This document shows positions 1 through 64,000 of a stretch of 64,000 nucleotides of DNA, one piece after another. Numbering within the stretch: the stretch's first letter is position 1; each line of letters starts with the position of its first letter. The notes under the pieces are model-generated. The model had not been told where the DNA came from. It did no database searches and worked only from the letters and a program-made list of their open reading frames with translations. The position numbers and the translations under genes were made by a program. The DNA comes from Methanobacteriota archaeon (GTDB lineage Archaea > Thermoplasmatota > E2 > DHVEG-1). The stretch lies in the NCBI GenBank assembly GCA_963769885.1, contig CAVYNH010000004.1, positions 75,904 through 139,903 on the forward strand, written 5' to 3'.

Positions 1-1738
1 GATTACTCGCATCCCAAACCGCCAATAGACCATCATTTACAGGAGTTGAGGATGCATCTATTAAATTCCAATCATTTGGATAAATACCTTCCCCATAATA
101 AACTTCATAGGATTGAAAACTATCAGTATACGATATTGCAGTACCCCGTATATCAAATGTATGGGGGCCAATAAAGGTTTCATCAAGATATGAATTTAAT
201 TTTGCGATTAAATGGGGGTTTAAAGTGAGGGCATTATAGGCATTAATTCGCCCTGTTCCAATATAATAATCAGTATTTATAGAATCGACGGATGAATGAA
301 GAATAGTCCTTATTTCGTCGGTAGAAAGAGAATTATAAGAAAGCATGAGTCCAACCAATCCTGAAACAAACGGACAAGCAGCGGAGGTACCTGAAAAATT
401 ATCATAATACATATCGTAGCCTAGATCATTCATATAGACATGGTAAGTTGGAAGTACTGTGAGAATATTCTCTCCAGGTGCAGCAATATCAGTCCACGAT
501 CCATAGCCAGAAAATTCAGACCTCTCATCGACATTGTTTGTAGCAGCAACATTGATAACGTTGTCATACACTGCTGGGTAGGCTCTCATATCTCCGACAT
601 AATTCCCCCGCGATGCAACGAGCACAACGCCATGAGATGAAGCATAGTCAAGAGCCTCTTTCAAAATAGTATCAGGACAAAGCGAACCCCAACTCATGCT
701 AATGATGGATGCACCATTATCTACCGCGTATTCTATGCCACTTACAATAGATGAAAGATAGCCGGTTCCATACTCGTCAAATGCTTTAATAGGCATAATT
801 TTACAATTCCAACTCACTCCTGCCATGTATTGAAGATTATTAGTCTTGGCAGCAGCAATACCTGAACAAGCCGTTCCGTGTCCGCAATCATCTAAAGGAT
901 CATTATCATAATTAACAAAATCCCATCCTATAACATCATCAATGTAGCCGTTATTATCGTCATCTATACCATTGCCTGGAACTTCGTTTATATTGTTCCA
1001 AATTTTATTATTCAAATCTGGATGACTGTAATCTATCCCAGTATCCAATACCGCGATAACCACATCTGGATTTCCCTGCTCTATATCCCAAGCTTGAGTA
1101 GCGTCAATGTCATGATCATTACTCTGTTCAAGTGCCCATTGATTATCAAAAAAAGGATCATTTGGTTTTACGTATACTTGATAACAGTTGTCGAAATTAA
1201 CATATTCGATATTGGGATCTTGTTTGTATTTAAAAACACATTCACAAACATCAATTGTTTTTTGGAATTTAAATACATAAGTGTTTGAGTGCTCTGAAGT
1301 ATCCTTTTCATCAAATATTTTTTCGATTTTTTCTATATTGTATTTTGCATTCAATTGATCTATATATGGCAATCCAGTTAAAACAGATTTATTATCATTA
1401 TGAATGTTTACTATTGCATTTTTTTTAAATTTAATAATGATACTAGTGTGAGAAAAGTTATTTTTAAAATTTTCATTTAATTTGGCTAATTTTGCGGATG
1501 TAAATTGATCAGTACCATTGAATAAAATATCTATATTCTCTTGTTCTCCCTTGTAGTCGTAAATATTTTTATTGTTAAAATTTTTCTTTAAAGTTTCGTT
1601 AACATCTGTAGATAGCATTGATTTTGGGGATTCATTCGTGTGTGATAACATATGAGTATTTCCAGGTAAAACAAAAATACCGACAATCATTAATATAATA
1701 GCCAATCTCCAGCATCGTTTTAATAAAATAATTTTCAT
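1..1738 (-). CDS. Subtilisin-like serine protease (peptidase S8), secreted; start ATG at 1738, C-terminus runs past the window start
   Basis: Own translation of minus strand: N-terminal signal-like MKIILLKRCWRLAIILMIVGIF; catalytic triad motifs in order VIAVLDTGID (Asp), HGTACSGIAAA (His), GTSAACPFVSG (Ser); GAGG-type RBS 7-8 nt upstream. Not in ORF track because no stop lies inside the window. Confidence 0.75.
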   Translation of the reverse strand, partial: MKIILLKRCWRLAIILMIVGIFVLPGNTHMLSHTNESPKSMLSTDVNETLKKNFNNKNIYDYKGEQENIDILFNGTDQFTSAKLAKLNENFKNNFSHTSIIIKFKKNAIVNIHNDNKSVLTGLPYIDQLNAKYNIEKIEKIFDEKDTSEHSNTYVFKFQKTIDVCECVFKYKQDPNIEYVNFDNCYQVYVKPNDPFFDNQWALEQSNDHDIDATQAWDIEQGNPDVVIAVLDTGIDYSHPDLNNKIWNNINEVPGNGIDDDNNGYIDDVIGWDFVNYDNDPLDDCGHGTACSGIAAAKTNNLQYMAGVSWNCKIMPIKAFDEYGTGYLSSIVSGIEYAVDNGASIISMSWGSLCPDTILKEALDYASSHGVVLVASRGNYVGDMRAYPAVYDNVINVAATNNVDERSEFSGYGSWTDIAAPGENILTVLPTYHVYMNDLGYDMYYDNFSGTSAACPFVSGLVGLMLSYNSLSTDEIRTILHSSVDSINTDYYIGTGRINAYNALTLNPHLIAKLNSYLDETFIGPHTFDIRGTAISYTDSFQSYEVYYGEGIYPNDWNLIDASSTPVNDGLLAVWDASN

Positions 1739-1984
1739 ATTAATACCTCCTCATAACTTACAAAAATAAATAAATTATTAATTAATAAATCTTTCGTAAA
1801 TGTGTATGTTGCCCGTACATTCGTTCCTCTTCCTGTTCAATGCATGCAATTTCATAAGGTGAGCCTGCAGAGCACTTCAATGTACTGATGGAGTCTTTTC
1901 TTCGATGCAAGCACCGAGCCGAACACTTTCTTGATGGCCGAGATGATGCCCTCGGTAACCAATCAATAGTAATATTCTTTCATG

Positions 1985-2735
1985 AACTCCTCAAATGGTC
2001 CTTTTAATGGCGGATGTTCCTCCTCCAGGATGAGTTCCCTGACTTTGGCGGTCGAGTTGTTCTTCATCTTGATGTATGGCGTCGCTTGGGAACCGTTCGA
2101 CCTCGCTAGTCATTTCCCGGGAGAGGTATCCAGAGCCCGAACCTATGGTCGTGCTTCCAGCCTTTGGAGCTGAGGTCGACGAGGATCCTGCCGCTGTCTA
2201 GATCCACGGCGAAGTGGACCTTGATGAATTTCCGTTTCGCCTTCTTTTTTCCGTTCCGTACCTGAATCTCTTGCAGAAGACCGTTCGCGGTCTGGATGGT
2301 CGCGGGATAGCGGTGATCATTGACGCCACCGGTCTGTCACTGAACCAGTACGGTCAGTGGATCGGCGAGGTAAGTAACGGGGATGTCCTTGATGTGGTCC
2401 TGCACGATGTTCGCATCAGGGACCGCTTCAAGCAACCACGAATTGTCCTCGCAAACCCACGCAAGAAAACTCTCCGTATCCAGATAGGAGAGGCAGAACA
2501 GGTACTCGAACATCAGGAAGACCGCTATGTCCTTCGGGCGGACCGGAGGCCGGCCCATCGTACCCGACGGACGGACCGTGTACGGGTCCGGCTTTGCTTT
2601 GACCAGTTGTTTCACTCTAAGGATACACCGGGCGTACTTCCATTTCCTCTGCTCTTTGTATCCAACCCAGAATCCCTTGCGGTATTGCTTGTATTTGCGT
2701 CCGCTGTATTTGCTTTTTCTCCTGTTTTTCTTCAT
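1985..2735 (-). pseudogene. IS5-family-like DDE transposase remnant (frameshifted, C-terminally truncated)
   Basis: Track ORF 2337..2735(-) has GRPPVRPKDIAVFLMFEYLFCLSYLDTE, resembling the N-terminal region of IS5-type transposases; after a frameshift the downstream frame reads KVHFAVDLDSGRILVDLSS (first DDE Asp block), then the reading frame decays. GC-rich unlike flanks. Confidence 0.4.
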
Positions 2736-3099
2736 TTTCGCATCCCATCCTGCACCACACTTTTTCGGGATGGATGCTGTCCGACAGTATTAAAACAGTG
2801 AGCGGATTACCCTTAGGAAAGATGCCCATCCTCGCTTTCTTGTGATGGCAAAAACGATATGGGCTTTATCCCGATAAACTTAATTTACGGGCAACACTTT
2901 GAACCAGGAAAAACAATAATAATCGAATGATTGTAAAAAACTAAGATTTTTGACCCCCAACTTTATTAAAATATGTAAGAGATATTATGTAAGAGATATG
3001 TATTAATATAAAGAATTGATAGATATTTGTAGCTCTAAGAAATACATAACTCGTGTCTGAGCAAGTTTTTTAACTCATCAGCCATGTTTTATCCTTACA

Positions 3100-4200
3100 A
3101 CCGCCAAGTTGCAAGCACCGAAACGATCCGCTTATGATTTTCTAATCCCCGATTGGACCGGAAGGCGCCGATGATCTTGCGCATAACCACATGCTCGTGA
3201 ATCGTTTGCTTGGCGACGTTGTCCGTCGGCTGCATCTCTGGATACAGCAAGCACGTATGCTAGCTGCTCGGTCCGTTCATTAGGTATTGCGCCTTCACTC
3301 GCGCCTCAGGATTATCGATGTAGTTATCAACCAGGGATTTAAGTTCCCGGTCCCAGTGCATTTTTTGTTTGATGCGCTGGGACATCGGCGGGTCCTTGCC
3401 GACGAAGACTTTCAACTTCTTGAATCGTCGATGCAACTTTCGGGAGAACCTCTGTTCGTGGTCTGAGAGGGTCGCCAGCATCGACCTCTCGGTGGAGGTG
3501 TGCCCAGCAGCGCTTTACCGTGGGCAGCGCCTGGTAGCTGCGGTGGCCGTCGTTGACCAAGGTGCCGTTGACACCTCGGCGCCGAAGATTTCCTTAGCCC
3601 TTTCTGCTACGGGATGCTCTGATCATTATTAGGACACCCGTACTAATCGGTTAAAAAATCCGCAGCTAGTGGTTCCTCCTCGTGATTGGCACCCCGGTCC
3701 CGCCGGTATGCCGCCAGCGAGTGGTCCTAATCCTCAGTTGGAGACATTCGTATTCGGGAGCGCAGGTGCCCCCAACCCGTAGGGAGATGTTGTGGACGTC
3801 TTTGGGACTAATCTGCAGCCCATATTGTTGGTGGAGGGCGTCCTGGATGCGTCGCAGGACGCCCCGTTGGTGGAACTTCATGAGGGTAATGGTGGTCATG
3901 AGGTGGACGCAGAAGCTGCCTTGGTGTGGACAGTCCAGATGCGCAGCAGTGATTTCGATGCCGCACCCGAGGCAGTGACAGCAGTGAAGGTCGTCACAGG
4001 CAACCTTGACGTGTGGTGGTGGGATGTCTTCGATGGTGCGGAATTCGATGCTGGTCGCGGCTTCTACCTCGGAGCCACATCGGGAGCAGCAAGGGTAATG
4101 ACGATGATTTCATTGGGGTCTGGTATGTCCCGGGTGGCACTGCGGTGGCCCGATAGGGCACCATGTCGCCCTGGCGTGCTGCCCTGCCAGCGTAGATTTT
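3100..4200 (-). pseudogene. GC-rich degenerate segment with transposase-like ORF fragments (family uncertain)
   Basis: Several short overlapping minus-strand ORFs with Cys/His-rich stretches (CDDLHCCHCLGCG) and no continuous frame; composition differs from the AT-rich neighbours. Family assignment not supported. Confidence 0.2.
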
Positions 4201-4515
4201 AAATCGTTGTTGGGACAGTAGCGTATGAGCATTCTCCTACGCCTTTAGTCGTTGTTTGGGCTCTTTTATTCTCCGTTTTTTAAATGGAGCATATTCTGCC
4301 TGACTTTGTCAAGCTGGTTCTGCAGCCCATCCAACTAGTTCTATATCGATAAAAGGCTGCAAGGTTTTTTCAATCAAGAAAAGAGAAGGTCAACTAAATA
4401 ATACACAGATAAAATCTTATAATTATTATATAGTCTATTAAAGCCGATATTCCCTCTTTTGAATAACAAATTTAATATAGTAGTATGTCATTTCATAATG
4501 GTAGAGAGGGAGAAA

Positions 4516-5292
4516 ATGAAAAATAAACCTTTGTATATATCCCTTGGAATCGTTTTTCTATTCATGAGTATTGTGATTTTACCTAGTATCTATGCAGATA
4601 ATACTACATCGATAACCGACAATCTGATTGTTGTAGTACAAACAGATAAATATAACTATGAAGTGGGCGAACCTATTGAAATTTCAATTTATGTTGAAAA
4701 TCATGAAGAGACGGATATTACAGTTGTTTTTCCAACCACCCAAAAAGCAGATTTTCAAGTAAACAATTGCTATCTTTGGTCATTTGGTAAATTTTTTACT
4801 ACATTACCGACAACAGTAACAATACAACCTAAGGAAAAAGTACTACTATTAAATGATAGTTGGGAACAAGTTGATTTCGATGGAAATCAAGTTTCTCCTG
4901 GTTTATTTATTATTACCGGATGGATGGTTCAAACCCAACAATACCCTCCAATTATTTCTGAGCCAGTTACCATTAGAATTGGTTCAGAAATAAAAATCGG
5001 GATTAATTACGGGCTCGGCGTCACAATATCCGCTGCCAATGTCGGAATGTTCAATCTAACCGATATTCGGGAAAATATATCAATCACGGGCGGCAACCTT
5101 GGTTTTATTCACATATCAAGATTATATGAAGTTGATAATTTGAATATTAATCAATCATTTACAAAAACTTTTTATCCCTTTGGTATTGGTCCAATAAAAA
5201 TTGATATTAAAGTTATTGCATCCAACGCTCCAGAATCAACTCTTAAAAAACAATTGTCTTTAATTTTCTTATTTGTGTATCCTGAAGAGTAA
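4516..5292 (+). CDS. Secreted protein, possible BsuPI-like (proteinase-inhibitor-type) beta-sandwich domain
   Basis: ATG at 4516 preceded by GAGGGAG; signal peptide MKNKPLYISLGIVFLFMSIVILPSIYA; YEVGEPIEISIYVENHEETDITVVFPTTQKADFQVNN...WSF pattern recalled as BsuPI-like. Track ORF 4459..5292 probably over-extended at the N-terminus. Confidence 0.45.
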   Translation: MKNKPLYISLGIVFLFMSIVILPSIYADNTTSITDNLIVVVQTDKYNYEVGEPIEISIYVENHEETDITVVFPTTQKADFQVNNCYLWSFGKFFTTLPTTVTIQPKEKVLLLNDSWEQVDFDGNQVSPGLFIITGWMVQTQQYPPIISEPVTIRIGSEIKIGINYGLGVTISAANVGMFNLTDIRENISITGGNLGFIHISRLYEVDNLNINQSFTKTFYPFGIGPIKIDIKVIASNAPESTLKKQLSLIFLFVYPEE

Positions 5293-5648
5293 TCCTATGG
5301 AATAATCAGTTACAGAACTTTTATACTTTTATATAAGGAGGCATGCAGTATATGCCTTACCTATTTACCATTCAAGCATCCGTCGTCTTTCTTTTTTCTT
5401 ATGAGTGTTCATGGTGAGTCCAGGGTAGAGTAATTTCGGTTATTGGTCTTTACCGAAATTCAATGTTCATTTAAGCCATCACGCCCAGAGTCTCCACTCC
5501 TTAACCATCGACAGGATTTATCCGCACCCAACAGAAGTTAAGTTCTGCTGACACAAAGCTGTTTTTCGGCCTCGAATAGAGAGATCCCGTAGGTATTCCT
5601 CATTTCTCAAGGAAAAATTATTATTCATGAAATGGTTATGAGAATAAT

Positions 5649-6374
5649 ATGTCTCAAAAAATATCTCCCATGACAGGATTACCGCGCATTCCCCCACGGA
5701 TACGACTCAAGGCAATATTACCACCTACTTTACCAAAAGATTCCGATGAAATTAATAAAATTATGAAGGAATTCCCGTTTAATGCATTTTTACTCTATAG
5801 TGATATGGATATGGATATCACCGAGTTTGTCCGGTTGCAGGGAGGTCTTCTCCACGATTTGTCTGGTAAGGATTGTCTCATCCATGTCCTAGAAAATCCC
5901 ACGGAATGGGATAACAACTGGGAAAAATATTGGGAGGAAAAACTAGGAGACAAATATTCTGAAATATCGAAATATTGGCATACCTTGCAACCCTGTGAAC
6001 GGAATAAAGCATTCGAGATCGCGAAGGAATTTGGCGTTAAACTTGATTCCCTTCCCTCCATTTTCTTATTTGTTGATTATCAGAGCCGGGAGGGGATATC
6101 AATCCCTATTGTAATCAGCAAGGATAATTATCTAAAATTTTTTGAAGGGCTCTTCCAGAAGATCCATGAAGTATGTGATAATGATTACCAAATTCGACTC
6201 GGGGAATTTAGAAAGTCATACCGTAAATTTTGGCTTAAATGGGTATTGCCGGTGAAAGTGAAAAAAGGTCTTGAAGCCTTCAATGATTGGGGTTCACTCA
6301 TAGCTCAAACAGAAAAGACAATTAAAGACATCATGTCGCCTTTCAATTTGTTACCTGAATCGACCAATAAATAA
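5649..6374 (+). CDS. Hypothetical protein
   Basis: 241-aa track ORF, AT-rich; no motif recognised. Confidence 0.4.
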   Translation: MSQKISPMTGLPRIPPRIRLKAILPPTLPKDSDEINKIMKEFPFNAFLLYSDMDMDITEFVRLQGGLLHDLSGKDCLIHVLENPTEWDNNWEKYWEEKLGDKYSEISKYWHTLQPCERNKAFEIAKEFGVKLDSLPSIFLFVDYQSREGISIPIVISKDNYLKFFEGLFQKIHEVCDNDYQIRLGEFRKSYRKFWLKWVLPVKVKKGLEAFNDWGSLIAQTEKTIKDIMSPFNLLPESTNK

Positions 6375-6735
6375 GGTGCACAATTAAATCAGCACTTTCA
6401 AAGAAGGAATAGATGTTCTCTTGCCACATAGAAAAAACATAGATGAGAATAATAGTTATGATTGAATAAGGGAGGGTTCATTACACCAGTGGTCATAGAA
6501 GCAAACCAGCGGTAATAATGCTTGGGCAAGTGGTCTAGTGGTTATCAGAGGAAAATAACCGTTATGTTTTTTCGTTAAAATATTCAGCGAAGATTTCTAC
6601 GGACTTACTAAAAAACCATTCTTTTTTCTCCCTTTTCTTTCACTATATATTTTTATGACAAATATCACTCTGATATTAACGGAGTAGAACTGACTTGGGT
6701 CCTAAGAAAAAAAAGAATCAGGCTTGAAAGCTTGA

Positions 6736-7010
6736 TCATTTAACCACTGTGAACTGCCAGGAGGCGGCAAGTAGATTCTGATCACTATCGACCAAGATGT
6801 TGCCTTCAGGGTCACGGAACGACGCATAGGCACGATACAAGCCCTCGCCGTTCTTTAAATCCCCTGCCCGAACAAGACCGTTGAAAATCTGATCCAATGC
6901 AAGCTGCTGACCAGGTTCAATCATTCTAGGACTCGATTCATTGACTGCATCATTATCAAGGACCCACTCTCCAGATTGTGGATCGTGGAACTGCACCTGA
7001 ATCGAGAGAC
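6736..7010 (-). pseudogene. Orphan C-terminal fragment homologous to the C-terminus of the giant surface protein (26964..32828)
   Basis: Translation LSIQVQFHDPQSGEWVLDNDAVNESSPRMIEPGQQLALDQIFNGLVRAGDLKNGEGLYRAYASFRDPEGNILVDSDQ aligns with LLIQVEFQDPRTGQWMLDTKAVDEQTPRLIQSGGLLALDSIFHGLVKTDDLRHGNGQYRVYAAFCDQQGNVLIDSDQ; similarity stops within ~30 nt of the stop codon of the OLD-family gene. Confidence 0.5.
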
Positions 7011-7027
7011 ATCCGCATTTTCCTGCC

Positions 7028-8977
7028 TCATAATGCTTTTTTCAAAGTAATTATTTTATTAACAATATTCTCAATTGATTTACACGATTTTCCGTCATTC
7101 TTAGCTTTCTTGATTAACTCCTCAAAAACTGTTGGGTTCTTATCAACTTGTTCAGAACGAAGGCAAAATTGTTTACAACACCCTGCTTTGAAAGTGGTGA
7201 CAAAATCTAACCCCAGTTCACTTGACATCGTTTGTGGTAAATTCTGCTTGAAACATGCATATTTATCTGATATATTGTCGGGCCAATCTACTTCCGGTTC
7301 GCCACATAACTTTAACAATTTTCGATTTTCAATAGGCGTTGATTGAGGTTCTTCAGGAGGATGAAAATCACCATCCCATAATGGATATACTAATATTCCC
7401 ATTTTTTGGAATATTATTAGTGGTTTGTCCATGTTTCCTTTGCCCATACAGGGTATTATGGGGATCCCTTCTGTCTCCATATTTATACCGATAGCTGCAG
7501 CCGTTCCCATGAGTGCAGCCTTATCGCTTTCCCCCTCGACTAAAATTACTAAATTAGAAAAAAAGCCTTCGTTCATAATCGGCGTCATAATTATTCTCAA
7601 ACGGGCTTCTAAACTGTGCGGATTTAAGGTACCTTTTGGTTTTCCATCCGCTCGGTCAATAATTTCAGCTACCTCAAGTAAATTTGTCGATGTGATTTTT
7701 GCCTGTTTTGGTTTTGCTGGATCTATTGTCTTCTTCCGTATTGACCTTATTTGGTCAAGTTTTTTAATATCAACAAATAAAGGAGAGTGTGTAGTGTAAA
7801 TAATCTGTATTTTATCGATAATTTCTCCAATTCTACCTGCTGCCAATTCTTGCAAAATATTTGCAAAATGACGCTGTCTGATTGGATGCTGATATAATTC
7901 TGGTTCTTCGATACCTATTATGAGGTTTGGCAATTTTGCCTTAACAGTAGGAGGAACCCCTGGTTCGCCTTCTTTTTTTTCTTCTGTCGATTGTGTTATT
8001 GCTAACTGTTGAAATAATGTTAAAATAAAAGCTCGTTGCAATCCATGGCCCACTCGATCTATTGATGATGGATAGTCATCTTCTATTAGTTTGATGTCTG
8101 CGATTGGTGATGGAATTTCTATTGTTTTTTGGAAATTCCAGTTTAATTTGATACCCGCATCAGGAATAAACTGTTTTAGGGCAGTATTCAAATTTTCTTC
8201 AAGAACGCCCAGCTCAGTGAAATCTTTAGCTTGTAAAATTTTTTCATATTCACTTTGTGTATTTTCCCCCAATCTGACCAGTTTTGTGTTTCCTGCTAGT
8301 GTTTTACGAACTACTAAATCCATAAGTTCAGTTAAGGGTGTGCCCTTTTTTTCCTCTGCATCCTCTGCAGCATCACGAACGGCAGGAATTAAAATGAATT
8401 TTGTAAATTTTTCAAGATGACTGTTTCCAACAGCATTGAATCCAAAAAACTGACCATCATCTCTACGTCTTGTGCAAGAAGCTTTATTCGCCTCCTCCCA
8501 TTGCTGAAGGAAACTTTCGCATTCTTCCTTGTTAGTATAATCTGGTAACCCAAAAGTTTCCTTCAATGAAGAGTATTCTTTTCTAAGTTGCGATGTGCCA
8601 TGAGCAGATCTAAAAGAATCAAAAGCTGGATTCCGAAGACTTTCGCCATAATATTTTTGTATTGACTTTGGAGTCTGAAACGTAATTATTTTTTGAACAG
8701 TAAGTGTATTGTCGAAAATATATTTATTAAAAAGGGTTTTTTCGTCTTGGTTCAAGTCTTTGTATCTGACGGATATGATTATTTCATTTGAAGTCTCATG
8801 ATTATAAAAATCTTCTTCAGTTATAGTATAATTTATTTCGTAGAAGATTCTTAGAGCTGTTAAAAAGGTTGATTTCCCTGATCCGTTTGGACCTATCAGG
8901 GCAATGAGTTGTTGACAATTAAGTGTTTCATCAACGATACAGCGAAAATTTTGTACCCGTAAACTTTCGATGATCAC
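7028..8977 (-). CDS. OLD-family ATP-dependent endonuclease (N-terminal ABC-type ATPase + C-terminal Toprim)
   Basis: Walker A LIALIGPNGSGKSTFL near N-terminus; C-terminal Toprim-like motifs LVILVEGESDKAAL and PLWDGD; 649 aa; GTG start in track frame. Confidence 0.8.
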   Translation of the reverse strand: MIIESLRVQNFRCIVDETLNCQQLIALIGPNGSGKSTFLTALRIFYEINYTITEEDFYNHETSNEIIISVRYKDLNQDEKTLFNKYIFDNTLTVQKIITFQTPKSIQKYYGESLRNPAFDSFRSAHGTSQLRKEYSSLKETFGLPDYTNKEECESFLQQWEEANKASCTRRRDDGQFFGFNAVGNSHLEKFTKFILIPAVRDAAEDAEEKKGTPLTELMDLVVRKTLAGNTKLVRLGENTQSEYEKILQAKDFTELGVLEENLNTALKQFIPDAGIKLNWNFQKTIEIPSPIADIKLIEDDYPSSIDRVGHGLQRAFILTLFQQLAITQSTEEKKEGEPGVPPTVKAKLPNLIIGIEEPELYQHPIRQRHFANILQELAAGRIGEIIDKIQIIYTTHSPLFVDIKKLDQIRSIRKKTIDPAKPKQAKITSTNLLEVAEIIDRADGKPKGTLNPHSLEARLRIIMTPIMNEGFFSNLVILVEGESDKAALMGTAAAIGINMETEGIPIIPCMGKGNMDKPLIIFQKMGILVYPLWDGDFHPPEEPQSTPIENRKLLKLCGEPEVDWPDNISDKYACFKQNLPQTMSSELGLDFVTTFKAGCCKQFCLRSEQVDKNPTVFEELIKKAKNDGKSCKSIENIVNKIITLKKAL

Positions 8978-9232
8978 AATAATTCCTTTCTAGGATATCC
9001 AGTTGATATATGCTTTTTCCTTTTCATTCTTCTCGAAAAAGTTATACCCTCGCTAACAACTCTTTCAGACTAGAAATGTTTTAGGGCCCTATAAATTAAT
9101 CTAATTTTGATTTTATCAAGACGGTTAACAATGCAACTAATAAAAAGATTTTAATAGAACCTTTAGTTAAGAATCATGCATAGAGGCGCAGGATGACAAA
9201 AGATGACATACTACTGAAATGGGGATATTTTC
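8978..9232. promoter_or_regulatory. Divergent intergenic region between the OLD-family gene and the SbcD-like operon; candidate bidirectional promoter
   Basis: 255-bp AT-rich spacer with TATA-like ccctataaattaat near 9087-9100 and GGGGA RBS before ATG 9233. No experimental support. Confidence 0.25.
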
Positions 9233-10366
9233 ATGCCGATTAAGTTTCTACATACGGCTGACTGGCAAATGGGTATGAAAGCTCTTCAAGCTGGCGAGAA
9301 AGCAAAGGAGGTTCGTGTTAAGCGTTTTGAGACAGCGAAGCGAGTTATTGAATTGGCAAAAAATGAATCTGTTGATTTTGTCATTCTTGCTGGTGATTTA
9401 TTTGAGCATCATGATATTGATGAATTAGTTGTCCGGAAAACAGTGGATATTCTGAACAACTTCAATCCCATTCCAGTCTTTATACTGCCAGGTAATCATG
9501 ATCCTCTTGTTTCCGGCGGCATCTGGGATCGGCATAGCTGGCAGCAAGTTAAAGGTCATATTACACTACTTCGAGAGGCTAAAGAAACCTTGGTCTCGGA
9601 TCAGGTCGTCATTTATCCTTCGCCATTATCCCAGAAACAAAGTTCGACCGATCCGACAGAATGGATTCCAACCAGAACTCCTGGCGATAATCGTATTAGG
9701 ATTGGGATCGCGCACGGTTCTTTAAACATATTACCTGAGCGTACCAACTTTCCTATTGCAGCTGACCGTGCGGATAAATGTTCATTGGATTGTTTGGCTC
9801 TTGGAGATTGGCACAGTTTCCTACAACATGGTCGGACTGTCTATCCTGGTACTATGGAGCAGACAAGCTTCACCGAAAAAGATTCGGGAAACGTTGCAAT
9901 AGTAGAGATTAAGAAAGTGGGTAATGAGCCGATTGTTTTTAAAAAACATATTGGACAATTCCTTTGGAGCGAGCATCAACCAACTATTCAGGACAAAACC
10001 GATGTTGATGGTTTTCGTGCCTTACTCTTGAAACAAGCATCGCTTTCCAACCAACTACTTAGGATAGCACCGATAATCACTCCAGAAGCCTCTTCAGACG
10101 CTATATCCGAACTAAAAATACTTCGAGATGAGCTGTTTGAAGAATCATTCTTTCTCAACTGGCCAGATGAAATGTTTAATACCACCCTTGATACCTCAGC
10201 GCCCTTACCGGACGGACTACTATCTAATGTGGATATTGACTTCGCAAACATTCTCAATCACCGGATTCCAGATGGACCTGGCCAGGAGTTCGCATCAGCT
10301 GACTTAACAGTGGTCCTTGAGGCACGAACTCTTCTCAGACGAATTGCAAAAGAGGGGGCAAAATGA
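9233..10366 (+). CDS. SbcD/Mre11-like calcineurin-type metallophosphoesterase (nuclease subunit-like)
   Basis: Motifs FLHTADWQMG (motif I with Gln where SbcD has His), ILAGDLFEH, LPGNHD, IAHGSL, GDWH; stop overlaps start of downstream gene (ATGA at 10363-10366). Confidence 0.75.
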   Translation: MPIKFLHTADWQMGMKALQAGEKAKEVRVKRFETAKRVIELAKNESVDFVILAGDLFEHHDIDELVVRKTVDILNNFNPIPVFILPGNHDPLVSGGIWDRHSWQQVKGHITLLREAKETLVSDQVVIYPSPLSQKQSSTDPTEWIPTRTPGDNRIRIGIAHGSLNILPERTNFPIAADRADKCSLDCLALGDWHSFLQHGRTVYPGTMEQTSFTEKDSGNVAIVEIKKVGNEPIVFKKHIGQFLWSEHQPTIQDKTDVDGFRALLLKQASLSNQLLRIAPIITPEASSDAISELKILRDELFEESFFLNWPDEMFNTTLDTSAPLPDGLLSNVDIDFANILNHRIPDGPGQEFASADLTVVLEARTLLRRIAKEGAK

Positions 10367-19093: not shown

Positions 19094-20023
19094 TTATAAT
19101 GTCTCCCCAATCATCAATGAATTTTGGGCAACCGATTCATATACAATATGATAAAAGAAATCTTTAATACTCTTCGAGTTCAAAAAAATTATTGGAAGTT
19201 TCCTCACATAAGGAGGTTCATTCCATATATTATTATAGATTAAAATTTTATTACTTTGTCTAGTTTGCAAATAAGATGGCAAAGGATATTCATAGACTAA
19301 CCAAGGAACTGGAGTTAATTTGAAATTCTCCACGTTTCCTTCTGTTAGTGTTATTTCAGTTGGTTTAAATTCACTTACCATTAAATCTGCATTGGTTACT
19401 ACCACTGGAACAAACCAAAAATTATATTTTATGTCATCACGAAATTGACAGTTTTTCATATCGAGTTCATCGAGTAGTTCAGCAAAATTTGATTTTACCC
19501 CGAATAATGCATGAGATACTTCAGATGAGGCTTGATAAATCGATGTTGAATCATTCCTAATATTTTCTTTTTTCAGCATTTGACCTTTTTTATCGTTATC
19601 ATGTCTTAAAACAATTTGATCATAACAATAGGGTATTTTTATATTTGAAAAATGTTTAAAAAAATTATATTCATTCTCTATTTGCTGAGGTAATTCAATT
19701 GCCCAAGATTCAATTGGTGCATCCTTTGTTTTAAAGAATATCCATTTGTTTTTTGCCGAATATGATTTCTTGCACTCTAAAATTAATTTGACAGTTGCTC
19801 TATCACGATCTGGTAATCTTTTGGTTGCTACAATGTCAGCAGCTCTTGACGCTCCTTTTTCCGATGTATATCTTTGTAGAGAATAAGGTGATTCGAGGTC
19901 GCAAGACCAGTGTAATTCGGATAATTTTTCAGCAACCGCTTTTCTAAAGAAAATCCCTTCACGAGCAATCGCATTTTGGATTTCGATAAGGTTATTCAAA
20001 GGATTATTATTTTCATCATTCAT
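19094..20023 (-). CDS. Hypothetical protein, possible PD-(D/E)xK nuclease-like core
   Basis: 309-aa track ORF with GAGGT RBS upstream of ATG 20023; RAADIVATKR...VKLILECKKS fits a D...E-x-K pattern; weak, motif-level only. Confidence 0.4.
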   Translation of the reverse strand: MNDENNNPLNNLIEIQNAIAREGIFFRKAVAEKLSELHWSCDLESPYSLQRYTSEKGASRAADIVATKRLPDRDRATVKLILECKKSYSAKNKWIFFKTKDAPIESWAIELPQQIENEYNFFKHFSNIKIPYCYDQIVLRHDNDKKGQMLKKENIRNDSTSIYQASSEVSHALFGVKSNFAELLDELDMKNCQFRDDIKYNFWFVPVVVTNADLMVSEFKPTEITLTEGNVENFKLTPVPWLVYEYPLPSYLQTRQSNKILIYNNIWNEPPYVRKLPIIFLNSKSIKDFFYHIVYESVAQNSLMIGETL

Positions 20024-20909
20024 CCGGTTTTACCTCAAGAAATAGAATGGTCGGGTTGTTTTTGATGGTTTGGGTAGTTCCTTCGATAGACTTAAAAGAA
20101 AGGATGGTTAATAGGTAGTGAGGTGAGAAGATTTCTCCTGAACCAACAAATGCTGAAATAATAGCCAAGCTTGAAAGAATTGAATGGAAAGCAGGGCGTT
20201 CTTGGTTGATTGCCTGGGTCTTCGGAGGGTTTGCGCTCGTCGTCGCCGGATCCAGGTTCCTGAAAGACTATACAGCCTATTCATTCATGTGGGGTTATAC
20301 GCTCCTAATTACATGCCTTGGAGTTATCATCATGGCTGCTGCCTTTATTGGATGGATTTGGCATTACCGAAAAAAACCACAGGAACCACATTGCCCACTT
20401 ACAGAGAGATCGAACAAATTATAAAGAAGAATCCCTCTCTGAATTATAGAGGATTTTTGATGGATGAAAGTAAGGGGTTCAAATCCTGGGATGATTATTT
20501 TTCCTATTGGGAGAAGAAAGTTCAGGATCTTCGAAAGGAGATGTTGTCACCTGATGCTTGCGGTATGATTTTATCAACTTTCCACACCGGCTTTGGCGTG
20601 TTGACGGTGTTGTGTCATTGCTCTGAAGAAAAAATGACGGGTTATTATCTGAAGTATGACCGTTGAACAGCAAACTTGATGTTGCTTTATCCCTTGCCAG
20701 AACAAAATATATGGACGAACATCCTCCGCTTACGGAGAAATTTATTGAAGCCCTTGGGAATTTGATAAGACAAAGGACAATATCAAAAAAACCGTGACAA
20801 GGCTTGATCCGACTTGTTTCGTAGAATATGAATCTATGGATTAATATTTGGTGTTTCAGCGGGATGCCAATCGATATCAAAAGTAGGGAAGCAGCCCGGT
20901 GGATTCGTG

Positions 20910-21189
20910 GTGCTCGTACCCGCTCCAGAAGGCAACCGCGTGGGTAGCGTTTGCGGAACCCGGGGTGTGCCTCGAACATCCTCTTAGCGCTGTGGGATTT
21001 TAGCATGGTCTCAGCGGCTTGGATGGAGTACCGCTTGGGGACGTTGACCTGGAAGAGGATGTGGTCTTCGGCGAAGCCGAGTTCGCCGAAGCCAAACCCG
21101 TGGTGTTCCAGATCGTGGAACGCCTGGGTGCAGATGTCGATGTGGCTTTGTCTGCTGAAGCAGTGGTAGCGGTTTTTGGTCACAAACAT
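20910..21189 (-). pseudogene. Degenerate IS200-like TnpA (HuH Y1 transposase) remnant
   Basis: Inside track ORF 20479..21366(-): NRYHCFSRQ...GELGFAEDHILFQVNVPKRYSIQAAETMLKSHSAKRMFEAHPGFRKRY resembles TnpA (YHC...PDHVHLLVSIPPK...LKG.SAR.LF.EFP) but HVH is HIL and the Tyr region is lost; GC-rich. Confidence 0.35.
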
Positions 21190-21452
21190 CGTGGTCACCC
21201 AGTTGTTGCGGGTGTCACCCGCAATCTTTTTAGAGCTGCCGCTCGATACCATCTCCATAAATGTATTTTCTCCTGTCGCGCCTTTACAGGGGGCAGGCGG
21301 ACGCCTGCCCGCGCGCGACAAAAAACAGTATATCGAGTGTTTTGGGAAAAAGATGGCGTCTTTCATCAGCGAGTCTTCACTGCGGTTCAGACCGCATAGT
21401 ATTCCCAGTCCAGCAAAGAACCCAAAGAGATGGAACCAACAAAGAGAGCTGG

Positions 21453-21854
21453 TTATTTCCTTGGTTGATACTCGTGAGGTATGGTTACTGGTTTTGAATC
21501 GACCTTGTTTTCCCGGGCAAGCCAGCCCAATGCTGCGTAGACATCCCGCTCATCCATCTGGTGTAACGTGGAGACGTCGCAGACATCGATGGTCCCTCGT
21601 GTTTCCAGCTCTTTCCATATCTTCCCTGCATCGACCCCAATCTTTCCCGTGAGATTGGTATCCCCAAGCCTATAGATAGGACCTTCCTTGCAGATCTTGT
21701 TCTCTCGGGCAAGCCAGCCAACCGCGCTGTAAAACGCGTCATCATGCATCCGCGTGGTTTCCTTTAATTTCGTTTCAGTTTGTGGTCCAAACGTCTGAAG
21801 CGTCCTCCAGATCTCTCCAGCATTCTTTCCGAATTCTTCCATGACATTCGTCAT
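21453..21854 (-). CDS. Tandem winged-helix protein (DUF2582-like, two internal repeats), GC-rich copy
   Basis: Two repeats each containing NAGEIWRTL / DAGKIWKEL and (A/V)GWLARENK motifs; 133 aa. Confidence 0.6.
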   Translation of the reverse strand: MTNVMEEFGKNAGEIWRTLQTFGPQTETKLKETTRMHDDAFYSAVGWLARENKICKEGPIYRLGDTNLTGKIGVDAGKIWKELETRGTIDVCDVSTLHQMDERDVYAALGWLARENKVDSKPVTIPHEYQPRK

Positions 21855-21959
21855 ATATGTCCACCTTCAAAAATTACATATGTAACAGAAGTCTATATAA
21901 GACCTTTTTGTCTGTGAAAATCTGTAAGAGGATTGACTCAGGAGAATAATCTGGAGTTG

Positions 21960-22382
21960 CTATTTCAATTTTATTTGGTATTTTTTTGGTATTGTTTTCG
22001 TTGTTTCTATTTTATCTTCTCGAGCGAGCCATCCTAATGCGCAGTAGACATCTTTTTCATCTATCTGGAGATGATTCATAATGTTGTGCATGTCAACCTT
22101 TCCGTGCATCTCCATTATTTTCCATACCTTTCCTGCATCGGCTCCGATTTTATCGGTTAAATTTGTTTCTCCAAGTTTGTATATAGGTCCATCTTTGCAA
22201 ATTTTATTTTCTCGTGCCAGCCATCCAATTGCCACATAGAATTCATTATCATGGAATCGTGTGGTTTCTTTGAGTCTTGTTTCAGTTAACGGTCCGTAGG
22301 TATTCAGCGTCTTCCATACCTCTCCAGCATTCTTTCCGAATTCTTCCATGACATTCGTCATCAAGTGTCCACCTTCGTGCAT
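21960..22382 (-). CDS. Tandem winged-helix protein (DUF2582-like), AT-rich paralog of 21453..21854
   Basis: About 75% identical to the upstream copy at protein level (MTNVMEEFGKNAGEVWKTL...IGWLARENKICKDGPIYKLG) but much lower GC; true start probably the internal MTNVMEEF. Confidence 0.6.
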   Translation of the reverse strand: MHEGGHLMTNVMEEFGKNAGEVWKTLNTYGPLTETRLKETTRFHDNEFYVAIGWLARENKICKDGPIYKLGETNLTDKIGADAGKVWKIMEMHGKVDMHNIMNHLQIDEKDVYCALGWLAREDKIETTKTIPKKYQIKLK

Positions 22383-22437
22383 GGATACGTAATAGAGATA
22401 CCTATAAAGGTTTTTTCGAGAGAAAGAAAAGAATGGA

Positions 22438-22968
22438 TTAGAGTAATTTCTTCTTCTGCTTGATTCCAGGGTTGAGGAACTCGCTTCGCTTTATCGGAAG
22501 GACCACGTCCAACATAGTTACAGAAGCGATATTCCCCGCATAGGTGGTAAGGAACAGTTCTTGGAATTGCTTCGCCTTAGCCACATCAGGGGCGGTGAAC
22601 ACAAAGACCTGATCAATCGTTCCACCACCAACCCAGAAGTCATCCTCCACAACGACATCAACCCCCTCGCCGGCCTTATCAATGGTCCTTTTCACAAGGA
22701 TATCCTCAAAATCGTTCTCAACTGGCATGTGCCTCCATTGCACGAGCGGCACGTAGCTTTTCCTGTTGATTTTCTCCATGTCAGCCACGGCATGGTATCC
22801 CCACGTCAACTGGTCTGCATCAATATTTTTCACAATACGCCATACTTTCTGTCGGGAGAAGCCGCAATGCTTCGCGATAATATCCAAGCGTTCGTTACTG
22901 TTTTTCTGAAGTTCTGCAAGCACTTTTACCCGATCATCCTTCATTTGTTTCTTACTGACCTTCGTCAT
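22438..22968 (-). CDS. Lrp/AsnC-like HTH transcriptional regulator-like protein (paralog of 54656..55222)
   Basis: DRVKVLAELQKNSNERLDIIAKHCGFSRQKVWRIVKNI HTH segment; 176 aa; ~60% identity with the 54656..55222 protein. Confidence 0.45.
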   Translation of the reverse strand: MTKVSKKQMKDDRVKVLAELQKNSNERLDIIAKHCGFSRQKVWRIVKNIDADQLTWGYHAVADMEKINRKSYVPLVQWRHMPVENDFEDILVKRTIDKAGEGVDVVVEDDFWVGGGTIDQVFVFTAPDVAKAKQFQELFLTTYAGNIASVTMLDVVLPIKRSEFLNPGIKQKKKLL

Positions 22969-23070
22969 CCAAACAATCTCCCTGCATCCGTTTTTTCGTA
23001 AGCGATATCTAAGAAAGGTATTTTATTTTTTTCTACAAAAAGAAATTTCTATTCATTGAATTGAATGAAA

Positions 23071-23180
23071 TGAAATAGAGGCTTTTCGTCTATGACCCCG
23101 TTCCGCCTTCGTTCCTTTCATCTGCGGATCTGAACCGCAGTAAAAATCGCGCAGTATTCCCGGCCGCTATTGATAAGATC
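23071..23180 (+). repeat. Intact copy of the ~110-bp intergenic repeat family
   Basis: tgaaatagaggcttttcgtctatgaccccgttccgccttcgttcctttcatctgcggatctgaaccgcagtaaaaatcgcgcagtattcccggccgctattgataagatc; internal hairpin ctgcgg/ccgcag. Confidence 0.65.
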
Positions 23181-23236
23181 AGGCTTTGCACATAAAATAT
23201 TTTTCTCCTTCTAATGATAAATAAAAAATACTTAAA

Positions 23237-23656
23237 TTATTCATCCCATCGAGGTTTCACCCATGAATCAATAAATCGCTTCGTAAGGTCTGGTCTTGCA
23301 TGTGCTAGATCAGTAAGAGTAACCATTCCGACAAGAGTACCATTAGATATGACTGGGAGTTTTTTAATTTTATATTTTTCCATCAACTCCAATGCCTTCT
23401 CTATTGTTTCCAATGATTGAATTGTTTTAACATCAGAAGACATAATTTCACTGACTTTGGTTTTTTTAGGGTCTCTGCCAGGGCAAACAATTTTTTGAAT
23501 GATGTCACGTTCCGTTATGATACCTACACAAGATTCTTTCTCAGTTACAATTAAACAACCAACTTTATTATCACGATATATACGACATGCATCAGTAACT
23601 GTATCATCAGGAGTTACAGTGATTATTTTTTTAATCATTATTTCGTTGACCAGCAT
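23237..23656 (-). CDS. CBS-domain pair protein
   Basis: Two CBS-like repeats (IITVTPDDTVTDA...VGCLIVTE; IQSLETIEKALELMEKYKIKKLPVISNGTLVGMVTLTDL). Confidence 0.7.
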   Translation of the reverse strand: MLVNEIMIKKIITVTPDDTVTDACRIYRDNKVGCLIVTEKESCVGIITERDIIQKIVCPGRDPKKTKVSEIMSSDVKTIQSLETIEKALELMEKYKIKKLPVISNGTLVGMVTLTDLAHARPDLTKRFIDSWVKPRWDE

Positions 23657-23683
23657 ATATTTTTTATCTCCTCTTTTATCTCA

Positions 23684-24052
23684 TCAATATTTTTTTAAGA
23701 TACGATCAACGCTAGCTTTCAATTCCATGACGTCGAAGGGTTTGACGATGTACTCCTCGGAGGCCATGCGGCCCATGCCAACGCTAAAATCGTCGCCTTT
23801 TGCCGTGAGGAAAACGATAGGGATGCTGCTCAATTCTTCGTGCTGCTTGATGTGAGCGGCGACGTCCCAGCCGCTCATCCCTGGCATCATGATATCTAAG
23901 ATAATAAGGTCGGGTCGTTCACGTTCCAATTTCCACAGGCAGACCATTCCGCTCTCAGCAGAGACGACATCATAGCCGCTGGCCTTGAGTATCTGTCCGA
24001 CCGTCAGTCGGATGTCCGTCTCGTCATCAACCACCATGATTTTCTTACGCAT
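23684..24052 (-). CDS. Response-regulator receiver (CheY-like REC) domain protein
   Basis: MRKKIMVVDDETDIRL, LIILDIMMPGMSG (phospho-acceptor Asp region), FLTAKG, YIVKPF; start taken at internal ATG (track ORF begins 2 codons upstream at TTG). Confidence 0.75.
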   Translation of the reverse strand: MRKKIMVVDDETDIRLTVGQILKASGYDVVSAESGMVCLWKLERERPDLIILDIMMPGMSGWDVAAHIKQHEELSSIPIVFLTAKGDDFSVGMGRMASEEYIVKPFDVMELKASVDRILKKY

Positions 24053-24597
24053 GATCAAGCGCCCCGTTTGAAGATTGATATACGCTTTTTTTCAGACATA
24101 TTTATCCCATCATCCATATTTTCCCAAAATCCCTTATCATACTTATTATTGCAATCCTGTATTCTAAATATTTTTTTGAAAAACTTTTTTCTGTTTTTTC
24201 AAGCTGAAAATCAATTTTATGAGTATCAAGAATGCCGTCTGATTCCTGCTCCTTCATCATCCCTCAGATATGGTATATGCATCAATGAGAATTTAAAATG
24301 ATTCCATGCCTTTTTCCAGCAAAATTCAAAAAAAATTCGTATATTCCATTGTCTTGAAGAATTTTTTCGCTTTTTTATCAAGCTGTTGTCAGGAAGTTCG
24401 ATATTATTCTATGGTAATTTATTTACTTAATAAAAATCAAGTGAAAAATTCTAGTTCTTATAGAATCCTCCTGCTTTTTCCAGAAGGTGCCACCATCCTT
24501 AATATTAGTAATAATCCGAGAAAAACAGAATATAATTAACAATTGAATCCAAAAGTATAATAATAAAATTTGTATTACCTAATCAGGAGGGAGACAT

Positions 24598-26580
24598 ATG
24601 AAAAAAAGACGCTTTAGTGTAGTAATAATATTGATGCTGGTCCTGTCAACGACGACCCTAATTTACTTAAACAACCCAATAACGAAAGCAGGCACACAAA
24701 ATTGGTTTCCACTGATTCCGGATGGGTTTGGAAAGGCTTCAAACGTGGCGACACGAGGCATGGCTATCTTCAAAGGTGATCTCTACGTCGGCACTCAAAA
24801 CAATAATCCTATCCTCCATAATCTAGAACTCGGTGGTTTCCCTGCAAGCACACTCATCTTGATGGCGGATGGCTCTTCCAAAACTGTTGAACAAATCAGG
24901 GTTGGGGACATGGTGAAAGCCTATGATTTCGATAGTAACGTCTTCACCAGAGCCAGGGTAACTTCATTAATGCAGACCTCTCTTCAAGATATATCCAGCC
25001 TCATCGTAATCAACAACAAAGTCACTGCAAGCCCGTATCAACTCTTTTCTGTCGGCGATACCTTGAATATCGCTGAGAATCTCAGAATCGGTGACCGTCT
25101 AGTAGATAGCCATGGATTAGCCGCCCCGATAACCTCAACATCTCAAATCACCAACCTCGGAAAAGTATATAGTTTCACTATGACGGTGAATATATCACAA
25201 CTCGGCAGCCTTGCATTCTATGCTAACAATATCCAGGTGTATCCCTGGGTTCCGAATCAGCCTGCACAACCGTATGGACTGCAGGGTGGGCAAGAGGGAC
25301 GAGATGGGGAATGCATCGACTCACTGTTCCCATTACTCAAAGGATTGGGGAACTGGACTGCGACAAAGATATGCAATGTAGGAATTGATCTTATCGCAGC
25401 GTCTAGTGACGGTGGTGAACTATGGAAATATAATGCAACCCAACAACACCCCTGGACGCCAATCATCGGGAACACCAGCAGGATACACTCTGGGTTCAAC
25501 CACACTACGAACTGGGTGATAACCGCTCCAACGGTGTTTACGAACAATACTAACATGACTCACCTTTACGTTGGTACATGGCGATCAAGAATCCCCCTCG
25601 ACCAACCGTTAGTTGGCGGCTGTCAGATATGGCGATTCGATGGGACGACATGGCAAGAAGTCGTCTTCGCTGGATTCGGCGATGCCTACAATGTCGGTGT
25701 CATGACCATGGCGGTCTTCAATAACACCCTCTACGCGGGTACGTTGAACTTCAACTGGATGTCGAACGGATTCACGCAAATCTGGCGGACTGTGGATGGT
25801 GTGAATTGGAATAAGGTCGTCGATCGAGGATTCCGAGATGTGCAGCCGGTAGGGGGCTTCAAGAATGCATATACTTGGAGTATGGGCGTGTTCCAAAACC
25901 AGCTCTACGCTGGGACATTCAATATCCCCGTCGGTGATAATAGTACGCAGGGCTGCCAGCTCTATCGAACCTCTACTGGTAATCCGAGTGATTGGACCCT
26001 AGTACCCATCAATGGTTCAGCGTATGGCATCGGAGAACAAACGATATTCTATGGCATTCGGAACTTAATAAATTATAACAACCAATATTTCTACGTTGGC
26101 GTCACCGCCAGTTTCTTGCAACGGAAACTGCAAAACCATCCCGATCCCAAGGGGCTTGAGATCTGGAGGTACGCAGGAGGAACCAGTTGGACTTGTATGG
26201 CGGGGGACAAGGCGACGAACAACCCTAACTCCACTAGCTACTGTGGTTTCGGCAATTACTATAATAAATACCCCTGGTCGATGGCTCTGTGTGGTGGCAA
26301 GCTCTGGGTAGGGACCGCAAATACACAAGAACTAGCGAATTGGTCTTCGATTACCCAAGGAGGCGAAGTCTGGCGGCTAGATAATACAACATGGACGCAG
26401 GTTGTAGGAAACCGATCAGGCGCTGAAATGCCGAGCGGGTTTGATGAATTGTTAAATTGGGCCATGCGGTCGATGATTGAGTACCCCAAGGACAGCGGAC
26501 AGCTCATCGTGGGAACCTACAGTGATCAGACCTACACGAATCCTCCGGAAGCCTGCGAGATCTGGATCCGGTATCCATAA
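24598..26580 (+). CDS. Secreted repeat (beta-propeller-like) protein with an embedded Hint-like domain lacking catalytic residues
   Basis: AGGAGGGAG RBS; N-terminal hydrophobic signal; residues ~78-220 GGFPASTLILMADGSSKTVEQIRVGDMVKAYD...KVYSFTMTVNISQLGSLAFYANNIQVYPW follow Hint block order; remainder has repeated LY(V/A)GT...C(Q/E)IWR..G..W units. Confidence 0.6.
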   Translation: MKKRRFSVVIILMLVLSTTTLIYLNNPITKAGTQNWFPLIPDGFGKASNVATRGMAIFKGDLYVGTQNNNPILHNLELGGFPASTLILMADGSSKTVEQIRVGDMVKAYDFDSNVFTRARVTSLMQTSLQDISSLIVINNKVTASPYQLFSVGDTLNIAENLRIGDRLVDSHGLAAPITSTSQITNLGKVYSFTMTVNISQLGSLAFYANNIQVYPWVPNQPAQPYGLQGGQEGRDGECIDSLFPLLKGLGNWTATKICNVGIDLIAASSDGGELWKYNATQQHPWTPIIGNTSRIHSGFNHTTNWVITAPTVFTNNTNMTHLYVGTWRSRIPLDQPLVGGCQIWRFDGTTWQEVVFAGFGDAYNVGVMTMAVFNNTLYAGTLNFNWMSNGFTQIWRTVDGVNWNKVVDRGFRDVQPVGGFKNAYTWSMGVFQNQLYAGTFNIPVGDNSTQGCQLYRTSTGNPSDWTLVPINGSAYGIGEQTIFYGIRNLINYNNQYFYVGVTASFLQRKLQNHPDPKGLEIWRYAGGTSWTCMAGDKATNNPNSTSYCGFGNYYNKYPWSMALCGGKLWVGTANTQELANWSSITQGGEVWRLDNTTWTQVVGNRSGAEMPSGFDELLNWAMRSMIEYPKDSGQLIVGTYSDQTYTNPPEACEIWIRYP

Positions 26581-26963
26581 AGAAACAGAAGGAAATGGCT
26601 GGCCTTTGCGTGATGGTGCCGGCCATTTTTCTCCTCTTTTCTTCGATGGCATGTTACGCAATCGACGCATTAGCTTGTTCTGCAAGTTAAAATTATAGTT
26701 GATATTGGACCTGTGAGGGTTCCGTTTATAGGGAGGGGGGTTCTCCCCGATGTGTCGGGGGAATTCTTTGTATTGGAATCGAAGATTAAAGGTCTGAATG
26801 AGCAAAGAGGTTACGAATTTCACTCAATTCTCTCTGTCTCTTCTCAGTCAGAATATATCGCAATATCGGGAAAAAGGTGATCCGGCGGACTTCATGAATG
26901 GATAATGCAAGACTTCAAATTAGAGAAAAAAGAGAGATAGAATCAGGGGAGGATCCCCTGATT

Positions 26964-29900
26964 CTACAGGCCGCTGACGCTGAACACAAACGCGGAGACG
27001 AGATGATGCTGGTCGCTGTCGATGAGGACGTTCCCCTGCTGGTCGCAGAATGCCGCATAGACCCGATATTGCCCATTCCCATGTCTGAGGTCATCGGTTT
27101 TCACAAGGCCATGGAAGATGCTGTCAAGGGCCAACAGCCCGCCGCTTTGAATGAGCCGCGGGGTTTGCTCGTCAACCGCCTTCGTATCCAGCATCCATTG
27201 TCCAGTCCGCGGGTCCTGGAACTCCACCTGGATCAGGAGGTAGCCCCGGATGTCCGTGATCCCAGTGTTCTTGATCTTCGACTGGTTCCGGCACTGCACG
27301 ACCAACCGAGGCTGGCATCCAATCCCCTGGAACTCATAGGAGGAGATAGCGACGTATTCATTCCCGGTCGGCGTGGTCCCGCTGATGTCCCTGCTGCTAC
27401 GTAGGCAGAGTTTTGTCACTCCGATCCGATTGATCCAGCCGAGCCCCTGGCTGTTGAGGGAGAGATCGTTGAACCCGTTGACGAAGTTATTAGTGTTGAA
27501 CTGCCCGCCGTTCCCTGAATACAGGCTCTTGTCGTAATCCGTGACGATGAGAGGATTATGGGGATAGGTCGGCTGTCCGTTCTGGACCGTGATCAGGAAG
27601 TCTGTCGTCGAGTAGTCACCCATTTTATAGAGGCCTAGTGTGGCGGCGTCGATGATGGCGTTCGACGGGATTCGTGTCGTGTCGAAGAAGAGGAATCCTC
27701 GGTAAAGGGAGTATGGTCCGAACGGTGGATTGAATTTTTGCCCGATGAGGATGGAGGCGCCAGTGTTGTCGACGGTGCCTCGGGTGCTTGTCCACGCGGT
27801 GTTGTAATTCGTGTTCGAGTTGTAGATATAGCCATCCGTTGCTTGGGAGTAGAGCGTGATGCTGGGATCGACCTCGGGGAATGCGTCGGTCAGTTCAATG
27901 ACCTCTCCTTTGGTGTACGAGGTTTTGAGCGTACCGACGCTAAGGGTCGCATGGGCGGCGATGTCGAAGTAGAATCCGGTCGCGGTTTGCTCGTTGCCGA
28001 GGTTATCGACGGCCCTGACGCTCACGGGATATCGCCCGGTGAGCCAGGTGTCGTTGAAGTAGCACTCGTATCTGTTCGGGACGCCAGTGACGAGGGTCAT
28101 TGGGATCTGTGTTTCTTTCATTTGTTGGGATTGGTTCGGTAACTGGATTGCTGCTGTTGCTGCCTTCACGCCGCTGATGTTATCCATGATGGTGGCTTGG
28201 ATGTGGATTTGTGAGCCGAAGCCACTCAGTGAGGGCGTGACCAAGACTGACGTGATGTACGGTCCGTCGGCGTCGAACGTGGCATGGTGGGTCTCGGTGG
28301 AGCTTTGATTGCCCTGGATGTCGATGGCGTGGGCGGAGAAGGTGTAGGTGCCGGAGAGTCCGGTGAAGGTGTGGGCGAGCTTGTGGACGCTGTTGTTGTA
28401 GGAGGCTTGGATTTCTTCCCAGCTTAATGCCCTGGCGTAGAGCTGCGGCTCGTCGAGGAGGCCGCGGAAATGGTGGTACTCCGCCGTGTTCTCTTCTGAG
28501 AGGCAGGTCTCCTGGTTGTTTGTGATGTCGCGGACGGTGCCGGTGGTGCTCTGGTCGAATTCGCCGTCGACGTAGAGTCGAAGCTCGGTGCCCTGCCGGA
28601 CGTAGGCGATGTGATGCCATGCCTCGGCGGTGATGGGGATGGTTCCGGTGAGGCTGGTGGTTTGGCCTGGGAGTGATCCTTGCGAGGTGAAGATGCGTGC
28701 GTATGAATTGGAGATGCCGCAGTAGTATCCCTGGCCGGTGGCTTCAGGCTGGTTGCTCAGGATGATGCGGATGCTTGGGGGCTCGAAGGAGACGGGGACG
28801 TTCACCCACGTCATGAAGGTGAAGTCGCCTGTTCCTAAGTTCAGGCTAGGGTCTTTTCCGCAGTGGACCGCATCGTCGATGCCGTCAAAGTCTAATGCCT
28901 TTCCGAATTTCCCGGTGACAATATCGGATGGCCCAAGGCCTCCCCAGAAGACCCCGTTGTTGTGATACGTCGAGTCGTCAATCACACTGGTATCGTTGTA
29001 GTCGTCCATGGGCCAGTAGCCGCGGAGGGTTCTGTTCCAGTCGATGAACGCCGCTGTCTGGAGGCCGTCCTCGACGGTGGCGTTCACTTGTGCCCAGCTC
29101 TGGTTGATCATCGCGTTATCTGGCGGTGTGGGCGGGACAAAGTAGATGATGGGGGTGGGCGTGACCGTGAAGTTGAACTCGTTTGAGTAGTTGGTGTTGT
29201 TCGCGTTGTCGACGGCCCATACCCGGCCTCTGTATTCGCCGCTCTGCTGGGTGTCGGAGAAGGTGAGGAAGTAGCTGTCGTTGATGATGTGGGTCATGGG
29301 GTATTCAGCCGTCGAGTTGTCGGGGGCGGTGATGTTGACCCAGGCGGTGTTGATGCCGCTGTCGTTGTCGGCGATCACTGCCGCTATTGAGGCGTTCATG
29401 CCGACGCCGACGACTTCCGGCGTGACGTCGAGGTACGTGATCTTCGGCGGGGTCATCTCGAAGGTGATGTTGAGCTGTTTTGTTATGGAGTGGAGTTGGT
29501 GTGTATCATCGGTCACGGTCAGCGTGACGTTGTATTGGCCTACGTTTTCATAGAAGTGGGTCACGTTTCGACCATTGGTGATGTTTCCATCCCCGAAATT
29601 CCACGTCCAATCGGTGATATGGAGGCCGTCGCAGGCGGCCGAGGTGTCATTGAAGACGATGGGGTAATCCGGGTTAACGTAGGGGTAGTTCGGGACGCTG
29701 AGGTTGTAGCTAACGTTGAGCGGCATGACCGAGACGTTGACTGAAATCTCCTCTATGTAGTTATTCGCATCCGAGACCCTGAGACGAACGACGTTGTCGT
29801 CTCCGGCTCTTTCGAAGTGATGGACCAGGGTCTGTTCATGGTGGGGGATCAGCTCGTTGTTTATGGTCCACTCATAGTCGACGGGGGCAATCGCGCCGGC

Positions 29901-32828
29901 TACCTGCGCGGCATAGATGGAGTCGATACCGACGACGGACGGCATCGAGGTCGCTCCGAGCACGCTCTGTGCGGATGCCGCTGCGGAACAGGACATCAAC
30001 AGATCCAACGAGAACTTGACCGTGACCGTGAACGGATCGGAGAATACACTCCAGTTTCCGTATCGGCTGACGCCAGGCATGGCTCCATCGAAGAGATACC
30101 CTTTGAAGTCCTCGCGGGCTCTCACCACGATCGTGCGCGATCCCGCCCAATGGTAGACGTGGGATGCGTCGCATGGGTGGTCTTCAACGATCGGCCCGAC
30201 GCGATCATTGTCATTTGTCCACTCATAGTTCCAGTACCATTGATATTGTAATGGGTCTCCTTCGTCATCATCGGTCCCGGTTGAACTGAATGTGGCTTTC
30301 TCTCCGGCATGGACGGTGGTCGGGCCGGTAATGTCCCCTGGCTTGTTGGGGTCGACATTGCTGCGCTTATCTAAATGAACGAAAGGAACCTGCGTCGCGA
30401 TATCATTCGGGCGACTGGTTTCATCCCTGATAATATTGTCAATTCGTCCGGAGGAATTGTACAGCTCGAGGTGGAGTTTATACCAGCCGGCGTTCACCCC
30501 ATTTACCGGCGGCAGCGTCATCGTGATCGTCTTCTGAACGCCGTCGGAGGTCGCTTCGAAATCAAAGTATTTCCACGTGACGTCCTGGCAATCGTCATTT
30601 AGGAGGCTGGCTTTGATTCTCACCTTGTCTGAGGGGAGGGTGGATGTCACGGTGAGCGTCGCCTGAATAGAGTCATCCTTTCCATCCTGATCGATGTCAA
30701 CAACGTTAAAAGTCACCGGTCCGTCGAACTCGCAGTCGGGGTTCAGCATGTAATATTTGAAGATATCCCAGATCAATTCCGTAGAGGCGACGACGTCGCT
30801 GTGATCGATGTATTGCATGCTGTCGCCGTCGGTATAGTTGTCGCCGGCTCGATGCCATTGATCCCAGGAGTATCCGATATATTTTGGTTTGCCAAAAATG
30901 TTCTTGCCGACGACGCTGTCACCCTTGAACAGACAGGTCGTATTTGCTTGGGGAAATGTAGCATTGACCGTCCCCTGTTCTGATCCAAAACCAGATCCAG
31001 CTCTGACCCAGCAATCGTAATTCGAATAGCCGCTCTCTTTTCGAATGGTATCCAATGTTTTTTCTCTCTCTTTTTCTGTTGTGAAAATCGACACTCCGCA
31101 GTTCTTCTGGTTAAAGCCGAGTTGGTCGAGGATCAGCCAATGTACTAGGGTATTACCCAGACTACCTGAATGATTGTCGACGTAGTGTCGAGCGCCTTGG
31201 AATCCGTGTTCCTCCGCCGTTGTGAAAAGGAACGTGAGGTTGTATTTTGGTTTGATGGAGGGATGGTCTTTGACGTATTTTGCTATGGTGAGGACGATTG
31301 CGCACCCGACTCCGGAGTCGCCGGGTGTCTGTCCCCACATGCCGTCGTACCTATTTGAGAAGATCCCAACAGCGTTACCGGGGCTTCCGCCGGGAATCGA
31401 GATGTTGGCATAGACGTCGTCCCCTATCGTCCCTGGATGTCCCGGCGTCTCTTCGAGGTAATCCTGTCTTGCATCGCCGGTAAGAGTCGTGGTGTCATGA
31501 TTCTCGCTTAAGAAATCGCCAGCCGTGTAATTTAACGTCAGTATTGGCAGCATATAGGTAGAATTTTTTTCGGTATTTTGATCGACAACAAAATGGTAGT
31601 CATGCGAATCATATAAAATAACAGCTGTGCAATTGAGTGCCGGACAATTGATGAAATTAAAGAATTGTGTGACGAGTGTGGCAGCAAATAAGACATGAGC
31701 AAAACTTACTTTGGCATGGATGGCTTCGTCCTGGTGGGTGGGGAAATTCACGAGGGTTTCACCTAATGCGATCGTCTTGTATAATGGGTGACTATACCAT
31801 GTCACATTCAACAGTTCACTGTGATCCGGGATTCTACAAAGGAGAACAAATGGCTGGTACGCGGGATAAATACCAAGGAAATCATAACGGAAGGTCAGAT
31901 CCGTCATGAAGTCTCCAAAGTTATCTACTAAGACGACAGGGTAGCTTGACAGGCGTTCTTTCACCTCGTTCCCAGATTCGTTATCAATCCAAAGAACGGG
32001 GTAACAACAATTTGAGGTATCAGTAATGTATTCGATTCCTTGATCATTGTAGTCAACGATGATGACCGCTGTTGCGTCAGTGATGGTATCCAGCTTTGCC
32101 TGCGCTCCTGGCAGATCGTCAATCAGGAAGACGCGGTCAATCATATAGTCTGGTGGGCAAGGATCGTCGGGTCCTATGTAATGAACAATTCCGAAGATCA
32201 CTTTGAAAATATAGTCAGTCAATTTCCCGAATTCACGAACGGTGTAGGAGCCTCTCCCTCCAAATAATTTTCCGAGCTCAAAGGGGACGATCTTGGTATT
32301 ATCGAAGACATAATGCTTTGTCCAATTTTCGCTTCGCGAAGCGGCATTGTCTTTACTTGCTTCTATTGTGTTTTTATAGGGGATATATCCGATTTCCTTC
32401 CGTGAAATAGGATTCATGAATGGGTACGTCGGTGCTCCAGGATCTGTGTTGACGCTCAAGTGAAAATCGGTGTCGTTGATGATGCATGAATAGTTTCTAT
32501 GCGCTTCATTGATGTAGGCAAGTCGCTCTGTTTTTACATTCCCCTGGCCGAACATGGTTTCAAGTCGAGGCACCAGTATTTCATTTGCAGTGTATATTCC
32601 TCCTTTTGAGTCAAAGTTCCTTCCCTTGGGGATATCAGTTTGGTTGTATGCATCGTATATCACATTGGTCAGATTCCCTAACACTTCCCAGAGATAATCA
32701 TAGTCGAGGCCTTCTGGCACAGCCACGGCTTTTGAGACGCTGTTCTTTGGGTCGAATTTGGTTACCATTAGACTGGTTGCCACGAGCATCAAACAGACTA
32801 CTAGTCCGAAAAATTTCCTACTTACCAT
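26964..32828 (-). CDS. Giant secreted multidomain surface protein (M28-peptidase-like, PKD-like and LamG-like domains; many N-glycosylation sequons)
   Basis: 1954 aa; GGAGG RBS; signal peptide MVSRKFFGLVVCLMLVATSLMV; FLFTTAEEHGFQGARHYV (M28-like EE motif); WNFGDGNITNGRNVTHFY and YQWYWNYEW (PKD-like); LRGYWPMDDYNDTSVIDDSTYHNNG...LRLYVDGEF (LamG-like). Confidence 0.8.
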   Translation of the reverse strand: MVSRKFFGLVVCLMLVATSLMVTKFDPKNSVSKAVAVPEGLDYDYLWEVLGNLTNVIYDAYNQTDIPKGRNFDSKGGIYTANEILVPRLETMFGQGNVKTERLAYINEAHRNYSCIINDTDFHLSVNTDPGAPTYPFMNPISRKEIGYIPYKNTIEASKDNAASRSENWTKHYVFDNTKIVPFELGKLFGGRGSYTVREFGKLTDYIFKVIFGIVHYIGPDDPCPPDYMIDRVFLIDDLPGAQAKLDTITDATAVIIVDYNDQGIEYITDTSNCCYPVLWIDNESGNEVKERLSSYPVVLVDNFGDFMTDLTFRYDFLGIYPAYQPFVLLCRIPDHSELLNVTWYSHPLYKTIALGETLVNFPTHQDEAIHAKVSFAHVLFAATLVTQFFNFINCPALNCTAVILYDSHDYHFVVDQNTEKNSTYMLPILTLNYTAGDFLSENHDTTTLTGDARQDYLEETPGHPGTIGDDVYANISIPGGSPGNAVGIFSNRYDGMWGQTPGDSGVGCAIVLTIAKYVKDHPSIKPKYNLTFLFTTAEEHGFQGARHYVDNHSGSLGNTLVHWLILDQLGFNQKNCGVSIFTTEKEREKTLDTIRKESGYSNYDCWVRAGSGFGSEQGTVNATFPQANTTCLFKGDSVVGKNIFGKPKYIGYSWDQWHRAGDNYTDGDSMQYIDHSDVVASTELIWDIFKYYMLNPDCEFDGPVTFNVVDIDQDGKDDSIQATLTVTSTLPSDKVRIKASLLNDDCQDVTWKYFDFEATSDGVQKTITMTLPPVNGVNAGWYKLHLELYNSSGRIDNIIRDETSRPNDIATQVPFVHLDKRSNVDPNKPGDITGPTTVHAGEKATFSSTGTDDDEGDPLQYQWYWNYEWTNDNDRVGPIVEDHPCDASHVYHWAGSRTIVVRAREDFKGYLFDGAMPGVSRYGNWSVFSDPFTVTVKFSLDLLMSCSAAASAQSVLGATSMPSVVGIDSIYAAQVAGAIAPVDYEWTINNELIPHHEQTLVHHFERAGDDNVVRLRVSDANNYIEEISVNVSVMPLNVSYNLSVPNYPYVNPDYPIVFNDTSAACDGLHITDWTWNFGDGNITNGRNVTHFYENVGQYNVTLTVTDDTHQLHSITKQLNITFEMTPPKITYLDVTPEVVGVGMNASIAAVIADNDSGINTAWVNITAPDNSTAEYPMTHIINDSYFLTFSDTQQSGEYRGRVWAVDNANNTNYSNEFNFTVTPTPIIYFVPPTPPDNAMINQSWAQVNATVEDGLQTAAFIDWNRTLRGYWPMDDYNDTSVIDDSTYHNNGVFWGGLGPSDIVTGKFGKALDFDGIDDAVHCGKDPSLNLGTGDFTFMTWVNVPVSFEPPSIRIILSNQPEATGQGYYCGISNSYARIFTSQGSLPGQTTSLTGTIPITAEAWHHIAYVRQGTELRLYVDGEFDQSTTGTVRDITNNQETCLSEENTAEYHHFRGLLDEPQLYARALSWEEIQASYNNSVHKLAHTFTGLSGTYTFSAHAIDIQGNQSSTETHHATFDADGPYITSVLVTPSLSGFGSQIHIQATIMDNISGVKAATAAIQLPNQSQQMKETQIPMTLVTGVPNRYECYFNDTWLTGRYPVSVRAVDNLGNEQTATGFYFDIAAHATLSVGTLKTSYTKGEVIELTDAFPEVDPSITLYSQATDGYIYNSNTNYNTAWTSTRGTVDNTGASILIGQKFNPPFGPYSLYRGFLFFDTTRIPSNAIIDAATLGLYKMGDYSTTDFLITVQNGQPTYPHNPLIVTDYDKSLYSGNGGQFNTNNFVNGFNDLSLNSQGLGWINRIGVTKLCLRSSRDISGTTPTGNEYVAISSYEFQGIGCQPRLVVQCRNQSKIKNTGITDIRGYLLIQVEFQDPRTGQWMLDTKAVDEQTPRLIQSGGLLALDSIFHGLVKTDDLRHGNGQYRVYAAFCDQQGNVLIDSDQHHLVSAFVFSVSGL

Positions 32829-32869
32829 TTCCTAACCTCCAATTTTACGTACCTATTTTCCATTAATAA

Positions 32870-32915
32870 CCTTTTTCATTTTTTGAAAAATTTAAATAAT
32901 ATATATAATATAACA
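32870..32915 (-). promoter_or_regulatory. AT-rich candidate promoter (TATA-like) upstream of the giant surface-protein gene
   Basis: aaaaatttaaataatatatataatataac 45-85 nt upstream of ATG 32828 on the minus strand; position-based guess. Confidence 0.2.
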
Positions 32916-32995
32916 AAATTATTTCTTTTATTACACATACACATTTACCTCATAACCCATAAACCCACCAATTAGGATAAAAGACAAAGAAGGAA

Positions 32996-33231
32996 AAAGC
33001 GGTATTCATCAACGAACATAGGCAGAGAATCGGTGAGCATTACATCAGGAATCACCTAAAACAATGCGCCATCGAGGCAGGGATCCAAAAAAGGGTCAAT
33101 CCTCACATGCTCCGGGCGTCGTGCATCACCCACCTCTTCAACAAAGGGGTAAATCCGCTCACAGTCCAGAAACATGCACGACATACCGATTTCGCCCAAA
33201 CCATGACCTACAACCGCCCTACGCAACAATA
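32996..33231 (+). pseudogene. Tyrosine recombinase C-terminal fragment (catalytic region), paralog of integrase 48019..49014
   Basis: AVFINEHRQRIGEHYIRNHLKQCAIEAGIQKRVNPHMLRASCITHLFNKGVNPLTVQKHARHTDFAQTMTYNRPTQQ aligns with AVFLNKKGVRIGEWDVRGYLKKCGKEAGITSRMYPHMLRASCITHLLNKGVNPLTVQLHARHRNFMTTMRYNRPTQQ; N-terminal two thirds absent. Confidence 0.6.
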
Positions 33232-33585
33232 GATGAAAGGGGACATCGAGAGGATATTCATACGAAAGGCGGACCTCAACAATGAAGACCGCGTCAAGGT
33301 CTTCATCGACAAATACTTGCGTGGAGAGCTATCCAACAAAGGGGTTGATACAGCCCATTCGCCTAAAATATCGCCAAAAAATTCAATGAAAAGTTGCAGC
33401 ATCTTTCTCTCTTCTTTTTTCTTTTTGCGGTTGTCGCCTGTCGCATGCGATAAAGACAAGTATTGATGGTTGTTCTGAAAAAGACGGCGGCCTTTAATCT
33501 GCGGGTCTTTACTACTCTGTTTAAACCACGTGATATTTCCGGTTGCTATCTAGATCAAAATCGTTGCCTTTCGATAATCTTCTTT

Positions 33586-33795
33586 CTAATCACTTCGAGA
33601 GTCGATATGTAACCCATTAATTTGATTTTGGTTAAAATAATTAAAATTTAAAGACTGTATATTTACCTTTGTATCAATCTTTGTATCAATCTTTGTATCA
33701 ATAATAGTTAAAGTAAATTTATAAAAAATAAAATTAATGGTAACATTTATTACTAAACTAATTCCAACAATTATTATAATTAAACTCAGCTCCAT
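33586..33795 (-). CDS. Small hydrophobic ORF containing an IDTK tandem repeat (doubtful)
   Basis: 69-aa track ORF; N-terminal hydrophobic segment; three tandem 12-bp DNA repeats (ctttgtatcaat) encode IDTKIDTKIDTK; starts 13 nt after the stop of 33808..35229. Confidence 0.2.
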   Translation of the reverse strand: MELSLIIIIVGISLVINVTINFIFYKFTLTIIDTKIDTKIDTKVNIQSLNFNYFNQNQINGLHIDSRSD

Positions 33796-33807
33796 GGTCT
33801 TTTTCCT

Positions 33808-35229
33808 TTATATGGGATTATTATACTGAACAAGCATGAAAGGAGTATTAATTTCCTCTTTCATGCCCCATAATTCAACCGAACCACTTAATGTTCTTAT
33901 CTGATTTACGACTTTTTGTACAATTTGTGGATCATCCTCTTGAACTAAACGCGCTTTAATTAAAAGAATCCAGATAGTCTTAACAATGTTTTTAAGAGGA
34001 GATGTCGTTAAATCAACCAATTCTTCAAAACTATCTACCAAAGTCCTCCGATCCTTCTCCCGAATGGCTGCGGGAATAGAAGTTACTCCTGCTGAGAGTG
34101 TATTAATAATTTCACGTCTTCTACCTTTGCGTTTAAGTTCTTCTAATAATTTATCCGAAAAAGTCCCAAATGCGCTGTGTAAGTCTATAGTATTTTTTTT
34201 ATACATCTTTATAGGATCTTTTTGAAAAGAATATGTATGCCATGTTCTATTCATAACTTCAATTATATTCCCTCTCAGCATTTTCTCTTCTTCGGTAACT
34301 TCTTTGTCATGCTTTCGAATCTCAATAACCAAATTTACCGCTTGCTTAACCTCCCACTTTTGCATGGGTATTTGAACTATTTTTGCTGCATGAACAGTTT
34401 CAGTTTCGCTACTTCCGAAGGGAAATGCCGGCGCTAATATTTTTCCATCTTCGTCTGTTAATTGTAAATCATCATCAATGGCCATCATAGTAAAACCTCC
34501 TCGACTGTATATCTTTGGGGCCACAATATAATGCAAAGTCCTGGCAGTTCTGTAAGCTGTCAAAGGTGAATTATTTAATGAATTCTCTATCCGCTCAACA
34601 TTATGATTTAACCCATAAAGTTCCTGCCATTTAACCCTTTCAGCAATAAAAAAAGGAAGTCTACTCAAGTCTTGAATCAGTGGATTTTCCTGTTTTTTAA
34701 TATTATACTCTTCTCTTGCATGCTTATCAAATCCATTAATTCTCAATTGATACTCTTTAGATTTTTCAGATACTTCTCTTTGAAACTCAAGATCACCATC
34801 CAAACGTGCATCCTCAAATAATTGAGCACGAATAAGAGGCTTATCTTTAGGAAGTTCTTTAATAAACTTATCAAAGATATCCTTTTGATAACTTTCAAGG
34901 CTATTTCCAATAATAGGTACGAGTAAATCCGCTTTTATTAACTCCAATACTTGATCTAAAGATGCACCACAATAATTAAAAAATTCATCATCACTCCGAT
35001 AAGGTGGTAAATACATAATAACTTTGTCTAAAAAGACTGGATAGAGCCATACTGGAATGAAATTACCTGTATACGCAGGTTTATCTCCCCTTCTATAATA
35101 AGTGTCGAGATTCCCTAATTCATAATATGGTAAAAATATACTACGAGGTTCTTTCTTTTCTTCCAACTGATCGATACTGAAAATTGTTTTCTCCTTAATA
35201 AGTTCCTCAAAGCTGCTCATTTCCTCCAC
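33808..35229 (-). CDS. Hypothetical protein (473 aa), overlapping-coupled to the upstream DUF692-like gene
   Basis: Track ORF; start overlaps end of 35217..35939 by 13 nt; no motif recognised. Confidence 0.5.
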   Translation of the reverse strand: MEEMSSFEELIKEKTIFSIDQLEEKKEPRSIFLPYYELGNLDTYYRRGDKPAYTGNFIPVWLYPVFLDKVIMYLPPYRSDDEFFNYCGASLDQVLELIKADLLVPIIGNSLESYQKDIFDKFIKELPKDKPLIRAQLFEDARLDGDLEFQREVSEKSKEYQLRINGFDKHAREEYNIKKQENPLIQDLSRLPFFIAERVKWQELYGLNHNVERIENSLNNSPLTAYRTARTLHYIVAPKIYSRGGFTMMAIDDDLQLTDEDGKILAPAFPFGSSETETVHAAKIVQIPMQKWEVKQAVNLVIEIRKHDKEVTEEEKMLRGNIIEVMNRTWHTYSFQKDPIKMYKKNTIDLHSAFGTFSDKLLEELKRKGRRREIINTLSAGVTSIPAAIREKDRRTLVDSFEELVDLTTSPLKNIVKTIWILLIKARLVQEDDPQIVQKVVNQIRTLSGSVELWGMKEEINTPFMLVQYNNPI

Positions 35230-35939
35230 CCCTTAATCATATTTAATTGTTCAACAATATCTTTTTCTGATTCTATGTTTAATATCAATTCTTTATTTAA
35301 ATTTTTTTCTAAAATAAGTTTAAGTATTTTTTCCGCATCATTAGAATAATAAAAAGGTTCATTTATATCATACCAAACTCCATCCTTCCGTAACGGAGAA
35401 TTCACGTGAATCTCATAAATCAAATCAATTCCTATCCTTTTCACGAAATCAACAGTATCTATCTTAAACTCACAAGCAGAAATCATCGTATGTGCGATAT
35501 CGAGCAAAATTCCACATCTTGTTTTCCTTGCTATTTTTGAAATAAATTCATACTCACAAACAAATTCATAGGCTCCAGTAGGATGATAGTCCAAGTTCTC
35601 CACTAAAATCATTCCTTTATAACCTTCTTCGCCTAATACATCTTTGACTATATTCAACGACTCGGAAATGCTTTTGAAAATTTCGCCCATTGATAGAGTT
35701 TCTCCTATAGCAAAATTATGTTTGTCTATCCCCTTCATTCCAACTATTTTAGATGAGAAACCGAGATGAAAAGAAATTACAAAAGGCTGTAAAATTTTAT
35801 AAATCTTGTAAATGGAAGAACCACTATCCTTTAACATCTCCTTAACTTCGTCTGAAACCAGATTTAACGTTACGCTCTTATTATGCTCGTGGAGATATTG
35901 AACATGCATTGAAATTGGAAACTTCCTTAAGATTTCCAT
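35217..35939 (-). CDS. Xylose-isomerase-like TIM-barrel protein, DUF692-like (MbnB/MNIO-type) candidate
   Basis: FHLGFSSKIVG, ILVENLDYHPTGAYEF, CGILLDIAHTMISA, EIHVNS follow the order of recalled DUF692 blocks (HGVSLS / ENxSSY / CxLLLDVNN / HLAGH); N-terminus shorter than typical. Confidence 0.45.
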   Translation of the reverse strand: MEILRKFPISMHVQYLHEHNKSVTLNLVSDEVKEMLKDSGSSIYKIYKILQPFVISFHLGFSSKIVGMKGIDKHNFAIGETLSMGEIFKSISESLNIVKDVLGEEGYKGMILVENLDYHPTGAYEFVCEYEFISKIARKTRCGILLDIAHTMISACEFKIDTVDFVKRIGIDLIYEIHVNSPLRKDGVWYDINEPFYYSNDAEKILKLILEKNLNKELILNIESEKDIVEQLNMIKGWRK

Positions 35940-36055
35940 TTTAGATTTAATGAGTTCAGTTTCCAGATCTTTAACCTCTACAAAGTCAATACGAGGGTCT
36001 GTAAGTATTACTTGTTCAAGTTCTGGATTATAGGGATTATATGTAACACCGATCT

Positions 36056-36727
36056 TTATATCTCCACCATCCTATGAACAATAAATGCTTCCGCATATTG
36101 AACTTTGGCTTGAAATCCTCTGAAAATAGCTTTTGAAACTATCACTTTTTTATTCATATATGGTTTCCCTGCTTGTGTTTTATGCAGTTTAATAGCCTCA
36201 ATTTTCTTTTGTACATATGCTGTGGTGTCTACAAAATAATTAGGTGAAAATGAAGTTCTCGTCGTTGGTGATTCATAAAACAGCATTGTTTTTATTCTTC
36301 TTGCTGCATGAAGGCTGATAAGCGATGTGTTAACATGATCCAAATGATCGTCTTCAAAATGATGAGTGTAGATTGCGTCTGGGTTTACTTCCATTATGTG
36401 CTTATACACATCCTCAATAACCTTTTTGTTAATTTTAATCCCATTGTCTGGAAGCCCGAGAATTTTTATATTTTCTTTTTTTACTCCAAGAAGCTTTAAG
36501 GCATTTTTTGTTTCATTTTCTCGCGTTCGTCCTTTCAGAACATTTCTCTGTTTTTCATCCAACTCCCCTCTATCCTCAAGTTTGTCATCGCTTACACCTT
36601 TTTCGCCTCTCGAAAGTATCAAGATACACATATCATCTCCATTTTCTGCATGCTTTGCTAAACAGCCACCTAATCCAAGTTCTACATCATCAGGATGAGC
36701 CCCAATAGCCAAGATTTTAATTGACAT
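36056..36727 (-). CDS. PIG-L/LmbE-family deacetylase
   Basis: ILAIGAHPDDVELGLGG and HHFEDDHLDH motifs. Confidence 0.7.
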   Translation of the reverse strand: MSIKILAIGAHPDDVELGLGGCLAKHAENGDDMCILILSRGEKGVSDDKLEDRGELDEKQRNVLKGRTRENETKNALKLLGVKKENIKILGLPDNGIKINKKVIEDVYKHIMEVNPDAIYTHHFEDDHLDHVNTSLISLHAARRIKTMLFYESPTTRTSFSPNYFVDTTAYVQKKIEAIKLHKTQAGKPYMNKKVIVSKAIFRGFQAKVQYAEAFIVHRMVEI

Positions 36728-36817
36728 CTTTATCTTTCCTTTTTTAAAAAATGAGTAGTGCTTTATAATGGCTTTGCTGGCTTTGTATATAAATTAGTTA
36801 GAGTTCTATCTTGCACA

Positions 36818-36932
36818 TGAAATAGGGGCTTTGCCCCTATAATCCCATTCTGCCTTCATTCCTCGGCAAGCCTTGGGAGGTCTTGCCGTATCTCACTCGG
36901 CGGTCAGGCACCGCTGCCGGTCGTCAACAATG
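36818..36932 (+). repeat. Copy of the intergenic repeat family with a diverged 3' half
   Basis: tgaaataggggctttgcccctataatcccattctgccttcattcct followed by a different hairpin (ggcaag...cttgcc). Confidence 0.5.
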
Positions 36933-38306
36933 GTTATGTTGTAATGTCGTTGTTGGTCTCAGAGGTAGGATGAGGATTAACCGAAGTTGATCCGTCCGAG
37001 GGATTTGTGGTGCTTGAATGCTTGATCAAATTCTATTCCATAATAGATTCTTCAGAATCTGGGTTACATTTCAAAAATGCGGTCTAAAGCAATAGACGGC
37101 TGAGTCAGTGGTTGTCACAGGAAAATGACTGTTATTTTTTTTGGAGAAAGGAATTTGAATATGAATTTTACCATTGCAGGTTCTGTAAAGCATAGCGTTG
37201 GTTAAATAGCGTTTGAAAATCAGAGTTGGCAAAGAAATATGTTTATTTTTTATTTTGATCTTTAATTACTTGAATCATTTCTAAATTATTTGCTCTAATG
37301 AAATCTGCCATCATAGAATTATTTGTTTCCATGAGTTTAGGAAGTTGAATCAACTCATTTCTAATCATTTCTAACTTACCCTCATACTCTTTTAATTCAG
37401 TCAATATCCCTATATCCCTATCATACGTACTTAAACCAACTTGCCATTGAATAAACATAGAAATAAGAAAACACAAGGTTCCCAATAAAAACCAGGAATA
37501 CCTCCGATGTAAAATAGAAAAATCCTATGAATAATGTTAAAATAGCTGTTGCCAGAATTTTAAATAAAATTATAGTTCTCCAATGTATCATAATTTCAGA
37601 ATATGCTTATGGAATTTAAATATCTATCATATTTTGTCTTTGTCAATTTAGTGTTTGCAAACTGGTTCTGTATAATCTGAGTGTGGTTAATTTAGTCTGT
37701 CAAATTTAATATCTTAAATGCAGTATTAGGGATGTAATTTTACCATTTTGAAAATCTACTCCAATAATACAAAATATCTGGAATGATACAATATAATATA
37801 AATGTGGGTAAGGCGTTCTCCAGACAAACAACAACAGCACGTTCCAGAATCGCTTAAAGAGTTTGAAAACTTTCTCAATAAAAACGGCGATAAGAAGAAA
37901 ATTGAGAAAGCGAAAAAAATATTTTATGAAACCTATCTCGAAAATATTCAAGGGGGGATGAGTCCAGAAGAGGCATTGCAAAAAGCGAAATCGGTTGCAT
38001 TATGCTTTTTGTTCGTACAGTAATCAACGAATCAATTTTAGATATTGTCGAGGAGAGAAGAAAAAGTTGTTGGAAGAAAAACTATTTGAGAAAACACACA
38101 ATACACATAAACATATGAATTCAGAACAAGCAGCAGATATAGCTATAAAATTTGCCAAAACACATGGAACTCCTTTTGTAAAACTAATAGATGCTACGCA
38201 AATTGGAAAAATCTGGTATGTAAAAATAGATGTCGGTGTAATTTCTGTTGATATTCGTACGATAAAAATCGATGATGTCTTAGGAAGAATCATCTCAATA
38301 TCATAA

Positions 38307-38417
38307 TGAAATAAGGGCTTTGCCCCTATGACCCCGTTCCGCCTTCGTTCCTTTTCTTTATAGGACTTACGCTGATGCTTCAGATCGCGCAGTATTCCCT
38401 GCCGCTATTAATAAATC
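38307..38417 (+). repeat. Intact copy of the intergenic repeat family
   Basis: tgaaataagggctttgcccctatgaccccgttccgccttcgttcc...cttacgctgatgcttcagatcgcgcagtattccctgccgctattaataaatc. Confidence 0.65.
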
Positions 38418-38487
38418 GTCAGAACTTCTATTCTGCAAATTGGCACGACACGAAATCTTTAAGGAATGTTGGAACCTTCTCGAAGTC

Positions 38488-38712
38488 ATGTCTGTTGAAG
38501 AGCCACACAGAAGTTGGTTTGAATATTCGAATGTCTTAATCGTTGTGTGGATGGTAGGATTGTTTGTAGCGTTTGGTCTCCTTTCGAACTTCTATGACCA
38601 AGAGAGCATTCTCCAAAACCTTGGTCAAGGCGCGTTCATTGCTCTGTTCGTGGGTGCGGTATTGTATATCGTGAGGTGGATTGCTCTTAGACGAAAGAAG
38701 GCGGTCAGATGA
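38488..38712 (+). CDS. Small membrane protein (hypothetical)
   Basis: Two hydrophobic segments (VLIVVWMVGLFVAFGLL; GAFIALFVGAVLYIV); start guessed at internal ATG of track ORF 38440..38712. Confidence 0.3.
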   Translation: MSVEEPHRSWFEYSNVLIVVWMVGLFVAFGLLSNFYDQESILQNLGQGAFIALFVGAVLYIVRWIALRRKKAVR

Positions 38713-39698
38713 GTATAAGCCGTACATCTCACCTACCCCCTCCTGTGCGTAGAAGAACCCTTGGATATTTAAATCTTTGTTAGGATCATTTTACTATTTA
38801 GGTAAGGAGAGAAAAAATGCAGGGGAAGGGATACCAACCTCGAGTTCAAATCTCACAAGAGCCCTGTTATTTCTCCTAGGATTTCCCTTATAATTCGTTT
38901 ACCCACAGAAGAGGACCTGTCGAAAAGAAAAAATGCTTCTGTCGGGGTTAAGGTTTTCACGCTTCTGTTGAAAATCTTAACAAACACCCCTAAAACGCGG
39001 TTGAATAGTTCGCCTACATTACTCTCTAAAAGCTTCTCTTTTTTTCTTTCCTTTTTTTGAATTTTACAATAGGTGGGTAACAAAGGGGTTCCCCCTCCTG
39101 TTTTTGCAAAAATATCGCCGGAAAATTTGTCAAATTTTTAACACTCTTCCACCCCTCTTTTTTTGTAGTGCCGATTAGGCGTTCTCTTTTAGCGAAAGGA
39201 AATTTTATGAGGATTAGACAACGACCAGTTTCAATTAGATGAGTGTGTCAAAATTACACAACATGCTTCCGAGAATACCCTCTTATCTGACCAATGTTTT
39301 GTCATTATGACATACCCTCTCCTGGTTATTCATTTCGCTTTTTACCGAGGTGTCTAGAAATGACAAGAAATTCAATCAGAAAGCACATTATACTCAAAGA
39401 TTCTAAACAGAATGATTATCTTGAAAAATTCAAAAAGGACGGGGGATTCGGCTCATTTTTACATATGGCTGTTCATTCGATGATGGAAGCAAGCAAAAAA
39501 ATTTACGAAGGGAACCATGCATCAGATGAGATAACTCGGATACAAAATATTGTGTCCAATTCGCATCATTCTATACACGACCAGCTTCTTCCTACCTAAA
39601 AGTGCAAAAGTTCTGTTAAAAATATTTTTTTGTAACTATTAATAATGATTGTATAATAAGATTTATATATTAAAGCGACGTTCGTTGAACGTGAGTAA

Positions 39699-41561
39699 AT
39701 GATAAAAAACAATATATTGTATCGAAAAAAAGGCAAGTTCGCACCGCTGATCAAGATACTGGTTACCCTCTCCCTGATCTTATCTAGTAGCGTCATCGTC
39801 GCAACTCAAGGACACCCTCCTCCTATCAATAAATGGCGCCAACTCATAGGGAGCAGTAGCACAATTAATAAGGGCTTTAACAACAGCCATAACATTGCAA
39901 CCCGAGGGATTACCATCTACAAGAATGAACTGTATGTTGGTACAGAAAATCATTGCTTATCAAACTGGAAATCCATTTTTTTAAACTGGATATTAAATCA
40001 GACAGTCTTAACCCCGCAAAGTATCGTCCAATATATTCTCTCACAGCCACTATCGATGGATCCCGTGGTTCGGAGCATACAGAACCTCCTCCAAATCGAA
40101 CAGAGGCAAGGTCTCCTCAACCTTGATCCGACGCCTTTGAACAGCACTAGTTATGACGAACACTATTATTTTTCGCCTGATGGTGGTCAACATGTCTATT
40201 ATCTTGATCCAGAGGTCTTTGGCATGAGTGGTGTCCCCGATATACTCCTTGGGTTAGCGAAAGGCATGACGAACGGCACAAATGTCCTGCGGGTACTACT
40301 TCATCTTGGAGCCTTATGTAGCGATGGATGTGATCTCTGGAAATATAATAGCTCCACCGGAGCATGGACACACGTTGTGGGTAAGAACTCAACCACGGGA
40401 ATGGGCGCTGGATTTAACTATCAGTCTAACTTCTGTGTCGGCGTCATGAAAGAGTTCAAAAATAAACTCTATGTGGGAACCTGGAATACTCCAGGGTGTG
40501 GCCCGCTGCTTGATGGCATATTCCATATTACCCGAAAAGGTTGTGAAATCTGGCGTTTTGATGGCACCAACTGGGAACAAGTCGTTGGATTAGACGCATA
40601 TAACAGAACCGGGCGGACATCAAACAATGGCGGGTTCGGCAACCCTGACAACATGGCCGCAGGTAGCATCGAAGAATATAACGGCTATCTGTACGTTGGG
40701 ACAATGAATTTTAATTTCACACAGACTGGTGCATGTGAAGTCTGGAGAACCAACGATGGTGAAAACTGGACGAAAGTAGTGGACCATGGGTTCCGACCGA
40801 ATATGACCATACCAGCAGACCCAGACCCAGACCTAAACAATGGCGTCACAAATACCTATGCCTGGGAGATGAGAAACTACTCGGGCAATCTGTATGTCGG
40901 GACGGGTAATTCTCACGCCCCATTCGGTATCCTTAGGAATGGTACCGGGTGTCAACTATGGAAATCAAGTAATGGTATCACTTGGACAAAAGTTTCGCTT
41001 CCGAATGGGACTCACCCAGGGCATCGTGATGGGTTTGGTGAATGGTCGACTGACGGGATTCGACGGATGGGCGTTTACAACGGGTTACTGTATATTGGAA
41101 CTGCGACTAATGTGCTCGCCAAAACCCAAGCATGTGAAGTCTGGAGTTACGATGGAACGAACGGGCCGAACGCCTGGCATAACCTCATTGGTGAGAAAGC
41201 ATATAACGAGCACCATAACAATGCAAATTATAGTGATGGTTTCGGAAATACATCTAATAAATATGTCTGGGGTATGACGGTTGCAACAGATGGCATCTGG
41301 ATGGGCGCAGCAAAAGGCGGCGGCTGCCAGGTGTTCCGGTACAACGGAACAGGCTGGTACGTCAGTGTTCGGACCCGTGATGGTGAAATATCTGATGGGT
41401 TCGGAGATACGTGGAACTCAGCAGCCCGCTCAATGATCGAATACCCTAAAGGGACAGGGACGATCATTGCAGGGACGTTTACTGCCATTTATAATTGGGA
41501 CAAAACCAAACATGGGTTTGGTCCTGAAGTCGGCTGTGAAATCTGGAAACGGTCTCCTTAA
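39699..41561 (+). CDS. Secreted repeat (beta-propeller-like) protein, paralog of 24598..26580 without the Hint-like insert
   Basis: Signal-like N-terminus; repeated LYVGT...GCE(I/V)WR..G..W units; shared N-terminal ATRG(M/I)(A/T)I(F/Y)K..LYVGT motif with 24598..26580. Confidence 0.6.
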   Translation: MIKNNILYRKKGKFAPLIKILVTLSLILSSSVIVATQGHPPPINKWRQLIGSSSTINKGFNNSHNIATRGITIYKNELYVGTENHCLSNWKSIFLNWILNQTVLTPQSIVQYILSQPLSMDPVVRSIQNLLQIEQRQGLLNLDPTPLNSTSYDEHYYFSPDGGQHVYYLDPEVFGMSGVPDILLGLAKGMTNGTNVLRVLLHLGALCSDGCDLWKYNSSTGAWTHVVGKNSTTGMGAGFNYQSNFCVGVMKEFKNKLYVGTWNTPGCGPLLDGIFHITRKGCEIWRFDGTNWEQVVGLDAYNRTGRTSNNGGFGNPDNMAAGSIEEYNGYLYVGTMNFNFTQTGACEVWRTNDGENWTKVVDHGFRPNMTIPADPDPDLNNGVTNTYAWEMRNYSGNLYVGTGNSHAPFGILRNGTGCQLWKSSNGITWTKVSLPNGTHPGHRDGFGEWSTDGIRRMGVYNGLLYIGTATNVLAKTQACEVWSYDGTNGPNAWHNLIGEKAYNEHHNNANYSDGFGNTSNKYVWGMTVATDGIWMGAAKGGGCQVFRYNGTGWYVSVRTRDGEISDGFGDTWNSAARSMIEYPKGTGTIIAGTFTAIYNWDKTKHGFGPEVGCEIWKRSP

Positions 41562-41620
41562 AGCTATGGATAAAAGAGGGAAAATTCCCTCTTTTCCTCA
41601 TTTTTAAATATAGACAATTA

Positions 41621-41727
41621 TGAAATAGGGGCTACGCCCCTATGACCCCGTTCCGCCTTCGTTCCTTTCATCTGCGGGCCTTTACTGCGGTTCAGACCGC
41701 GCAGTTTTTCCGGGCCTCTATTGATAA
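41621..41727 (+). repeat. Intact copy of the intergenic repeat family
   Basis: tgaaataggggctacgcccctatgaccccgttccgccttcgttcctttcatctgcgggcctttactgcggttcagaccgcgcagtttttccgggcctctattgataatag. Confidence 0.65.
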
Positions 41728-41825
41728 TAGAAAAAATCATTTGGTTTTTTCATATTTTAAAAGAATTTATATATGCATTTATTGTTCTCTTTGTAATTTA
41801 AATTAATAAATTGAGGAGATAGTGA

Positions 41826-42299
41826 ATGGCTGATCAAAAAGATTCTTTTCTGTTGGATTTAAAAGATGACGTATTTCCGTTTGTTCTGGCTTTGACAATG
41901 ATTTTAACTTTTTTTATTATTGTGTATTGGTTTGTAAGGCCGGCTGATACTGACAACGTTGACAAGGTGATTACAGCGTTTGTGGCTTGGATTGGAGCCA
42001 TTATCGGTTTTTATTTTGGAAATAAGCCTGTGAAAGATTTGAGGAAGCAGGTTCAAAGCGTTTCGAATGAGGCCGGAAAAAATCAAGTGAATTACAATAA
42101 TGAGCATAAAAATTTTGTAAAAACAGTCAGCGCACTTAGTGAGTTGAATCATAATGTGGAGTTATATACAAATGAAAAGGCGCCCCAAGTAAAAGCAATG
42201 GCGGCAATGGAAGCGGATCCTGCGTTGGGAAAATTAATCAGAGCGTTAGAAGATTCAAAAGATAAATTAAAATATTTCGAACAGGAACTTCATAAATGA
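41826..42299 (+). CDS. Membrane protein with C-terminal coiled-coil region (hypothetical)
   Basis: Two hydrophobic segments (VFPFVLALTMILTFFIIVYWFV; ITAFVAWIGAIIGFYFG) followed by a charged helical tail. Confidence 0.45.
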   Translation: MADQKDSFLLDLKDDVFPFVLALTMILTFFIIVYWFVRPADTDNVDKVITAFVAWIGAIIGFYFGNKPVKDLRKQVQSVSNEAGKNQVNYNNEHKNFVKTVSALSELNHNVELYTNEKAPQVKAMAAMEADPALGKLIRALEDSKDKLKYFEQELHK

Positions 42300-42399
42300 A
42301 TAATGTGAATTCAGCGTAGGATCAAGAATTCAATCATGGTCAAAGTTGCGAGAGTTAGATGCTGGGCGGGGCTGATTTTTCCATACAGCTCACTATTCG

Positions 42400-42810
42400 C
42401 TACGGTCCCCAGTGTGATGGTTCGAATCGCCACTCGACGACGTCGTTGTCTCTAAGAAAGTATTGGCTGCATCCGATTGCGGAGAACTGCCCGTTCACAT
42501 AGTACTGCCAATAGCAGCCCTCATCCCCGTTCTTCACCCCGTTGATCCCGCGGATGAAATAGGAATGGTAGCCCTTCCAGTATTCTTTTTGCATAGTGAT
42601 GTTCAAGGCGGCTGCGCATTCATCCGAGAAATCGGCGACCGTCACGTTGGTGGTATTCCTCCCAAGATACTCAAGGGACCAGGACGGCGTGATGATCCTC
42701 ATGCTGATGTTGCGCGCCAGGCCGTCAGGGTTACGCTGTAATGAGAGCGAGAGGAGATCGCAGTGGGAGACGAGGGCCATCAGGGACAGCAGGACGGCGA
42801 CGACCACCAC
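42400..42810 (-). CDS. Secreted DUF4430-like protein
   Basis: Signal-like N-terminus; CYWQYYVNGQFSAIGCSQYFLRDNDVVEWRF resembles the DUF4430 signature; non-ATG (GTG) start in track frame; 54 nt downstream of the toroid gene. Confidence 0.45.
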   Translation of the reverse strand: MVVVAVLLSLMALVSHCDLLSLSLQRNPDGLARNISMRIITPSWSLEYLGRNTTNVTVADFSDECAAALNITMQKEYWKGYHSYFIRGINGVKNGDEGCYWQYYVNGQFSAIGCSQYFLRDNDVVEWRFEPSHWGP

Positions 42811-42864
42811 GTAGACGATGATAGCCCGTTTCTTGGTATGCGGCAGGCGGATGCGCTCACCTCA

Positions 42865-44757
42865 TCACTGTCTATGGAAGTGTGGGAAACAGTTCAGGAG
42901 GGTGACTTGGAGTTCGTCGCTGTCGTACAGGCTCAGAGGCCGGCCGTACTCAGAGGTGTAGCCGTAGACGCTGAGGGTTGCCTCCGTCAGGAACATCCTG
43001 AGGTTCAGTCTCCAGGTGAAGGGCCGGCTGGCGTCGGTGTGGTACAAGGTGCCGTCGAGGTAGAACTCGACCTTGTCGATCGCGGCGACGGCGTTGACCT
43101 CGATGTCGAGGGGGCCGAGGACGAAGACGCCTTTGTGGGGGCGCTGGAGCGGCCGGTTCCATAGATATATCGTGTTGTTCTGTGGTCTGGTGATCTGTAG
43201 GGACTTGACGACCGAAAGCGGTGTTTTTTCTGAGCGGACGTAGCCGGGATTTTCCGCGTAGACCTGGTAGTCACCGGGTGTGGTGCATTGGATGATCGCG
43301 GTCCCGGACTCATCAGTCGCGTAGCGGGTGGTCCCGACCCAGATCGTGATGTTCCCGACAGGGGCCATGGTCTCGTTGTAGGTATGCACAAGGAGTTCCT
43401 CTGAGACGTTGATGGTGTGCTTGCCAAGGGTGATGCGCAGGGCGTGGGCGTCCCATTGTTCCAGGTAGCCGAAGAGGACCTGCCGGGTGGTGTTGTTGAG
43501 GAGGTAGTGTCCGGCGTCGATCATGGGCAGCGTGTAGTCGACCCAGTAGTGCCACCAGTCGGAGTCGTTGGCGATGGTCTTGACGTAGAAGGCGCCCCAG
43601 TCGGGATAGTAGATGATGTCGTAGGTGATGTGTGCGGCGTCCAGGGCGGTGACCAGGGCGCTGAGGACCGTGGGGTCTGGGAAGGTGTAGTGTTGCATCT
43701 GCCCACTGCTTTGGTTGTAGGCCTGGATGGTGGTGTTGCTGCAGTGGATGGTGCCGTTGAAGAGGGTTGTGGTTTTTCCTTCGACGCGCACGGTTCCTGT
43801 CCATTCGGCTCCGGTGGAGGGGTCCTGGTGATGGGTCGGCTGCCAGATCCTCACGGGGTAAGGATGTGCGAGGAGCGCGCAGAGGACGTAGGAGGTCATC
43901 CATTCGGGGTTGAGGTTCTGGGTGGTGCTCCAGTTGAAGCCGCCGTCGGTGCGCTGGAGGCTTGTGAGGTAGTCGATGGGTGTGTGGTTGTTCTTCTGCC
44001 AGGATGGGCTGGTGGGGTCTTGGTCGGCTTTGATAAGGGCGCAGGTCGTCCAGGCGGTGGAGGCGGCATTGGTGGTCCCCCAGGATTGGAAACCTCCGTT
44101 ATTAGCTTGAGTGGTTTTGAGGTAGGCGAGGGCGGTGGCGATGGACGTGTCTTGCGGGTCTTCTCCTGCGGCGGTGAGTGCCATGATGGCGGCCGCGGTG
44201 GTGTCGGCGTCGCCCCAGCCGCCGTTATTTTGTTGGTAGGTGAGGATGTAGGCTTTCTCCTGCTGGATGAGGGGTGCCTGTGGTGCGGTGCCGCAGGCGA
44301 CCAGGGCGAGGATGCCGAAGAGGTCGTCGTAGAGGAGGGTGGGGTTTCCAATCTGTGTGCCGTCGTAGAAGCTTTCCAGTTTGGTGAGGAGGTTTGTTCC
44401 TGCGACTGTGGTGGGGTCTTGGCCGCAGGCGACCAAGGCGAGGGTCTGTCGCTGCCAGTCTGTAGCCGTGTTGTTGTCGAGGAGGGTGAGGCTGTCGACG
44501 AGGTAGGCGGTGAGGCGGGGGTCTGTTTTGTTGGCGGCGGCGTAGGCCATGGCTGCCCATGCTGAGGTGGCGGGGCCAGCGATGCTTCCGTCCGGTGCCT
44601 GTATTGTTTGGAGGTATTGGAGGGCGTTGGTGATGACAGGGTCGTCGGGTGAGTAGGGGTAGGTCGCTTGTGGGTCTGCGGTGACGAGAGATAATGGTTG
44701 GGTGATGAGGGGGAGGGCTAGTGTGAGGAGAAGGAGGGTGGCTGTTGTTTTTTTCAT
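42865..44757 (-). CDS. Secreted protein with prenyltransferase/terpenoid-cyclase-like alpha/alpha-toroid repeats and a C-terminal beta-rich domain
   Basis: Start set at internal ATG 44757 (MKKTTATLLLLTLALPLITQPLSLV signal peptide); repeats GGWGDADTTAAAIMALTAAGEDP, NNGGFQSWG, TDGGFNWS; track ORF extends to 45210 but that extension overlaps the divergent ArsR gene and is Ser/Thr/Arg-rich. Confidence 0.6.
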   Translation of the reverse strand: MKKTTATLLLLTLALPLITQPLSLVTADPQATYPYSPDDPVITNALQYLQTIQAPDGSIAGPATSAWAAMAYAAANKTDPRLTAYLVDSLTLLDNNTATDWQRQTLALVACGQDPTTVAGTNLLTKLESFYDGTQIGNPTLLYDDLFGILALVACGTAPQAPLIQQEKAYILTYQQNNGGWGDADTTAAAIMALTAAGEDPQDTSIATALAYLKTTQANNGGFQSWGTTNAASTAWTTCALIKADQDPTSPSWQKNNHTPIDYLTSLQRTDGGFNWSTTQNLNPEWMTSYVLCALLAHPYPVRIWQPTHHQDPSTGAEWTGTVRVEGKTTTLFNGTIHCSNTTIQAYNQSSGQMQHYTFPDPTVLSALVTALDAAHITYDIIYYPDWGAFYVKTIANDSDWWHYWVDYTLPMIDAGHYLLNNTTRQVLFGYLEQWDAHALRITLGKHTINVSEELLVHTYNETMAPVGNITIWVGTTRYATDESGTAIIQCTTPGDYQVYAENPGYVRSEKTPLSVVKSLQITRPQNNTIYLWNRPLQRPHKGVFVLGPLDIEVNAVAAIDKVEFYLDGTLYHTDASRPFTWRLNLRMFLTEATLSVYGYTSEYGRPLSLYDSDELQVTLLNCFPHFHRQ

Positions 44758-44812
44758 AAGTTTCTTGCCTCTTGGGGTGTGTAGGGAGTCGGTAGGTTTA
44801 AATGTAGCAAAA

Positions 44813-45358
44813 ATGATGATGATTGTTAGTACTATGGGTAACGATGTGTTTAAGGCCTTGAGTAGTCCGACGCGGGTGAGGATTCTCAAGGAGCTTGCGG
44901 GCCGGGAGCTGCATGTGTCCGAGGTTGCGCGAAGGCTTAAGTTGTCGGTGCCTGTGGTCGCTCGGCACGTGCGGGTGCTGGAGGGTGCTGGGTTGGTTCG
45001 GAAGCGGGTTGTGGGGAATCTATATTTGTTGTCGTCGGTGGGGGTGAACGTGGAGGAGGCGTTGGATCCGCTGGGGGAGGAGGCGCGGGTGTCGATTGGG
45101 GAGCGTGAGAGCCTGTTTGATGCGCTGCGGCAGGTGCCTGGGGTGGAGATTACGCGGGTGGGGGATGTGCAGTATATCACGTCGATTAACGGGGAGCGGG
45201 GGTACTTCATCTATGAGGTGGATGGGAAGGCGCCGGGGGTGCCGATCGATCAGTACCGGCCGGGGCGGACGGTGCGGCTGCAGGTGAAGCGGCTGGTGCC
45301 GGTTCGGAAGAAGACGGTCGAGGTACAGGTGCAGCGGGGGGAGAACCAGGAAAAATAA
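44813..45358 (+). CDS. ArsR/SmtB-family HTH transcriptional regulator, divergent from the toroid/DUF4430 operon
   Basis: VFKALSSPTRVRILKELAGRELHVSEVARRLKLSVPVVARHVRVLEGAGLV; start chosen at internal ATG so as not to overlap the divergent gene. Confidence 0.6.
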   Translation: MMMIVSTMGNDVFKALSSPTRVRILKELAGRELHVSEVARRLKLSVPVVARHVRVLEGAGLVRKRVVGNLYLLSSVGVNVEEALDPLGEEARVSIGERESLFDALRQVPGVEITRVGDVQYITSINGERGYFIYEVDGKAPGVPIDQYRPGRTVRLQVKRLVPVRKKTVEVQVQRGENQEK

Positions 45359-45370
45359 GAAGATGTGGAA

Positions 45371-46729
45371 TTAATTCGAATTATTCCCCCAAAATGCGTA
45401 TCCAGCAGGATTGCCTGGAACCCACTCGGGTGGAACCATGTATGCCCGGTAGAGAACGTTCTTTCTCTGTGGGGTTGTGTAGCTCCACACGACTGTATTT
45501 GCCGGAGTTATTTGAAAAACACGGCCAGACAGGCCCTCAGTCACCAATGTATTTCCGTTTGGAAGCCTTTGGACGGAACTCATGGAAGCACTGAATAATT
45601 TATGAAGACAACCATTTCGAAATAAAACGTTGAACCCCTCATTATGACGATATTCTTGGACTATGTCCAAGGTAATCGGATTAAATTCAAGTACCCTTGA
45701 GAACCATCTGAATTCATTTGGGAAACCTAACAGACCGTACCCGGCTGCTCCGCCGTTGTCGAATACGAGGATGTCGCCTGCTCCTGGTAGACCGTCAGGA
45801 ATCATGTGTGCATGGTGAAAGCCGATCATTTTTCCAAGCTTTCGTCCTTCTTCGGTTTTTTCTGAGAAATCTGGCCCAATTCTCCAGACGATTTTTCCTG
45901 TCTGTCTGCTGATGATCGCCATGAAATTCGTGTTTCGTGTGCTAATGATGATGTTTTCAGGATTGAACCGTTCATCGCCTTTCTCGAACCACTTATTTTT
46001 ACCTAGGAGGGACACTGAATTGATATGGATCCAATCGCCAGGTAGGCAACCTAGGATCAATCCAGCTCCGCCAGGGTTCAACCAGATTGCTCTCCTTTCT
46101 TGTGCACTAAGCCCCATTTCATCGATATGGTCGGAGGCGTGCCATTCGAAGCCTGTCAGCGTTCCATTCCAGTCAACTTCGTAAATCACGTCATCTATTA
46201 TTTGCTTAAAGCTGACATTAGCGTTCGTTGTTGTATGATGCCCTAGAATCAAGGTTTTGCCGTGTGGCACAAAATCCTGACCTGGCGCATAGTACCCCAC
46301 TGGATTTCCTTCTCTTTCAAAATCGTGATGTTCGCGTGCAATTGGTGTTCCGTTTTCATCCGTTTCCCAGCCGTTAAAATTCCATTCGACAGATCCGTTC
46401 CAATCCAATTGCGTCAGGTTTGAACTGTCCCATTCGCTCATATATCGTCCAGTCGCAGAAATGATTGAACCGCCGGGCAGCATCTTTGCCGGGTCTGGGG
46501 TCGTATTCCACCTGTGTATCTCTGTTCCATTCATTTCGATGAGAGACGTCCAATAACCTTCACCTTCATCATTCTTTATGACCGGCATGACGCTGCAGAG
46601 AATGTATCCTTCACAGATGCCTGCATTGTTATTGTCTGTATTCTCATGGGCCTGTACAGTCGCATGGAAGGTTGAGGCATTGAGAGATAACAACAGAAAA
46701 AGTACACAGGAAACAAGGGCTTTTTTCAT
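45371..46729 (-). CDS. Secreted beta-propeller protein, arylsulfotransferase (ASST)-like candidate
   Basis: Signal peptide MKKALVSCVLFLLLSLNASTFHA; His-rich motifs REHHDFE, ILGHHTT, IGFHHAHMIPDG; assignment from memory. Confidence 0.4.
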   Translation of the reverse strand: MKKALVSCVLFLLLSLNASTFHATVQAHENTDNNNAGICEGYILCSVMPVIKNDEGEGYWTSLIEMNGTEIHRWNTTPDPAKMLPGGSIISATGRYMSEWDSSNLTQLDWNGSVEWNFNGWETDENGTPIAREHHDFEREGNPVGYYAPGQDFVPHGKTLILGHHTTTNANVSFKQIIDDVIYEVDWNGTLTGFEWHASDHIDEMGLSAQERRAIWLNPGGAGLILGCLPGDWIHINSVSLLGKNKWFEKGDERFNPENIIISTRNTNFMAIISRQTGKIVWRIGPDFSEKTEEGRKLGKMIGFHHAHMIPDGLPGAGDILVFDNGGAAGYGLLGFPNEFRWFSRVLEFNPITLDIVQEYRHNEGFNVLFRNGCLHKLFSASMSSVQRLPNGNTLVTEGLSGRVFQITPANTVVWSYTTPQRKNVLYRAYMVPPEWVPGNPAGYAFWGNNSN

Positions 46730-46916
46730 TTCTCGTATTTTGATATATAAAGGACTATTAATAATTTTTTTTCAAATAAGTGTGCAGAAACAAGCCAAGG
46801 ACAGTGATTGGGTGAACCTCATACAAAAGCTGGATGAAGTACCCGGGATGGTCAAAGCTATAGGAATATATAAACAAATTAAAAGTTAAATATATGTTAT
46901 TTATTATCTTGTAAAA

Positions 46917-47888
46917 ATGCAAAAAAAAGAACAGGGAAATAATTCTATTGCTTATTACTATGATGTTGCATTATCGTTTGCTGGGGAGGATAGAAATTTT
47001 GTTGAAAAAGTGGCTCAGGAATTAATAAAAATGGATATTAAAGTTTTTTATGATAAATATGAAGAAGTAATTTTATGGGGAAAAAATCTGTATACACATC
47101 TAAGAGACATCTATCAAACAAAAGCAAGATATACAGTAATGTTTATTTCGAAGAATTATGCCCAGAAAGTCTGGACAAATCATGAACGAGAAAGCGCACA
47201 AGCTCGGGCTTTTATTGAAAATAAGGAGTATATCTTACCTGTTCGTTTTGATAATACAAAAATTCCAGGGGAGTTACCTACCATTGGTTATATCAGTTTA
47301 AAGGGTAAAACACCTAGAATGTTAGCTGAATTAATTAAAGAAAAAATAGGGCCGATACCTCGGATTAACTATTTTCCAGATAATCCCGATCGATTATTCG
47401 AAGAATTAAAAGTAAGAGAACCAAAAAAACAGGAATTAATATATAATTTAGCATATACATTTCATGAGAGCTTTAAGTTAATGACTCCTACTGAGAGAGA
47501 TATTTTGTTTAAAGCATACTTAGAGACTTGCCCGGAAGGGCCCCCAGAGAATATTCATTTAAACCTTCAATATTTTTTAAGAATATTGTCCATGGAAAAA
47601 CAAGAACTTATTGCGATTTTCTCTAGGCTGGACTGTTTGGGTTTCCGAACAAAAATTAATAAGGTAAATGAAAAGAAAGACCGTCACAAAATATGTGGGG
47701 ATAGTGAGATAATAACAATTACATATGAAATAAATAAACCTGCCTTTTCAGGGAATGCATCCTTTATAATGATTTCAATTTTCGATATTATGACAGACTT
47801 GATATGTAAGGATTGTTTACGGATAACTTTGGAGAATGCGGATTTTTCAATTTTAAGCACGGCAGTTGGATATAAAGAAAAGAAATAG
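46917..47888 (+). CDS. TIR-domain protein with C-terminal domain of unknown function
   Basis: N-terminal YDVALSFAGEDRNFVEKVAQELIKMDIKVFYD...ARYTVMFISKNYAQKVWTNHERESAQ matches the bacterial TIR pattern (DV(F/A)(I/L)SxxxED...S.W...E); ~170-aa C-terminal region without recognisable motif. Confidence 0.65.
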   Translation: MQKKEQGNNSIAYYYDVALSFAGEDRNFVEKVAQELIKMDIKVFYDKYEEVILWGKNLYTHLRDIYQTKARYTVMFISKNYAQKVWTNHERESAQARAFIENKEYILPVRFDNTKIPGELPTIGYISLKGKTPRMLAELIKEKIGPIPRINYFPDNPDRLFEELKVREPKKQELIYNLAYTFHESFKLMTPTERDILFKAYLETCPEGPPENIHLNLQYFLRILSMEKQELIAIFSRLDCLGFRTKINKVNEKKDRHKICGDSEIITITYEINKPAFSGNASFIMISIFDIMTDLICKDCLRITLENADFSILSTAVGYKEKK

Positions 47889-48018
47889 TTTCTCTGACCC
47901 CCTCCAGGAATTTATAAGGAGTAGAACGATTATCTTTCTCCGAGAAAAATAAGGTCAAAATTGACCCCCAGATGCTGCGAGCATCCAGGGGTCTGAGACC
48001 ATAATAGGATGTGCTATT

Positions 48019-49014
48019 ATGATCCCAAGCGGGAACAATACCCATAGTGGTAATAAGATTTTGGTGCAGGCCAGTTTAAATCAGATAGCGACTCAAAAAC
48101 AGTTGAACACATCACCTAAGGCAATTACGACTTCGGTCATACAGACTTCTTCTTCGAAACAAGAAAATGACAATGACAATCTCTTGGACAAGTTCAACCG
48201 TTACATGCGTGAGAACAACTACAGCAAGAGCACCATCTACATGTATACAAAGGTTGTCAGCCAGATGCTTGCCATGAAAGATCCGCTCTCCATGACGGAG
48301 GATGATCTCAGCGACGTTCGGCTCTACCTTGTTGAACGCTATGCTCAGAATGGGAACCGGGCGAGGTTCGCTGCCATCAACGCCTTCTGCAAGCATATCC
48401 TTAAACGAAAAGACCTGCACCTAAGGATTCCCGGACCCGTCATCAAGAACAAGGACGTGTTCACCAATGAACAGATCGATGCTATCCTTGCTGTTGCGAA
48501 GACAAAAAACAAGCTTGCCTATGCCATACTTCAGACCTTGTACCACTGCGGACTACGCAAGATGGAGCTGGTTAACCTGAACCTCTCTGATCTCAACTTC
48601 GAAACTATGGAACTTCGATTGGACAACACCAAGACCGGAAACGCCATCGTGTCAATGACCACGGCTGTTGCTTTGGCGCTGCAGGATTACATCGAGAATG
48701 AAAGATCTAAGAAAGAGGGTGAACAAGCCGTTTTCCTCAACAAGAAAGGAGTTCGCATTGGAGAATGGGATGTTAGAGGGTACCTCAAGAAATGTGGAAA
48801 AGAAGCCGGGATAACATCCCGGATGTATCCACATATGTTACGCGCATCATGTATCACACATTTATTAAATAAAGGCGTGAATCCTCTCACGGTGCAGCTT
48901 CATGCCAGACACAGAAATTTCATGACAACCATGAGATATAACAGGCCAACTCAACAACAGATGAAGGCTGATATAGAAAGAATATTCTCTATAACTAATC
49001 AAGAAAAGATTTAA
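48019..49014 (+). CDS. Tyrosine recombinase (XerC/XerD-like integrase), intact
   Basis: C-terminal catalytic region HMLRASCITHLLNKGVNPLTVQLHARHRNFMTTMRYNRP (R..H..R..Y pattern); N-terminal SAM-like region NRYMRENNYSKSTIYMYTKVV. Confidence 0.75.
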   Translation: MIPSGNNTHSGNKILVQASLNQIATQKQLNTSPKAITTSVIQTSSSKQENDNDNLLDKFNRYMRENNYSKSTIYMYTKVVSQMLAMKDPLSMTEDDLSDVRLYLVERYAQNGNRARFAAINAFCKHILKRKDLHLRIPGPVIKNKDVFTNEQIDAILAVAKTKNKLAYAILQTLYHCGLRKMELVNLNLSDLNFETMELRLDNTKTGNAIVSMTTAVALALQDYIENERSKKEGEQAVFLNKKGVRIGEWDVRGYLKKCGKEAGITSRMYPHMLRASCITHLLNKGVNPLTVQLHARHRNFMTTMRYNRPTQQQMKADIERIFSITNQEKI

Positions 49015-49025
49015 AATATTATTTC

Positions 49026-50522
49026 ATGTTCCTAAATATTATGCTGAATAAAATAAGGAAAATACAGGAATCTTATTTTACCTTAGTCGAAGATTACTTA
49101 GGAGATTTTTACAAACTTGCTAATAAAAAAGATGGATTATATGGAAAAGTAATTAAAGAATTATATGAAAATAAAATATCTGGATTATCCCATACAGAGT
49201 GTGAACTTACACTAGATTCTTTTGAAGAAGATATTTCAAAAATATGGAAAAAGAATTTTTGGACTATTACAAAAGAAATCGAGGAATTGAACGGAGTAAA
49301 AACATATAATTTTTTCGTCCCGATGCCAAAATCTTTTTCTCTTACAGATACACATGCAACAGAGATTTTTCGAAGATTTGGTCTTTATTCTGATACTATA
49401 ATTTTGGATGATCCAATGTGGCGGGCTGTAGCTAATAAACAAGAGTATGAGGTTCTTTTTCGGTATATGAAATTTTTAATTTATGGTTTAAACATTCTTA
49501 AGATGAAGAATATAGTTCTTGCAGACGTCGACCAACCTATCGCATTAATAGTATCTCTCGACTCCATCGATTCAGCTAGAAAAAAACAATTTCAGTCTAT
49601 TGTTGAAGAACAAATTTGCATGTTTTCATCAACTTTATTCCAAAAAAAACTAGCCAGTTTAGATCAGATTAAATCATTTATGGATTCCAAAATAAAATCT
49701 TTAAAAGAGTTTCAAATGTTCACAAAAAATCAATATACGAATAACAAATTTTTTATCGATGCCGTCAAAGAATTATTTAAATTAAAGACAACTGGCGATA
49801 GTGGAATTCGCTATTTTTATGGAGATGGATTACCATATGTTCTCCCTAAAAAGGAAATCTTCAGTGACATTTTTATTCATGCAGCATATGGTTATGTATC
49901 CTATTCAAATCAAATTTATTTAAAATCATCTCTTATAGATTCTTTCCCATTATTTACAGAAAAAAAAGTGTGGGAAGAATCAAATCAATTTCTTATGAAT
50001 GATTATTCAATGACTGCGAGTTATTTAAAAGGGAAAACGCCAACTCATTTAATTGGAGTCAATGTTTTAGCAGATGATACATTCAAATGGTTAGGTAATG
50101 TTCCAGAACAGACTTTAATTGAACTTAGAAAAAAAGAAGAATTAAGTAATTTTAGACATTTTTTCTCTGATAAATTAAATGAATATCATGATGCAAATTT
50201 AGAAAATATTAATAAAATTATTAAGGACTTAAATTACTCACTGTCTAATGCTTTCAAAAAGCACGAACAAGAGGTAAATGAATTATTGAAAAAATATTCT
50301 ATTAAAAAAGATATCGGCAAACTAATTGTCTCTGGATCTATAGCTATAAGTGGGTCTGTTTATTTTCCATTAGGAGTATTAGGCACAATACTTGGGGGGA
50401 AAACGATAACCGATATTTTCAATAATATTAAACAAAAGAAAAGTGAAATAGAAATATTGAACAAGAGACCTGTGGCAATTTGTTATGAGGCATATAAAGA
50501 TGAAGCAACTGAAAATATTTAA
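49026..50522 (+). CDS. Hypothetical protein (498 aa) immediately downstream of the integrase
   Basis: Track ORF 12 nt after integrase stop; AT-rich; no P-loop or other motif recognised. Confidence 0.45.
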   Translation: MFLNIMLNKIRKIQESYFTLVEDYLGDFYKLANKKDGLYGKVIKELYENKISGLSHTECELTLDSFEEDISKIWKKNFWTITKEIEELNGVKTYNFFVPMPKSFSLTDTHATEIFRRFGLYSDTIILDDPMWRAVANKQEYEVLFRYMKFLIYGLNILKMKNIVLADVDQPIALIVSLDSIDSARKKQFQSIVEEQICMFSSTLFQKKLASLDQIKSFMDSKIKSLKEFQMFTKNQYTNNKFFIDAVKELFKLKTTGDSGIRYFYGDGLPYVLPKKEIFSDIFIHAAYGYVSYSNQIYLKSSLIDSFPLFTEKKVWEESNQFLMNDYSMTASYLKGKTPTHLIGVNVLADDTFKWLGNVPEQTLIELRKKEELSNFRHFFSDKLNEYHDANLENINKIIKDLNYSLSNAFKKHEQEVNELLKKYSIKKDIGKLIVSGSIAISGSVYFPLGVLGTILGGKTITDIFNNIKQKKSEIEILNKRPVAICYEAYKDEATENI

Positions 50523-50610
50523 AAGGATTAAATCCCCTTAGCAATACTACTAAGAAATTTTACTTATTAAGGCTTAATCTTCTAATAAATAAATTTGAAA
50601 TTCCCCGCCC

Positions 50611-50904
50611 TTATTTCTCAGGCTTCAATTCGCCGCATTTGGGGCATATATAAGTAGCCTTTGAAGTCAATTGACCATGGCAGTAAGGGCAAATATAAGT
50701 AGATGGTTTAAGGGAATATCTTCTATAGACAATGGCTGCAATCGCTAAGGCATTGAACAATAAGTATACCCATAAAACATCCAACCAAACAATAGGAATA
50801 CTAAAGAGACTCCAAAAATTGGCGGCTAATAGAAAAACATCGAAAACGAAAAACCATTTACCACTTCGTAGAGCATAATCAACCAAAATAGGAGGAATCC
50901 TCAC
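50611..50904 (-). CDS. Small membrane protein with C-terminal zinc-ribbon (hypothetical)
   Basis: Hydrophobic segments plus CPYCHG...CPKCG. Confidence 0.4.
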   Translation of the reverse strand: MRIPPILVDYALRSGKWFFVFDVFLLAANFWSLFSIPIVWLDVLWVYLLFNALAIAAIVYRRYSLKPSTYICPYCHGQLTSKATYICPKCGELKPEK

Positions 50905-51159
50905 TTAGACCCTCCTTTCCACAAAACAACCACAATTAGGACATTGAATCATTTCTTTTGTCAAAACTCGATTACATCTCGGGCATTTCCGGCCAGAAGA
51001 TACTCTAGAAGGGCTCCTAAAGCTATACCCCCAATAATACCGAGAGCGACCCCAGCTATTGCTTCACCCAGATCAGCATCGTCTCTCTTACTCATCTCGT
51101 GCAAATGAAGTCAAACACTACATAAAAACATTGCTCCAAGCTTAGTTTTTTATTTTTCT

Positions 51160-52449
51160 TTACAATTCACTAAGGGTATCATTATCAATTTGTTCAATAG
51201 TCTCGATGCCAAAATGTTTCCTTAGTATTATGATCAATTCAGATATCAGATAAATAGCTAAAATTGCTGTTAATCTTATGTTTGCTCTTTTTTCAAAAGT
51301 GTCAAGATCATTAGGTTCTGGAAATAACTCATGAGCTGACTTAGAAGCCGAGATGTGAAAAGAAAGAAAATAGGAGCCTACCCTGCTATCAATAATATTT
51401 TTTGTTTCAAGGATTTTTTCCAAGTCTCTAAGAGATTCCTTCTTATTAAACTCTATCTTTTTCAAGGAACAAATCTTTTCTCCTATCGATTGTAATAAGG
51501 CTCTAGCATCTCTGAATAATGAACTATATTCTCTATTTCTGTAAGATTGATATATTTTTTCTATCGAAGGATAATAATATTCTAAAATTTCGCCTAATTC
51601 CTTATTAGAAGTCCCCCTTAAGTTCTTCAAATGTTGATAAAGAGCCTCAGCAATTTTCATTGTTTTTAAAGGATCTCGGTCAAAGAAGTCAAATCTTTCA
51701 TCTTGATAAGATCCTGAATCAAAAGAGTCTTCCAATTTCTTCTGAATTTCTTCATATGGAATATCAAATTCTAATATCTTTTTCTTGATTTTTGGTGAAA
51801 TATTATTTATCAAACTAACTATAGAATTATAATCAGTAAGAGCACCACCACTATCCAAACCACAACAATTGGGGAAAATGACCCAAAAAGAGAAATCGCC
51901 AAGACCCGCTCTTAAATCTAAGAAAATTGCCCAGGTGAAATTTCTATTTTGCAAATGACCTATATGTCTTATCTTATAAATTAAAATCTTTTTGGGTTTA
52001 AATGAAAGATAACCATTGAGAATAATCTCAAAAAAAACAGAAGCTGAAAGACCAATATTACTGAAAATTTTAATGGGACGATCTCCAAAAATAAAATTAA
52101 CTTTTTCCTTCTCCTTTTTATTATTAAATTCATGAGCTGAAGAAGAGATCCATCTTGAGAAAAATTTTAATCCCGGAAAATAAGAGAAAAAGGATGTTGT
52201 ATTGAGCTGAGTCAAACCAAACTCATTCTGATAGATCAAAGAGCACTTTATTACTGGTAAATTCTCCTTATCTTGACCTTCTAAACTAGCAAATAAAAAA
52301 ATCGATTCTTCTTTCGATTCAATATTCGCTAAAAAATAATCTGTAAGTTCTGCATCTTCTATCCCTCTCTTTTCCACTTTCGGTTTTTTTATATTGAACT
52401 CTCGAATAATTTGATTTACGCCTTCCTCAAATTCTTCCCTTGTCAACAT
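51160..52449 (-). CDS. Hypothetical protein (429 aa)
   Basis: Track ORF; AT-rich; no motif recognised with confidence. Confidence 0.45.
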   Translation of the reverse strand: MLTREEFEEGVNQIIREFNIKKPKVEKRGIEDAELTDYFLANIESKEESIFLFASLEGQDKENLPVIKCSLIYQNEFGLTQLNTTSFFSYFPGLKFFSRWISSSAHEFNNKKEKEKVNFIFGDRPIKIFSNIGLSASVFFEIILNGYLSFKPKKILIYKIRHIGHLQNRNFTWAIFLDLRAGLGDFSFWVIFPNCCGLDSGGALTDYNSIVSLINNISPKIKKKILEFDIPYEEIQKKLEDSFDSGSYQDERFDFFDRDPLKTMKIAEALYQHLKNLRGTSNKELGEILEYYYPSIEKIYQSYRNREYSSLFRDARALLQSIGEKICSLKKIEFNKKESLRDLEKILETKNIIDSRVGSYFLSFHISASKSAHELFPEPNDLDTFEKRANIRLTAILAIYLISELIIILRKHFGIETIEQIDNDTLSEL

Positions 52450-52648
52450 TCGGGTTAAGAAGGAATTAATTAAAGATAAATCTTGGTATCTAAAGGTAAA
52501 GGTAGGTATAGTTGAGGCTACACCTTATCCTATGAGAAAATCATGCAATAATCCTAACCCTCTCTTTTGGCATAGCTCGAACCCCCAGCCAGTTTAAAGC
52601 GGTTCATGAATAATAAAAGAAATAAACGACTTACCTAAAAGCTGTGTT

Positions 52649-53050
52649 TTATTCTGATTCAGTATTGGTATCTTCCTTAGATATTACGATAAGCCATCCA
52701 GGAGAATTTGACTTAACATACATTTTATTCCCGCTTGGAAAATATGTAATTTCAGAGGGCGGATATTTCGGAACGATTTTTGGACCTTTGCGAGGTTCGA
52801 TCTCATACAAGTTTTGCCCAGATTGAACATATAAAAGATCAGGCTCCCCATATCCAATAAGCCTTAACTTTGATTCCTGAGAACTGTTTTTTTTATCTTC
52901 CAAATCATAGTGATGCTGACTCTTATCAGGTAAAATAATATGAAGCCCTGAAGGAGAAGCCTGGGGTTTTAATTTCCACCACACTCCAGGTTTTTCTATT
53001 AAGTAGTATTTCTTTTGATTGATTATTACTGGTTTACCTGATTTAGTCAT
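52649..53050 (-). CDS. Hypothetical protein (133 aa)
   Basis: Track ORF; no motif recognised. Confidence 0.35.
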   Translation of the reverse strand: MTKSGKPVIINQKKYYLIEKPGVWWKLKPQASPSGLHIILPDKSQHHYDLEDKKNSSQESKLRLIGYGEPDLLYVQSGQNLYEIEPRKGPKIVPKYPPSEITYFPSGNKMYVKSNSPGWLIVISKEDTNTESE

Positions 53051-53206
53051 AGACTTGAATATATCTCCGTTGTTTTCTTTTTTCCTTTTAGTGTTAATGA
53101 CCGGCTTTAAAACCTTCCCGGAATTATCCCTTATTGATCAAACTATTATTAAAAAATAGCACACTTTCAAAAGCATGTTTATATAGTTTTTAATCATTAA
53201 CATGGA

Positions 53207-53452
53207 CTTAGTGTTTTCGGGCCTGTTTTTTATAAGGGGATGTGAACAAGTTTTCAGAGTTCCTTCAGCGGCTTTGAATATCCATCTAGCAATTCCACTA
53301 GATAACAGTTAGATTTCCTATTCGAATAGTCAATATTTTTCAATCAGATAAGTAATCATATTTGACAAACTACGTTTTTCCTTTTCTGCTATCTTTTTTA
53401 ATTTTTCTACGCTTTCTTTAGGGATGGTAATGTTGAGTCTCACGTATGCCAT
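53207..53452 (-). CDS. Ribbon-helix-helix (CopG/Arc-like) small DNA-binding protein candidate
   Basis: Own translation (not in ORF track): MAYVRLNITIPKESVEKLKKIAEKEKRSLSNMITYLIE... beta-strand then two helices typical of RHH; 81 codons to a TAA stop by my reading. Absence from the track means a reading error cannot be excluded. Confidence 0.35.
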
Positions 53453-53549
53453 GCTTATTTAATATGTGGTAAATGTGTTTTATGCTATATACAGATTTTA
53501 TACATACTTGATATGTTTATATACTGTATTCAGTATGCATGAATAAAGA

Positions 53550-54452
53550 ATGAAAAAAATCGTTCAAGAGAGAAACGCAGTTGCAGGAGTTATTGAAGCA
53601 TTGCTTCTCGTCGCTCTCATCGCCATCATCATCTCAATGATCCAACTCCAATACATCCCGCAAATCATGGAACAACGAGAAGCAGACCACATGGACCAAG
53701 TCGCAAACCAATTCGCGTACCTTAAATCTCTCATTGACATCCAGGCTGTCGCAGGATCCATGGGAACAGGAACGCCCCTCGCCTCCGCGCCCATGAACGC
53801 CCAGTTGACACTAGGAAGCGGGCAGCTGCCATATTTCATTACTGCGCCAGCAGTCGGCCAGATACAAGTAGAGAACGACAGTCAATCCTTCATCACTATA
53901 GGACCCTACCCGTTATATGAAGAGAAGACACAACATCCAAAAGACAAGTTTTGGTTGGCTTGTATCGAGTATGATGCTGATAACTCCTATTTCGTTGATC
54001 AGACATATATCCTTGAAGGCGGAGGTATCATCCTAAGTCAGCCGCATGGGAAACCCGTCATGAGAGCGGACCCCTGCATTTCCTTCACAAACAACAGCAA
54101 TAATAGTATCACGGTACGATTCTACCTCCCCATCATCATCGGATACGCTGGGAAGAATATGACCTCTGGCACAGGCAGCTGCTTTGTACGGACAACCTAC
54201 GCTAATTCCACCACCTATGCCACAAGGCCAGGGGATTGGAGCAACATCACCATCCAATCACGGTACGCAGACGCCTGGAACGAGTCATTGCATCGAGCCT
54301 TCAGCCCAGTTAAAAACTACGTACAAGTTGCTCACATCCCAGGGACGAATACCGTACAAATAACGTCGTCAGCGCCACGAATACAACCAATAAATCTTGT
54401 GTTAACCATAGTGGTGATTCAGTGCGAGATCGGCCCCGGATGGGTCATCTAA
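53550..54452 (+). CDS. Putative archaeal type IV pilin-like protein (class III signal peptide)
   Basis: N-terminus MKKIVQERNAVAGVIEALLLVALIAIIISM: charged region then hydrophobic helix as in prepilin signal peptides; Thr/Ser/Asn-rich remainder. Confidence 0.4.
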   Translation: MKKIVQERNAVAGVIEALLLVALIAIIISMIQLQYIPQIMEQREADHMDQVANQFAYLKSLIDIQAVAGSMGTGTPLASAPMNAQLTLGSGQLPYFITAPAVGQIQVENDSQSFITIGPYPLYEEKTQHPKDKFWLACIEYDADNSYFVDQTYILEGGGIILSQPHGKPVMRADPCISFTNNSNNSITVRFYLPIIIGYAGKNMTSGTGSCFVRTTYANSTTYATRPGDWSNITIQSRYADAWNESLHRAFSPVKNYVQVAHIPGTNTVQITSSAPRIQPINLVLTIVVIQCEIGPGWVI

Positions 54453-54655
54453 CAAGAAAGATGATAAGGCGTAAGAACAACAGCCACAAGACACACCAAA
54501 CAAGTAAGAGAATGGCTCTTGTTATATCCTATGACTCGCGTCCCCTTCTTGTTTTTTGTGCCTTGTTTTAGTGGTCTTGTGAGTTTCGCTCGGTTCTCCT
54601 CGAGATCACAAGAGTCCAGCCAAGAACCCTCGAACCCCTCGCAAGAGATTGCATC

Positions 54656-55222
54656 TTAGAGAAGTCTCTTCTCCTTCTTGATGCTTGGATTCAGGAACCC
54701 ACTGCGTTTCAACGGCACAACCACATCTAACAATGTCATGTCAACGACGTTACCCGTATAGGAAGTTCGGAATAGCTCCTGGAACTGCACGGCCTGAGCC
54801 ATGCCTGGAGCAGTGAAGACAACGATCTCATCCACGATGCTACCGTCGACCCAGAGATCATCCTCCACCACAACCCCAAGCTTCTCCCCAGTCTTATCAG
54901 CCACCCTTTTCACTAGGGCGGCTTCAAACTCATTCTCCACCGGCTGATGCGACCATTGCACAAGCAAGACGTACGCCTTCCTGTTGATTTTCTCCAAATC
55001 GGGGACGGCGTGATATCCCCAAGTGAACTGTTCGGAGTCCAAAGTTTTAATGATCCGCCAGACCTTCTGCCGGGAAAACCCGACGTTCTTGGAGATTTCA
55101 TCGATACTTGCATTACAGTTCTTCTGTAATTCCGCCAGCACCTTGATCCGGTCATCCGCCATCTTCTTTTTACTCGTCTTTGCCATAGCCTTCTCTTCAG
55201 ATGTGTTCAACCCTCGGTACAC
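54656..55222 (-). CDS. Lrp/AsnC-like HTH regulator-like protein (paralog of 22438..22968)
   Basis: DRIKVLAELQKNCNASIDEISKNVGFSRQKVWRIIKTL; same domain order and ~60% identity with the 22438..22968 protein. Confidence 0.45.
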   Translation of the reverse strand: MYRGLNTSEEKAMAKTSKKKMADDRIKVLAELQKNCNASIDEISKNVGFSRQKVWRIIKTLDSEQFTWGYHAVPDLEKINRKAYVLLVQWSHQPVENEFEAALVKRVADKTGEKLGVVVEDDLWVDGSIVDEIVVFTAPGMAQAVQFQELFRTSYTGNVVDMTLLDVVVPLKRSGFLNPSIKKEKRLL

Positions 55223-55672
55223 AAGAACGGTATTTATACGTAACCCCTAACCAACAAAAAGGAGGAGAGACATCCTCTGAAGAGCATCATCTTTTTTTCT
55301 CTGGTTCTCTCCTAGTACTCCTTCAAGGACGAATAGGGCTTTGCATACAAACTCCTTAAATTCGACAATTGGACATAAAGTCCAACGGACCTCCTCGCCT
55401 CAATATCGACCTTGAGGCCAAGCTCGACCAAGGTAGTGGCTGCCGATGCACCGCGCTGCGGTTCACATGATTCGCAATAGTTGGGTTCATCTGTTGGCTG
55501 GCTTGTTGGTTGGGGTCCACCTTCGGAATCAGATATATGTAGTCGTTTTCAACCAACAAACCAATCAACGAACCTTTAGACCCATCGAATTTCGGTTATT
55601 ATTATTAACCGAAAAACAGCACAAAAAATGAAGCCAGTTTCAAAGAAAAATACACATATATGAGAAATTACA

Positions 55673-56050
55673 ATGGCAGGTTCTATGGATTTCAGGACGA
55701 CGCTGAGACATCTCAATGGTGCAGGAGAGGTTACGCCTCGTGAATTTGTTCAGTATCTGATACGAAAAGGAGTCATGAAGGGGATGCCAGCGAAGAATGC
55801 CTCGCAATATCTTTCACGGTTGTTCAAAATGGGGCTCGCGTACAGGAGGTTAGATAAACGAAGCTACTATGGTGAGAGACCCCGGAAAAAACCGTACCGC
55901 TACCGGATCAGTCAGCAAGGAATCCGCTACCTCAAATGGCTGAAGGAACAAGAAACTAAAATTGACCTGCCGATGACAATTGCAGAGCGACTCGCGGAAT
56001 TAGATAAAGAACAAGACGCCCTCGAAAAACAGTTGTTCTCCCGACATTAG
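55673..56050 (+). CDS. Small winged-helix DNA-binding protein upstream of the integrase (possible element regulator)
   Basis: 125 aa; basic, helix-rich (REFVQYLIRKGVMKGMPAKNASQYLSRLFKMGLAYRR); position immediately upstream of the integrase. Confidence 0.4.
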   Translation: MAGSMDFRTTLRHLNGAGEVTPREFVQYLIRKGVMKGMPAKNASQYLSRLFKMGLAYRRLDKRSYYGERPRKKPYRYRISQQGIRYLKWLKEQETKIDLPMTIAERLAELDKEQDALEKQLFSRH

Positions 56051-56341
56051 ACATTGATCTCCTTAGGAAAAAATAGCGGGTCTTTTTCCGTTGAAAATCG
56101 GAAATGCTATTAACCACCTCGGTTTCGTCACCTATGAGCATTGATGACAGGCAGCCAATCCATACCTGAGGGAGTCCGAACACCGGGGACGCTCACAGGT
56201 AATTTTTTATCCCAGGGATCGTATATAATCCCTACCAGATCGCCGTATGACCTGGTAGGAGGCGTATCAAAAAAATGGACCCACACTACACCACAGTTAG
56301 GCGAACATTTTGCAAACAATCAACCCCTACACGGGGAGGAA

Positions 56342-57493
56342 ATGGTGAATCGACCTTATGTAATTCAACCGTACCTTAATGTAGACGAAAGACCACGAAT
56401 CGATGATAGAAAGCTGATCATCTCGTTGCATGTCGACCGATCTAAATATACCACCCATGAAGAAATATACCATGAGATCACAAAATGGTGGGTCAACATC
56501 AAGAATCGATCCGCAACTACCGTAAAAGACCGCATATGCCATGCACGATCTATGCAACACCACCCGATCTACCCGGTAGACTGGCTGCAATTTGACCCAG
56601 TGCAAATCCTAAACCAATTACTCTACCGGCAGATCCACGAGTATCCAGAACTCGCTAAAAAGACCGGCAGACCAACCTACGGAGTGACACAGTTAAACAA
56701 TCTCTGGAAAGTCGTACGAATGTTCTCAGAGGCGTACGGCGTCGATATTTCGCATTGGGGCTGGACTCCGCCAACTCCGCCAGAGCCACAAGTCAAAATC
56801 GTTCCCAGGCCAGAAACCGTCAACAAACTCATGCACCATTGGTACACGAACGATCGATTCGAGAACGCCCTCATTCGAACGCTGTTAACCGTTGGTTTTC
56901 ACACTGGAGTACGACCAGAGGAACTTGTCATCCTGAAGGTTAAAGATGTGCGCTTTGATGAAGGATATCTCCTCATCCACGAACAAAAAAAGAAATACCG
57001 AGAGCGACAAGTATGGATCGATGAATCGGTTCTCTCAAGCCGCCAACAAAACAGCCTACGAAACTGGGTAATCCTTTGGAGACCGCGAAAAGCCAACGAG
57101 AAATCTGGAGATTTTCTGTTCATCCAGAAGAATGGCACCCCGTTTCCATCTGCAGAAGCCCTTCGCATGTACCTCATGCCTTTCTGCAAGCCAGTATGGC
57201 CTGATTTCAAGCCTAGAATCATGAGGGACTGGAGCGCCATCGCACGGTTGATACGAACAAAAATCGAGACAAAGAAATGGGATACCAGGATCGTGAAAAA
57301 CGATCTCGGGCATAAACATGAGAAAACGACGGAAAGCTATATTCGATTCGCGGAAAACTACTATCGCAGGGACCCATACGATTGGCTACGGGCCGTCCTG
57401 AAATTTCACCCAGACAGCAAACGAATGCTGTCTCTGAGACAGGAATACGGGCCGAGCCAAGAAGTTACCGTAATAGTTCCGCACGCAATGTAG
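56342..57493 (+). CDS. Tyrosine recombinase/integrase adjacent to the 3' end of tRNA-Arg
   Basis: Start set at ATG 56342 preceded by GGGGAGGAA; catalytic region VGFHTGVRPEEL...LGHKHEKTTESYIRF (H...Y); ends 70 nt from the tRNA 3' end. Confidence 0.7.
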   Translation: MVNRPYVIQPYLNVDERPRIDDRKLIISLHVDRSKYTTHEEIYHEITKWWVNIKNRSATTVKDRICHARSMQHHPIYPVDWLQFDPVQILNQLLYRQIHEYPELAKKTGRPTYGVTQLNNLWKVVRMFSEAYGVDISHWGWTPPTPPEPQVKIVPRPETVNKLMHHWYTNDRFENALIRTLLTVGFHTGVRPEELVILKVKDVRFDEGYLLIHEQKKKYRERQVWIDESVLSSRQQNSLRNWVILWRPRKANEKSGDFLFIQKNGTPFPSAEALRMYLMPFCKPVWPDFKPRIMRDWSAIARLIRTKIETKKWDTRIVKNDLGHKHEKTTESYIRFAENYYRRDPYDWLRAVLKFHPDSKRMLSLRQEYGPSQEVTVIVPHAM

Positions 57494-57563
57494 GTACATG
57501 TGGAATCTCAACAACGGGTAAAAACAGGGCTCCTGAGGTACGAGTCCCTCCTGTTGAATTTTA

Positions 57564-57637
57564 CGGACCTGTCGGGATTTGAACCCGAGTCAGAGGCTCC
57601 GGAGGCCTCTGTGATATCCAAGCTACACTACAGGTCC
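57564..57637 (-). tRNA. tRNA-Arg (anticodon CCG)
   Basis: Own fold: acceptor GGACCTG/CAGGTCC, anticodon stem GAGGC/GCCTC with loop CTCCGGA, T-arm TCGGG-TTCAAAT-CCCGA, discriminator G; 74 nt. Confidence 0.75.
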
Positions 57638-57740
57638 ACGAGTGTTTCTTTGCTATCAATCCAACCTTAATTAGATTTTCCACAAGCAACATAAACCACC
57701 ACGAGCCTCGACCACATATAATAAAACCGGAGAACCACGT

Positions 57741-58253
57741 ATGGAACTCTCAGATGCCATCGCCAGGCGCGTCAGCATCCGCGCCTATCAGGACCGCCCC
57801 ATCCCTAAAGACCTTATCACCGAGTTCATCCGACAGGCACACCTCGCGCCCTCCGCCGGCAACCTCCAAGCCCGCGACTTCATCGTCGTCGACAACCAAG
57901 GCGTAAAAGACCAGCTTGCCGCCGCCGCCAACCACCAGACCTTCATCGCCGACGCCCCCTACATCATCGCCGTCTGCGCCAACACCCAGCGCATCGCCAC
58001 CTACGCCTGCCGCGGAACCAGCCTCTACATGATCCAGGATGCGGCCGCCGCCGTCGAACACCTCCTCCTGCTCGCCGCTGACCATGGCCTGGGCAGCTGC
58101 TGGATTGGCGCCTTCGACGATCAACAAGTCGCACGAATCCTTGACCTGCCCTCGCATGTCATCCCTCAGGCGCTCGTTCCCATCGGCTACCCCGCGAAAC
58201 CCGGCAGCCCCCACCAGCGACACCGCCTCCAGATTCACTGGAACGAATGGTGA
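57741..58253 (+). CDS. Nitroreductase-family protein
   Basis: RVSIRAYQDRPIP, LAPSAGNLQ, GLGSCWIGAFD motifs typical of NADH/FMN nitroreductases; GC-rich. Confidence 0.7.
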   Translation: MELSDAIARRVSIRAYQDRPIPKDLITEFIRQAHLAPSAGNLQARDFIVVDNQGVKDQLAAAANHQTFIADAPYIIAVCANTQRIATYACRGTSLYMIQDAAAAVEHLLLLAADHGLGSCWIGAFDDQQVARILDLPSHVIPQALVPIGYPAKPGSPHQRHRLQIHWNEW

Positions 58254-58300
58254 ACAAACAAAGGGAAAAAAAGAGGAAAAAATAGAACCAAAGAGCTGTT

Positions 58301-58453
58301 CTATTTCTTGAACTCGGTGTAGCCGCACTTGCCGCAGCTCACCCGGTTTTTATGCTCGGCGAGGAACACGCCGTCGCCGCACTTCGGACAGCTCTTCCGC
58401 GTGCGGACAATCTTGTCACCTTCGACCTTAAAGACTTCACGTTTCTCAACCAT
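58301..58453 (-). CDS. rps27ae: 30S ribosomal protein S27ae
   Basis: Own translation [50 protein letters not shown] (C4 zinc ribbon); below track length cutoff. Confidence 0.75.
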
Positions 58454-58459
58454 GAACCC

Positions 58460-58855
58460 TCACTTCTTCTCCTCAGCGGCGGGCTTCGCAGTGGCAGGCT
58501 TCGCCTGGCCGCCCTCCTTCTTCTCTTCCTTCTTTTCTTCTTTCTTCTCTTCTTTCTTCTTCGCCTTCTTCTTCGTCCCCATCCCATTGCGCTTTAGGAT
58601 CGGGTCAGCCTCCGCGGCCTTGGCATCAGCCGGACTTGCGTACACCTTGGCGTACCCCAAGGTCGTCCGCATCCCAAACGAAGACCGCATGTGGTCGATC
58701 ACCACGTTTTCCTTCTTCGCGCTCAGTTTCTCCGCGAGCTCACTGCGAATAAGCTCGCGCTTTGGCGTCCCCTCGTTCTCATGTCGGACGAGGAACTGGA
58801 CCTCCATGCGCTTGAGCAGGACATTGTCATTCTTCGATTGAATCTCAACTTCCAT
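58460..58855 (-). CDS. rps24e: 30S ribosomal protein S24e with Lys/Glu-rich C-terminal tail
   Basis: MEVEIQSKNDNVLLKRMEVQFLVRHENEGTPKRELIRSELAEKL...; conserved neighbourhood with rps27ae. Confidence 0.75.
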   Translation of the reverse strand: MEVEIQSKNDNVLLKRMEVQFLVRHENEGTPKRELIRSELAEKLSAKKENVVIDHMRSSFGMRTTLGYAKVYASPADAKAAEADPILKRNGMGTKKKAKKKEEKKEEKKEEKKEGGQAKPATAKPAAEEKK

Positions 58856-58861
58856 AGACCA

Positions 58862-59365
58862 TCACTTCATACGCTGCAAGACATCGTTGACTTTCTTCTT
58901 ATGCTCTGGGGTGGCACTGACCACTACGACCCCCCTATTCGGCAATCCATATATTATTGTTGCGCCTCCTGGCGCAAGCGCAATCGCGGCCAGCCCGGCA
59001 AGGTCCTCCTCGCCGTCGACCTCAATCCGCGCCGGGTACAGCTCCGGATGCCCAAACAGTCGCTCTAACGCCACCCATAGCTCATCCGAGATCGTCCCCG
59101 GCATGTTACGGACCTTGATGACGGTTTTCCCATACCTCGTGATCAGGTCTTTCATCTCCGCCGAGCATGGACGCCGCTCCAGGATAAAATCAACCACGCA
59201 GATACACGGATGGATCCCGGCGGACAAGACCGTGTACGTCACCCGGTCGCCAATAGACACAATACAGCGCTCGTTCCGAAGCAGATCGATCAACGCAGGA
59301 CCTGAAACCAGCCGGCCGATCGGCTCCTTGAGCTCCGCCTCAAGACTCTTTGGGAGGACGTACAT
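58862..59365 (-). CDS. DUF359-family protein (archaeal GTP-dependent dephospho-CoA kinase-like)
   Basis: 167 aa; position between rps24e and spt4 as in the conserved archaeal cluster; family call from memory of this neighbourhood plus size. Confidence 0.5.
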   Translation of the reverse strand: MYVLPKSLEAELKEPIGRLVSGPALIDLLRNERCIVSIGDRVTYTVLSAGIHPCICVVDFILERRPCSAEMKDLITRYGKTVIKVRNMPGTISDELWVALERLFGHPELYPARIEVDGEEDLAGLAAIALAPGGATIIYGLPNRGVVVVSATPEHKKKVNDVLQRMK

Positions 59366-59381
59366 AAACGCAAAAAAAACG

Positions 59382-59567
59382 TCAGCTGACCTTCAGGGCA
59401 TACTTCCCCGGCTTCGTGATGTTCATCTTCTTGGCGATCTGCGACCTCTCCGGGTTCAACACGACGACATACCCACGCCAGCGGTTCACGGTCTGCTCAG
59501 AACACGCGGGACACCGGTCCTTCTCCGTCAGCAGATGGCAGTTCTTACACGCATTGAGGGTTTTCAT
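59382..59567 (-). CDS. spt4: Transcription elongation factor Spt4 (RNA polymerase subunit E'')
   Basis: MKTLNACKNCHLLTEKDRCPACSEQTVNRWRGYVVVLNPERSQIAKKMNI (C4 zinc ribbon); ATG overlaps rpoE' stop (ATGA); track ORF 59382..59678 is over-extended upstream. Confidence 0.75.
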   Translation of the reverse strand: MKTLNACKNCHLLTEKDRCPACSEQTVNRWRGYVVVLNPERSQIAKKMNITKPGKYALKVS

Positions 59568-60199
59568 TTCGTCACCTCTTTCTCCCTCGCCTGCTTCTTC
59601 GCTGGCTCCTTCTCCTTGCCCGGCTCCTTCGCCTTGGCCTCCCGCGCCTCCTTCTTCTCCGCCTTCTCCTGCAACCACTCAAAACTGCCAAGCGTCGGCT
59701 GCCGCATCGTCAACCCAATCTTACTCTCACGCGACGACAACTCATTCAAACTCACCGCTACAATCCGCGCACGAATCGAATCACCGACCTTCAACACCCG
59801 CTTGGTCTCCTTCCCCTGGATCCGCCCCGCCTCCACGTCCACATCCACATAATCATTCATGATCTGACTCATATGCAGCAAGGCATCCATCGGCCCGATA
59901 TGACAGAACGCGCCGAACTCCACAATCTCACAGACCACCGCGTCCGTCAACTCCTGAAGAATCGGATTAAACGTCAACGCATCAAACTGCACCTTCTGAT
60001 ACATCCCCCCGTCACCATGAATGACAATCCCATCACCCATCCCCTCGATGTTATCAACGACGACGATCAAGCCATGCGACCGACGAATCGTCCCCTCAAA
60101 TGTCTTCTGCACGATATCACAGATCACCTCATCCAAATCCGCGCCAAAACGCTCAGGAGGCACCCGAATCGTGTCCTGCAAAGTCACCATCGTGTACAT
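59564..60199 (-). CDS. rpoE: DNA-directed RNA polymerase subunit E' (Rpb7-like, S1 domain)
   Basis: MYTMVTLQDTIRVPPERFGADLDEVICDIVQKTFEG...; start set at internal ATG matching the canonical N-terminus; K/E-rich C-terminal tail. Confidence 0.75.
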   Translation of the reverse strand: MYTMVTLQDTIRVPPERFGADLDEVICDIVQKTFEGTIRRSHGLIVVVDNIEGMGDGIVIHGDGGMYQKVQFDALTFNPILQELTDAVVCEIVEFGAFCHIGPMDALLHMSQIMNDYVDVDVEAGRIQGKETKRVLKVGDSIRARIVAVSLNELSSRESKIGLTMRQPTLGSFEWLQEKAEKKEAREAKAKEPGKEKEPAKKQAREKEVTK

Positions 60200-60345
60200 A
60201 ATAACCCTCTCACACAATTACAAACGAAATTTCGAAAAGGAATACCATCCACCCTTAAAACCCTTTGGGAACACCGCCCCCACCATCAAAGGAGAAAAAA
60301 CCATCCCAACAACACCCCCGACCCACCGTTCCTATCAGGGAGAAG

Positions 60346-60353
60346 ATTTATAA
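60346..60353 (+). promoter_or_regulatory. Candidate archaeal TATA box upstream of the rps6e-aIF2gamma operon
   Basis: tttataaa ~80 nt upstream of ATG 60431, followed by AGGAGAA RBS; position-based only. Confidence 0.3.
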
Positions 60354-60430
60354 AACATCTCTGATTCCACATCCATTAACAGCCAGGCCACCTCGGCATC
60401 CCGAACCAACCCGGCACACAGGAGAACTCC

Positions 60431-60850
60431 ATGGTAGAATTCAAAGTCGTCGTCAACGATCCCACAGACGGAAAATCCTACTCCATCCCAGTCAGCGGCC
60501 ACCACGCCAACTCCCTCATCGGCAAAAAAATCCGCGACGAAGTCGACGGCATCTTCGTCTCCCTCCCGGGCTACAAACTCACAATCACCGGCGGAACCGA
60601 CAAAGACGGATTCCCCATGCGCCACGACATCCCCGGCACCACACGCCGCCGCCTCCTCCTCTCCAAAGGACTCGGCTACCACCCCACCGAACGCGGTAAA
60701 CGCCAGAAAAAATCAGTCCGCGGCACCGTCATCAACCCCGAAACCGTTCAAGTCAACATGACCGTCACCAAACCTGGTGCCAAGCCCATCGTCGACCTCA
60801 TCACCACCGAAAAGAAAGAGGAGCCGGCCAAGGAGAAGAAGGCACCATAA
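60431..60850 (+). CDS. rps6e: 30S ribosomal protein S6e
   Basis: MVEFKVVVNDPTDGKSYSIPVSGHHANSLIGKKIRDEVDGIFVSLPGYKLTITGGTDKDGFPMRHDIPG. Confidence 0.8.
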   Translation: MVEFKVVVNDPTDGKSYSIPVSGHHANSLIGKKIRDEVDGIFVSLPGYKLTITGGTDKDGFPMRHDIPGTTRRRLLLSKGLGYHPTERGKRQKKSVRGTVINPETVQVNMTVTKPGAKPIVDLITTEKKEEPAKEKKAP

Positions 60851-62092
60851 ATGACCTTCCCTAAGCCCCCGGAAGTCAACATCGGCATGATCGGCCACGT
60901 CGACCACGGGAAAACCACACTGACACAGCGGCTCACCGGGAAATGGACTGACGTCCACTCTGAGGAAATAAAACGCGGCATCTCAATCCGCCTCGGCTAC
61001 GCGGACGCCGCCTTCTACAAATGCCCACACTGCGAACGACCCCAATGCTACACGACCCAGAAAACCTGCCCGCACACCAACGAACCCACGGAACTGCTCC
61101 GCGTCGTCTCCTTCGTCGACGCCCCCGGCCATGAGACCCTCATGGCCACCATGCTGTCCGGCGCGGCAATCATGGACGGCGCCATCCTCGTCATCGCCGC
61201 CAACGAGCCCTGCCCGCAGCCGCAGACTCGCGAGCACCTCATGGCCCTCGAGATCGTGGGCACCAAGAACATCATCATTGTCCAAAACAAGATTGACCTC
61301 GTCTCCGAGGCCGACGCGAAGAAGAACTACGAGCAAATCAAAGCCTTCGTGAAAGGCACCTGCGCAGAGAACGCGCCAATCATCCCCGTCAGCGCGCATC
61401 ATGATATCAACATCGACGCCCTCATCCAGACCATCGAGACTGTTATTCCTACACCGAAACGGAACTTCAACAAGCCCCCGTTGATGCACGTCGCACGAAG
61501 CTTCGACATCAACAAACCCGGCATCAAACCCAGCGAGCTTCACGGCGGCGTTGTCGGCGGCACCCTCATCCAGGGGACCCTCCTAATCGGGGAAAAGATT
61601 GAGATTGCGCCCGGCCGTAAGATCGAGGCCGAGGGCAAGTCGCATCTCGAGCCGATCTACACGACGGTCAGCTCCCTTGTCACTGGAGGAGAACCCGTGG
61701 ACAAGGCGCTGCCTGGCGGACTCTTGGCGATTGGGACGGAGCTGGACCCGGGGCTGGTGAAGTCGGATTCGTTCGCCGGCAAAGTCGTGGGGCGCCCCGG
61801 GGAACTGCCGCCGGTGGTCGACACCCTGACGCTGACGATGTGCCTGCTGAAGCGGGTCGTCGGCACAATCGACGAGAAAAGCGTCGAGCCATTGAAGACG
61901 AACGAGCCGTTGATGCTGACGGTCGGGACGGCGACAACGGTTGGTATTATCTCTGATTTGCGCAGCGACTGGATTAAGGTTCGGCTGAAGCTTGCCGTCT
62001 GCGCCGATAAGGGGCAGCGGATCGCGGTAAGTCGGCGTATTGAGGGGAAATGGCATTTGATCGGGTACGCGGAGATCAAGGCTACCGGGTAG
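60851..62092 (+). CDS. eif2g: Translation initiation factor 2 subunit gamma (aIF2-gamma)
   Basis: G1 motif [10 protein letters not shown], zinc-ribbon [30 protein letters not shown]; starts 1 nt after rps6e stop. Confidence 0.85.
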
Positions 62093-62460
62093 TCGTCCTT
62101 GATAGTAGTGCGGCGTTGATGCCGTTTGAGTTTTCGATTGACCTTGAGGCTGAGTTGAAGCGCCTGTTGGGCGCGATTTTGATTGTCGTTCCATTATCAG
62201 TTGACAAGGAGCTGCGGTTGTTGGCGCAGCGTGAGACCGGTGAGAAAAAAGGGAAGGTGCAGGCGGCGTTGAAGCTGATTGACCGGTATGAGCGTGCAGG
62301 GGTGGAGGCGCTGTCTGCGGATGATGCAGTGGTGATGGTTGCGTTGAAGCGGAAGGGGGTGGCGGTGACGAACGATACGAAGCTGCGTCGTCGGTTGCGT
62401 GATGTTGGTGTGCCGGTGGTGTTTTTGCGGGGGAAGCAGCAGCTGGTGCTTGAGGAGTAG
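62050..62460 (+). CDS. PIN-domain protein
   Basis: [16 protein letters not shown]...[27 protein letters not shown] (acidic residues in PIN-like order); start uncertain (track ORF overlaps aIF2-gamma end by 43 nt). Confidence 0.5.
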
Positions 62461-62521
62461 CGTTTGGTTTTTGGGGTCGAAAGTTATTAGAAGGCGGGTG
62501 GGTTTTCCGTGTGGTATTCCT

Positions 62522-62642
62522 GTCGGGGTGGCTCAGCCTGGCCAGAGCGCCTGACTCATAAGCGTAGCTTGAAAGGTTCGTACAATCGTTTCGGGCGAGC
62601 GAAGACATCTGGAGGTCGCGGGTTCAACTCCCGCCCCCGACA
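62522..62642 (+). tRNA. Intron-containing tRNA with CAT anticodon (Met or Ile2), ~45-nt intron
   Basis: Acceptor GTCGGGG/CCCCGAC, D-arm GCTC-AGCCTGGCCA-GAGC, anticodon loop CTCATAA, T-arm GCGGG-TTCAACT-CCCGC, discriminator A; ~45 extra nt after the anticodon loop. The 3' anticodon stem has a U-U mismatch in my fold, so the intron boundaries are uncertain. Confidence 0.5.
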
Positions 62643-62737
62643 TGCTATTTATTAGCATGGGTTTCTATCAGGAGAAAAATTCAATTTTTAATTTTTGAAT
62701 TGACGTTCAAATCCCATCGCTTGCACTTCATTCTTTT

Positions 62738-63787
62738 TTAGGGGGATCTGTAGCCGGGGATTTGGATTGAATCCACCCCAAATTCTTGTTCAAAAGATGG
62801 AAATTCATGCTTATTTTCGCGTTTCCAATTAGAGATTAGATTTAGAGTTTTAATACGCTCAAATTCTTTGAGAGTTATACCATCATTAAATGCAATTTCC
62901 TCACTAAAATCATGTTCAAGGACATAAGCAATCTTATCAATTTTTTCATACGAATATCCAATGATATACTCATCTCTTATACCTTTAAACATATCTGGAG
63001 AAGGAACTTCTTCTATTATCTCTGAGGGCACACCAAGAAAACGAGCAAGCTGGCGCACTTGGTTTTTGTAAAGCCCCAAAAGAGGTTCGATAGGAAGATC
63101 ATTTATCCCGTCTTTTACAAACCAGCCTACAAAAGACTCGGACCTATTAGCTGCCCCAATCAAAACCAGGTTTTGCTCTACGGCAAAATTCTCTAAGATT
63201 TTTCTTCTCCAAATGTGTCGAGTATTGAAACTTTTTTCAATAGTTCCAGCTAATGCGCTATAGAGTATTTTCGTAAGCTTATTCTTCGTTGGCTCCCCCT
63301 TCTTTGAAGTCAAAACAAAGGGACTTTCTCTAAAAACCAAGGAATAAATTATTTTAGATGAGAAAACACCCAATCTATTCAGCGCTGGAAAAAACAAGAT
63401 TGTTCTCATTACTGAGGGTTTGTAAGTACCCTGTTCTTTTACTACTGCACTGATATCTCTTATCTCGAAGTGTATACCCAGTTCGTCAGCAACTCTCTGA
63501 GCGTATTGCCTAAATTTCTTCTGACTATCTCGATTATATAAATGGAGCCCGTACACTTTCGAAGGATCCCTCATTGCTTTCACAGCTAATATTGAGACCA
63601 CTGCAGAATCCAACCCTCCACTTATTCCTATGCATATACCATCTTTTCCCGCTTCTGTGACCTTTTGTCGAATAAAATTAACAATGCTATTCGATACCTG
63701 TTCGCAGTCGATAGTCATTGAATCCATAAGACTCATCGGATCAGTCATTTCCTTTCTTTTATCATATTTTTCAACTATTGTGGACAT
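62738..63787 (-). CDS. nadE: NAD+ synthetase-like PP-loop ATPase
   Basis: GISGGLDSAV PP-loop motif; 349-aa track ORF (true start may be internal); AT-rich unlike the adjacent core block. Confidence 0.6.
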   Translation of the reverse strand: MSTIVEKYDKRKEMTDPMSLMDSMTIDCEQVSNSIVNFIRQKVTEAGKDGICIGISGGLDSAVVSILAVKAMRDPSKVYGLHLYNRDSQKKFRQYAQRVADELGIHFEIRDISAVVKEQGTYKPSVMRTILFFPALNRLGVFSSKIIYSLVFRESPFVLTSKKGEPTKNKLTKILYSALAGTIEKSFNTRHIWRRKILENFAVEQNLVLIGAANRSESFVGWFVKDGINDLPIEPLLGLYKNQVRQLARFLGVPSEIIEEVPSPDMFKGIRDEYIIGYSYEKIDKIAYVLEHDFSEEIAFNDGITLKEFERIKTLNLISNWKRENKHEFPSFEQEFGVDSIQIPGYRSP

Positions 63788-63866
63788 AATAATTATTTAT
63801 TGTAATTAGCAGATGGTTTTTTAAATTTAGACTCATCAAATCCAAGGGATTTATACCCATAGGTAC

Positions 63867-63884
63867 CAAATCCCGACAGGTCCG
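63867..63884 (+). repeat. 18-nt exact copy of the tRNA-Arg(CCG) 3' end, inverted relative to the gene at 57564..57637; candidate att-site remnant
   Basis: caaatcccgacaggtccg equals the reverse complement of 57564-57581 (T-loop 3' part, T-stem 3' strand, acceptor 3' strand, discriminator). Confidence 0.5.
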
Positions 63885-64000
63885 CTTCACTCAACTAATG
63901 AAAGAATCTCTTTTTCTCCCTTGGTGTACGACCGATAGAATTGAAGTACGACGATGCTTGCGAATAGCACCATCGTCATTACCGCCCATGGGATCACATA

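Follow-up and report, generated by a model that had tools for sequence, protein, structure and literature searches.

A PIG-L deacetylase coupled to a divergent MNIO enzyme in an archaeon: a candidate modular cassette with exchangeable partner proteins

The stretch of DNA analysed here (64 kb, hereafter the window) carries an operon whose invariant core, judging from the comparison of homologous loci, is a PIG-L deacetylase translationally coupled to a divergent MNIO (DUF692) enzyme. Since its large partner proteins are exchangeable and no precursor peptide accompanies it, we consider this locus to represent an undescribed enzyme cassette and not a classical peptide-antibiotic cluster. This cassette may be conflict-related. 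Our tentative interpretation, which could well be correct, is that we are dealing with a copy of a modular PIG-L/MNIO operon that is rare and horizontally mobile, depends on a partner protein and belongs to an accessory system of the conflict or defence type.

The four minus-strand ORFs reported in the preliminary description were all recovered and form one tight operon (Table 1), and the motifs AHPDDVELG, HLGFS, VENLDY, CGILLDIAH and EIHV were all found in their translations. The operon organisation proposed for these genes was borne out, and the pairing of the 240-aa and 473-aa proteins recurs in other loci. The longest ORF in the frame of the third gene (33808-35229, 473 aa) begins at a GTG (35229), and the 13-nt overlap previously assigned to its start turned out to be an artefact of choosing the longest ORF. 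The most likely start of P473 is instead the ATG at 35220, which is preceded by GGTGGAGG and overlaps the MNIO stop codon as ATGA; the public record (P0047) also calls this gene at 470 aa. Scanning the operon for promoters and terminators returned background levels only.

Table 1. Features of the cassette in the window (positions in the window).
Feature	Position	Strand	Remarks
PIG-L/LmbE-family metallo-deacetylase	36056..36727	-	223 aa; first operon gene
Divergent MNIO (DUF692, PF05114) TIM-barrel metalloenzyme	35217..36059	-	~280 aa
Orphan partner protein P473	33808..35220	-	470 aa from ATG at 35220
Small single-pass membrane protein	33586..33795	-	69 aa; begins 12 nt past P473 stop
Exact 12-nt x3 tandem repeat, (IDTK)x3	33667..33702	-	Inside 69-aa ORF; TRF

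The locus had been described as lying in an AT-rich, acquired context. The GC content of the cassette (33-34 %) equals the baseline of the 64-kb window, so that composition alone is no mark of acquisition. The island context itself is supported by the mobile elements of the window, which also carries an OLD nuclease, IS110, IS200 and an integrase adjoining a tRNA. The cassette is flanked by genes for very large secreted proteins. An intron-containing tRNA points to an archaeal host.

The assignment of the first gene to the LmbE/PIG-L family was confirmed by Pfam (PF02585, 1.1e-28, 100.8 bits for a cut-off of 28.2). The closest solved relatives of its product are BcZBP (LmbE-related), the archaeal diacetylchitobiose deacetylase (Dac) and BshB1, and the alignment to BcZBP (2IXD) spans both the AHPDD and the H-x-x-H motifs. 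Among the cassette copies, D13, D14, H128 and H131 are invariant and H11 nearly so. The protein scores under every NCBIfam equivalog cut-off, including that of BshB1 (TIGR04001, 93.4 bits versus 182.5). It resembles BshB1 (GlcNAc-malate), BcZBP and Dac in Pfam domain, motifs and size (~225 aa) but, unlike them, has no bacillithiol, mycothiol or chitin context and is always coupled to an MNIO. That its nearest solved relatives are deacetylases of the GlcNAc type points to a carbohydrate substrate. We found no report in the searchable literature that pairs or links MNIO/DUF692 proteins with PIG-L/LmbE enzymes, or with defence.

The second gene had been assigned a product of 240 aa, which is the ORF from its first ATG (35217-35939), whereas a length of ~280 aa is indicated by an N-terminal extension in the same frame. 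This frame stays open for 43 codons further upstream (IKIGVTYNPYNPELEQVILTDPRIDFVEVKDLETELIKSK), and the extension agrees with the sequence at which all homologues begin (MKIGVTYNPYN...DFIEVKNLE); homologues of 280-290 aa have MKIGVTYNPYN as their first residues. The apparent gap of 116 nt after the PIG-L gene is coding sequence for the MNIO N-terminus. At the position of the homologues' ATG, the window has an ATA (36059-36057), which overlaps the PIG-L stop codon as ATAA where the relatives have an ATGA overlap; a single G-to-A change took away the ATG of this gene. The ATA cannot be put down to an assembly error, since a second, independent assembly reads the same there. The MNIO start in the window appears to be non-canonical or lost, and the window copy is probably weakly expressed or starting to decay. 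A programmed frameshift fusing PIG-L to MNIO was rejected, since in the MNIO frame a TAG stands five codons before the ATA, and a slippery heptamer is lacking.

The loss of the start codon raises the possibility, doubtful but to be taken seriously, that the operon in the window is a remnant without function, its central enzyme inactivated and the locus idle. All relatives have an ATG where the window has ATA, no ATG, GTG or TTG occurs in frame further upstream, and the form starting at the internal ATG (35939) lacks both the first barrel strands and a ribosome-binding motif. The nearest relative (L002/L003) is frameshifted in both MNIO and P473, and two other loci (L029 and L031) are broken. 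On the other hand, the upstream stretch of 43 codons has stayed open throughout and its protein sequence is conserved, the sequence at the ATA is the same in the independent assembly, and the PIG-L, P473 and small ORFs are intact and of full length. A GGTGGAG motif and the overlap with the PIG-L stop codon have also been retained at the ATA, making termination-reinitiation at this codon conceivable.

The identification of the second gene product as a DUF692/MNIO protein was upheld by PF05114, with 44.9 bits for the 240-aa form and 48.3 bits at full length (cut-off 25); the same domain was detected in 16 of 17 aligned relatives. The best NCBIfam matches were BufB, HvfB and ApyH, not sugar isomerases. 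Endonuclease IV/xylose-isomerase-like TIM barrels belong to the same clan, and their profile PF01261 gave 30.8 bits with the 240-aa form and 31.8 bits, marginally above the cut-off of 31.1, with the 280-aa form; however, the enzyme scores far better to MNIO models. It was not identified as endonuclease IV (Nfo) by NF002199 (15.9 bits for a cut-off of 315), and endonuclease IV chains in the PDB gave E-values of 0.14-0.8. A D-x-x-H motif after strand 6 resembles the trinuclear-site motif of endonuclease IV (Nfo ligands). The enzyme lies far below all NCBIfam equivalog cut-offs, and its PDB profile E-values range from 3e-4 to 0.05. It is a diverged relation of iron enzymes responsible for the maturation of copper-binding peptides.

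The metal-ligand alignment, for which the MbnB list was taken from PMC9060507, showed that all nine ligand positions of MbnB/TglH are occupied. Eight residues are invariant (H12, H58, E114, D147, H150, H178, D191 and E223 in the 240-aa numbering), six of which (H12, H58, E114, D147, H178 and E223) are the counterparts, identical in residue, of the essential di-iron ligands of MbnB (H54, H90, E133, D163, H192 and E239; PMC9060507). HMMER alignments place E114, D147, H178 and H58 on the motifs of 3BWW, TglH and MbnB; H12 and E223 were matched by order and motif only. The putative third site is formed by H150, D191 and N193 where MbnB has N166, D208 and H210, that is, with D kept and H and N exchanged. 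Two relatives (L015 and L032) toggle between N and H at the first of these positions, and P0045 keeps D-x-H. The MNIO also carries the distinctive motif ENLDYHPTGAYE(Y/F)VCE.

To our knowledge, every MNIO (DUF692) enzyme characterised so far acts in the maturation of ribosomal peptides, together with partners of the DUF2063, MbnC or RRE type. A survey of the family landscape arranges it around Cys-containing precursors (PMC12452194). The MNIO-partner systems MbnB/MbnC (methanobactin), TglH/TglI (3-thiaglutamate), BufB/BufC and HvfB/HvfC (bufferins/oxazolins) have PF05114 and the TIM-barrel signature in common with the cassette, whose MNIO has invariant counterparts of the six essential di-iron ligands of MbnB; furthermore, the gene immediately downstream of the cassette MNIO is translationally coupled to it and co-varies with it, as expected for an obligate partner. 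In contrast to these systems, the cassette MNIO is very distant in sequence and, at its third site, differs from MbnB; its partner is a protein of 390-505 aa that is not DUF2063-, MbnC- or RRE-like; it is preceded by a PIG-L deacetylase instead of a Cys-containing precursor; and it is found in an archaeon. The clade departs from the MNIO pattern in having no precursor, in its obligate LmbE/PIG-L companion, in its archaeal occurrence and in large orphan partners whose exchange takes in a portion of the enzyme. Should the substrate be the partner protein or a metabolite, MNIO chemistry and biology would reach beyond RiPPs.

The search for relatives of the MNIO retrieved 46 proteins from 5.8 billion. 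PIG-L and MNIO genes occur in one operon at ~20 distinct loci, located on archaea-like contigs and in several bacterial phyla. In Dehalococcoidia, the MNIO is 47 % identical, the gene order is inverted and the adjoining PIG-L is only a distant one (score of 52 versus ~440). This PIG-L is highly divergent yet present, indicating that the enzyme has been kept there too; its divergence may reflect a replacement. Some loci, not all, have mobile or defence genes as neighbours (PDDEXK, PIN, ParA, Type ISP restriction-modification, integrase, HicB and SbcCD), in a plain listing of neighbours. No relative of MNIO or P473 was found among IMG/VR viral contigs, and a viral origin was rejected on this ground.

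P473 belongs to an orphan family with no match to Pfam or to a known fold. The gene after MNIO encodes no recognisable MNIO partner: DUF2063, MbnC, TglI and RRE signatures were all sought in it and not detected. Unrelated large proteins occupy its place at other loci. Homology between P473 and the large protein P390 was rejected (hhalign probability of 0.2 %), and the AF2 model of P390, with a mean pLDDT of 47, was unusable for fold reading. Separately, BLAST aligned a short motif of the two proteins, P-x(5)-GG(F/W)...D..L.LT.ED.K, at a non-significant E-value of 3.5, which we regard as a mere lead.

At the syntenic loci L024 and L025, the neighbouring genes are 74-87 % identical and the PIG-L proteins 84 %, versus 18 % for the products of the third genes. 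Between the same loci, the N-terminal part of MNIO is 88 % identical and its C-terminal part 43 %, whereas in pairs with the same partner type the C-terminal identity is at least as high as the N-terminal one. The partner and the C-terminal third of MNIO are swapped together as one unit, although the co-variation could just mark where recombination happens to break. In some variant architectures, genes are inserted between PIG-L and MNIO, and in three loci (L017, L029 and L030) a large protein is encoded ahead of MNIO.

The 69-aa ORF, with a hydrophobic helix at residues 5-23, contains no cysteine and matches no family. Its only homologue, of 56 aa and at the same position, is found in the nearest relative (L002/L003; phmmer, 1.7e-12). 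The previously noted IDTK repeats were verified by TRF (period 12, 3.0 copies, 100 % matches); they are missing from the L002 homologue, suggesting a recent in-frame expansion, and the tail of the protein (NFNYFNQNQING) is conserved in L002. Small membrane proteins occur in four cassette variants, those of L011, L021 and L030 being non-homologous to the 69-aa ORF. A comparison of small ORFs and flanks at more than ten loci, taking in all ORFs of 20-130 aa within or around the cassette, revealed no conserved precursor peptide. The sole recurring extra-genic block is located upstream of PIG-L in L001, L004, L006 and L012. Its translation resembled a Cys-containing peptide, a reading that was rejected, and the block is read as a promoter or 5′ UTR because its indels are not multiples of three and it contains TGTTATACT. 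The idea of a peptide-modification cluster thus retains the enzyme family, the operon and the pairing, and loses the precursor and the known type of partner. The outcome that had been set against this idea, an ordinary sugar isomerase with no precursor, applies by half: the precursor is absent, yet the enzyme is no ordinary sugar isomerase.

A RiPP-like or protein-modification cluster in the usual MNIO sense is an alternative that we consider unlikely. The MNIO would oxidatively modify a ribosomal product of the operon, either a conserved loop of the large protein predicted to be disordered or else the tail region of the small membrane protein. The role of the large protein would be that of substrate or of a novel MNIO partner, PIG-L would be a tailoring amidase, and the result would be a natural product or matured protein and not an immune device. 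Besides the PF05114 membership, the RiPP maturases among the best NCBIfam matches and the joint variation of MNIO C-terminus and partner, this proposal agrees with the published landscape, in which long, protein-sized substrates occur and the gene after MNIO is usually the partner (PMC12452194). The large protein preceding MNIO in L017, L029 and L030 occupies the usual position of a precursor, the most conserved motif of P473 (HYxVxPKxYSRGG) opens a segment modelled with very low confidence (residues 236-289), and the tail of the 69-aa ORF is kept in L002. However, no small precursor is conserved, neither P473 nor P390 has an invariant cysteine, the search for an RRE, DUF2063 or MbnC-like fold or signature came back negative, and the partners are non-homologous between cassettes. 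Moreover, the 69-aa ORF occurs in just one other lineage and the cassette has no conserved protease or exporter.

A pathway for a small molecule or glycan appears quite improbable. In it, PIG-L would take the acetyl group off a GlcNAc-type sugar, a sugar conjugate or a glycan, the TIM-barrel metalloenzyme would isomerise or oxidise the product, and each lineage would have its own large protein as an accessory or transfer factor; a modified surface glycan or a low-molecular-weight amino-sugar compound would result. Such a pathway fits the GlcNAc, diacetylchitobiose and GlcNAc-malate deacetylases closest to PIG-L, the borderline PF01261 score, the DegT, GFO/IDH, NTP-transferase, epimerase and glycosyltransferase genes adjoining the Dehalococcoidia cassettes, the distant PF05114 protein of L016 in a nonulosonic-acid-type sugar operon that also has a PIG-L, and the secreted-protein genes around the window cassette, but most loci have no adjacent sugar-metabolism gene, the large partners bear no glycosyltransferase or kinase signature, MNIO maturase models score much better than any isomerase model, and TIR-like or small membrane add-ons and a partner swap breaking inside the enzyme are atypical of sugar pathways.

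In the modular operon that we tentatively favour, the MNIO would form a complex with the large partner that belongs to it, in the manner of MbnB and MbnC, and together with the deacetylase would modify this partner itself or a substrate presented by it, an acyl or acetyl group possibly being removed before or after the metal-dependent step. Against such a complex stands the partner fold, which is unlike that of known MNIO partners. The conserved core, the exchangeable partner, TIR-like and membrane modules, the uneven distribution over phyla, the mobile surroundings and the repeated decay would be better explained by an accessory conflict or defence-type system than by a housekeeping pathway or a classical RiPP cluster.

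The cassette resembles modular anti-phage systems of the Thoeris type (ThsB TIR) in its swappable effector or partner genes, its optional TIR-like (ThsB-like) and small transmembrane proteins, its patchy distribution across phyla with frequent pseudogenisation, and its adjacency to mobile-element and restriction or toxin genes. The accessory proteins of 139 and 141 aa in L017 and L020 matched PADLOC ThsB/TIR models (1.4e-6 for ThsB in L020, and 0.023) and, below threshold, Pfam TIR_2 (~1e-4 in both). Unlike Thoeris-type systems, the core has no PADLOC match, nucleotide cyclase, SIR2 or known sensor; in PADLOC-DB v2.0.0, no match was obtained for PIG-L, MNIO, P473, the 69-aa ORF, P390 or the variant large proteins. 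The TIR-like proteins, whose matches stay below the Pfam threshold, were seen in just two of roughly a dozen architectures, and the absence of relatives in viral contigs, the sugar-nucleotide and glycosyltransferase genes beside the Dehalococcoidia cassettes, the sugar operon of L016 and the GlcNAc-type deacetylases closest to PIG-L also argue against a role in conflict. In its strongest form, PIG-L and MNIO would be the core of unrecognised antiviral or anti-mobile-element systems, post-translationally arming exchangeable effectors (P473-like, P390-like, TIR-like and small membrane proteins) or producing a signal for them, a proposal that we consider unlikely. If true, an MNIO function would be known for the first time outside peptide natural products, and for the first time in archaea; a conflict role of the cassette would reveal a new enzymatic logic for prokaryotic immunity. 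With its mutated MNIO start codon, the window copy is less suited to experiments; the partner-swap pair L024/L025 and the intact homologues L007 and L033 provide ready-made test constructs.

Four consecutive minus-strand ORFs are present between positions 36727 and 33586, exactly where the preliminary description had placed them, and their tight packing bears out its view that they form an operon. The first gene encodes a PIG-L/LmbE-family enzyme that scores below every NCBIfam equivalog threshold and has BcZBP, the archaeal diacetylchitobiose deacetylase and BshB1 as its closest solved relatives. The second gene had been read as a DUF692-type enzyme, and this call holds at the family level: its product matches PF05114 (DUF692/MNIO) with 44.9 bits in the 240-aa form and 48.3 bits at full length (cut-off 25), and the scores for the sister family PF01261 are 30.8 and 31.8 bits, respectively (cut-off 31.1). 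The best NCBIfam models are those of the RiPP maturases BufB (1.5e-13), HvfB and ApyH, all far short of their equivalog cut-offs, and the endonuclease IV model gives just 15.9 bits. The clade is remote, since its family profile reaches only 3BWW (3e-4), TglH (0.03) and MbnB (0.046) among solved structures.

Features of the window and of compared loci
Feature	Sequence	Position	Strand	Remark
PIG-L/LmbE-family enzyme, first cassette gene	window	36056-36727	-	PF02585 100.8 bits, cut-off 28.2
IDTK-encoding repeat	window	33667-33702	-	perfect 12-nt x3 tandem repeat
OLD-family ATPase-TOPRIM nuclease	window	7028-8977	-	PADLOC Old 1.9e-53; also GajA/AriA-like
Mre11-like phosphoesterase and Rad50/SMC-like ATPase	window	9233-10366, 10363-13053	+	adjoin OLD nuclease
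IS110-family transposase	window	13302-14279	+	
IS200/Y1-type transposase	window	20479-21366	-	
Secreted protein, 1954 aa	window	26964-32828	-	M28 peptidase, PKD, LamG domains; high GC
Secreted protein, 781 aa	window	42865-45210	-	high GC
Phage-type integrase	window	56141-57493	+	PF00589; 70 nt from tRNA-Arg(CCG)
tRNA-Arg(CCG)	window	57563-57638	-	
High-GC stretch	window	~58000-62000		
tRNA, 121 nt	window	62522-62642	+	Rfam 50.8 bits; not in ARAGORN output
Closest relative of window cassette	L002; L003	8001-10268; 832-3099		
Sugar operon (Omnitrophota SAG)	L016	1959-8471		
Divergently transcribed triad	L024; L025	1869-4826; 1675-4632		also in L004, L012
Anaerolineae-type MNIO-like protein	L015; L032	6734-7636; 824-1723		

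In MbnB, Fe1 is bound by H54, H90 and the bridging E133, Fe2 by D163, H192 and E239, and Fe3 by N166, D208 and H210 (PMC9060507). The residues H12, H58, E114, D147, H150, H178, D191 and E223 (240-aa numbering) are invariant in our family alignment. HMMER alignments pair SFHLG of the window clade with SDHIG of MbnB, ENLDY with ENTSY of 3BWW, LLDIAH with FDISN of MbnB and LDLHN of TglH, EIHV with IHIA of 3BWW and VHLA of TglH, and WYDINEP with YHDWHD of TglH. All six essential di-iron ligands thereby have counterparts, H12 and E223 being placed by order and motif alone. At the third site, the window clade differs from MbnB in having H at the N166 position and N at the H210 position. Two near-identical distant relatives (L015 and L032) differ at the first of these, carrying either N or H, which suggests that the two residues are interchangeable there. 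These two proteins, in which the difference falls within D-x-x-(N/H), are encoded by standalone genes adjoining prolyl-tRNA synthetase-like genes.

The 240-aa length first assigned to the MNIO protein, counted from the ATG at 35939, had to be revised. All 45 database relatives (45/45) are ~280-290 aa long and begin with MKIGVTYNPYN...DFIEVKNLE, and the corresponding N-terminus is encoded in the window in frame immediately upstream of 35939 (IKIGVTYNPYNPELEQVILTDPRIDFVEVKDLETELIKSK). Back to the nearest in-frame stop, this upstream frame offers no ATG, GTG or TTG; the start position, ATG in the relatives, is ATA (36059-36057), just 3′ of a GGTGGAG motif. The overlap of PIG-L stop and MNIO start reads ATGA in several relatives and ATAA in the window, so that replacement of one G by A at 36057 would destroy the MNIO start yet keep the PIG-L stop (TGA to TAA). 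The ATA is not an assembly error, because a separate assembly, made from another run, shows no difference over 3.9 kb. The mutated start codon lessens the interest of the window copy.

The most likely start of the third gene (P473) is the ATG at 35220, which overlaps the MNIO stop as ATGA and is preceded by GGTGGAGG. The resulting length of 470 aa agrees with public gene call P0047; the 13-nt overlap reported initially was a by-product of choosing the longest ORF. The 69-aa ORF begins 12 nt 3′ of the P473 stop and encodes a small membrane protein with one strongly hydrophobic helix, into which the tandem repeat inserts (IDTK)x3; the repeat is missing from its sole homologue.

Profiles built from the cassette proteins were used to search 35 loci gathered from context look-ups and two collection scans. 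PIG-L is an obligate companion of this divergent MNIO-family enzyme: the two share an operon in ~20 distinct loci, in most of which PIG-L lies immediately 5′ of MNIO with a 4-nt overlap. The distribution is patchy, carriers being AT-rich contigs resembling the window and MAGs or SAGs labelled Pirellulales, Spirochaetales and Dehalococcoidia. In Dehalococcoidia, the MNIO protein is 47 % identical, the gene order is inverted and the adjacent PIG-L, only distantly related (profile score ~52 vs ~440), may be a replacement; the pairing is therefore kept even with a highly divergent deacetylase. The MNIO clade is very rare (46 proteins among 5.8 billion), and the P473 family comprises 11 database proteins, a profile search of 1.84 billion giving 20 representatives. 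The P473-family members looked up, including the remote P0060, adjoin PIG-L and MNIO, with the exception of the most distant one, P0074, located on a short contig. No link between MNIO/DUF692 and PIG-L/LmbE proteins was found in the searchable literature, and the cassette is an undescribed, rare and modular setting for an MNIO enzyme.

The large orphan partner is exchangeable and co-varies with the MNIO C-terminus. In several loci, a ~390-aa protein (P390, a family of six database proteins) is encoded 3′ of MNIO; its relationship to P473 is not detectable (hhalign probability 0.2 %). Further architectures, with optional TIR-like and membrane modules, are PIG-L, TIR-like (139 aa), 482 aa, MNIO (L017); PIG-L, MNIO, TIR-like (141 aa), 500 aa (L020); PIG-L, 505 aa, 111-aa membrane protein, MNIO (L030); PIG-L, 281 aa, 275 aa, 83-aa membrane protein, MNIO (L021); PIG-L, 432 aa, MNIO (L029); and PIG-L, MNIO, >463 aa (L026). 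The 482-, 500-, 505- and 463-aa proteins are distant P473 superfamily members (1e-19 to 7e-7), and the other large proteins of these variants fall outside it. Both small TIR-like proteins match Pfam TIR_2 at ~1e-4, under threshold, and one matches several PADLOC ThsB TIR models (best 1.4e-6).

The exchange is best seen between loci L024 and L025, whose neighbouring genes are 74-87 % identical, whose PIG-L proteins are 84 % identical and whose third genes are unrelated (18 % identity). Their MNIO proteins share 88 % identity over the N-terminal two-thirds and just 43 % over the C-terminal third. In pairs with the same partner, C-terminal identity equals or exceeds N-terminal identity (71 and 70 % for L024/L001, 74 and 83 % for L006/L022). 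Because identity falls there in L024/L025 and not in same-partner pairs, the swapped unit consists of the partner gene together with the last third of MNIO. This indirect evidence suggests direct contact between MNIO and the large protein, in a manner that may be likened to the capping of MbnB by its partner MbnC (PMC9060507). The neighbours compared, a 259-aa protein, a radical-SAM enzyme and a UDG-like protein, form a conserved triad that flanks cassettes with different third genes in L024 and L025; it is absent from loci other than these, L004 and L012, and therefore probably serves DNA repair or modification as a module unrelated to the cassette.

We tentatively favour a reading in which MNIO would act together with its cognate large protein and, with the deacetylase, would modify this protein or a substrate presented by it, the cassette behaving as an accessory conflict-type module. 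The PADLOC models of known defence systems gave no match to any core protein. Elsewhere, the cassette has among its neighbours a PDDEXK nuclease, a PIN protein, ParA, a Type ISP restriction-modification enzyme, an integrase, HicB and SbcCD. P473 belongs to no family of Pfam, NCBIfam, PADLOC or PHROGs by these searches; confidence in its AF2 model is largely confined to residues 1-235 (pLDDT ~75-94, loop 48-57 excepted), where helices follow a beta-alpha-beta pattern. HYxVxPKxYSRGG, the best-conserved motif of P473, borders a long segment modelled with low confidence; it is a lead rather than a result and could point to a binding or modified loop.

Whichever function applies, the window copy itself may be inactive, a possibility that we consider less likely than not. 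The cassette is frequently damaged in the AT-rich clade: identical frameshifts in two independent samples (L002 and L003) split MNIO (200 + 60 aa) and P473 (120 + 329 aa) in a decayed copy that retains the small membrane ORF, MNIO is broken in L029, a remnant is left in L031, and the window copy has its ATA start.

The peptide-modification cluster initially proposed stands as to enzyme family and operon, and lacks both a peptide and a canonical partner. Comparison of small ORFs across loci gave no conserved peptide, and the sole conserved block upstream is non-coding. The 69-aa ORF contains no cysteine and has a homologue only in L002/L003, and neither P473 nor P390 shows an invariant cysteine. 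We regard as unlikely a RiPP-like or protein-maturation cluster whose substrate is internal. An amino-sugar or glycan pathway, to which the sugar-nucleotide and glycosyltransferase genes beside the Dehalococcoidia cassettes would be suited, seems slightly less probable still. A distant PF05114-scoring TIM barrel (42.8 bits) occurs in the L016 sugar operon together with PIG-L, genes resembling those of DegT and NeuB in sequence, and a protein that a sequence motif marks as cytidylyltransferase-like; MNIO-like proteins may here have a role outside RiPP pathways.

Mobile elements are plentiful in the window, and its integrase beside tRNA-Arg is the usual signature of an integrated-element edge. 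The GC argument for an acquired AT-rich context was, after the second-gene length and start codon and the overlap with the third gene, the last of three points corrected. GC content forms a strong mosaic, with a 33-38 % baseline and 50-58 % in the large secreted-protein genes and the 58-62 kb stretch; many overlapping ORFs in these parts are spurious because of high GC. The extra length of the 121-nt tRNA suggests an intron, a pointer to an archaeal host.

Follow-up and report, generated by a model that had tools for sequence, protein, structure and literature searches.

The window, a 64,000-nt stretch of DNA, contains a complete gene encoding a protein of 323 aa, which reads from an ATG start to a TAG stop. 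The original prediction had placed a TIR-domain protein at exactly this position (46917..47888, forward strand), and the ORF list bears this out. The N-terminal part is a TIR domain and the C-terminal part a domain specific to the family, with a winged helix at its core. The features referred to below are located in the window as follows.

46917..47888, forward strand: the complete gene for the TIR and winged-helix protein, from the ORF list.
46950..47351, forward strand: the TIR domain, residues ~12-145, placed by Pfam TIR_2, by Foldseek and by its identity with TIR modules found at 80 genome loci.
47079..47090, forward strand: the BB-loop core, G55-K-N-L58, placed by HMMER alignment to G174-D-S-L177 of AbTir.
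47166..47186, forward strand: the active-site helix K84-V-W86-T87-N-H-E90 with its WxxxE motif, aligned to AbTir, with the codons checked.
47184-47186, forward strand: the codon of the predicted catalytic glutamate E90, the Glu of 'HERESAQ'.
47352..47885, forward strand: the family-specific C-terminal domain, residues 146-323, made up of a conserved FFPxxPDxL linker, a helical hairpin, the winged-helix core and two C-terminal helices.
47481..47759, forward strand: the winged-helix core, residues 189-281, defined by the secondary structure of the model, fold matches and conservation.
47529..47531, forward strand: Cys205, putative zinc ligand 1 (Cys in 140/141 family representatives).
47556..47558, forward strand: His214, putative zinc ligand 2 (His in 143/145 representatives).
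47805..47816, forward strand: Cys297-x-x-Cys300, putative zinc ligands 3 and 4, in the turn between the last two helices.
48019..49014, forward strand: an intact Xer-like tyrosine recombinase (Phage_integrase, E=1.7e-33, with a SAM-like N-terminal domain).
46730..53550, no strand: a low-GC block of ~6.8 kb (33.6 % GC), bounded by GC steps only.
60851-62092: aIF2-gamma, an archaeal marker gene.

Several search methods were used on the N-terminal part. Pfam TIR_2 matched residues 17-131 (E=3.3e-19, 70 bits against a gathering cutoff of 28), and a second Pfam family, TIR, also matched this part (E=7e-7). The closest PDB relative by sequence search was AbTir, an Acinetobacter NADase (E=1e-6), and the AbTir filament structure 7uxu was also the top match in a Foldseek search, with a TM of 0.79 on the target; AbTir, SPARTA, BtpA and plant TIRs were all found at probability 1.00. 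PADLOC models that contain TIR matched this stretch as well, with PDC-S66 (67 bits) as the top match and ThsB1, TIR-APAZ and retron-TIR besides. Pfam, PADLOC, PDB sequence and fold searches thus concur on the TIR domain that had been proposed from the letters alone. In the full-length model (pTM 0.82) the TIR part is of moderate confidence (pLDDT 56-80).

The BB-loop of AbTir is needed both for head-to-tail assembly of TIR domains and for activity. In the HMMER alignment K84-V-W86-T87-N-H-E90 of the window protein falls on K202-D-W204-T205-N-Y-E208 of AbTir, and W86, E90, G55 and L58 are invariant across 49 full-length homologues and 59 proteins that have just the TIR module in common with it (108 in total). 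The glutamate of 'HERESAQ', which the original prediction had called conserved, is E90; it aligns with AbTir E208 and does not vary in either set. For AbTir it has been reported that E208A is dead, G174 is essential, W204 is required for ADPR cyclisation and K202 touches the diphosphate (10.1101/2022.05.07.491051). Position 57 of the BB-loop is Asn in the window protein whereas AbTir has Ser176, mutation of which abolished activity (10.1101/2022.05.07.491051). Since K84, W86, T87 and E90 are intact together with G55 and L58 when compared with this mutationally characterised enzyme, the TIR domain looks catalytically competent and probably cleaves NAD.

The C-terminal part (~178 aa) had been left unassigned in the original prediction, and sequence searches returned nothing for it, either from Pfam at E<=1 with 32 members scanned or from a PDB profile search at E<=10. 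Structure prediction gave a confident winged helix (pLDDT ~90). Modelled in isolation the domain reached a pLDDT of 90.4, and within the full-length model it stayed at >90. In the model, helices H1 (191-202), H2 (217-224) and H3 (228-241) are accompanied by a strand at 213-216 and by wing strands at 243-250 and 263-280. Model and fold match agree that the resulting order of H1, strand, H2, H3 and hairpin is that of solved winged-helix domains, and we confidently predict this fold for residues 146-323. Structural neighbours were mostly transcription factors of the MarR, ArsR, CodY and IclR types, and one homologue gave a weak HTH_IclR match in the winged-helix region. The redox-sensing MarR proteins AbfR and SarZ were also among the fold neighbours.

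Conservation in the C-terminal domain was counted over 150 family representatives. In addition to Cys205 and His214, position 297 is Cys in 129/131, and position 300 is Cys in 73/131 and His in 56/131. In a C...H...CxxC/H set, a position that alternates between Cys and His is the classic signature of a structural zinc site. The near-invariance of C205, H214, C297 and C/H300 suggests that these residues probably form such a site, and a zinc ion bound there would hold the winged helix and the C-terminal helices together. E193, R194, R222, P154 and D309 are near-invariant as well, the first three of them lying in the winged-helix core. The invariant residues gather at the Cys/His site and at the linker, away from the face with which a winged helix reads DNA. 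The domain has a mean net charge of -2.2 and a mean pI of about 6.8 in the family (-3 and 5.7 in the window protein); its recognition helix H3 has a mean net charge of -0.8, and the residues of this helix are variable in the wider family. The basic, conserved recognition helix and wing of DNA-binding winged-helix proteins are thus missing here. As the domain is not basic and its recognition helix is variable, a conventional DNA-reading winged helix is disfavoured.

The window protein has more than 100 relatives, 308-350 aa long, whose alignments span 95 % of it at 45-56 % identity, and those of them that have names are called only 'TIR domain-containing protein'. A profile search with the C-terminal domain found 212 representatives (50 % clustering level) among 1.84 billion proteins. 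Among the best 150 of these 212 matches, 80 carry a TIR domain in front, 64 are short and 6 have other N-termini; one of the six (P0258) has a class III adenylate/guanylate cyclase domain (Pfam E=7e-11). The C-terminal domain is therefore a rare module, found almost exclusively on nucleotide-processing output enzymes, and its one occurrence behind a class III nucleotide cyclase in place of TIR is what would be expected of a portable regulatory module. The short matches were considered as stand-alone copies of the domain and rejected. They are probably pieces of longer proteins, and many of them have the invariant Met189 as their first residue, likely a gene-caller start on truncated contigs.

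Seen from the TIR side, the picture is one of a single module with many partners. Across 80 reference-genome loci the TIR module is 50-70 % identical to that of the window protein, whereas the C-terminal domain occurs in 21/80 loci and is only 21-47 % identical. An effector that is conserved and partner domains that are swapped and evolve faster are the usual design of sensor-effector immune proteins, and the two identity ranges fit this pattern. The remaining 59 loci have this TIR module joined to an Ig-like domain (11/59) or to PilZ, WD40, EAD1, GUN4, a peptidoglycan-binding domain, a STAND NTPase or a Type ISP restriction enzyme. The TIR clade, with its signature ALSFAGEDR...WTNHERxSAQAR, recurs at 55-70 % identity in many architectures. 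The full-length family is distributed patchily over bacterial phyla and two archaeal lineages. In sequenced phages and plasmids the TIR module was the only part of the protein to turn up, and the full architecture did not occur.

To find out whether a partner gene accompanies the protein, 27 homologue loci from diverse bacteria and two Methanoregulaceae archaea were surveyed. When the ORFs within 6 kb of the TIR gene were clustered all against all in the 22 full-length loci, the TIR gene was the only one common to all. The Pfam families that recurred among 135 neighbour proteins were IS91 transposase domains (4 and 3 members), Phage_integrase (4) and housekeeping enzymes, and the PADLOC families RM, MADS, HmaC, QatC and ThsB were seen once each. 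In six further annotated contigs the gene is a solitary insertion, often adjoining toxin-antitoxin genes (PIN/CopG, PIN_3/RHH, HigB), and prophage-like neighbours (ImmA/IrrE-DUF4411, KilA-N) were present in these contigs too. At many loci the flanks are ordinary housekeeping genes and do not form recognisable defence islands. Two ORFs of 206 aa that lie upstream of homologues were considered as candidates for a partner and dismissed, being unrelated to each other. Given that no neighbour is conserved in the loci surveyed, the gene appears to work alone as a single-gene unit.

The recombinase that follows in the window had been described as an adjacent intact integrase, and this description stands. 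Its start lies 130 nt from the TIR stop codon, positions 2-170 of the 172 of the Phage_integrase profile are covered, and the catalytic residues R180, H272-x-x-R275, H298 and Y307 are all present. A housekeeping XerA (NCBIfam XerA_Arch, 134 bits, below the cutoff of 220) and an integron integrase (score below cutoff) were both considered and rejected as identities for it. A tyrosine recombinase was found within 6 kb of the TIR gene in only 5/22 loci, so the one in the window is context and not a conserved partner. A look-up of the genomic contexts of the window's integrase yielded no entries.

Both genes lie in the low-GC block, which has the TIR gene at its left edge and also contains four orphan ORFs. 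GC content steps from 0.47 to 0.30 at ~46.7 kb and from 0.30 to 0.51 at ~53.55 kb; the TIR gene itself has 31.7 % GC, against 60 % for aIF2-gamma. Judged by composition only, the block is a probable horizontally acquired island. An integrated element bounded by att sites is not supported, as no direct repeats flank the block. Left of the second integrase a partial copy of tRNA-Arg was looked for and not found; only an inverted 18-mer lies beyond the tRNA. The host is archaeal, as indicated by aIF2-gamma, whose named relatives at 77-81 % identity are Thermoplasmatota, and by an intron-containing tRNA that is also encoded in the window. The protein has its closest relatives in bacteria (Thermodesulfovibrionia, Anaerolineae) and in Methanoregulaceae, which is consistent with horizontal transfer, and the gene was probably gained in this way by a Thermoplasmatota archaeon.

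We put at slightly better than even the chance that the protein, acquired horizontally, forms a one-protein abortive-infection system: a TIR NADase that functions by itself and has a winged-helix sensor or regulator. The NADase and antiviral part of this reading is strengthened by the WxxxE and BB-loop motifs, by the lack of a partner in 27 loci and by the mobile-island and toxin-antitoxin contexts. Accessory and defence-type surroundings (recombinases, IS91, toxin-antitoxin genes, single defence genes) lend support to an immune switch, as does the fusion of the same TIR module to sensor modules of the STAND NTPase, WD40, EAD1, Ig-like and PilZ types, and so does the top PADLOC match, PDC-S66, as a single-gene defence candidate. 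Counting against the reading are the housekeeping flanks of many homologue loci, the absence of the full architecture from sequenced phages and plasmids, the moderate confidence of the TIR part of the model, Asn at position 57 of the BB-loop and island boundaries without att repeats.

The scheme that we infer for enzymatic activity, zinc binding, trigger, clustering and defence role is as follows. The N-terminal TIR domain would be the enzyme and the C-terminal putative-zinc winged helix its sensor or regulator. A resting copy would have no activity, since an active site is created only where one TIR domain packs head to tail against another. Binding of a virus- or mobile-element-derived cue to the C-terminal domain would cluster copies of the protein, and the clustered TIR domains would then assemble head to tail through their BB-loops. 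E90 would catalyse the cleavage of NAD+, W86 possibly permitting a cyclic ADPR product, and depletion of NAD+ would arrest or kill the infected cell. An oligomeric protein is more likely to be the cue than DNA, as the recognition helix is non-basic.

A different output from the same enzyme is conceivable, though we consider it unlikely: the winged helix would sense infection and the TIR domain would act as a Thoeris-like signal producer, making a cADPR isomer or an ADPR conjugate for an unlinked effector. W86 is an invariant aromatic residue of the kind that AbTir-type enzymes need for ADPR cyclisation, PADLOC ThsB1 matches the TIR part (E=5e-10), and the authors of the SpbK study leave open an unlinked receptor for the cyclic product (PMC12847820). 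The window also has a weak SIR2-like ORF 31 kb away. Against such a signal, all described types of Thoeris keep the TIR and effector genes in one operon (PMC12847820), and no such operon exists here; nor can a mobile single gene depend on finding a receptor in every new host. The original prediction had already argued that no ThsA-like gene is adjacent and that the locus is not a canonical Thoeris. Both points hold: Pfam and PADLOC scans of the window neighbours found no such domains. Over the 22 loci, the 25 commonest neighbour families listed and the six annotated contigs, no ThsA-type gene (SIR2-SLOG, Macro-TM or caspase-like) recurs, and the neighbourhood survey that had been proposed as a check thus ends without a ThsA-type effector or a conserved partner. 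The SIR2-like gene that had been noted ~31 kb away is present as a weak match only: in ORF 15106..16239(-) the C-terminal half is SIR2-like (PADLOC SIR2 E=9e-5, NCBIfam deacylase E=3e-5), but the ORF matches no SLOG or ThsA model.

A further version keeps the TIR enzyme and changes the cue. In this version the winged-helix tail would recognise viral nucleic acid, such as replication intermediates or unusual DNA or RNA conformations, and would template head-to-tail TIR filaments on it. As the C-terminal domain is not basic, we regard this as distinctly unlikely. If it were true, such a system would be operating in an archaeon.

Two other functions were weighed, for each of which the chances seem poor. 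In the first, the winged helix would sit on operator or chromosomal DNA and the TIR domain would oligomerise or sense NAD, so that the protein would control transcription and not kill. The transcription factors among its structural neighbours (mostly MarR, ArsR, CodY and IclR) and the HTH_IclR match of one homologue point in this direction. However, the neutral to acidic C-terminal domain, with a recognition helix that is non-basic and poorly conserved, argues against it, as does the placement of the invariant residues at the Cys/His site and linker and not on the DNA-reading face. Moreover, there is no conserved neighbour gene or operon to regulate, and the catalytic TIR residues are invariant, which would be needless in a pure scaffold.

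The second, which we hold to be just as improbable, is a stress or addiction toxin of mobile elements, with the Cys3His or Cys2His2 cluster as a redox or metal switch that frees the TIR NADase. Thiol or oxidative stress or zinc limitation would be the trigger, and the outcome would be stabilisation of the island or dormancy, with no sensing of viruses. The Cys/His cluster is indeed the most conserved feature of the C-terminal domain, toxin-antitoxin and recombinase genes are frequent neighbours, and AbfR and SarZ provide redox-sensing MarR folds for comparison. This likeness is one of generic fold only, however, while the C-x8-H ... C-x2-C/H spacing with its Cys/His exchange fits a structural zinc clamp, and an antitoxin-like partner is not conserved.

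The block without flanking att sites, its orphan cargo genes and an independent assembly that breaks directly after the gene might suggest a degraded island in which the gene is carried along while decaying or without function. We hold this to be very improbable: the ORF is full length and keeps 35/35 of the residues that do not vary among 49 full-length homologues, including those of the catalytic motif and the Cys/His site, and an independent sequencing run contains an identical protein. Public collections include an identical protein (P0001) on a 392-kb contig.

To our knowledge, TIR NADases that consist of one protein are emerging as a class of antiviral switches for which the cue sensed by each member is the central question, and archaeal defence beyond CRISPR and RM is poorly charted. 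Most likely the window protein is a single-protein antiviral suicide switch whose general kind is already known and whose sensor part is new. What is probably new, going by the model, is an unannotated, putatively zinc-binding winged-helix sensor of a small family, together with an archaeal host. The proposed sensor and enzyme are packed into a compact protein of 323 aa, and apart from one nucleotide cyclase the winged-helix tail is found almost only with this TIR. A single, strongly conserved TIR cassette (55-70 % identity across phyla) has been combined with many different sensor modules and has reached the archaea, in Thermoplasmatota and Methanoregulaceae. If active, the protein would be a tractable model for the gating of TIR assembly by a winged helix. 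The domain and the shuffled cassette are useful and will not surprise a specialist; we regard the result as a well-supported annotation rather than a discovery.

Comparison with known systems excluded several assignments. Thoeris, or any other two-gene system, was rejected since no partner recurs in 22 loci, 135 neighbour proteins and 6 annotated contigs. The TIR part does match ThsB (PADLOC ThsB1, E=5.4e-10), and both proteins are thought to sense infection, but the ThsA effector of Thoeris (SIR2-SLOG, Macro-TM or caspase-like) is not beside the window gene. SPARTA and short pAgo TIR-APAZ systems were excluded as well: PADLOC Aga_TIR-PNTD matches residues 21-141 only (E=8e-6), the C-terminal domain is a winged helix, and the window has no Piwi/Ago neighbour. 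A Retron-TIR (type XII RT-TIR) was set aside with a score of 55.7 bits for Retron_TIR_antiphage (NCBIfam), confined to the TIR part, against a cutoff of 600. PDC-S66, the top PADLOC match, is likewise a single-gene candidate, but its TIR occupies profile positions 139-245 of 282, C-terminal to a different domain. For the C-terminal domain, the closest known counterparts are winged-helix domains of the MarR, ArsR and CodY types.

The TIR domain most resembles AbTir, BtpA/TcpB and PdTIR, which are the closest solved TIRs by sequence and fold and share the K..WT..E helix and the BB-loop Gly and Leu. Unlike in the window protein, the TIR of these proteins lies at the C-terminal end, with a coiled coil at the N-terminal end, and some of them are secreted virulence factors; they lack a winged-helix domain and are only ~22-24 % identical. 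As a whole, the window protein would act most like SpbK of Bacillus subtilis ICEBs1 and the E. coli TIR-V, -VI and -IX systems (Wang et al. 2024), each of which is one gene on a mobile element and has a TIR NADase with a catalytic Glu plus, or beside, a non-TIR recognition part. Several TIR systems made of one protein give E. coli a protection that depends on the catalytic residue (PMC11350192). SpbK becomes active when its non-TIR domain binds the phage portal, which brings the TIR domains together (PMC12847820). SpbK was not among the PDB sequence matches to the window protein at E<=1, and the order of the domains is reversed, the TIR being N-terminal in the window protein; here, too, the proposed sensor is a family-specific putative-zinc winged helix and the host is archaeal. 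The logic that we propose for the window protein is nonetheless that of SpbK, in which recognition of a viral component by the sensor is followed by clustering of the TIR domains at their BE interface and by destruction of NAD+.

GC content across the window ranges from 0.26 to 0.61 (1-kb windows). The following very GC-rich genes (56-63 % GC) alternate with blocks of 26-35 % GC, and the window is therefore a strong compositional mosaic.

26964-32828 (-), giant ORF, 1954 aa
42865-45210 (-), 781-aa protein with prenyltransferase/squalene-cyclase-like repeats and Ig-like domains

The TIR gene shares its low-GC block with two orphan genes of 28-31 % GC, between which lies a gene for a small membrane protein.

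49026-50522 (+), orphan protein, 498 aa
50611-50904, membrane protein with a zinc ribbon, 97 aa
51160-52449 (-), orphan protein, 429 aa

Only 12 nt separate the recombinase stop codon from the start of the 498-aa gene. Neither orphan had a match in Pfam or PADLOC. When NCBIfam was searched, no match was found for the 498-aa protein and the 429-aa protein gave weak matches only (topA_arch, E=1e-4; STM4504/CBY_0614, E=3e-4).

An independent assembly of the TIR locus was found in Logan contig ERR10755944_601746 (L001, 5270-6426). It stops 185 nt past the TIR stop codon, right at the beginning of the recombinase gene, and copies of this recombinase at least 90 % identical are present on other contigs (cluster of 4). 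Together these observations suggest that the recombinase is repeated, or that the population is polymorphic at this junction.

The winged-helix tail was also found outside TIR proteins. P0258, a 389-aa protein from the profile search, joins the same putative zinc winged-helix domain (residues 230-381) to a class III adenylate/guanylate cyclase domain at residues 21-194, which match Pfam Guanylate_cyc (E=6.9e-11). Judging from this fusion, the tail would also gate a cyclic-nucleotide synthase. In Nonomuraea sp. 3-1Str (L015, 9980-12480), a second, divergent TIR protein of 328 aa, lacking the tail and 35 % identical over the TIR part, is encoded convergently with the TIR-winged-helix gene, about 550 nt downstream, and is followed by a tyrosine recombinase. 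This locus is possibly a TIR gene cluster.

A further stretch of very low GC (14618-20023; 25.7 % at 15-16 kb) carries four orphan ORFs, for which no Pfam family was found, between two transposase genes.

13302-14279, IS110 transposase
14618-15100, 15106-16239, 16549-17478 and 19094-20023, orphan ORFs
20479-21366, IS200-like Y1 transposase

The C-terminal half of the 377-aa ORF (15106-16239) is weakly SIR2-like (PADLOC SIR2, E=9e-5; NCBIfam deacylase, E=3e-5). Given the flanking transposases, this stretch could represent a further island of defence or cargo genes. Elsewhere, two genes that overlap by 13 nt at the start of the orphan ORF, within a stretch of 32-35 % GC, may constitute a small peptide-modification operon.

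33808-35229 (-), orphan ORF, 473 aa
35217-35939 (-), MbnB/TglH/ChrH-like RiPP-modification enzyme (Pfam, E=1.1e-11)

Integrated elements classically have a tyrosine recombinase gene next to a tRNA gene, and the second recombinase of the window ends 70 nt from tRNA-Arg(CCG).

within 56141-57638, second tyrosine recombinase, 450 aa (Phage_integrase, E=7.6e-13)
57563-57638 (-), tRNA-Arg(CCG)
62522-62642 (+), tRNA (Rfam match, 121 nt, 50.8 bits)

No direct att copy of tRNA-Arg(CCG) was found within the window; the only copy seen there was a perfect, inverted 18-nt copy of its 3' end (63867-63884). The tRNA at 62522-62642 was not detected by ARAGORN, and its length implies a putative archaeal-type intron. 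This tRNA also runs into the 5' end of a predicted ORF (61583-62608, -), so that the ORF call may be false or have the wrong start.

Finally, an OLD-family gene was identified by PADLOC and Pfam.

7028-8977 (-), OLD-family ATPase-TOPRIM nuclease, 649 aa

Archaeal Mre11/Rad50-like genes (9233-13053) adjoin it. The protein combines AAA_15 and OLD-like_TOPRIM domains (Pfam), and it matches Old (E=1.9e-53), AriA (1.8e-45) and GajA (1.6e-27) in PADLOC.

Follow-up and report, generated by a model that had tools for sequence, protein, structure and literature searches.

We consider it likely that the integrase and the adjacent tRNA-Arg(CCG) gene mark one end of an integrated element of ~18.7 kb, which spans positions 38913-57576 of the window (the whole stretch of 64,000 nucleotides analysed here) and which is probably no longer mobile. 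The first-pass annotation had proposed that an integrase at this tRNA forms the boundary of an integrated element, and a direct repeat of the tRNA 3' end, a conserved att arm and an integrase-free locus in relatives all favour this proposal. The other boundary, which had been left unlocated, is now found ~18.7 kb leftward, and the TIR protein, second integrase, RHH gene and pilin-like gene through which the element was suggested to extend are all within 38913-57576. The features of the element and its surroundings are listed in Table 1.

Table 1 Positions of the element's junctions, genes and associated features in the window.
Feature	Position	Strand	Basis
attL core, interrupted	38913-38947		aligned with intact attL of L084, L087 and L091
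Integrase-distal att arm (P' arm)	38948-39071	plus	19-mer, blastn, nhmmer
Left cargo	39294-46729		Pfam, GC per ORF, repeats
TIR-domain protein	46917-47888	plus	Pfam TIR_2 3.3e-19; PADLOC PDC-S66, ThsB-like
XerA/XerC-like tyrosine recombinase, 331 aa	48019-49014	plus	PF00589 116 bits and SAM_4
Small RHH gene	~53330-53452	minus	gene calls of near-identical contig L146
DUF7289 pilin-like gene	53550-54452	plus	Pfam; L146 gene calls
HTH_24/Lrp-like winged-helix regulator	54656-55222	minus	Pfam/NCBIfam profiles
Small MarR/PadR-like winged-helix protein, C-terminal helical tail	55673-56050	plus	homologue Pfam, AlphaFold, Foldseek
Tyrosine integrase, 449 aa	56144-57493	plus	Pfam PF00589, homologue and XerA alignments
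~32-nt insertion	57470-57501	plus	compared with all 14 homologous loci aligned
Integrase-proximal att arm (P arm)	57502-57563	plus	locus alignment
attR core CGGACCTGTCGGG	57564-57576		discriminator base and 3' strands of acceptor stem and T-stem of tRNA-Arg
tRNA-Arg(CCG), intact	57564-57637	minus	ARAGORN 57563-57638; Rfam 57564-57637, 60.2 bits
Exact 18-nt copy of tRNA-Arg 3' end, inverted; no explanation under the integration model	63867-63884	plus	exact-repeat search

Junctions of the element and the same locus in relatives

At the right junction, both the coordinates and the PF00589 match agree with the earlier description of a tyrosine recombinase ending 70 nt (57494-57563) from the 3' end of a minus-strand tRNA-Arg. 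This adjacency is not due to chance, since the same layout, with a minus-strand tRNA 43-100 nt past the conserved integrase region, is present in 31 of the 51 homologous integrase loci that have enough flanking sequence. The tRNA gene itself is nearly identical to that of three relatives (L001-L003), of which L001 and L003 differ at one acceptor-stem position, and a relaxed Rfam scan of the window detected no tRNA fragments besides its two tRNA genes. Within the P arm, GAATCTCAACAACG at 57503-57516 is a degenerate version of the arm motif AAATCTTAACAAAC, and a TCCTGTTGA box adjoins the core. The ~32-nt insertion just before this arm supplies a TAG stop and a frameshift, and the ancestral integrase tail (ISTTGKNRAPEVRVPPVEFYGPVGI, followed by a stop) is still readable in another frame, running into the tRNA. 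Judged by this alignment, the window integrase has lost its ancestral C-terminal tail through the insertion.

A direct repeat of the tRNA 3' end, for which a search leftward had been suggested, is present at the left junction, though split. Exact and near-exact searches (k≥11; 18-mer with ≤3 mismatches) found no such repeat to the left of the tRNA, and it was also missed by eye, because an insertion splits the core; we detected it solely via the conserved arm that follows. The core consists of GGACCTGTCG (38913-38922), a 16-nt filler AAAAGAAAAAATGCTT (38923-38938) and CTGTCGGGG (38939-38947), in direct orientation relative to tRNA-Arg and with a 6-nt duplication flanking the filler. After removal of the filler and the duplicated CTGTCG the sequence reads GGACCTGTCGGG(G), which equals the tRNA-Arg 3' end at 57565-57576. 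It counts against the proposal that the attL core is not an intact repeat and is recognised from two pieces of core, of 10 nt and 9 nt, together with the arm homology. The arm carries the family motifs GTTGAAAATCTTAACAAAC (38967-38985) and ACATTACTCTCTAAAA (39016-39031), the former being a 19-mer that recurs exactly in four other loci. Compared by blastn with the arms of nine loci, the window arm gives E values from 1e-17 to 1e-4, and an nhmmer arm profile, which also recovers loci left out of its building, finds a single copy in the window (38933-39051), directly after the split core. Arm and split core at 38.9 kb thus set the extent of the element at ~38913-57576. No direct repeats of the tRNA-Met 3' end were found.

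The suggested comparison with an unoccupied tRNA-Arg locus is provided by five Thermoplasmatota relatives (L001-L004 and L008), in which the right flank of the orthologous tRNA-Arg(CCG) gene is the same but neither an integrase nor a direct repeat is present. The flank in common comprises DUF359, Rpb7, S6e and aIF2-gamma, followed by PIN and tRNA-Met where the locus extends that far, and only L001 and L008 have a nitroreductase. The five relatives are distant (aIF2-gamma is 77-83% identical), and for this reason no strain-level empty site was seen. The combination of no att repeat with conserved synteny of the flanking genes, which the first-pass annotation had named as pointing to a fixed chromosomal gene, was checked and is not what the locus presents.

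The integrase, its family and a proposed mechanism

The integrase had been given a length of 383 aa, and 449 aa with the ATG at 56144 is more likely, because an identical database protein (P0001) has 449 aa, homologues have 425-540 aa, and the homologue N-termini align upstream of the start chosen earlier. The protein matches PF00589 at 49.7 bits, above the cut-off of 27.1, and the PHROG integrase phrog_1 at 2.4e-14. The catalytic residues R257, K282, R361, H390 and Y399 are present, are invariant across 18 family members and align with those of XerA (PDB 4a8e), and in this family the HxxR box has K or R in place of its first His. No match was obtained by tblastn of the integrase against 50,697 phage and virus records at E≤1e-3, an IMG/VR scan with the integrase returned no relatives, and the plasmid collection searched contained no relative of the family. 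That the integrase is a fixed chromosomal gene, such as a Xer-like resolvase that just happens to lie beside the tRNA with no element present, is extremely improbable: XerA is both its nearest solved structure and its nearest named model, but it scores 47.9 bits against the NCBIfam XerA model with its cut-off of 220, is missing at the orthologous locus of the five relatives, has homologues at varied tRNA genes, in tandem arrays and on a circular contig, and is accompanied by an att arm and a core repeat.

At E≤1e-30 the integrase family comprises ~148 clusters (50% identity clusters), belongs to Thermoplasmatota and is known only from metagenomes and metagenome-assembled genomes; it is so far without name or description. 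Among the 31 tRNA-abutting loci the tRNA is tRNA-Arg in 22, with anticodon TCG, CCT or CCG, and other homologues sit at tRNA genes for Glu, Ala and Ile. The predicted integrase C-termini run into the tRNA as GPxGIRTRDL. Clean direct repeats of the tRNA 3' end, with the conserved arm next to them, delimit a 10.0-kb element in L087 (14 nt) and an 8.9-kb element in L091 (13 nt), and a tandem array (L089/L097) delimits a core of 13 nt. The excised circular form with attP is seen for one family member, L101, a circular contig of 8.6 kb that carries integrase, core and arm. Together with L084, L087, L094 and L091 (8.6-10.4 kb), this element has a backbone of a 607-aa protein, a 114-aa protein, a serine-resolvase-like protein and a P-loop ATPase module, with the resolvase-like protein upstream of the integrase and the ATPase module after the arm. 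An IMG/VR scan with the backbone ATPase found no relatives, and the backbone proteins had no match in sequence searches of the PDB. The arm motif is found in the distal arm as well as in the integrase tail, and where it lies within the integrase coding sequence it encodes the conserved peptide ILTN. Each side of the core carries AAATCTTAACAAAC and a TCTCCYGTTGA box in direct orientation, and from this arrangement we read them as putative arm-type binding sites.

The small winged-helix gene noted earlier lies 93 nt upstream of the integrase and runs in the same direction, and its assignment is backed by structure prediction and by Pfam matches of a homologue. The gene has no Pfam match of its own; a 49%-identical homologue matches Sulfolobus_pRN, TrmB and MarR. 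The AlphaFold model has a winged-helix topology (pLDDT 77), and the best 50 Foldseek matches in the PDB are all winged-helix regulators, mostly of MarR or PadR type. The label is therefore supported by prediction. A second accessory gene, or a counterpart of the coiled-coil Orf2 discussed below, was not identified next to the window integrase.

The observed junction sequences, the pattern across the family and the empty sites in relatives, compared with related elements, suggest the following mechanism. The circular form would carry an attP composed of the integrase 3' tail, the P' arm and, between them, a 13-nt core with the same sequence as the tRNA 3' end. Site-specific recombination by the tyrosine recombinase into the last ~13 nt of tRNA-Arg would insert the element, and the element's own core copy would rebuild the tRNA after integration. 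The integrase/tRNA side would then be attR and 38913-39071 attL, and the upstream winged-helix protein may serve as a recombination accessory factor or as a regulator.

Interior of the element and alternative histories

The left cargo encodes unknown proteins of 101 and 620 aa, a 157-aa ORF, a DUF4430 protein, an arylsulfotransferase-like protein and a 781-aa secreted prenyltransferase-like/Ig protein with 60% GC, and it holds a repeat copy (41617-41713) whose family lies otherwise outside the element. The TIR-domain protein is, by its domain matches, a candidate defence cargo gene. It belongs to an AT-rich block (46.9-53.1 kb) of mostly 28-37% GC per gene, within which the XerA-like recombinase has 45%; this recombinase scores 134 bits against the NCBIfam XerA model, under the cut-off of 220, and may be a nested insertion. 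A search for nested-element boundaries around the block yielded only low-complexity repeats. Further right, the module of RHH and pilin-like genes recurs in other mobile-element-like contigs, and the HTH_24/Lrp-like regulator has a 66%-identical paralogue at 22438-22968. No virus hallmark genes were found with PHROGs. GC in the interior is very uneven (28-60%), and the GC-rich surface-protein genes resemble the host in composition. The uneven, partly host-like GC and the repeat copy count against the integrated-element reading that we favour.

In L001-L003, which have no integrase here, a DUF7289 pilin-like gene (44-50% identity) is found ~4 kb from the tRNA with matching side and orientation, so part of the tRNA-proximal DNA could be ancestral. 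An island of ~3.1 kb ending at the pilin-like gene, which these homologues had brought into consideration, was set aside because the nearest homologues of the window's gene (57-60% identity, on readable contigs) are in mobile-element-like contexts with Prim-Pol or HNH, and because the family arm lies at 38.9 kb.

With the related elements of 8.6-10.4 kb the window element shares the integrase and att arms only. The backbone genes of the family (607-aa protein, resolvase-like protein and P-loop ATPase) are absent from the window by tblastn and tblastx, and no interior gene is common to the window element and any of 60 related loci, which also counts against the favoured reading. TIR and surface-protein cargo is carried by other elements of the integrase family too. 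Given the split attL, the cut integrase tail, the degenerate P-arm motif and the replaced backbone, the window element is in our reading a degenerate mosaic derivative, and we infer that it can no longer excise precisely.

An unlikely alternative history is that the island is a composite which grew by accretion. The arm and split core would then represent the left end of an older family member that had lost its integrase and backbone, the integrase module (~53.3-57.5 kb, ~48-50% GC) would have arrived separately, either later or in truncated form, and other elements and host genes would lie in between. The family offers precedents in its tandem arrays (L089/L097), in the truncated integrase remnants that are common by tRNAs (L122, L126-L133, L136, L140) and in a locus with arm and integrase fragment ~1 kb apart (L133), and within the window the sharp GC blocks, the second recombinase, the lack of backbone genes and the similar position of the pilin-like gene in relatives fit such a history. 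However, only one arm and one direct core copy are present in the 57 kb left of the tRNA, and a tandem history therefore needs the loss of an internal junction. The outer boundaries are identical whether the island is a composite or the single element that we favour.

The first-pass annotation overlooked the exact inverted match of 18 nt to the tRNA-Arg 3' end that lies right of the element. A match of this length is improbable by chance (0.02 expected), and its identity stops exactly at the tRNA 3' terminus, as it does in att cores. An integrase-mediated inversion, past or possible, between the tRNA core (57564-57581) and this copy is nonetheless quite improbable in our view. It would concern a 6.3-kb block with the 5' part of tRNA-Arg, translation genes, tRNA-Met and NadE, and would leave tRNA-Arg intact either way. 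Synteny with relatives stops just inside the copy (~62740), beside the low-GC NadE gene, and there is an archaeal precedent in Int-pTN3 of Thermococcus nautili, which inverts DNA between inverted att/tRNA copies (PMC5495485); unlike the window integrase, Int-pTN3 is of the suicidal type and has its sites in the 5' part of the tRNA. However, the copy exceeds the 13-nt core of the family and has no family arm beside it, none of 31 related loci contains an inverted counterpart, and the copy might just as well be a relic att site left by another, older element. The 37-residue end of an ORF right of the copy gave no significant match to CorA, PEMT or radical-SAM, which flank the tRNA in relatives; their flank downstream of the tRNA also includes two KaiC genes and the DUF7289 gene. 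If true, such an inversion would give Thermoplasmatota an equivalent of the chromosome flipping by integrases that is known from Thermococcales.

Comparison with known systems and significance

The closest parallels include the archaeal chromosome-dimer resolvase XerA (PDB 4a8e, 5hxy), which is nearest in catalytic-domain sequence with aligned R, K, R, H and Y; in contrast to XerA, the window integrase scores far under the model's cut-off, has an extra N-terminal region of ~180 aa and belongs to a mobile, tRNA-linked and variably present gene. The SNJ2-type module of haloarchaeal pleolipoviruses and other elements uses a 14-bp core at the tRNA 3' end, and two small proteins from its operon, the coiled-coil Orf2 and the MarR-like wHTH protein Orf3, promote integration (Wang et al. 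2018, PMC5861418). The system described here is similar in its short core (13 nt) at the extreme tRNA 3' end, its integrase at a fixed short distance, its small co-directional gene for a predicted MarR/PadR-like winged-helix protein, the tendency of integrase subgroups to follow particular tRNA targets, and the joining of one integration module to unrelated element backbones. It differs in its host phylum, which is Thermoplasmatota instead of Halobacteria, in being known from sequence alone, and in an integrase ORF that itself crosses the core into the tRNA. As in classical non-suicidal integrases of the pNOB8 type, the gene is whole after integration, the target is a tRNA 3' end and the core is a direct repeat, and the repeated motifs on both attP arms resemble the arm-type sites of heterobivalent integrases of the lambda type (PMC8371274). 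Unlike in either of these types, arm binding is a prediction here, and the integrase coding sequence itself contains one of the arm motifs. In suicidal integrases of the SSV type the core is well inside the gene, and integration splits the gene to opposite ends of the element (PMC7253208). The attP of the present family also overlaps the integrase ORF, but its overlap with the core is limited to the terminal codons, and the integrase is whole next to the tRNA in the window and in relatives.

Integrated elements at tRNA genes are textbook biology, and the finding itself is therefore an ordinary genomic island. The mobile elements of Thermoplasmatota are poorly known, and the value of the island is that it anchors an undescribed integrase family in this phylum. 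Comparison across the family gives a defined attP, in which conserved arm motifs accompany a 13-nt core at the tRNA 3' end, and also provides a circular reference element of 8.6 kb along with clean integrated copies. With this attP and these references, islands carrying defence and surface genes could be annotated in Thermoplasmatota genomes, and the recombination system would become testable in vitro.

Integrase gene and family

In the first-pass annotation, a 383-aa tyrosine recombinase ending 70 nt from the 3' end of a minus-strand tRNA-Arg, preceded by a small winged-helix gene, was taken to mark the boundary of an integrated element. The arrangement holds: ARAGORN finds this tRNA-Arg(CCG) as the only tRNA in the window, Rfam matches it (57564-57637, 60.2 bits), and the ORF ending 70 nt away contains a phage-integrase catalytic domain (49.7 bits vs. 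a cut-off of 27.1). The length has to be revised, since the ATG of the 383-aa version (56342) is internal, the identical database protein comprises 449 residues from an ATG at 56144, and the homologues (425-540 aa) have N-terminal parts that align upstream of ATG 56342. Aligned with Pyrococcus XerA, the invariant R257, K282, R361, H390 and Y399 fall on its catalytic residues. Identity with XerA itself was rejected (47.9 bits vs. a cut-off of 220), as was an SSV-type 'suicidal' integrase, because the integrase gene stays whole. The small gene ahead of the integrase has no Pfam match of its own, and its sole distant homologue (49% identity) matches Sulfolobus_pRN, TrmB and MarR. The winged-helix designation agrees with the AlphaFold prediction (pLDDT 77; order helix-helix-helix-strand-wing-strand) and with the PDB matches listed by Foldseek, all 50 of which are winged-helix regulators, mostly of MarR or PadR type.

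A large protein collection yielded 60 integrase homologues, and among 1.84 billion cluster representatives a profile search retrieved 148 clusters with E<=1e-30 (284 with E<=1e-10), all named 'integrase' at most. Relatives were absent from the phage collection and from IMG/VR, and the plasmid collection gave just two remote catalytic-domain matches. Among the 51 loci with at least 160 nt present after the conserved integrase region, a minus-strand tRNA begins 43-100 nt after that region in 31 (22 Arg, with anticodons TCG 8, CCT 13 and CCG 1; 6 Glu; 2 Ala; 1 Ile). Many predicted C-termini end in GPxGIRTRDL, the reverse-complement translation of the tRNA 3' end, and as a rule the family's integrase ORF crosses the attachment core and runs on into the tRNA. 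Many loci (L122, L126-L133, L136, L140) keep only an integrase 3' fragment beside the tRNA, in L133 with an att arm ~1 kb away; family elements appear to decay frequently, leaving tRNA-proximal integrase stubs.

Attachment core and arms in related elements

On a 171-kb contig (Ga0315282_10000093; loci L089 and L097), two family integrases lie 25.8 kb apart in a tandem array at tRNA-Arg(TCG). The distal integrase is followed by CGGACCTATGGGG and then by non-tRNA sequence, the proximal one by the identical 13 nt running on into the tRNA; the core is therefore 13 nt long, and corresponds to the discriminator base plus the 3' strands of the acceptor stem and T-stem. The ORF is >50 codons longer at the integrase-core-arm junction of this array, the integrated form stopping inside the tRNA, and the tail of the array integrase is also seen beside a full tRNA in another sample (L090). 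After the lone core comes a conserved arm (GGTTAAGG...GTTGAAAATCTTAACAAAC...ACATTACTCTCTAAAA...T-rich), which L084, L087 and L091 carry at the integrase-distal end of their elements and which follows integrase and core directly in L101, L102, L105, L106, L128 and others. Clean direct repeats of the tRNA 3' end are present in L087 (14 nt, 10.0-kb element) and L091 (13 nt, 8.9-kb element). L101 (1-8726), with a 127-nt terminal overlap and with integrase, core and arm all carried, is a circular 8.6-kb molecule in the attP form and a candidate reference episome for the family. Its backbone genes are common to L084, L087, L091, L094, L102, L105, L106 and L128; the small-element backbone comprises genes for proteins of 607 and 114 aa, a serine-resolvase-like gene immediately ahead of the integrase and, past the arm, a P-loop ATPase module. 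The motif AAATCTTAACAAAC also occurs in the integrase tail, ~60 nt ahead of the core, coding there for ILTN, a conserved peptide, and a TCTCCYGTTGA box lies on both sides of the core; these direct repeats on both arms are putative arm-type binding sites.

Boundaries, state and content of the island

The window holds one arm copy, with an exact 19-mer and a second motif; in blastn searches, 38939-39071 matches the arms of nine loci with E values of 1e-17 to 1e-4, and an nhmmer arm profile finds no second copy in the window at E<=10. Directly left of the arm, in direct orientation to the tRNA, lie GGACCTGTCG, AAAAGAAAAAATGCTT and then CTGTCGGGG. Minus a 16-nt filler and one copy of a duplicated CTGTCG, this left core reads GGACCTGTCGGGG-TTAAGG, matching the intact L084 attL (CGGACCTGTCGGGG-TTAAGC) and the tRNA 3' end at 57565-57576. 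Exact-repeat searches of the window returned no left copy of the tRNA 3' end because the core is split by the insertion. The proposed leftward extension from the integrase is thus borne out by arm and core (38913-39071), and the direct repeat sought there exists (38913-38947) in split rather than intact form. From these sequence matches, the island is bounded at ~38913 and ~57576, roughly 18.7 kb. A fragment resembling a diverged tRNA T-arm and acceptor (CTCGAGTTCAAATCTCACAAGAGCCC) is situated 47 nt to the left of the attL core, in the opposite orientation to tRNA-Arg; it could be a further remnant of a decayed att site.

Features of the window
Feature	Position	Strand	Remark
OLD-family nuclease	7028-8977		
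SbcCD-like pair	9233-13053		
IS110 transposase	13302-14279		
SIR2-like match	15106-16239		weak
Y1 transposase	20479-21366		
HTH_24/Lrp-like regulator	22438-22968		outside element
660-aa protein	24598-26580		weak Hint-like matches
XerA-like fragment	32912-33259		C-terminal 116 residues
tRNA-like fragment	38839-38866	plus	
Left core, first part	38913-38922		GGACCTGTCG
Left core, last part	38939-38947		CTGTCGGGG
Arm 19-mer	38967-38985		
Second arm motif	39016-39031		
620-aa protein	39699-41561		
XerA-like recombinase	48019-49014		331 aa
HTH_24/Lrp-like regulator	54656-55222		inside element
Small winged-helix gene	55673-56050		
Integrase	56144-57493	plus	449 aa
Integrase-tail insertion	57470-57501		~32 nt
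tRNA-Arg(CCG)	57563-57638	minus	ARAGORN limits
tRNA-Met(CAT)	62522-62642	plus	~48-nt intron; Rfam 50.8 bits; missed by default ARAGORN
NAD synthase (NadE)	62738-63787		38% GC
18-nt tRNA-end copy	63867-63884	plus	CAAATCCCGACAGGTCCG

The genes right of the tRNA in the window (nitroreductase, DUF359, Spt4, Rpb7, ribosomal protein S6e, aIF2-gamma, PIN protein and intron-containing tRNA-Met) show that the organism is an archaeon. By aIF2-gamma, the nearest relatives in a scan of species-representative genomes are uncultured Thermoplasmatota (77-83% identity). A comparison with unoccupied loci, as the first-pass annotation had suggested, is provided by five of these (L001-L004 and L008): each has an almost identical tRNA-Arg(CCG), coded on the same strand, and the genes to its right follow the order seen in the window (nitroreductase in L001 and L008 only; PIN protein and tRNA-Met where the locus extends that far). 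None of the five has an integrase beside this tRNA or a repeat of its 3' end; the presence of the integrase thus varies, and it is no fixed neighbour of the tRNA. The left flank, annotated in L001-L003, consists of host-type genes (DUF7289 pilin-like, two KaiC-like ATPases, PEMT-like methyltransferase, CorA or radical-SAM enzyme), with a PKD surface protein in L002 and an ORF of similar size in L003.

The window element is a degenerate, cargo-laden derivative of the family. Relative to 14 aligned homologous loci, its integrase tail has an insertion that supplies a TAG stop and causes a frameshift; in a different frame the ancestral tail can still be read (ISTTGKNRAPEVRVPPVEFYGPVGI), with its stop inside the tRNA. 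The same insertion is present in the read-level assembly L146, which is 99.9% identical and represents the same strain. The motif of the P arm is degenerate, and the element probably cannot excise precisely. No family backbone genes are found in the window, no interior genes are held in common with 60 related loci, and no virus hallmark genes were detected. The interior has a mosaic make-up. Unknown ORFs are accompanied by GC-rich (56-60%) genes for secreted proteins, one a DUF4430 protein and the other, of 781 aa, prenyltransferase-like/Ig, and by a gene for an arylsulfotransferase-like protein. In an AT-rich block, where most genes have 28-37% GC, lie the genes for a TIR protein, for the XerA-like recombinase (45% GC) and for large proteins of unknown kind. 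Further genes are an RHH gene paired with a DUF7289 pilin-like gene, one for an Lrp-like regulator, and the integrase with its winged-helix neighbour. Other elements of the family, too, carry surface proteins and a TIR effector.

A pilin-like homologue (44-50% identity) lies on the same side of the tRNA in L001-L003, and some tRNA-proximal DNA could accordingly be ancestral. A composite history is conceivable, in which the left end stems from an older element and the integrase module is later or truncated; the outer boundaries would be the same. Within the pilin-like family (at least 497 members), the closest homologues on readable contigs (57-60% identity) have Prim-Pol, HNH, RHH and SHOCT genes as neighbours, a setting that resembles mobile elements, and we therefore treat the pilin-like gene as cargo.

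Elsewhere in the window, the two Lrp-like regulators are 66% identical, and the 620- and 660-aa proteins are paralogues (36% identity) with a 28%-identical homologue right after tRNA-Met in L002 (11990-13318). The XerA-like fragment (59% identity to the 331-aa recombinase) has the appearance of a pseudogene left behind by another mobile element. Intergenic repeats of 47-94 nt with a hairpin (ATGAAATAGGGGCTTTGCCCCTAT...) occur at 13165, 14546, 21360, 23070, 36817, 38303 and 41617; two copies flank the IS110 transposase and one (41617-41713) is within the element. In its left part (7028-21366), the window looks like a defence or variable region.

Inverted tRNA-end copy and comparison with known systems

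An exact 18-nt copy of the tRNA-Arg(CCG) 3' end lies inverted 6.2 kb to the right of the tRNA (chance expectation 0.02 matches), past the low-GC NadE gene and just past the end of synteny with relatives (~62740, just beyond tRNA-Met). It is longer than the 13-nt family core, the arm search of the window found no family arm beside it, and a counterpart is present in 0 of 31 related loci. The copy may be left over from the att site of another, older element, together with an inversion; alternatively, by analogy with Int-pTN3, for which integrase-mediated inversion was shown (PMC5495485), it may be a partner site for such an inversion. The NAD synthase gene between tRNA-Met and the copy (neighbouring host block, 50-61% GC) is not at this position in relatives.

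Functionally, the SNJ2-type module of haloarchaea comes closest: it has a 14-bp core at the tRNA 3' end, with the integrase a short, constant distance away, and a MarR-like accessory protein, its integrase subgroups track tRNA targets, and unrelated element backbones have the module in common (PMC5861418). The window family resembles it in the tRNA-end core, the short fixed integrase distance, the tRNA-tracking subgroups and a module on unrelated backbones, and the predicted MarR/PadR-like small protein of the window element is a candidate counterpart of the accessory protein. Sequence relatedness to SNJ2-type integrases was not detected in the phage collection, and we therefore claim resemblance, not membership. 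The integrase family is an undescribed one in Thermoplasmatota and the window element a member of the ordinary tRNA-integrated kind; the inverted att-like copy is the only feature that could lead somewhere less ordinary.

Follow-up and report, generated by a model that had tools for sequence, protein, structure and literature searches.

An 18-nt sequence near the right-hand end of the window (the whole stretch of DNA analysed here, 64 kb from a Thermoplasmatota archaeon, with closest genomes at 77–83% aIF2-gamma identity) is an orphan copy of the 3′ end of tRNA-Arg(CCG) that lies inverted with respect to the tRNA gene. We consider this copy, referred to here as fragment B, to be probably (at roughly 60%) an orphan attachment-site (att) relic of the integrase family typified by int1, the tyrosine integrase encoded beside tRNA-Arg(CCG), stranded in foreign DNA downstream of a second tRNA gene with the anticodon CAT. 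Fragment B is composed of the 13-nt att core of this family and 5 nt of T-loop.

An inverted copy of the tRNA-Arg(CCG) 3′ end

~57564–57637, minus strand: tRNA-Arg(CCG), detected by ARAGORN and Rfam
63867–63884, plus strand: fragment B, CAAATCCCGACAGGTCCG, the exact reverse complement of 57564–57581

The 18-mer runs from base 3 of the T-loop through the 3′ strand of the T-stem and the 3′ strand of the acceptor stem to the discriminator base. Given the position at which both programs map tRNA-Arg(CCG), it ends exactly at the tRNA 3′ end. The initial annotation had described this sequence as an 18-bp perfect inverted copy, and we find the same, with 63867–63884 and 57564–57581 forming the sole such pair in the window. 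When up to three mismatches are allowed, only fragment B and tRNA-Arg match the 18-mer within the 64 kb, compared to a chance expectation of 0.02 estimated from shuffled sequences; two matches were obtained in 0 of 100 shuffles. The alignment can be carried past 18 bp, as had been proposed, in that a gapless extension of the inverted pair reaches 29 nt at 83% identity, but the bases gained in this way match at only 6 of 11 positions, which is not significant. The concern that the sequence might be a generic tRNA T-arm/acceptor motif can be set aside, because among the first 80 loci compared the 18-mer occurs solely within the tRNA-Arg(CCG) genes of three relatives (L001–L003), and a proper T-arm is present in the window only in its two real tRNAs.

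Fragment B is located on the 5′ side of tRNA-Arg, not in direct orientation with the tRNA copy, and lies 116 nt from the window end (64000). The two copies bracket the core block in inverted orientation, as originally described. The genes between them encode a nitroreductase, S27ae, S24e, a DUF359 protein, Spt4, RpoE′, S6e, aIF2-gamma, and a PIN protein, and the bracketed segment also encloses an intron-containing tRNA-CAT and a foreign nadE gene. The proposal that the copy is related to an att site has likewise gained support, as its length and boundaries match those of the att cores used by the tyrosine-integrase family that adjoins the tRNA.

The int1 integrase family and its att sites

56141–57493, plus strand: int1, a tyrosine integrase of 450 aa (PF00589, Phage_integrase, E = 7.6e-13)
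57496–57582, plus strand: conserved integrase tail, out of frame (‘..ISTTGKNRAPEVRVPPVEFYGPVGI*’), found by tblastn with P0003 and P0009
38912–38946, plus strand: distal att of the int1 element, directly oriented and disrupted, with a split core
38947–39070, plus strand: family far arm (P′ arm), with the motifs AAAATCTTAACAAAC and CATTACTCTCTAAAA

int1 ends 70 nt from the 3′ end of tRNA-Arg and has 72 homologues at 32–75% identity. Most of these are unnamed metagenomic proteins; the only names among them are “integrase” and “site-specific integrase”, and one of the proteins so named is from a Thermoplasmatota archaeon. The 3′ end of the integrase gene is overlapped or immediately followed by an opposite-strand tRNA gene in 11 homologue loci, and the tRNAs concerned are Arg-CCT, Arg-TCG, Arg-CCG, Ala, Ile, and Glu. 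The conserved protein tail, ‘..SPVExxGPxGI’, results in part from reading the tRNA acceptor and T-stem in antisense, and its TGA stop codon is the antisense of the T-loop. In six loci that have no tRNA gene (L085, L090, L091, L092, L096, and L098), 13, 15, or 21 nt of a tRNA 3′ end come after the tail, and a conserved far arm containing repeated motifs comes next. Two complete elements display both of their att sites: L084 carries a direct repeat of CGGACCTGTCGGG at 895 and 11335, and L086 a direct repeat of CGGACCTATGGGG at 803 and 9655. Each pair is a direct repeat of 13 nt with its end at the T-loop. Across partner and attP-type sites, identity to the tRNA extends over 13–21 nt and is bounded at the T-loop in every case. 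Fragment B, with its 13 + 5 nt, therefore fits a family whose core is 13 nt long, T-loop-bounded, and accompanied by a variable amount of additional identity, and its 18 nt fall within the family range because the partner and attP-type sites carry 13, 15, or 21 nt.

In this architecture, the recombination core consists of the last 13 nt of the target tRNA, namely the 3′ strand of the T-stem, the 3′ strand of the acceptor stem, and the discriminator base, and identity to the tRNA at the core sometimes reaches a few bases into the T-loop. Each integration would rebuild the tRNA beside the integrase, and the core copy that it displaces would come to lie at the other end of the element.

The family core overlaps the last 5–6 codons of the integrase gene. 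At most partner and attP-type sites (L085, L091, L092, L084 at 895, L086 at 803, and 38940–39060 in the window), the integrase frame remains open for 57–64 codons past the core, while it extends for 18 codons in L090, 39 in L096, and 5 in L098. The far-arm frame reads ‘GVKxFxLLLKILTN...LIRRHYS..FFFSF’. At tRNA junctions, the frame stops after 5 codons where the T-loop supplies the TGA. Given the long frame at partner sites and the 5 codons at tRNA junctions, integration would swap the C-terminal tail of the integrase. This swap may represent a 3′-end variant of the SSV-type gene partition. The extension may be functional protein or may just reflect conserved arm-type DNA sites.

On contig Ga0315282_10000093, two family integrases (L085 and L082) share one orientation at a distance of 25.7 kb; a 13-nt Arg(TCG) core and then a far arm lie behind the L085 integrase and a full tRNA behind that of L082, apparently a tandem integration. 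At 11335–11431 of L084, the integrase is followed by 43 nt of the 3′ half of tRNA-Arg(CCG), identical to the tRNA in the window, and then by non-tRNA DNA with another tail-like motif, CTCCTCCTGTTGAGAG. The tRNA at this location seems to have been truncated by a further event.

In the window, the last 13–18 nt of tRNA-Arg (57564–57581) constitute the att core at the integrase-proximal junction. int1 itself is truncated: comparison with five homologues reveals a 29-nt insertion at ~57470–57500 that introduces an in-frame TAG. The surviving out-of-frame tail (57496–57582) reads ‘..PVEFYGPVGI*’, overlaps the att core, and terminates in a TGA that is the antisense of the T-loop. The initial annotation had reasoned from the inverted pair, noting that direct att repeats would be expected for a simple integration. 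Its premise is mistaken, as a disrupted core in direct orientation, followed by the family far arm, is present at 38912–38946. The distal att reads aGGACCTGTCG, then a 22-nt insertion containing a duplication of TGTCG, then GGG; deleting the insertion restores 12 of the 13 core bases next to the far arm. The site is near-identical to the distal site of L084, CGGACCTGTCGGG followed by GTTAAGC, and the far arm aligns with those of L084, L085, L086, L090, L091, and L092 at z = 10–27. Because this partner core and far arm lie at 38.9 kb, the int1 element spans ~38.95–57.56 kb (~18.6 kb), and fragment B is a surplus third site instead of the partner of this element. The int1 element is thus an ordinary decayed example of its kind, with a split distal core, an out-of-frame int1 tail, and a mosaic interior. 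No second family integrase was found in the window by a tblastn-type search.

Base composition varies widely within the 38.9–57.6-kb interval, which is a compositional mosaic. A native-like, high-GC block (GC3 0.75–0.82) occupies 42.4–45.4 kb inside the int1 element, and a very low-GC island at 46.9–53 kb encodes a TIR-domain protein and a second, Xer-like integrase. The DUF7289-HTH-orf125-int1 block has an intermediate GC3 of 0.52–0.65; in composition DUF7289 belongs with the element, although it keeps synteny with tRNA-Arg in the relatives. A degenerate, sense-orientation T-arm-like sequence, CTCGAGTTCAAATCTCACAAGAGCCC, occupies 38838–38863 on the plus strand, 50 nt leftward of the distal att, and matches the 3′ part of tRNA-Arg at ~19 of 26 bases; Rfam detects no tRNA there. 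Directly outside the distal att, ~2.2 kb of DNA (36728–38911) has a GC content of 36% and no ORF of at least 120 aa, and tblastn detected no integrase remnant in this interval.

The conserved block and the surroundings of fragment B

62522–62642, plus strand: intron-containing tRNA with anticodon CAT (Rfam, 50.8 bits; missed by ARAGORN)
62643–62735, plus strand: downstream flank of tRNA-CAT, conserved with L001, L002, and L006
62738–63787, minus strand: nadE (NAD synthase), low-GC, between tRNA-CAT and fragment B
63841–63856, plus strand: palindrome CAAATCC-AA-GGGATTT, a repeat of the T-loop end of the core, located 11 nt left of fragment B
63887–64000, minus strand: 3′ end of an ORF (gene X) truncated by the window edge, with its stop codon 2 nt from fragment B

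tRNA-Arg(CCG) lies on the minus strand at an equal distance from the core genes in six relatives (L001–L004, L008, and L088), and in L088 a family integrase is present at this same tRNA-Arg beside the same core block. The tRNA-CAT gene, whose intron is ~48 nt long, follows the PIN gene on the plus strand in five relatives (L001, L002, L004, L005, and L006), and it closes the block in four of the six relatives with the tRNA-Arg arrangement (L001–L004). Since the intron-containing tRNA-CAT is kept after the PIN gene, the ancestral block was bracketed by two divergent tRNA genes, of which tRNA-CAT is the right-hand boundary and a second integration hotspot. A DUF7289 gene is situated a few kb away on the 3′ side of tRNA-Arg in L001–L003 and at a similar distance in the window. 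No second copy of the 18-mer occurs in the relatives.

The regions downstream of both tRNAs are variable and scar-bearing. Homology with L002 and L006 runs ~75–95 nt past tRNA-CAT and ends at the stop codon of nadE; fragment B lies beyond the end of homology with the relatives, in foreign, low-GC DNA. Within the conserved tRNA-CAT flank, CAGGAGAAAAA is part of the integrase-tail motif CTCCTGTTGA in reverse complement, and a T-arm-like piece, GTTCAAATCCCATCGCTTGCA, lies at 62704–62725. In L001, the last 12 nt of tRNA-CAT and ~100 nt of the flank are directly repeated 1.3 kb apart (11763–11875 and 13060–13170) around a single ORF.

The nadE gene, for which the database-called start probably lies at 63736, has a GC3 of 0.33 compared to 0.66–0.82 in native core genes. 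It shares 87–88% DNA identity with three other metagenomic contigs (L102, L106, and L107; 62774–63757 in the window) across the gene only, with flanks that are all unrelated, which suggests a recent horizontal transfer of the gene by itself. This same comparison discounts the idea that fragment B travelled together with nadE, as the three nadE-sharing contigs match across nothing but the gene. Immediately upstream of nadE, both L102 and L107 carry a T-arm-like motif and a small ribbon-helix-helix-like ORF. An 8-nt repeat, CAAATCCC, present at 62708 and 63867, was considered as a target-site duplication flanking nadE and was rejected because its left copy sits in the flank conserved in L002 and L006. 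The junction containing fragment B and the integrase family are both absent from viral contigs. We likewise rejected an LTR-retroelement primer-binding site, in which 18 nt are complementary to a tRNA 3′ end: the complement of the CCA end is missing, the triplet preceding the complementary strand of the 18-mer being AAG and not TGG, and no reverse transcriptase or LTR occurs among the ORFs neighbouring fragment B.

Neither flank of fragment B resembles an att arm. The right flank was examined as a decayed integrase tail, given that a minus-strand frame reads the tail-like ‘LVE*SGPVGI’, but alignment to integrase tails yields z ≤ 1.6 against shuffled sequences, where the positive control gives z = 4–29 in most comparisons. 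The left flank shows no similarity to a decayed tRNA body or to the far arms of the family (z ≤ 0.5; control z = 10–27). No arm-type motifs are seen around fragment B, and the folding of the surrounding DNA or RNA is not significant (z = −1.3). The few hints of kinship are slight: the core at the 38.9-kb distal site is followed by the same four bases, CTTC, and the extended flank resembles that of tRNA-Arg in L002 (CTTG) at 8 of 11 positions, although the longer flank comparison is marginal (z = 2.5). A search for homologues of gene X with a padded query built on its 37-aa fragment found none.

Origin of fragment B

A second integration or a rearrangement is a plausible origin for fragment B. 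The reading that we favour, an att relic of the int1-type family, would make it a further copy of the displaced type, consisting of the core joined to non-integrase flank. Such a copy would have arisen through site-specific recombination acting on a tRNA-Arg(CCG) gene and would subsequently have been moved to, or imported into, its present location. Its inverted orientation relative to tRNA-Arg would follow from its position on the tRNA-CAT side of two divergent tRNA hotspots. Because neither flank is recognisable as an arm, it is the length and boundaries of the core that argue for fragment B being a recombination product. The site is presumably non-functional today, since int1 is truncated, the partner site is split, and fragment B has no arm motifs. 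If the relic were old enough for both arms to have been lost, mutations might be expected, yet fragment B remains identical to the tRNA at 18 of 18 positions.

The initial annotation had suggested that the core block was inverted by recombination between att sites. Our comparison does not support this, as six relatives have the same arrangement, no second copy of the 18-mer is found in them, and a search for the reciprocal hybrid att found none. The test that had been proposed, comparing the order and orientation of the block among relatives, is informative in part: both are the same in the six relatives that have no second repeat, but a flip between the 18-mers keeps the internal order of the block, so internal synteny by itself is also compatible with a past inversion. 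The DUF7289 gene on the left is collinear with the relatives as well, but it is element-like in composition, and the other outer flanks of the relatives are not conserved. A more specific version of the inversion, in which an in-situ event resembling that of TKV2/TKV3 swapped the distal ends of related elements at the divergent tRNA-Arg(−) and tRNA-CAT(+) genes, seems unlikely to us, though it explains several features. Such a swap, whether by homologous or integrase-catalysed recombination, would place an Arg-type distal core on the tRNA-CAT side, exactly where fragment B is found; fragment B has the position and strand that the distal att of a tRNA-CAT(+)-attached island would have, and the succession of tRNA-CAT, cargo, and distal core parallels L001, whose distal core is CAT-type. 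The shared CTTC and the resemblance to the L002 tRNA-Arg flank agree with this account, and element-partner swap inversions have precedents in Thermococcales (PMC5495485, PMC8371274). However, the shared flank amounts to just 4 nt and its extension is marginal, DUF7289 is collinear with tRNA-Arg in L001–L003 as it is in the window, and the left side of tRNA-Arg bears an Arg-type distal site with a proper far arm. The reciprocal CAT-type core, CCGCCCCCGACA, is absent from the left of tRNA-Arg; the only 12/13 match, at 29318–29330, lies inside the Ig-like domain of an intact 1954-aa gene and was dismissed as chance.

A different possibility is that both inverted cores are live and that the 6.3-kb segment between them, which carries tRNA-Arg, ribosomal protein genes, spt4, rpoE′, aIF2-gamma, tRNA-CAT, and nadE, is an integrase-invertible cassette that leaves tRNA-Arg intact in either orientation. 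The 18-nt inverted identity does span the full family core, a flip would regenerate an intact tRNA-Arg, and IntpTN3, an archaeal integrase, inverts DNA lying between inverted att sites. In the flipped state, one junction would read from the integrase tail through CGGACCTGTCGGGATTTG into GTACCTATGGG and the other from the body of tRNA-Arg through CAAATCCCGACAGGTCCG into CTTCACTCAAC. We regard such a cassette as very improbable, given that int1 has lost its conserved tail, that fragment B has no arm-type motifs, that the window holds no other integrase of this family, and that the flipped state occurs in no relative. Among the family loci scanned, the only candidate for another inverted surplus copy is a 12/13 match in L097, which has no arm homology and looks like chance (~0.5 expected over all loci scanned). 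It is hardly more probable that the cores function for an integrase supplied in trans by a superinfecting element, which would flip the 6.3-kb cassette, or that they record a recent inversion of this type. A chance similarity or an assembly artefact is barely credible: the window is strongly mosaic in composition, but 0.02 matches are expected even with three mismatches, the limits of the copy are those of the tRNA 3′ end and of the family core, no assembler would be misled by a repeat of just 18 nt, and the internal gene order is that of six relatives. Weighed against these accounts, the relic of an int1-type att site remains our preferred explanation.

The main use of the finding lies in annotation, where tRNA-Arg(CCG) and the neighbouring tRNA-CAT can be marked as integration hotspots, the GC-rich core block appears to be ancestral and, in its internal order, without rearrangement, and the limits of the decayed ~18.6-kb element become easier to place. 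Its wider value lies in a metagenome-only Thermoplasmatota integrase family in which the T-loop-bounded att core overlaps the 3′ terminus of the integrase gene itself, which may interest specialists in archaeal mobile elements. Should an integrase acting in trans prove to flip the cassette, or should the cores prove to record a recent flip, integrase-driven chromosome flipping would be extended from Thermococcales to mesophilic, uncultured Thermoplasmatota, and an active inverted pair would represent integrase-driven inversion of essential genes outside Thermococcales.

This kind of feature is familiar, and the novelty is confined to details of the integrase family. Fragment B resembles the attR/attB-type partial tRNA copies associated with archaeal SSV-type and pNOB8-type elements and with bacterial genomic islands in that it is a short, tRNA-terminal copy of a tRNA 3′ end, a cognate tyrosine integrase adjoins the intact tRNA, and the core boundaries match the proven direct-repeat pairs of the family. 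Unlike those copies, it is inverted, lies 5′ of the tRNA, is surplus to a direct pair, and has no recognisable arm on either side. The family as a whole recalls the “suicidal” SSV-type integrases, in which attP lies inside the int ORF and integration divides the gene into int(N) and int(C) parts (PMC7253208, PMC8371274): in both, the att core falls within the int reading frame, so that integration would alter the coding end. The int1-family core, in contrast, lies at the extreme 3′ end of the gene, so that just a ~60-codon tail would be lost and the catalytic domain would stay intact, and the hosts are uncultured mesophilic Thermoplasmatota. The closest parallel to the bracketed segment is provided by the TKV2/TKV3 inversion in Thermococcus kodakarensis and the inversions catalysed by IntpTN3 between inverted att/tRNA sites (PMC5495485, PMC8371274), where, as here, opposed tRNA genes with elements bracket a chromosomal segment that has inverted att-derived repeats at its borders. 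Those segments measure 70–140 kb compared to 6.3 kb in the window, where neither a reciprocal hybrid att nor a break in synteny with relatives was found and the resident integrase is damaged.
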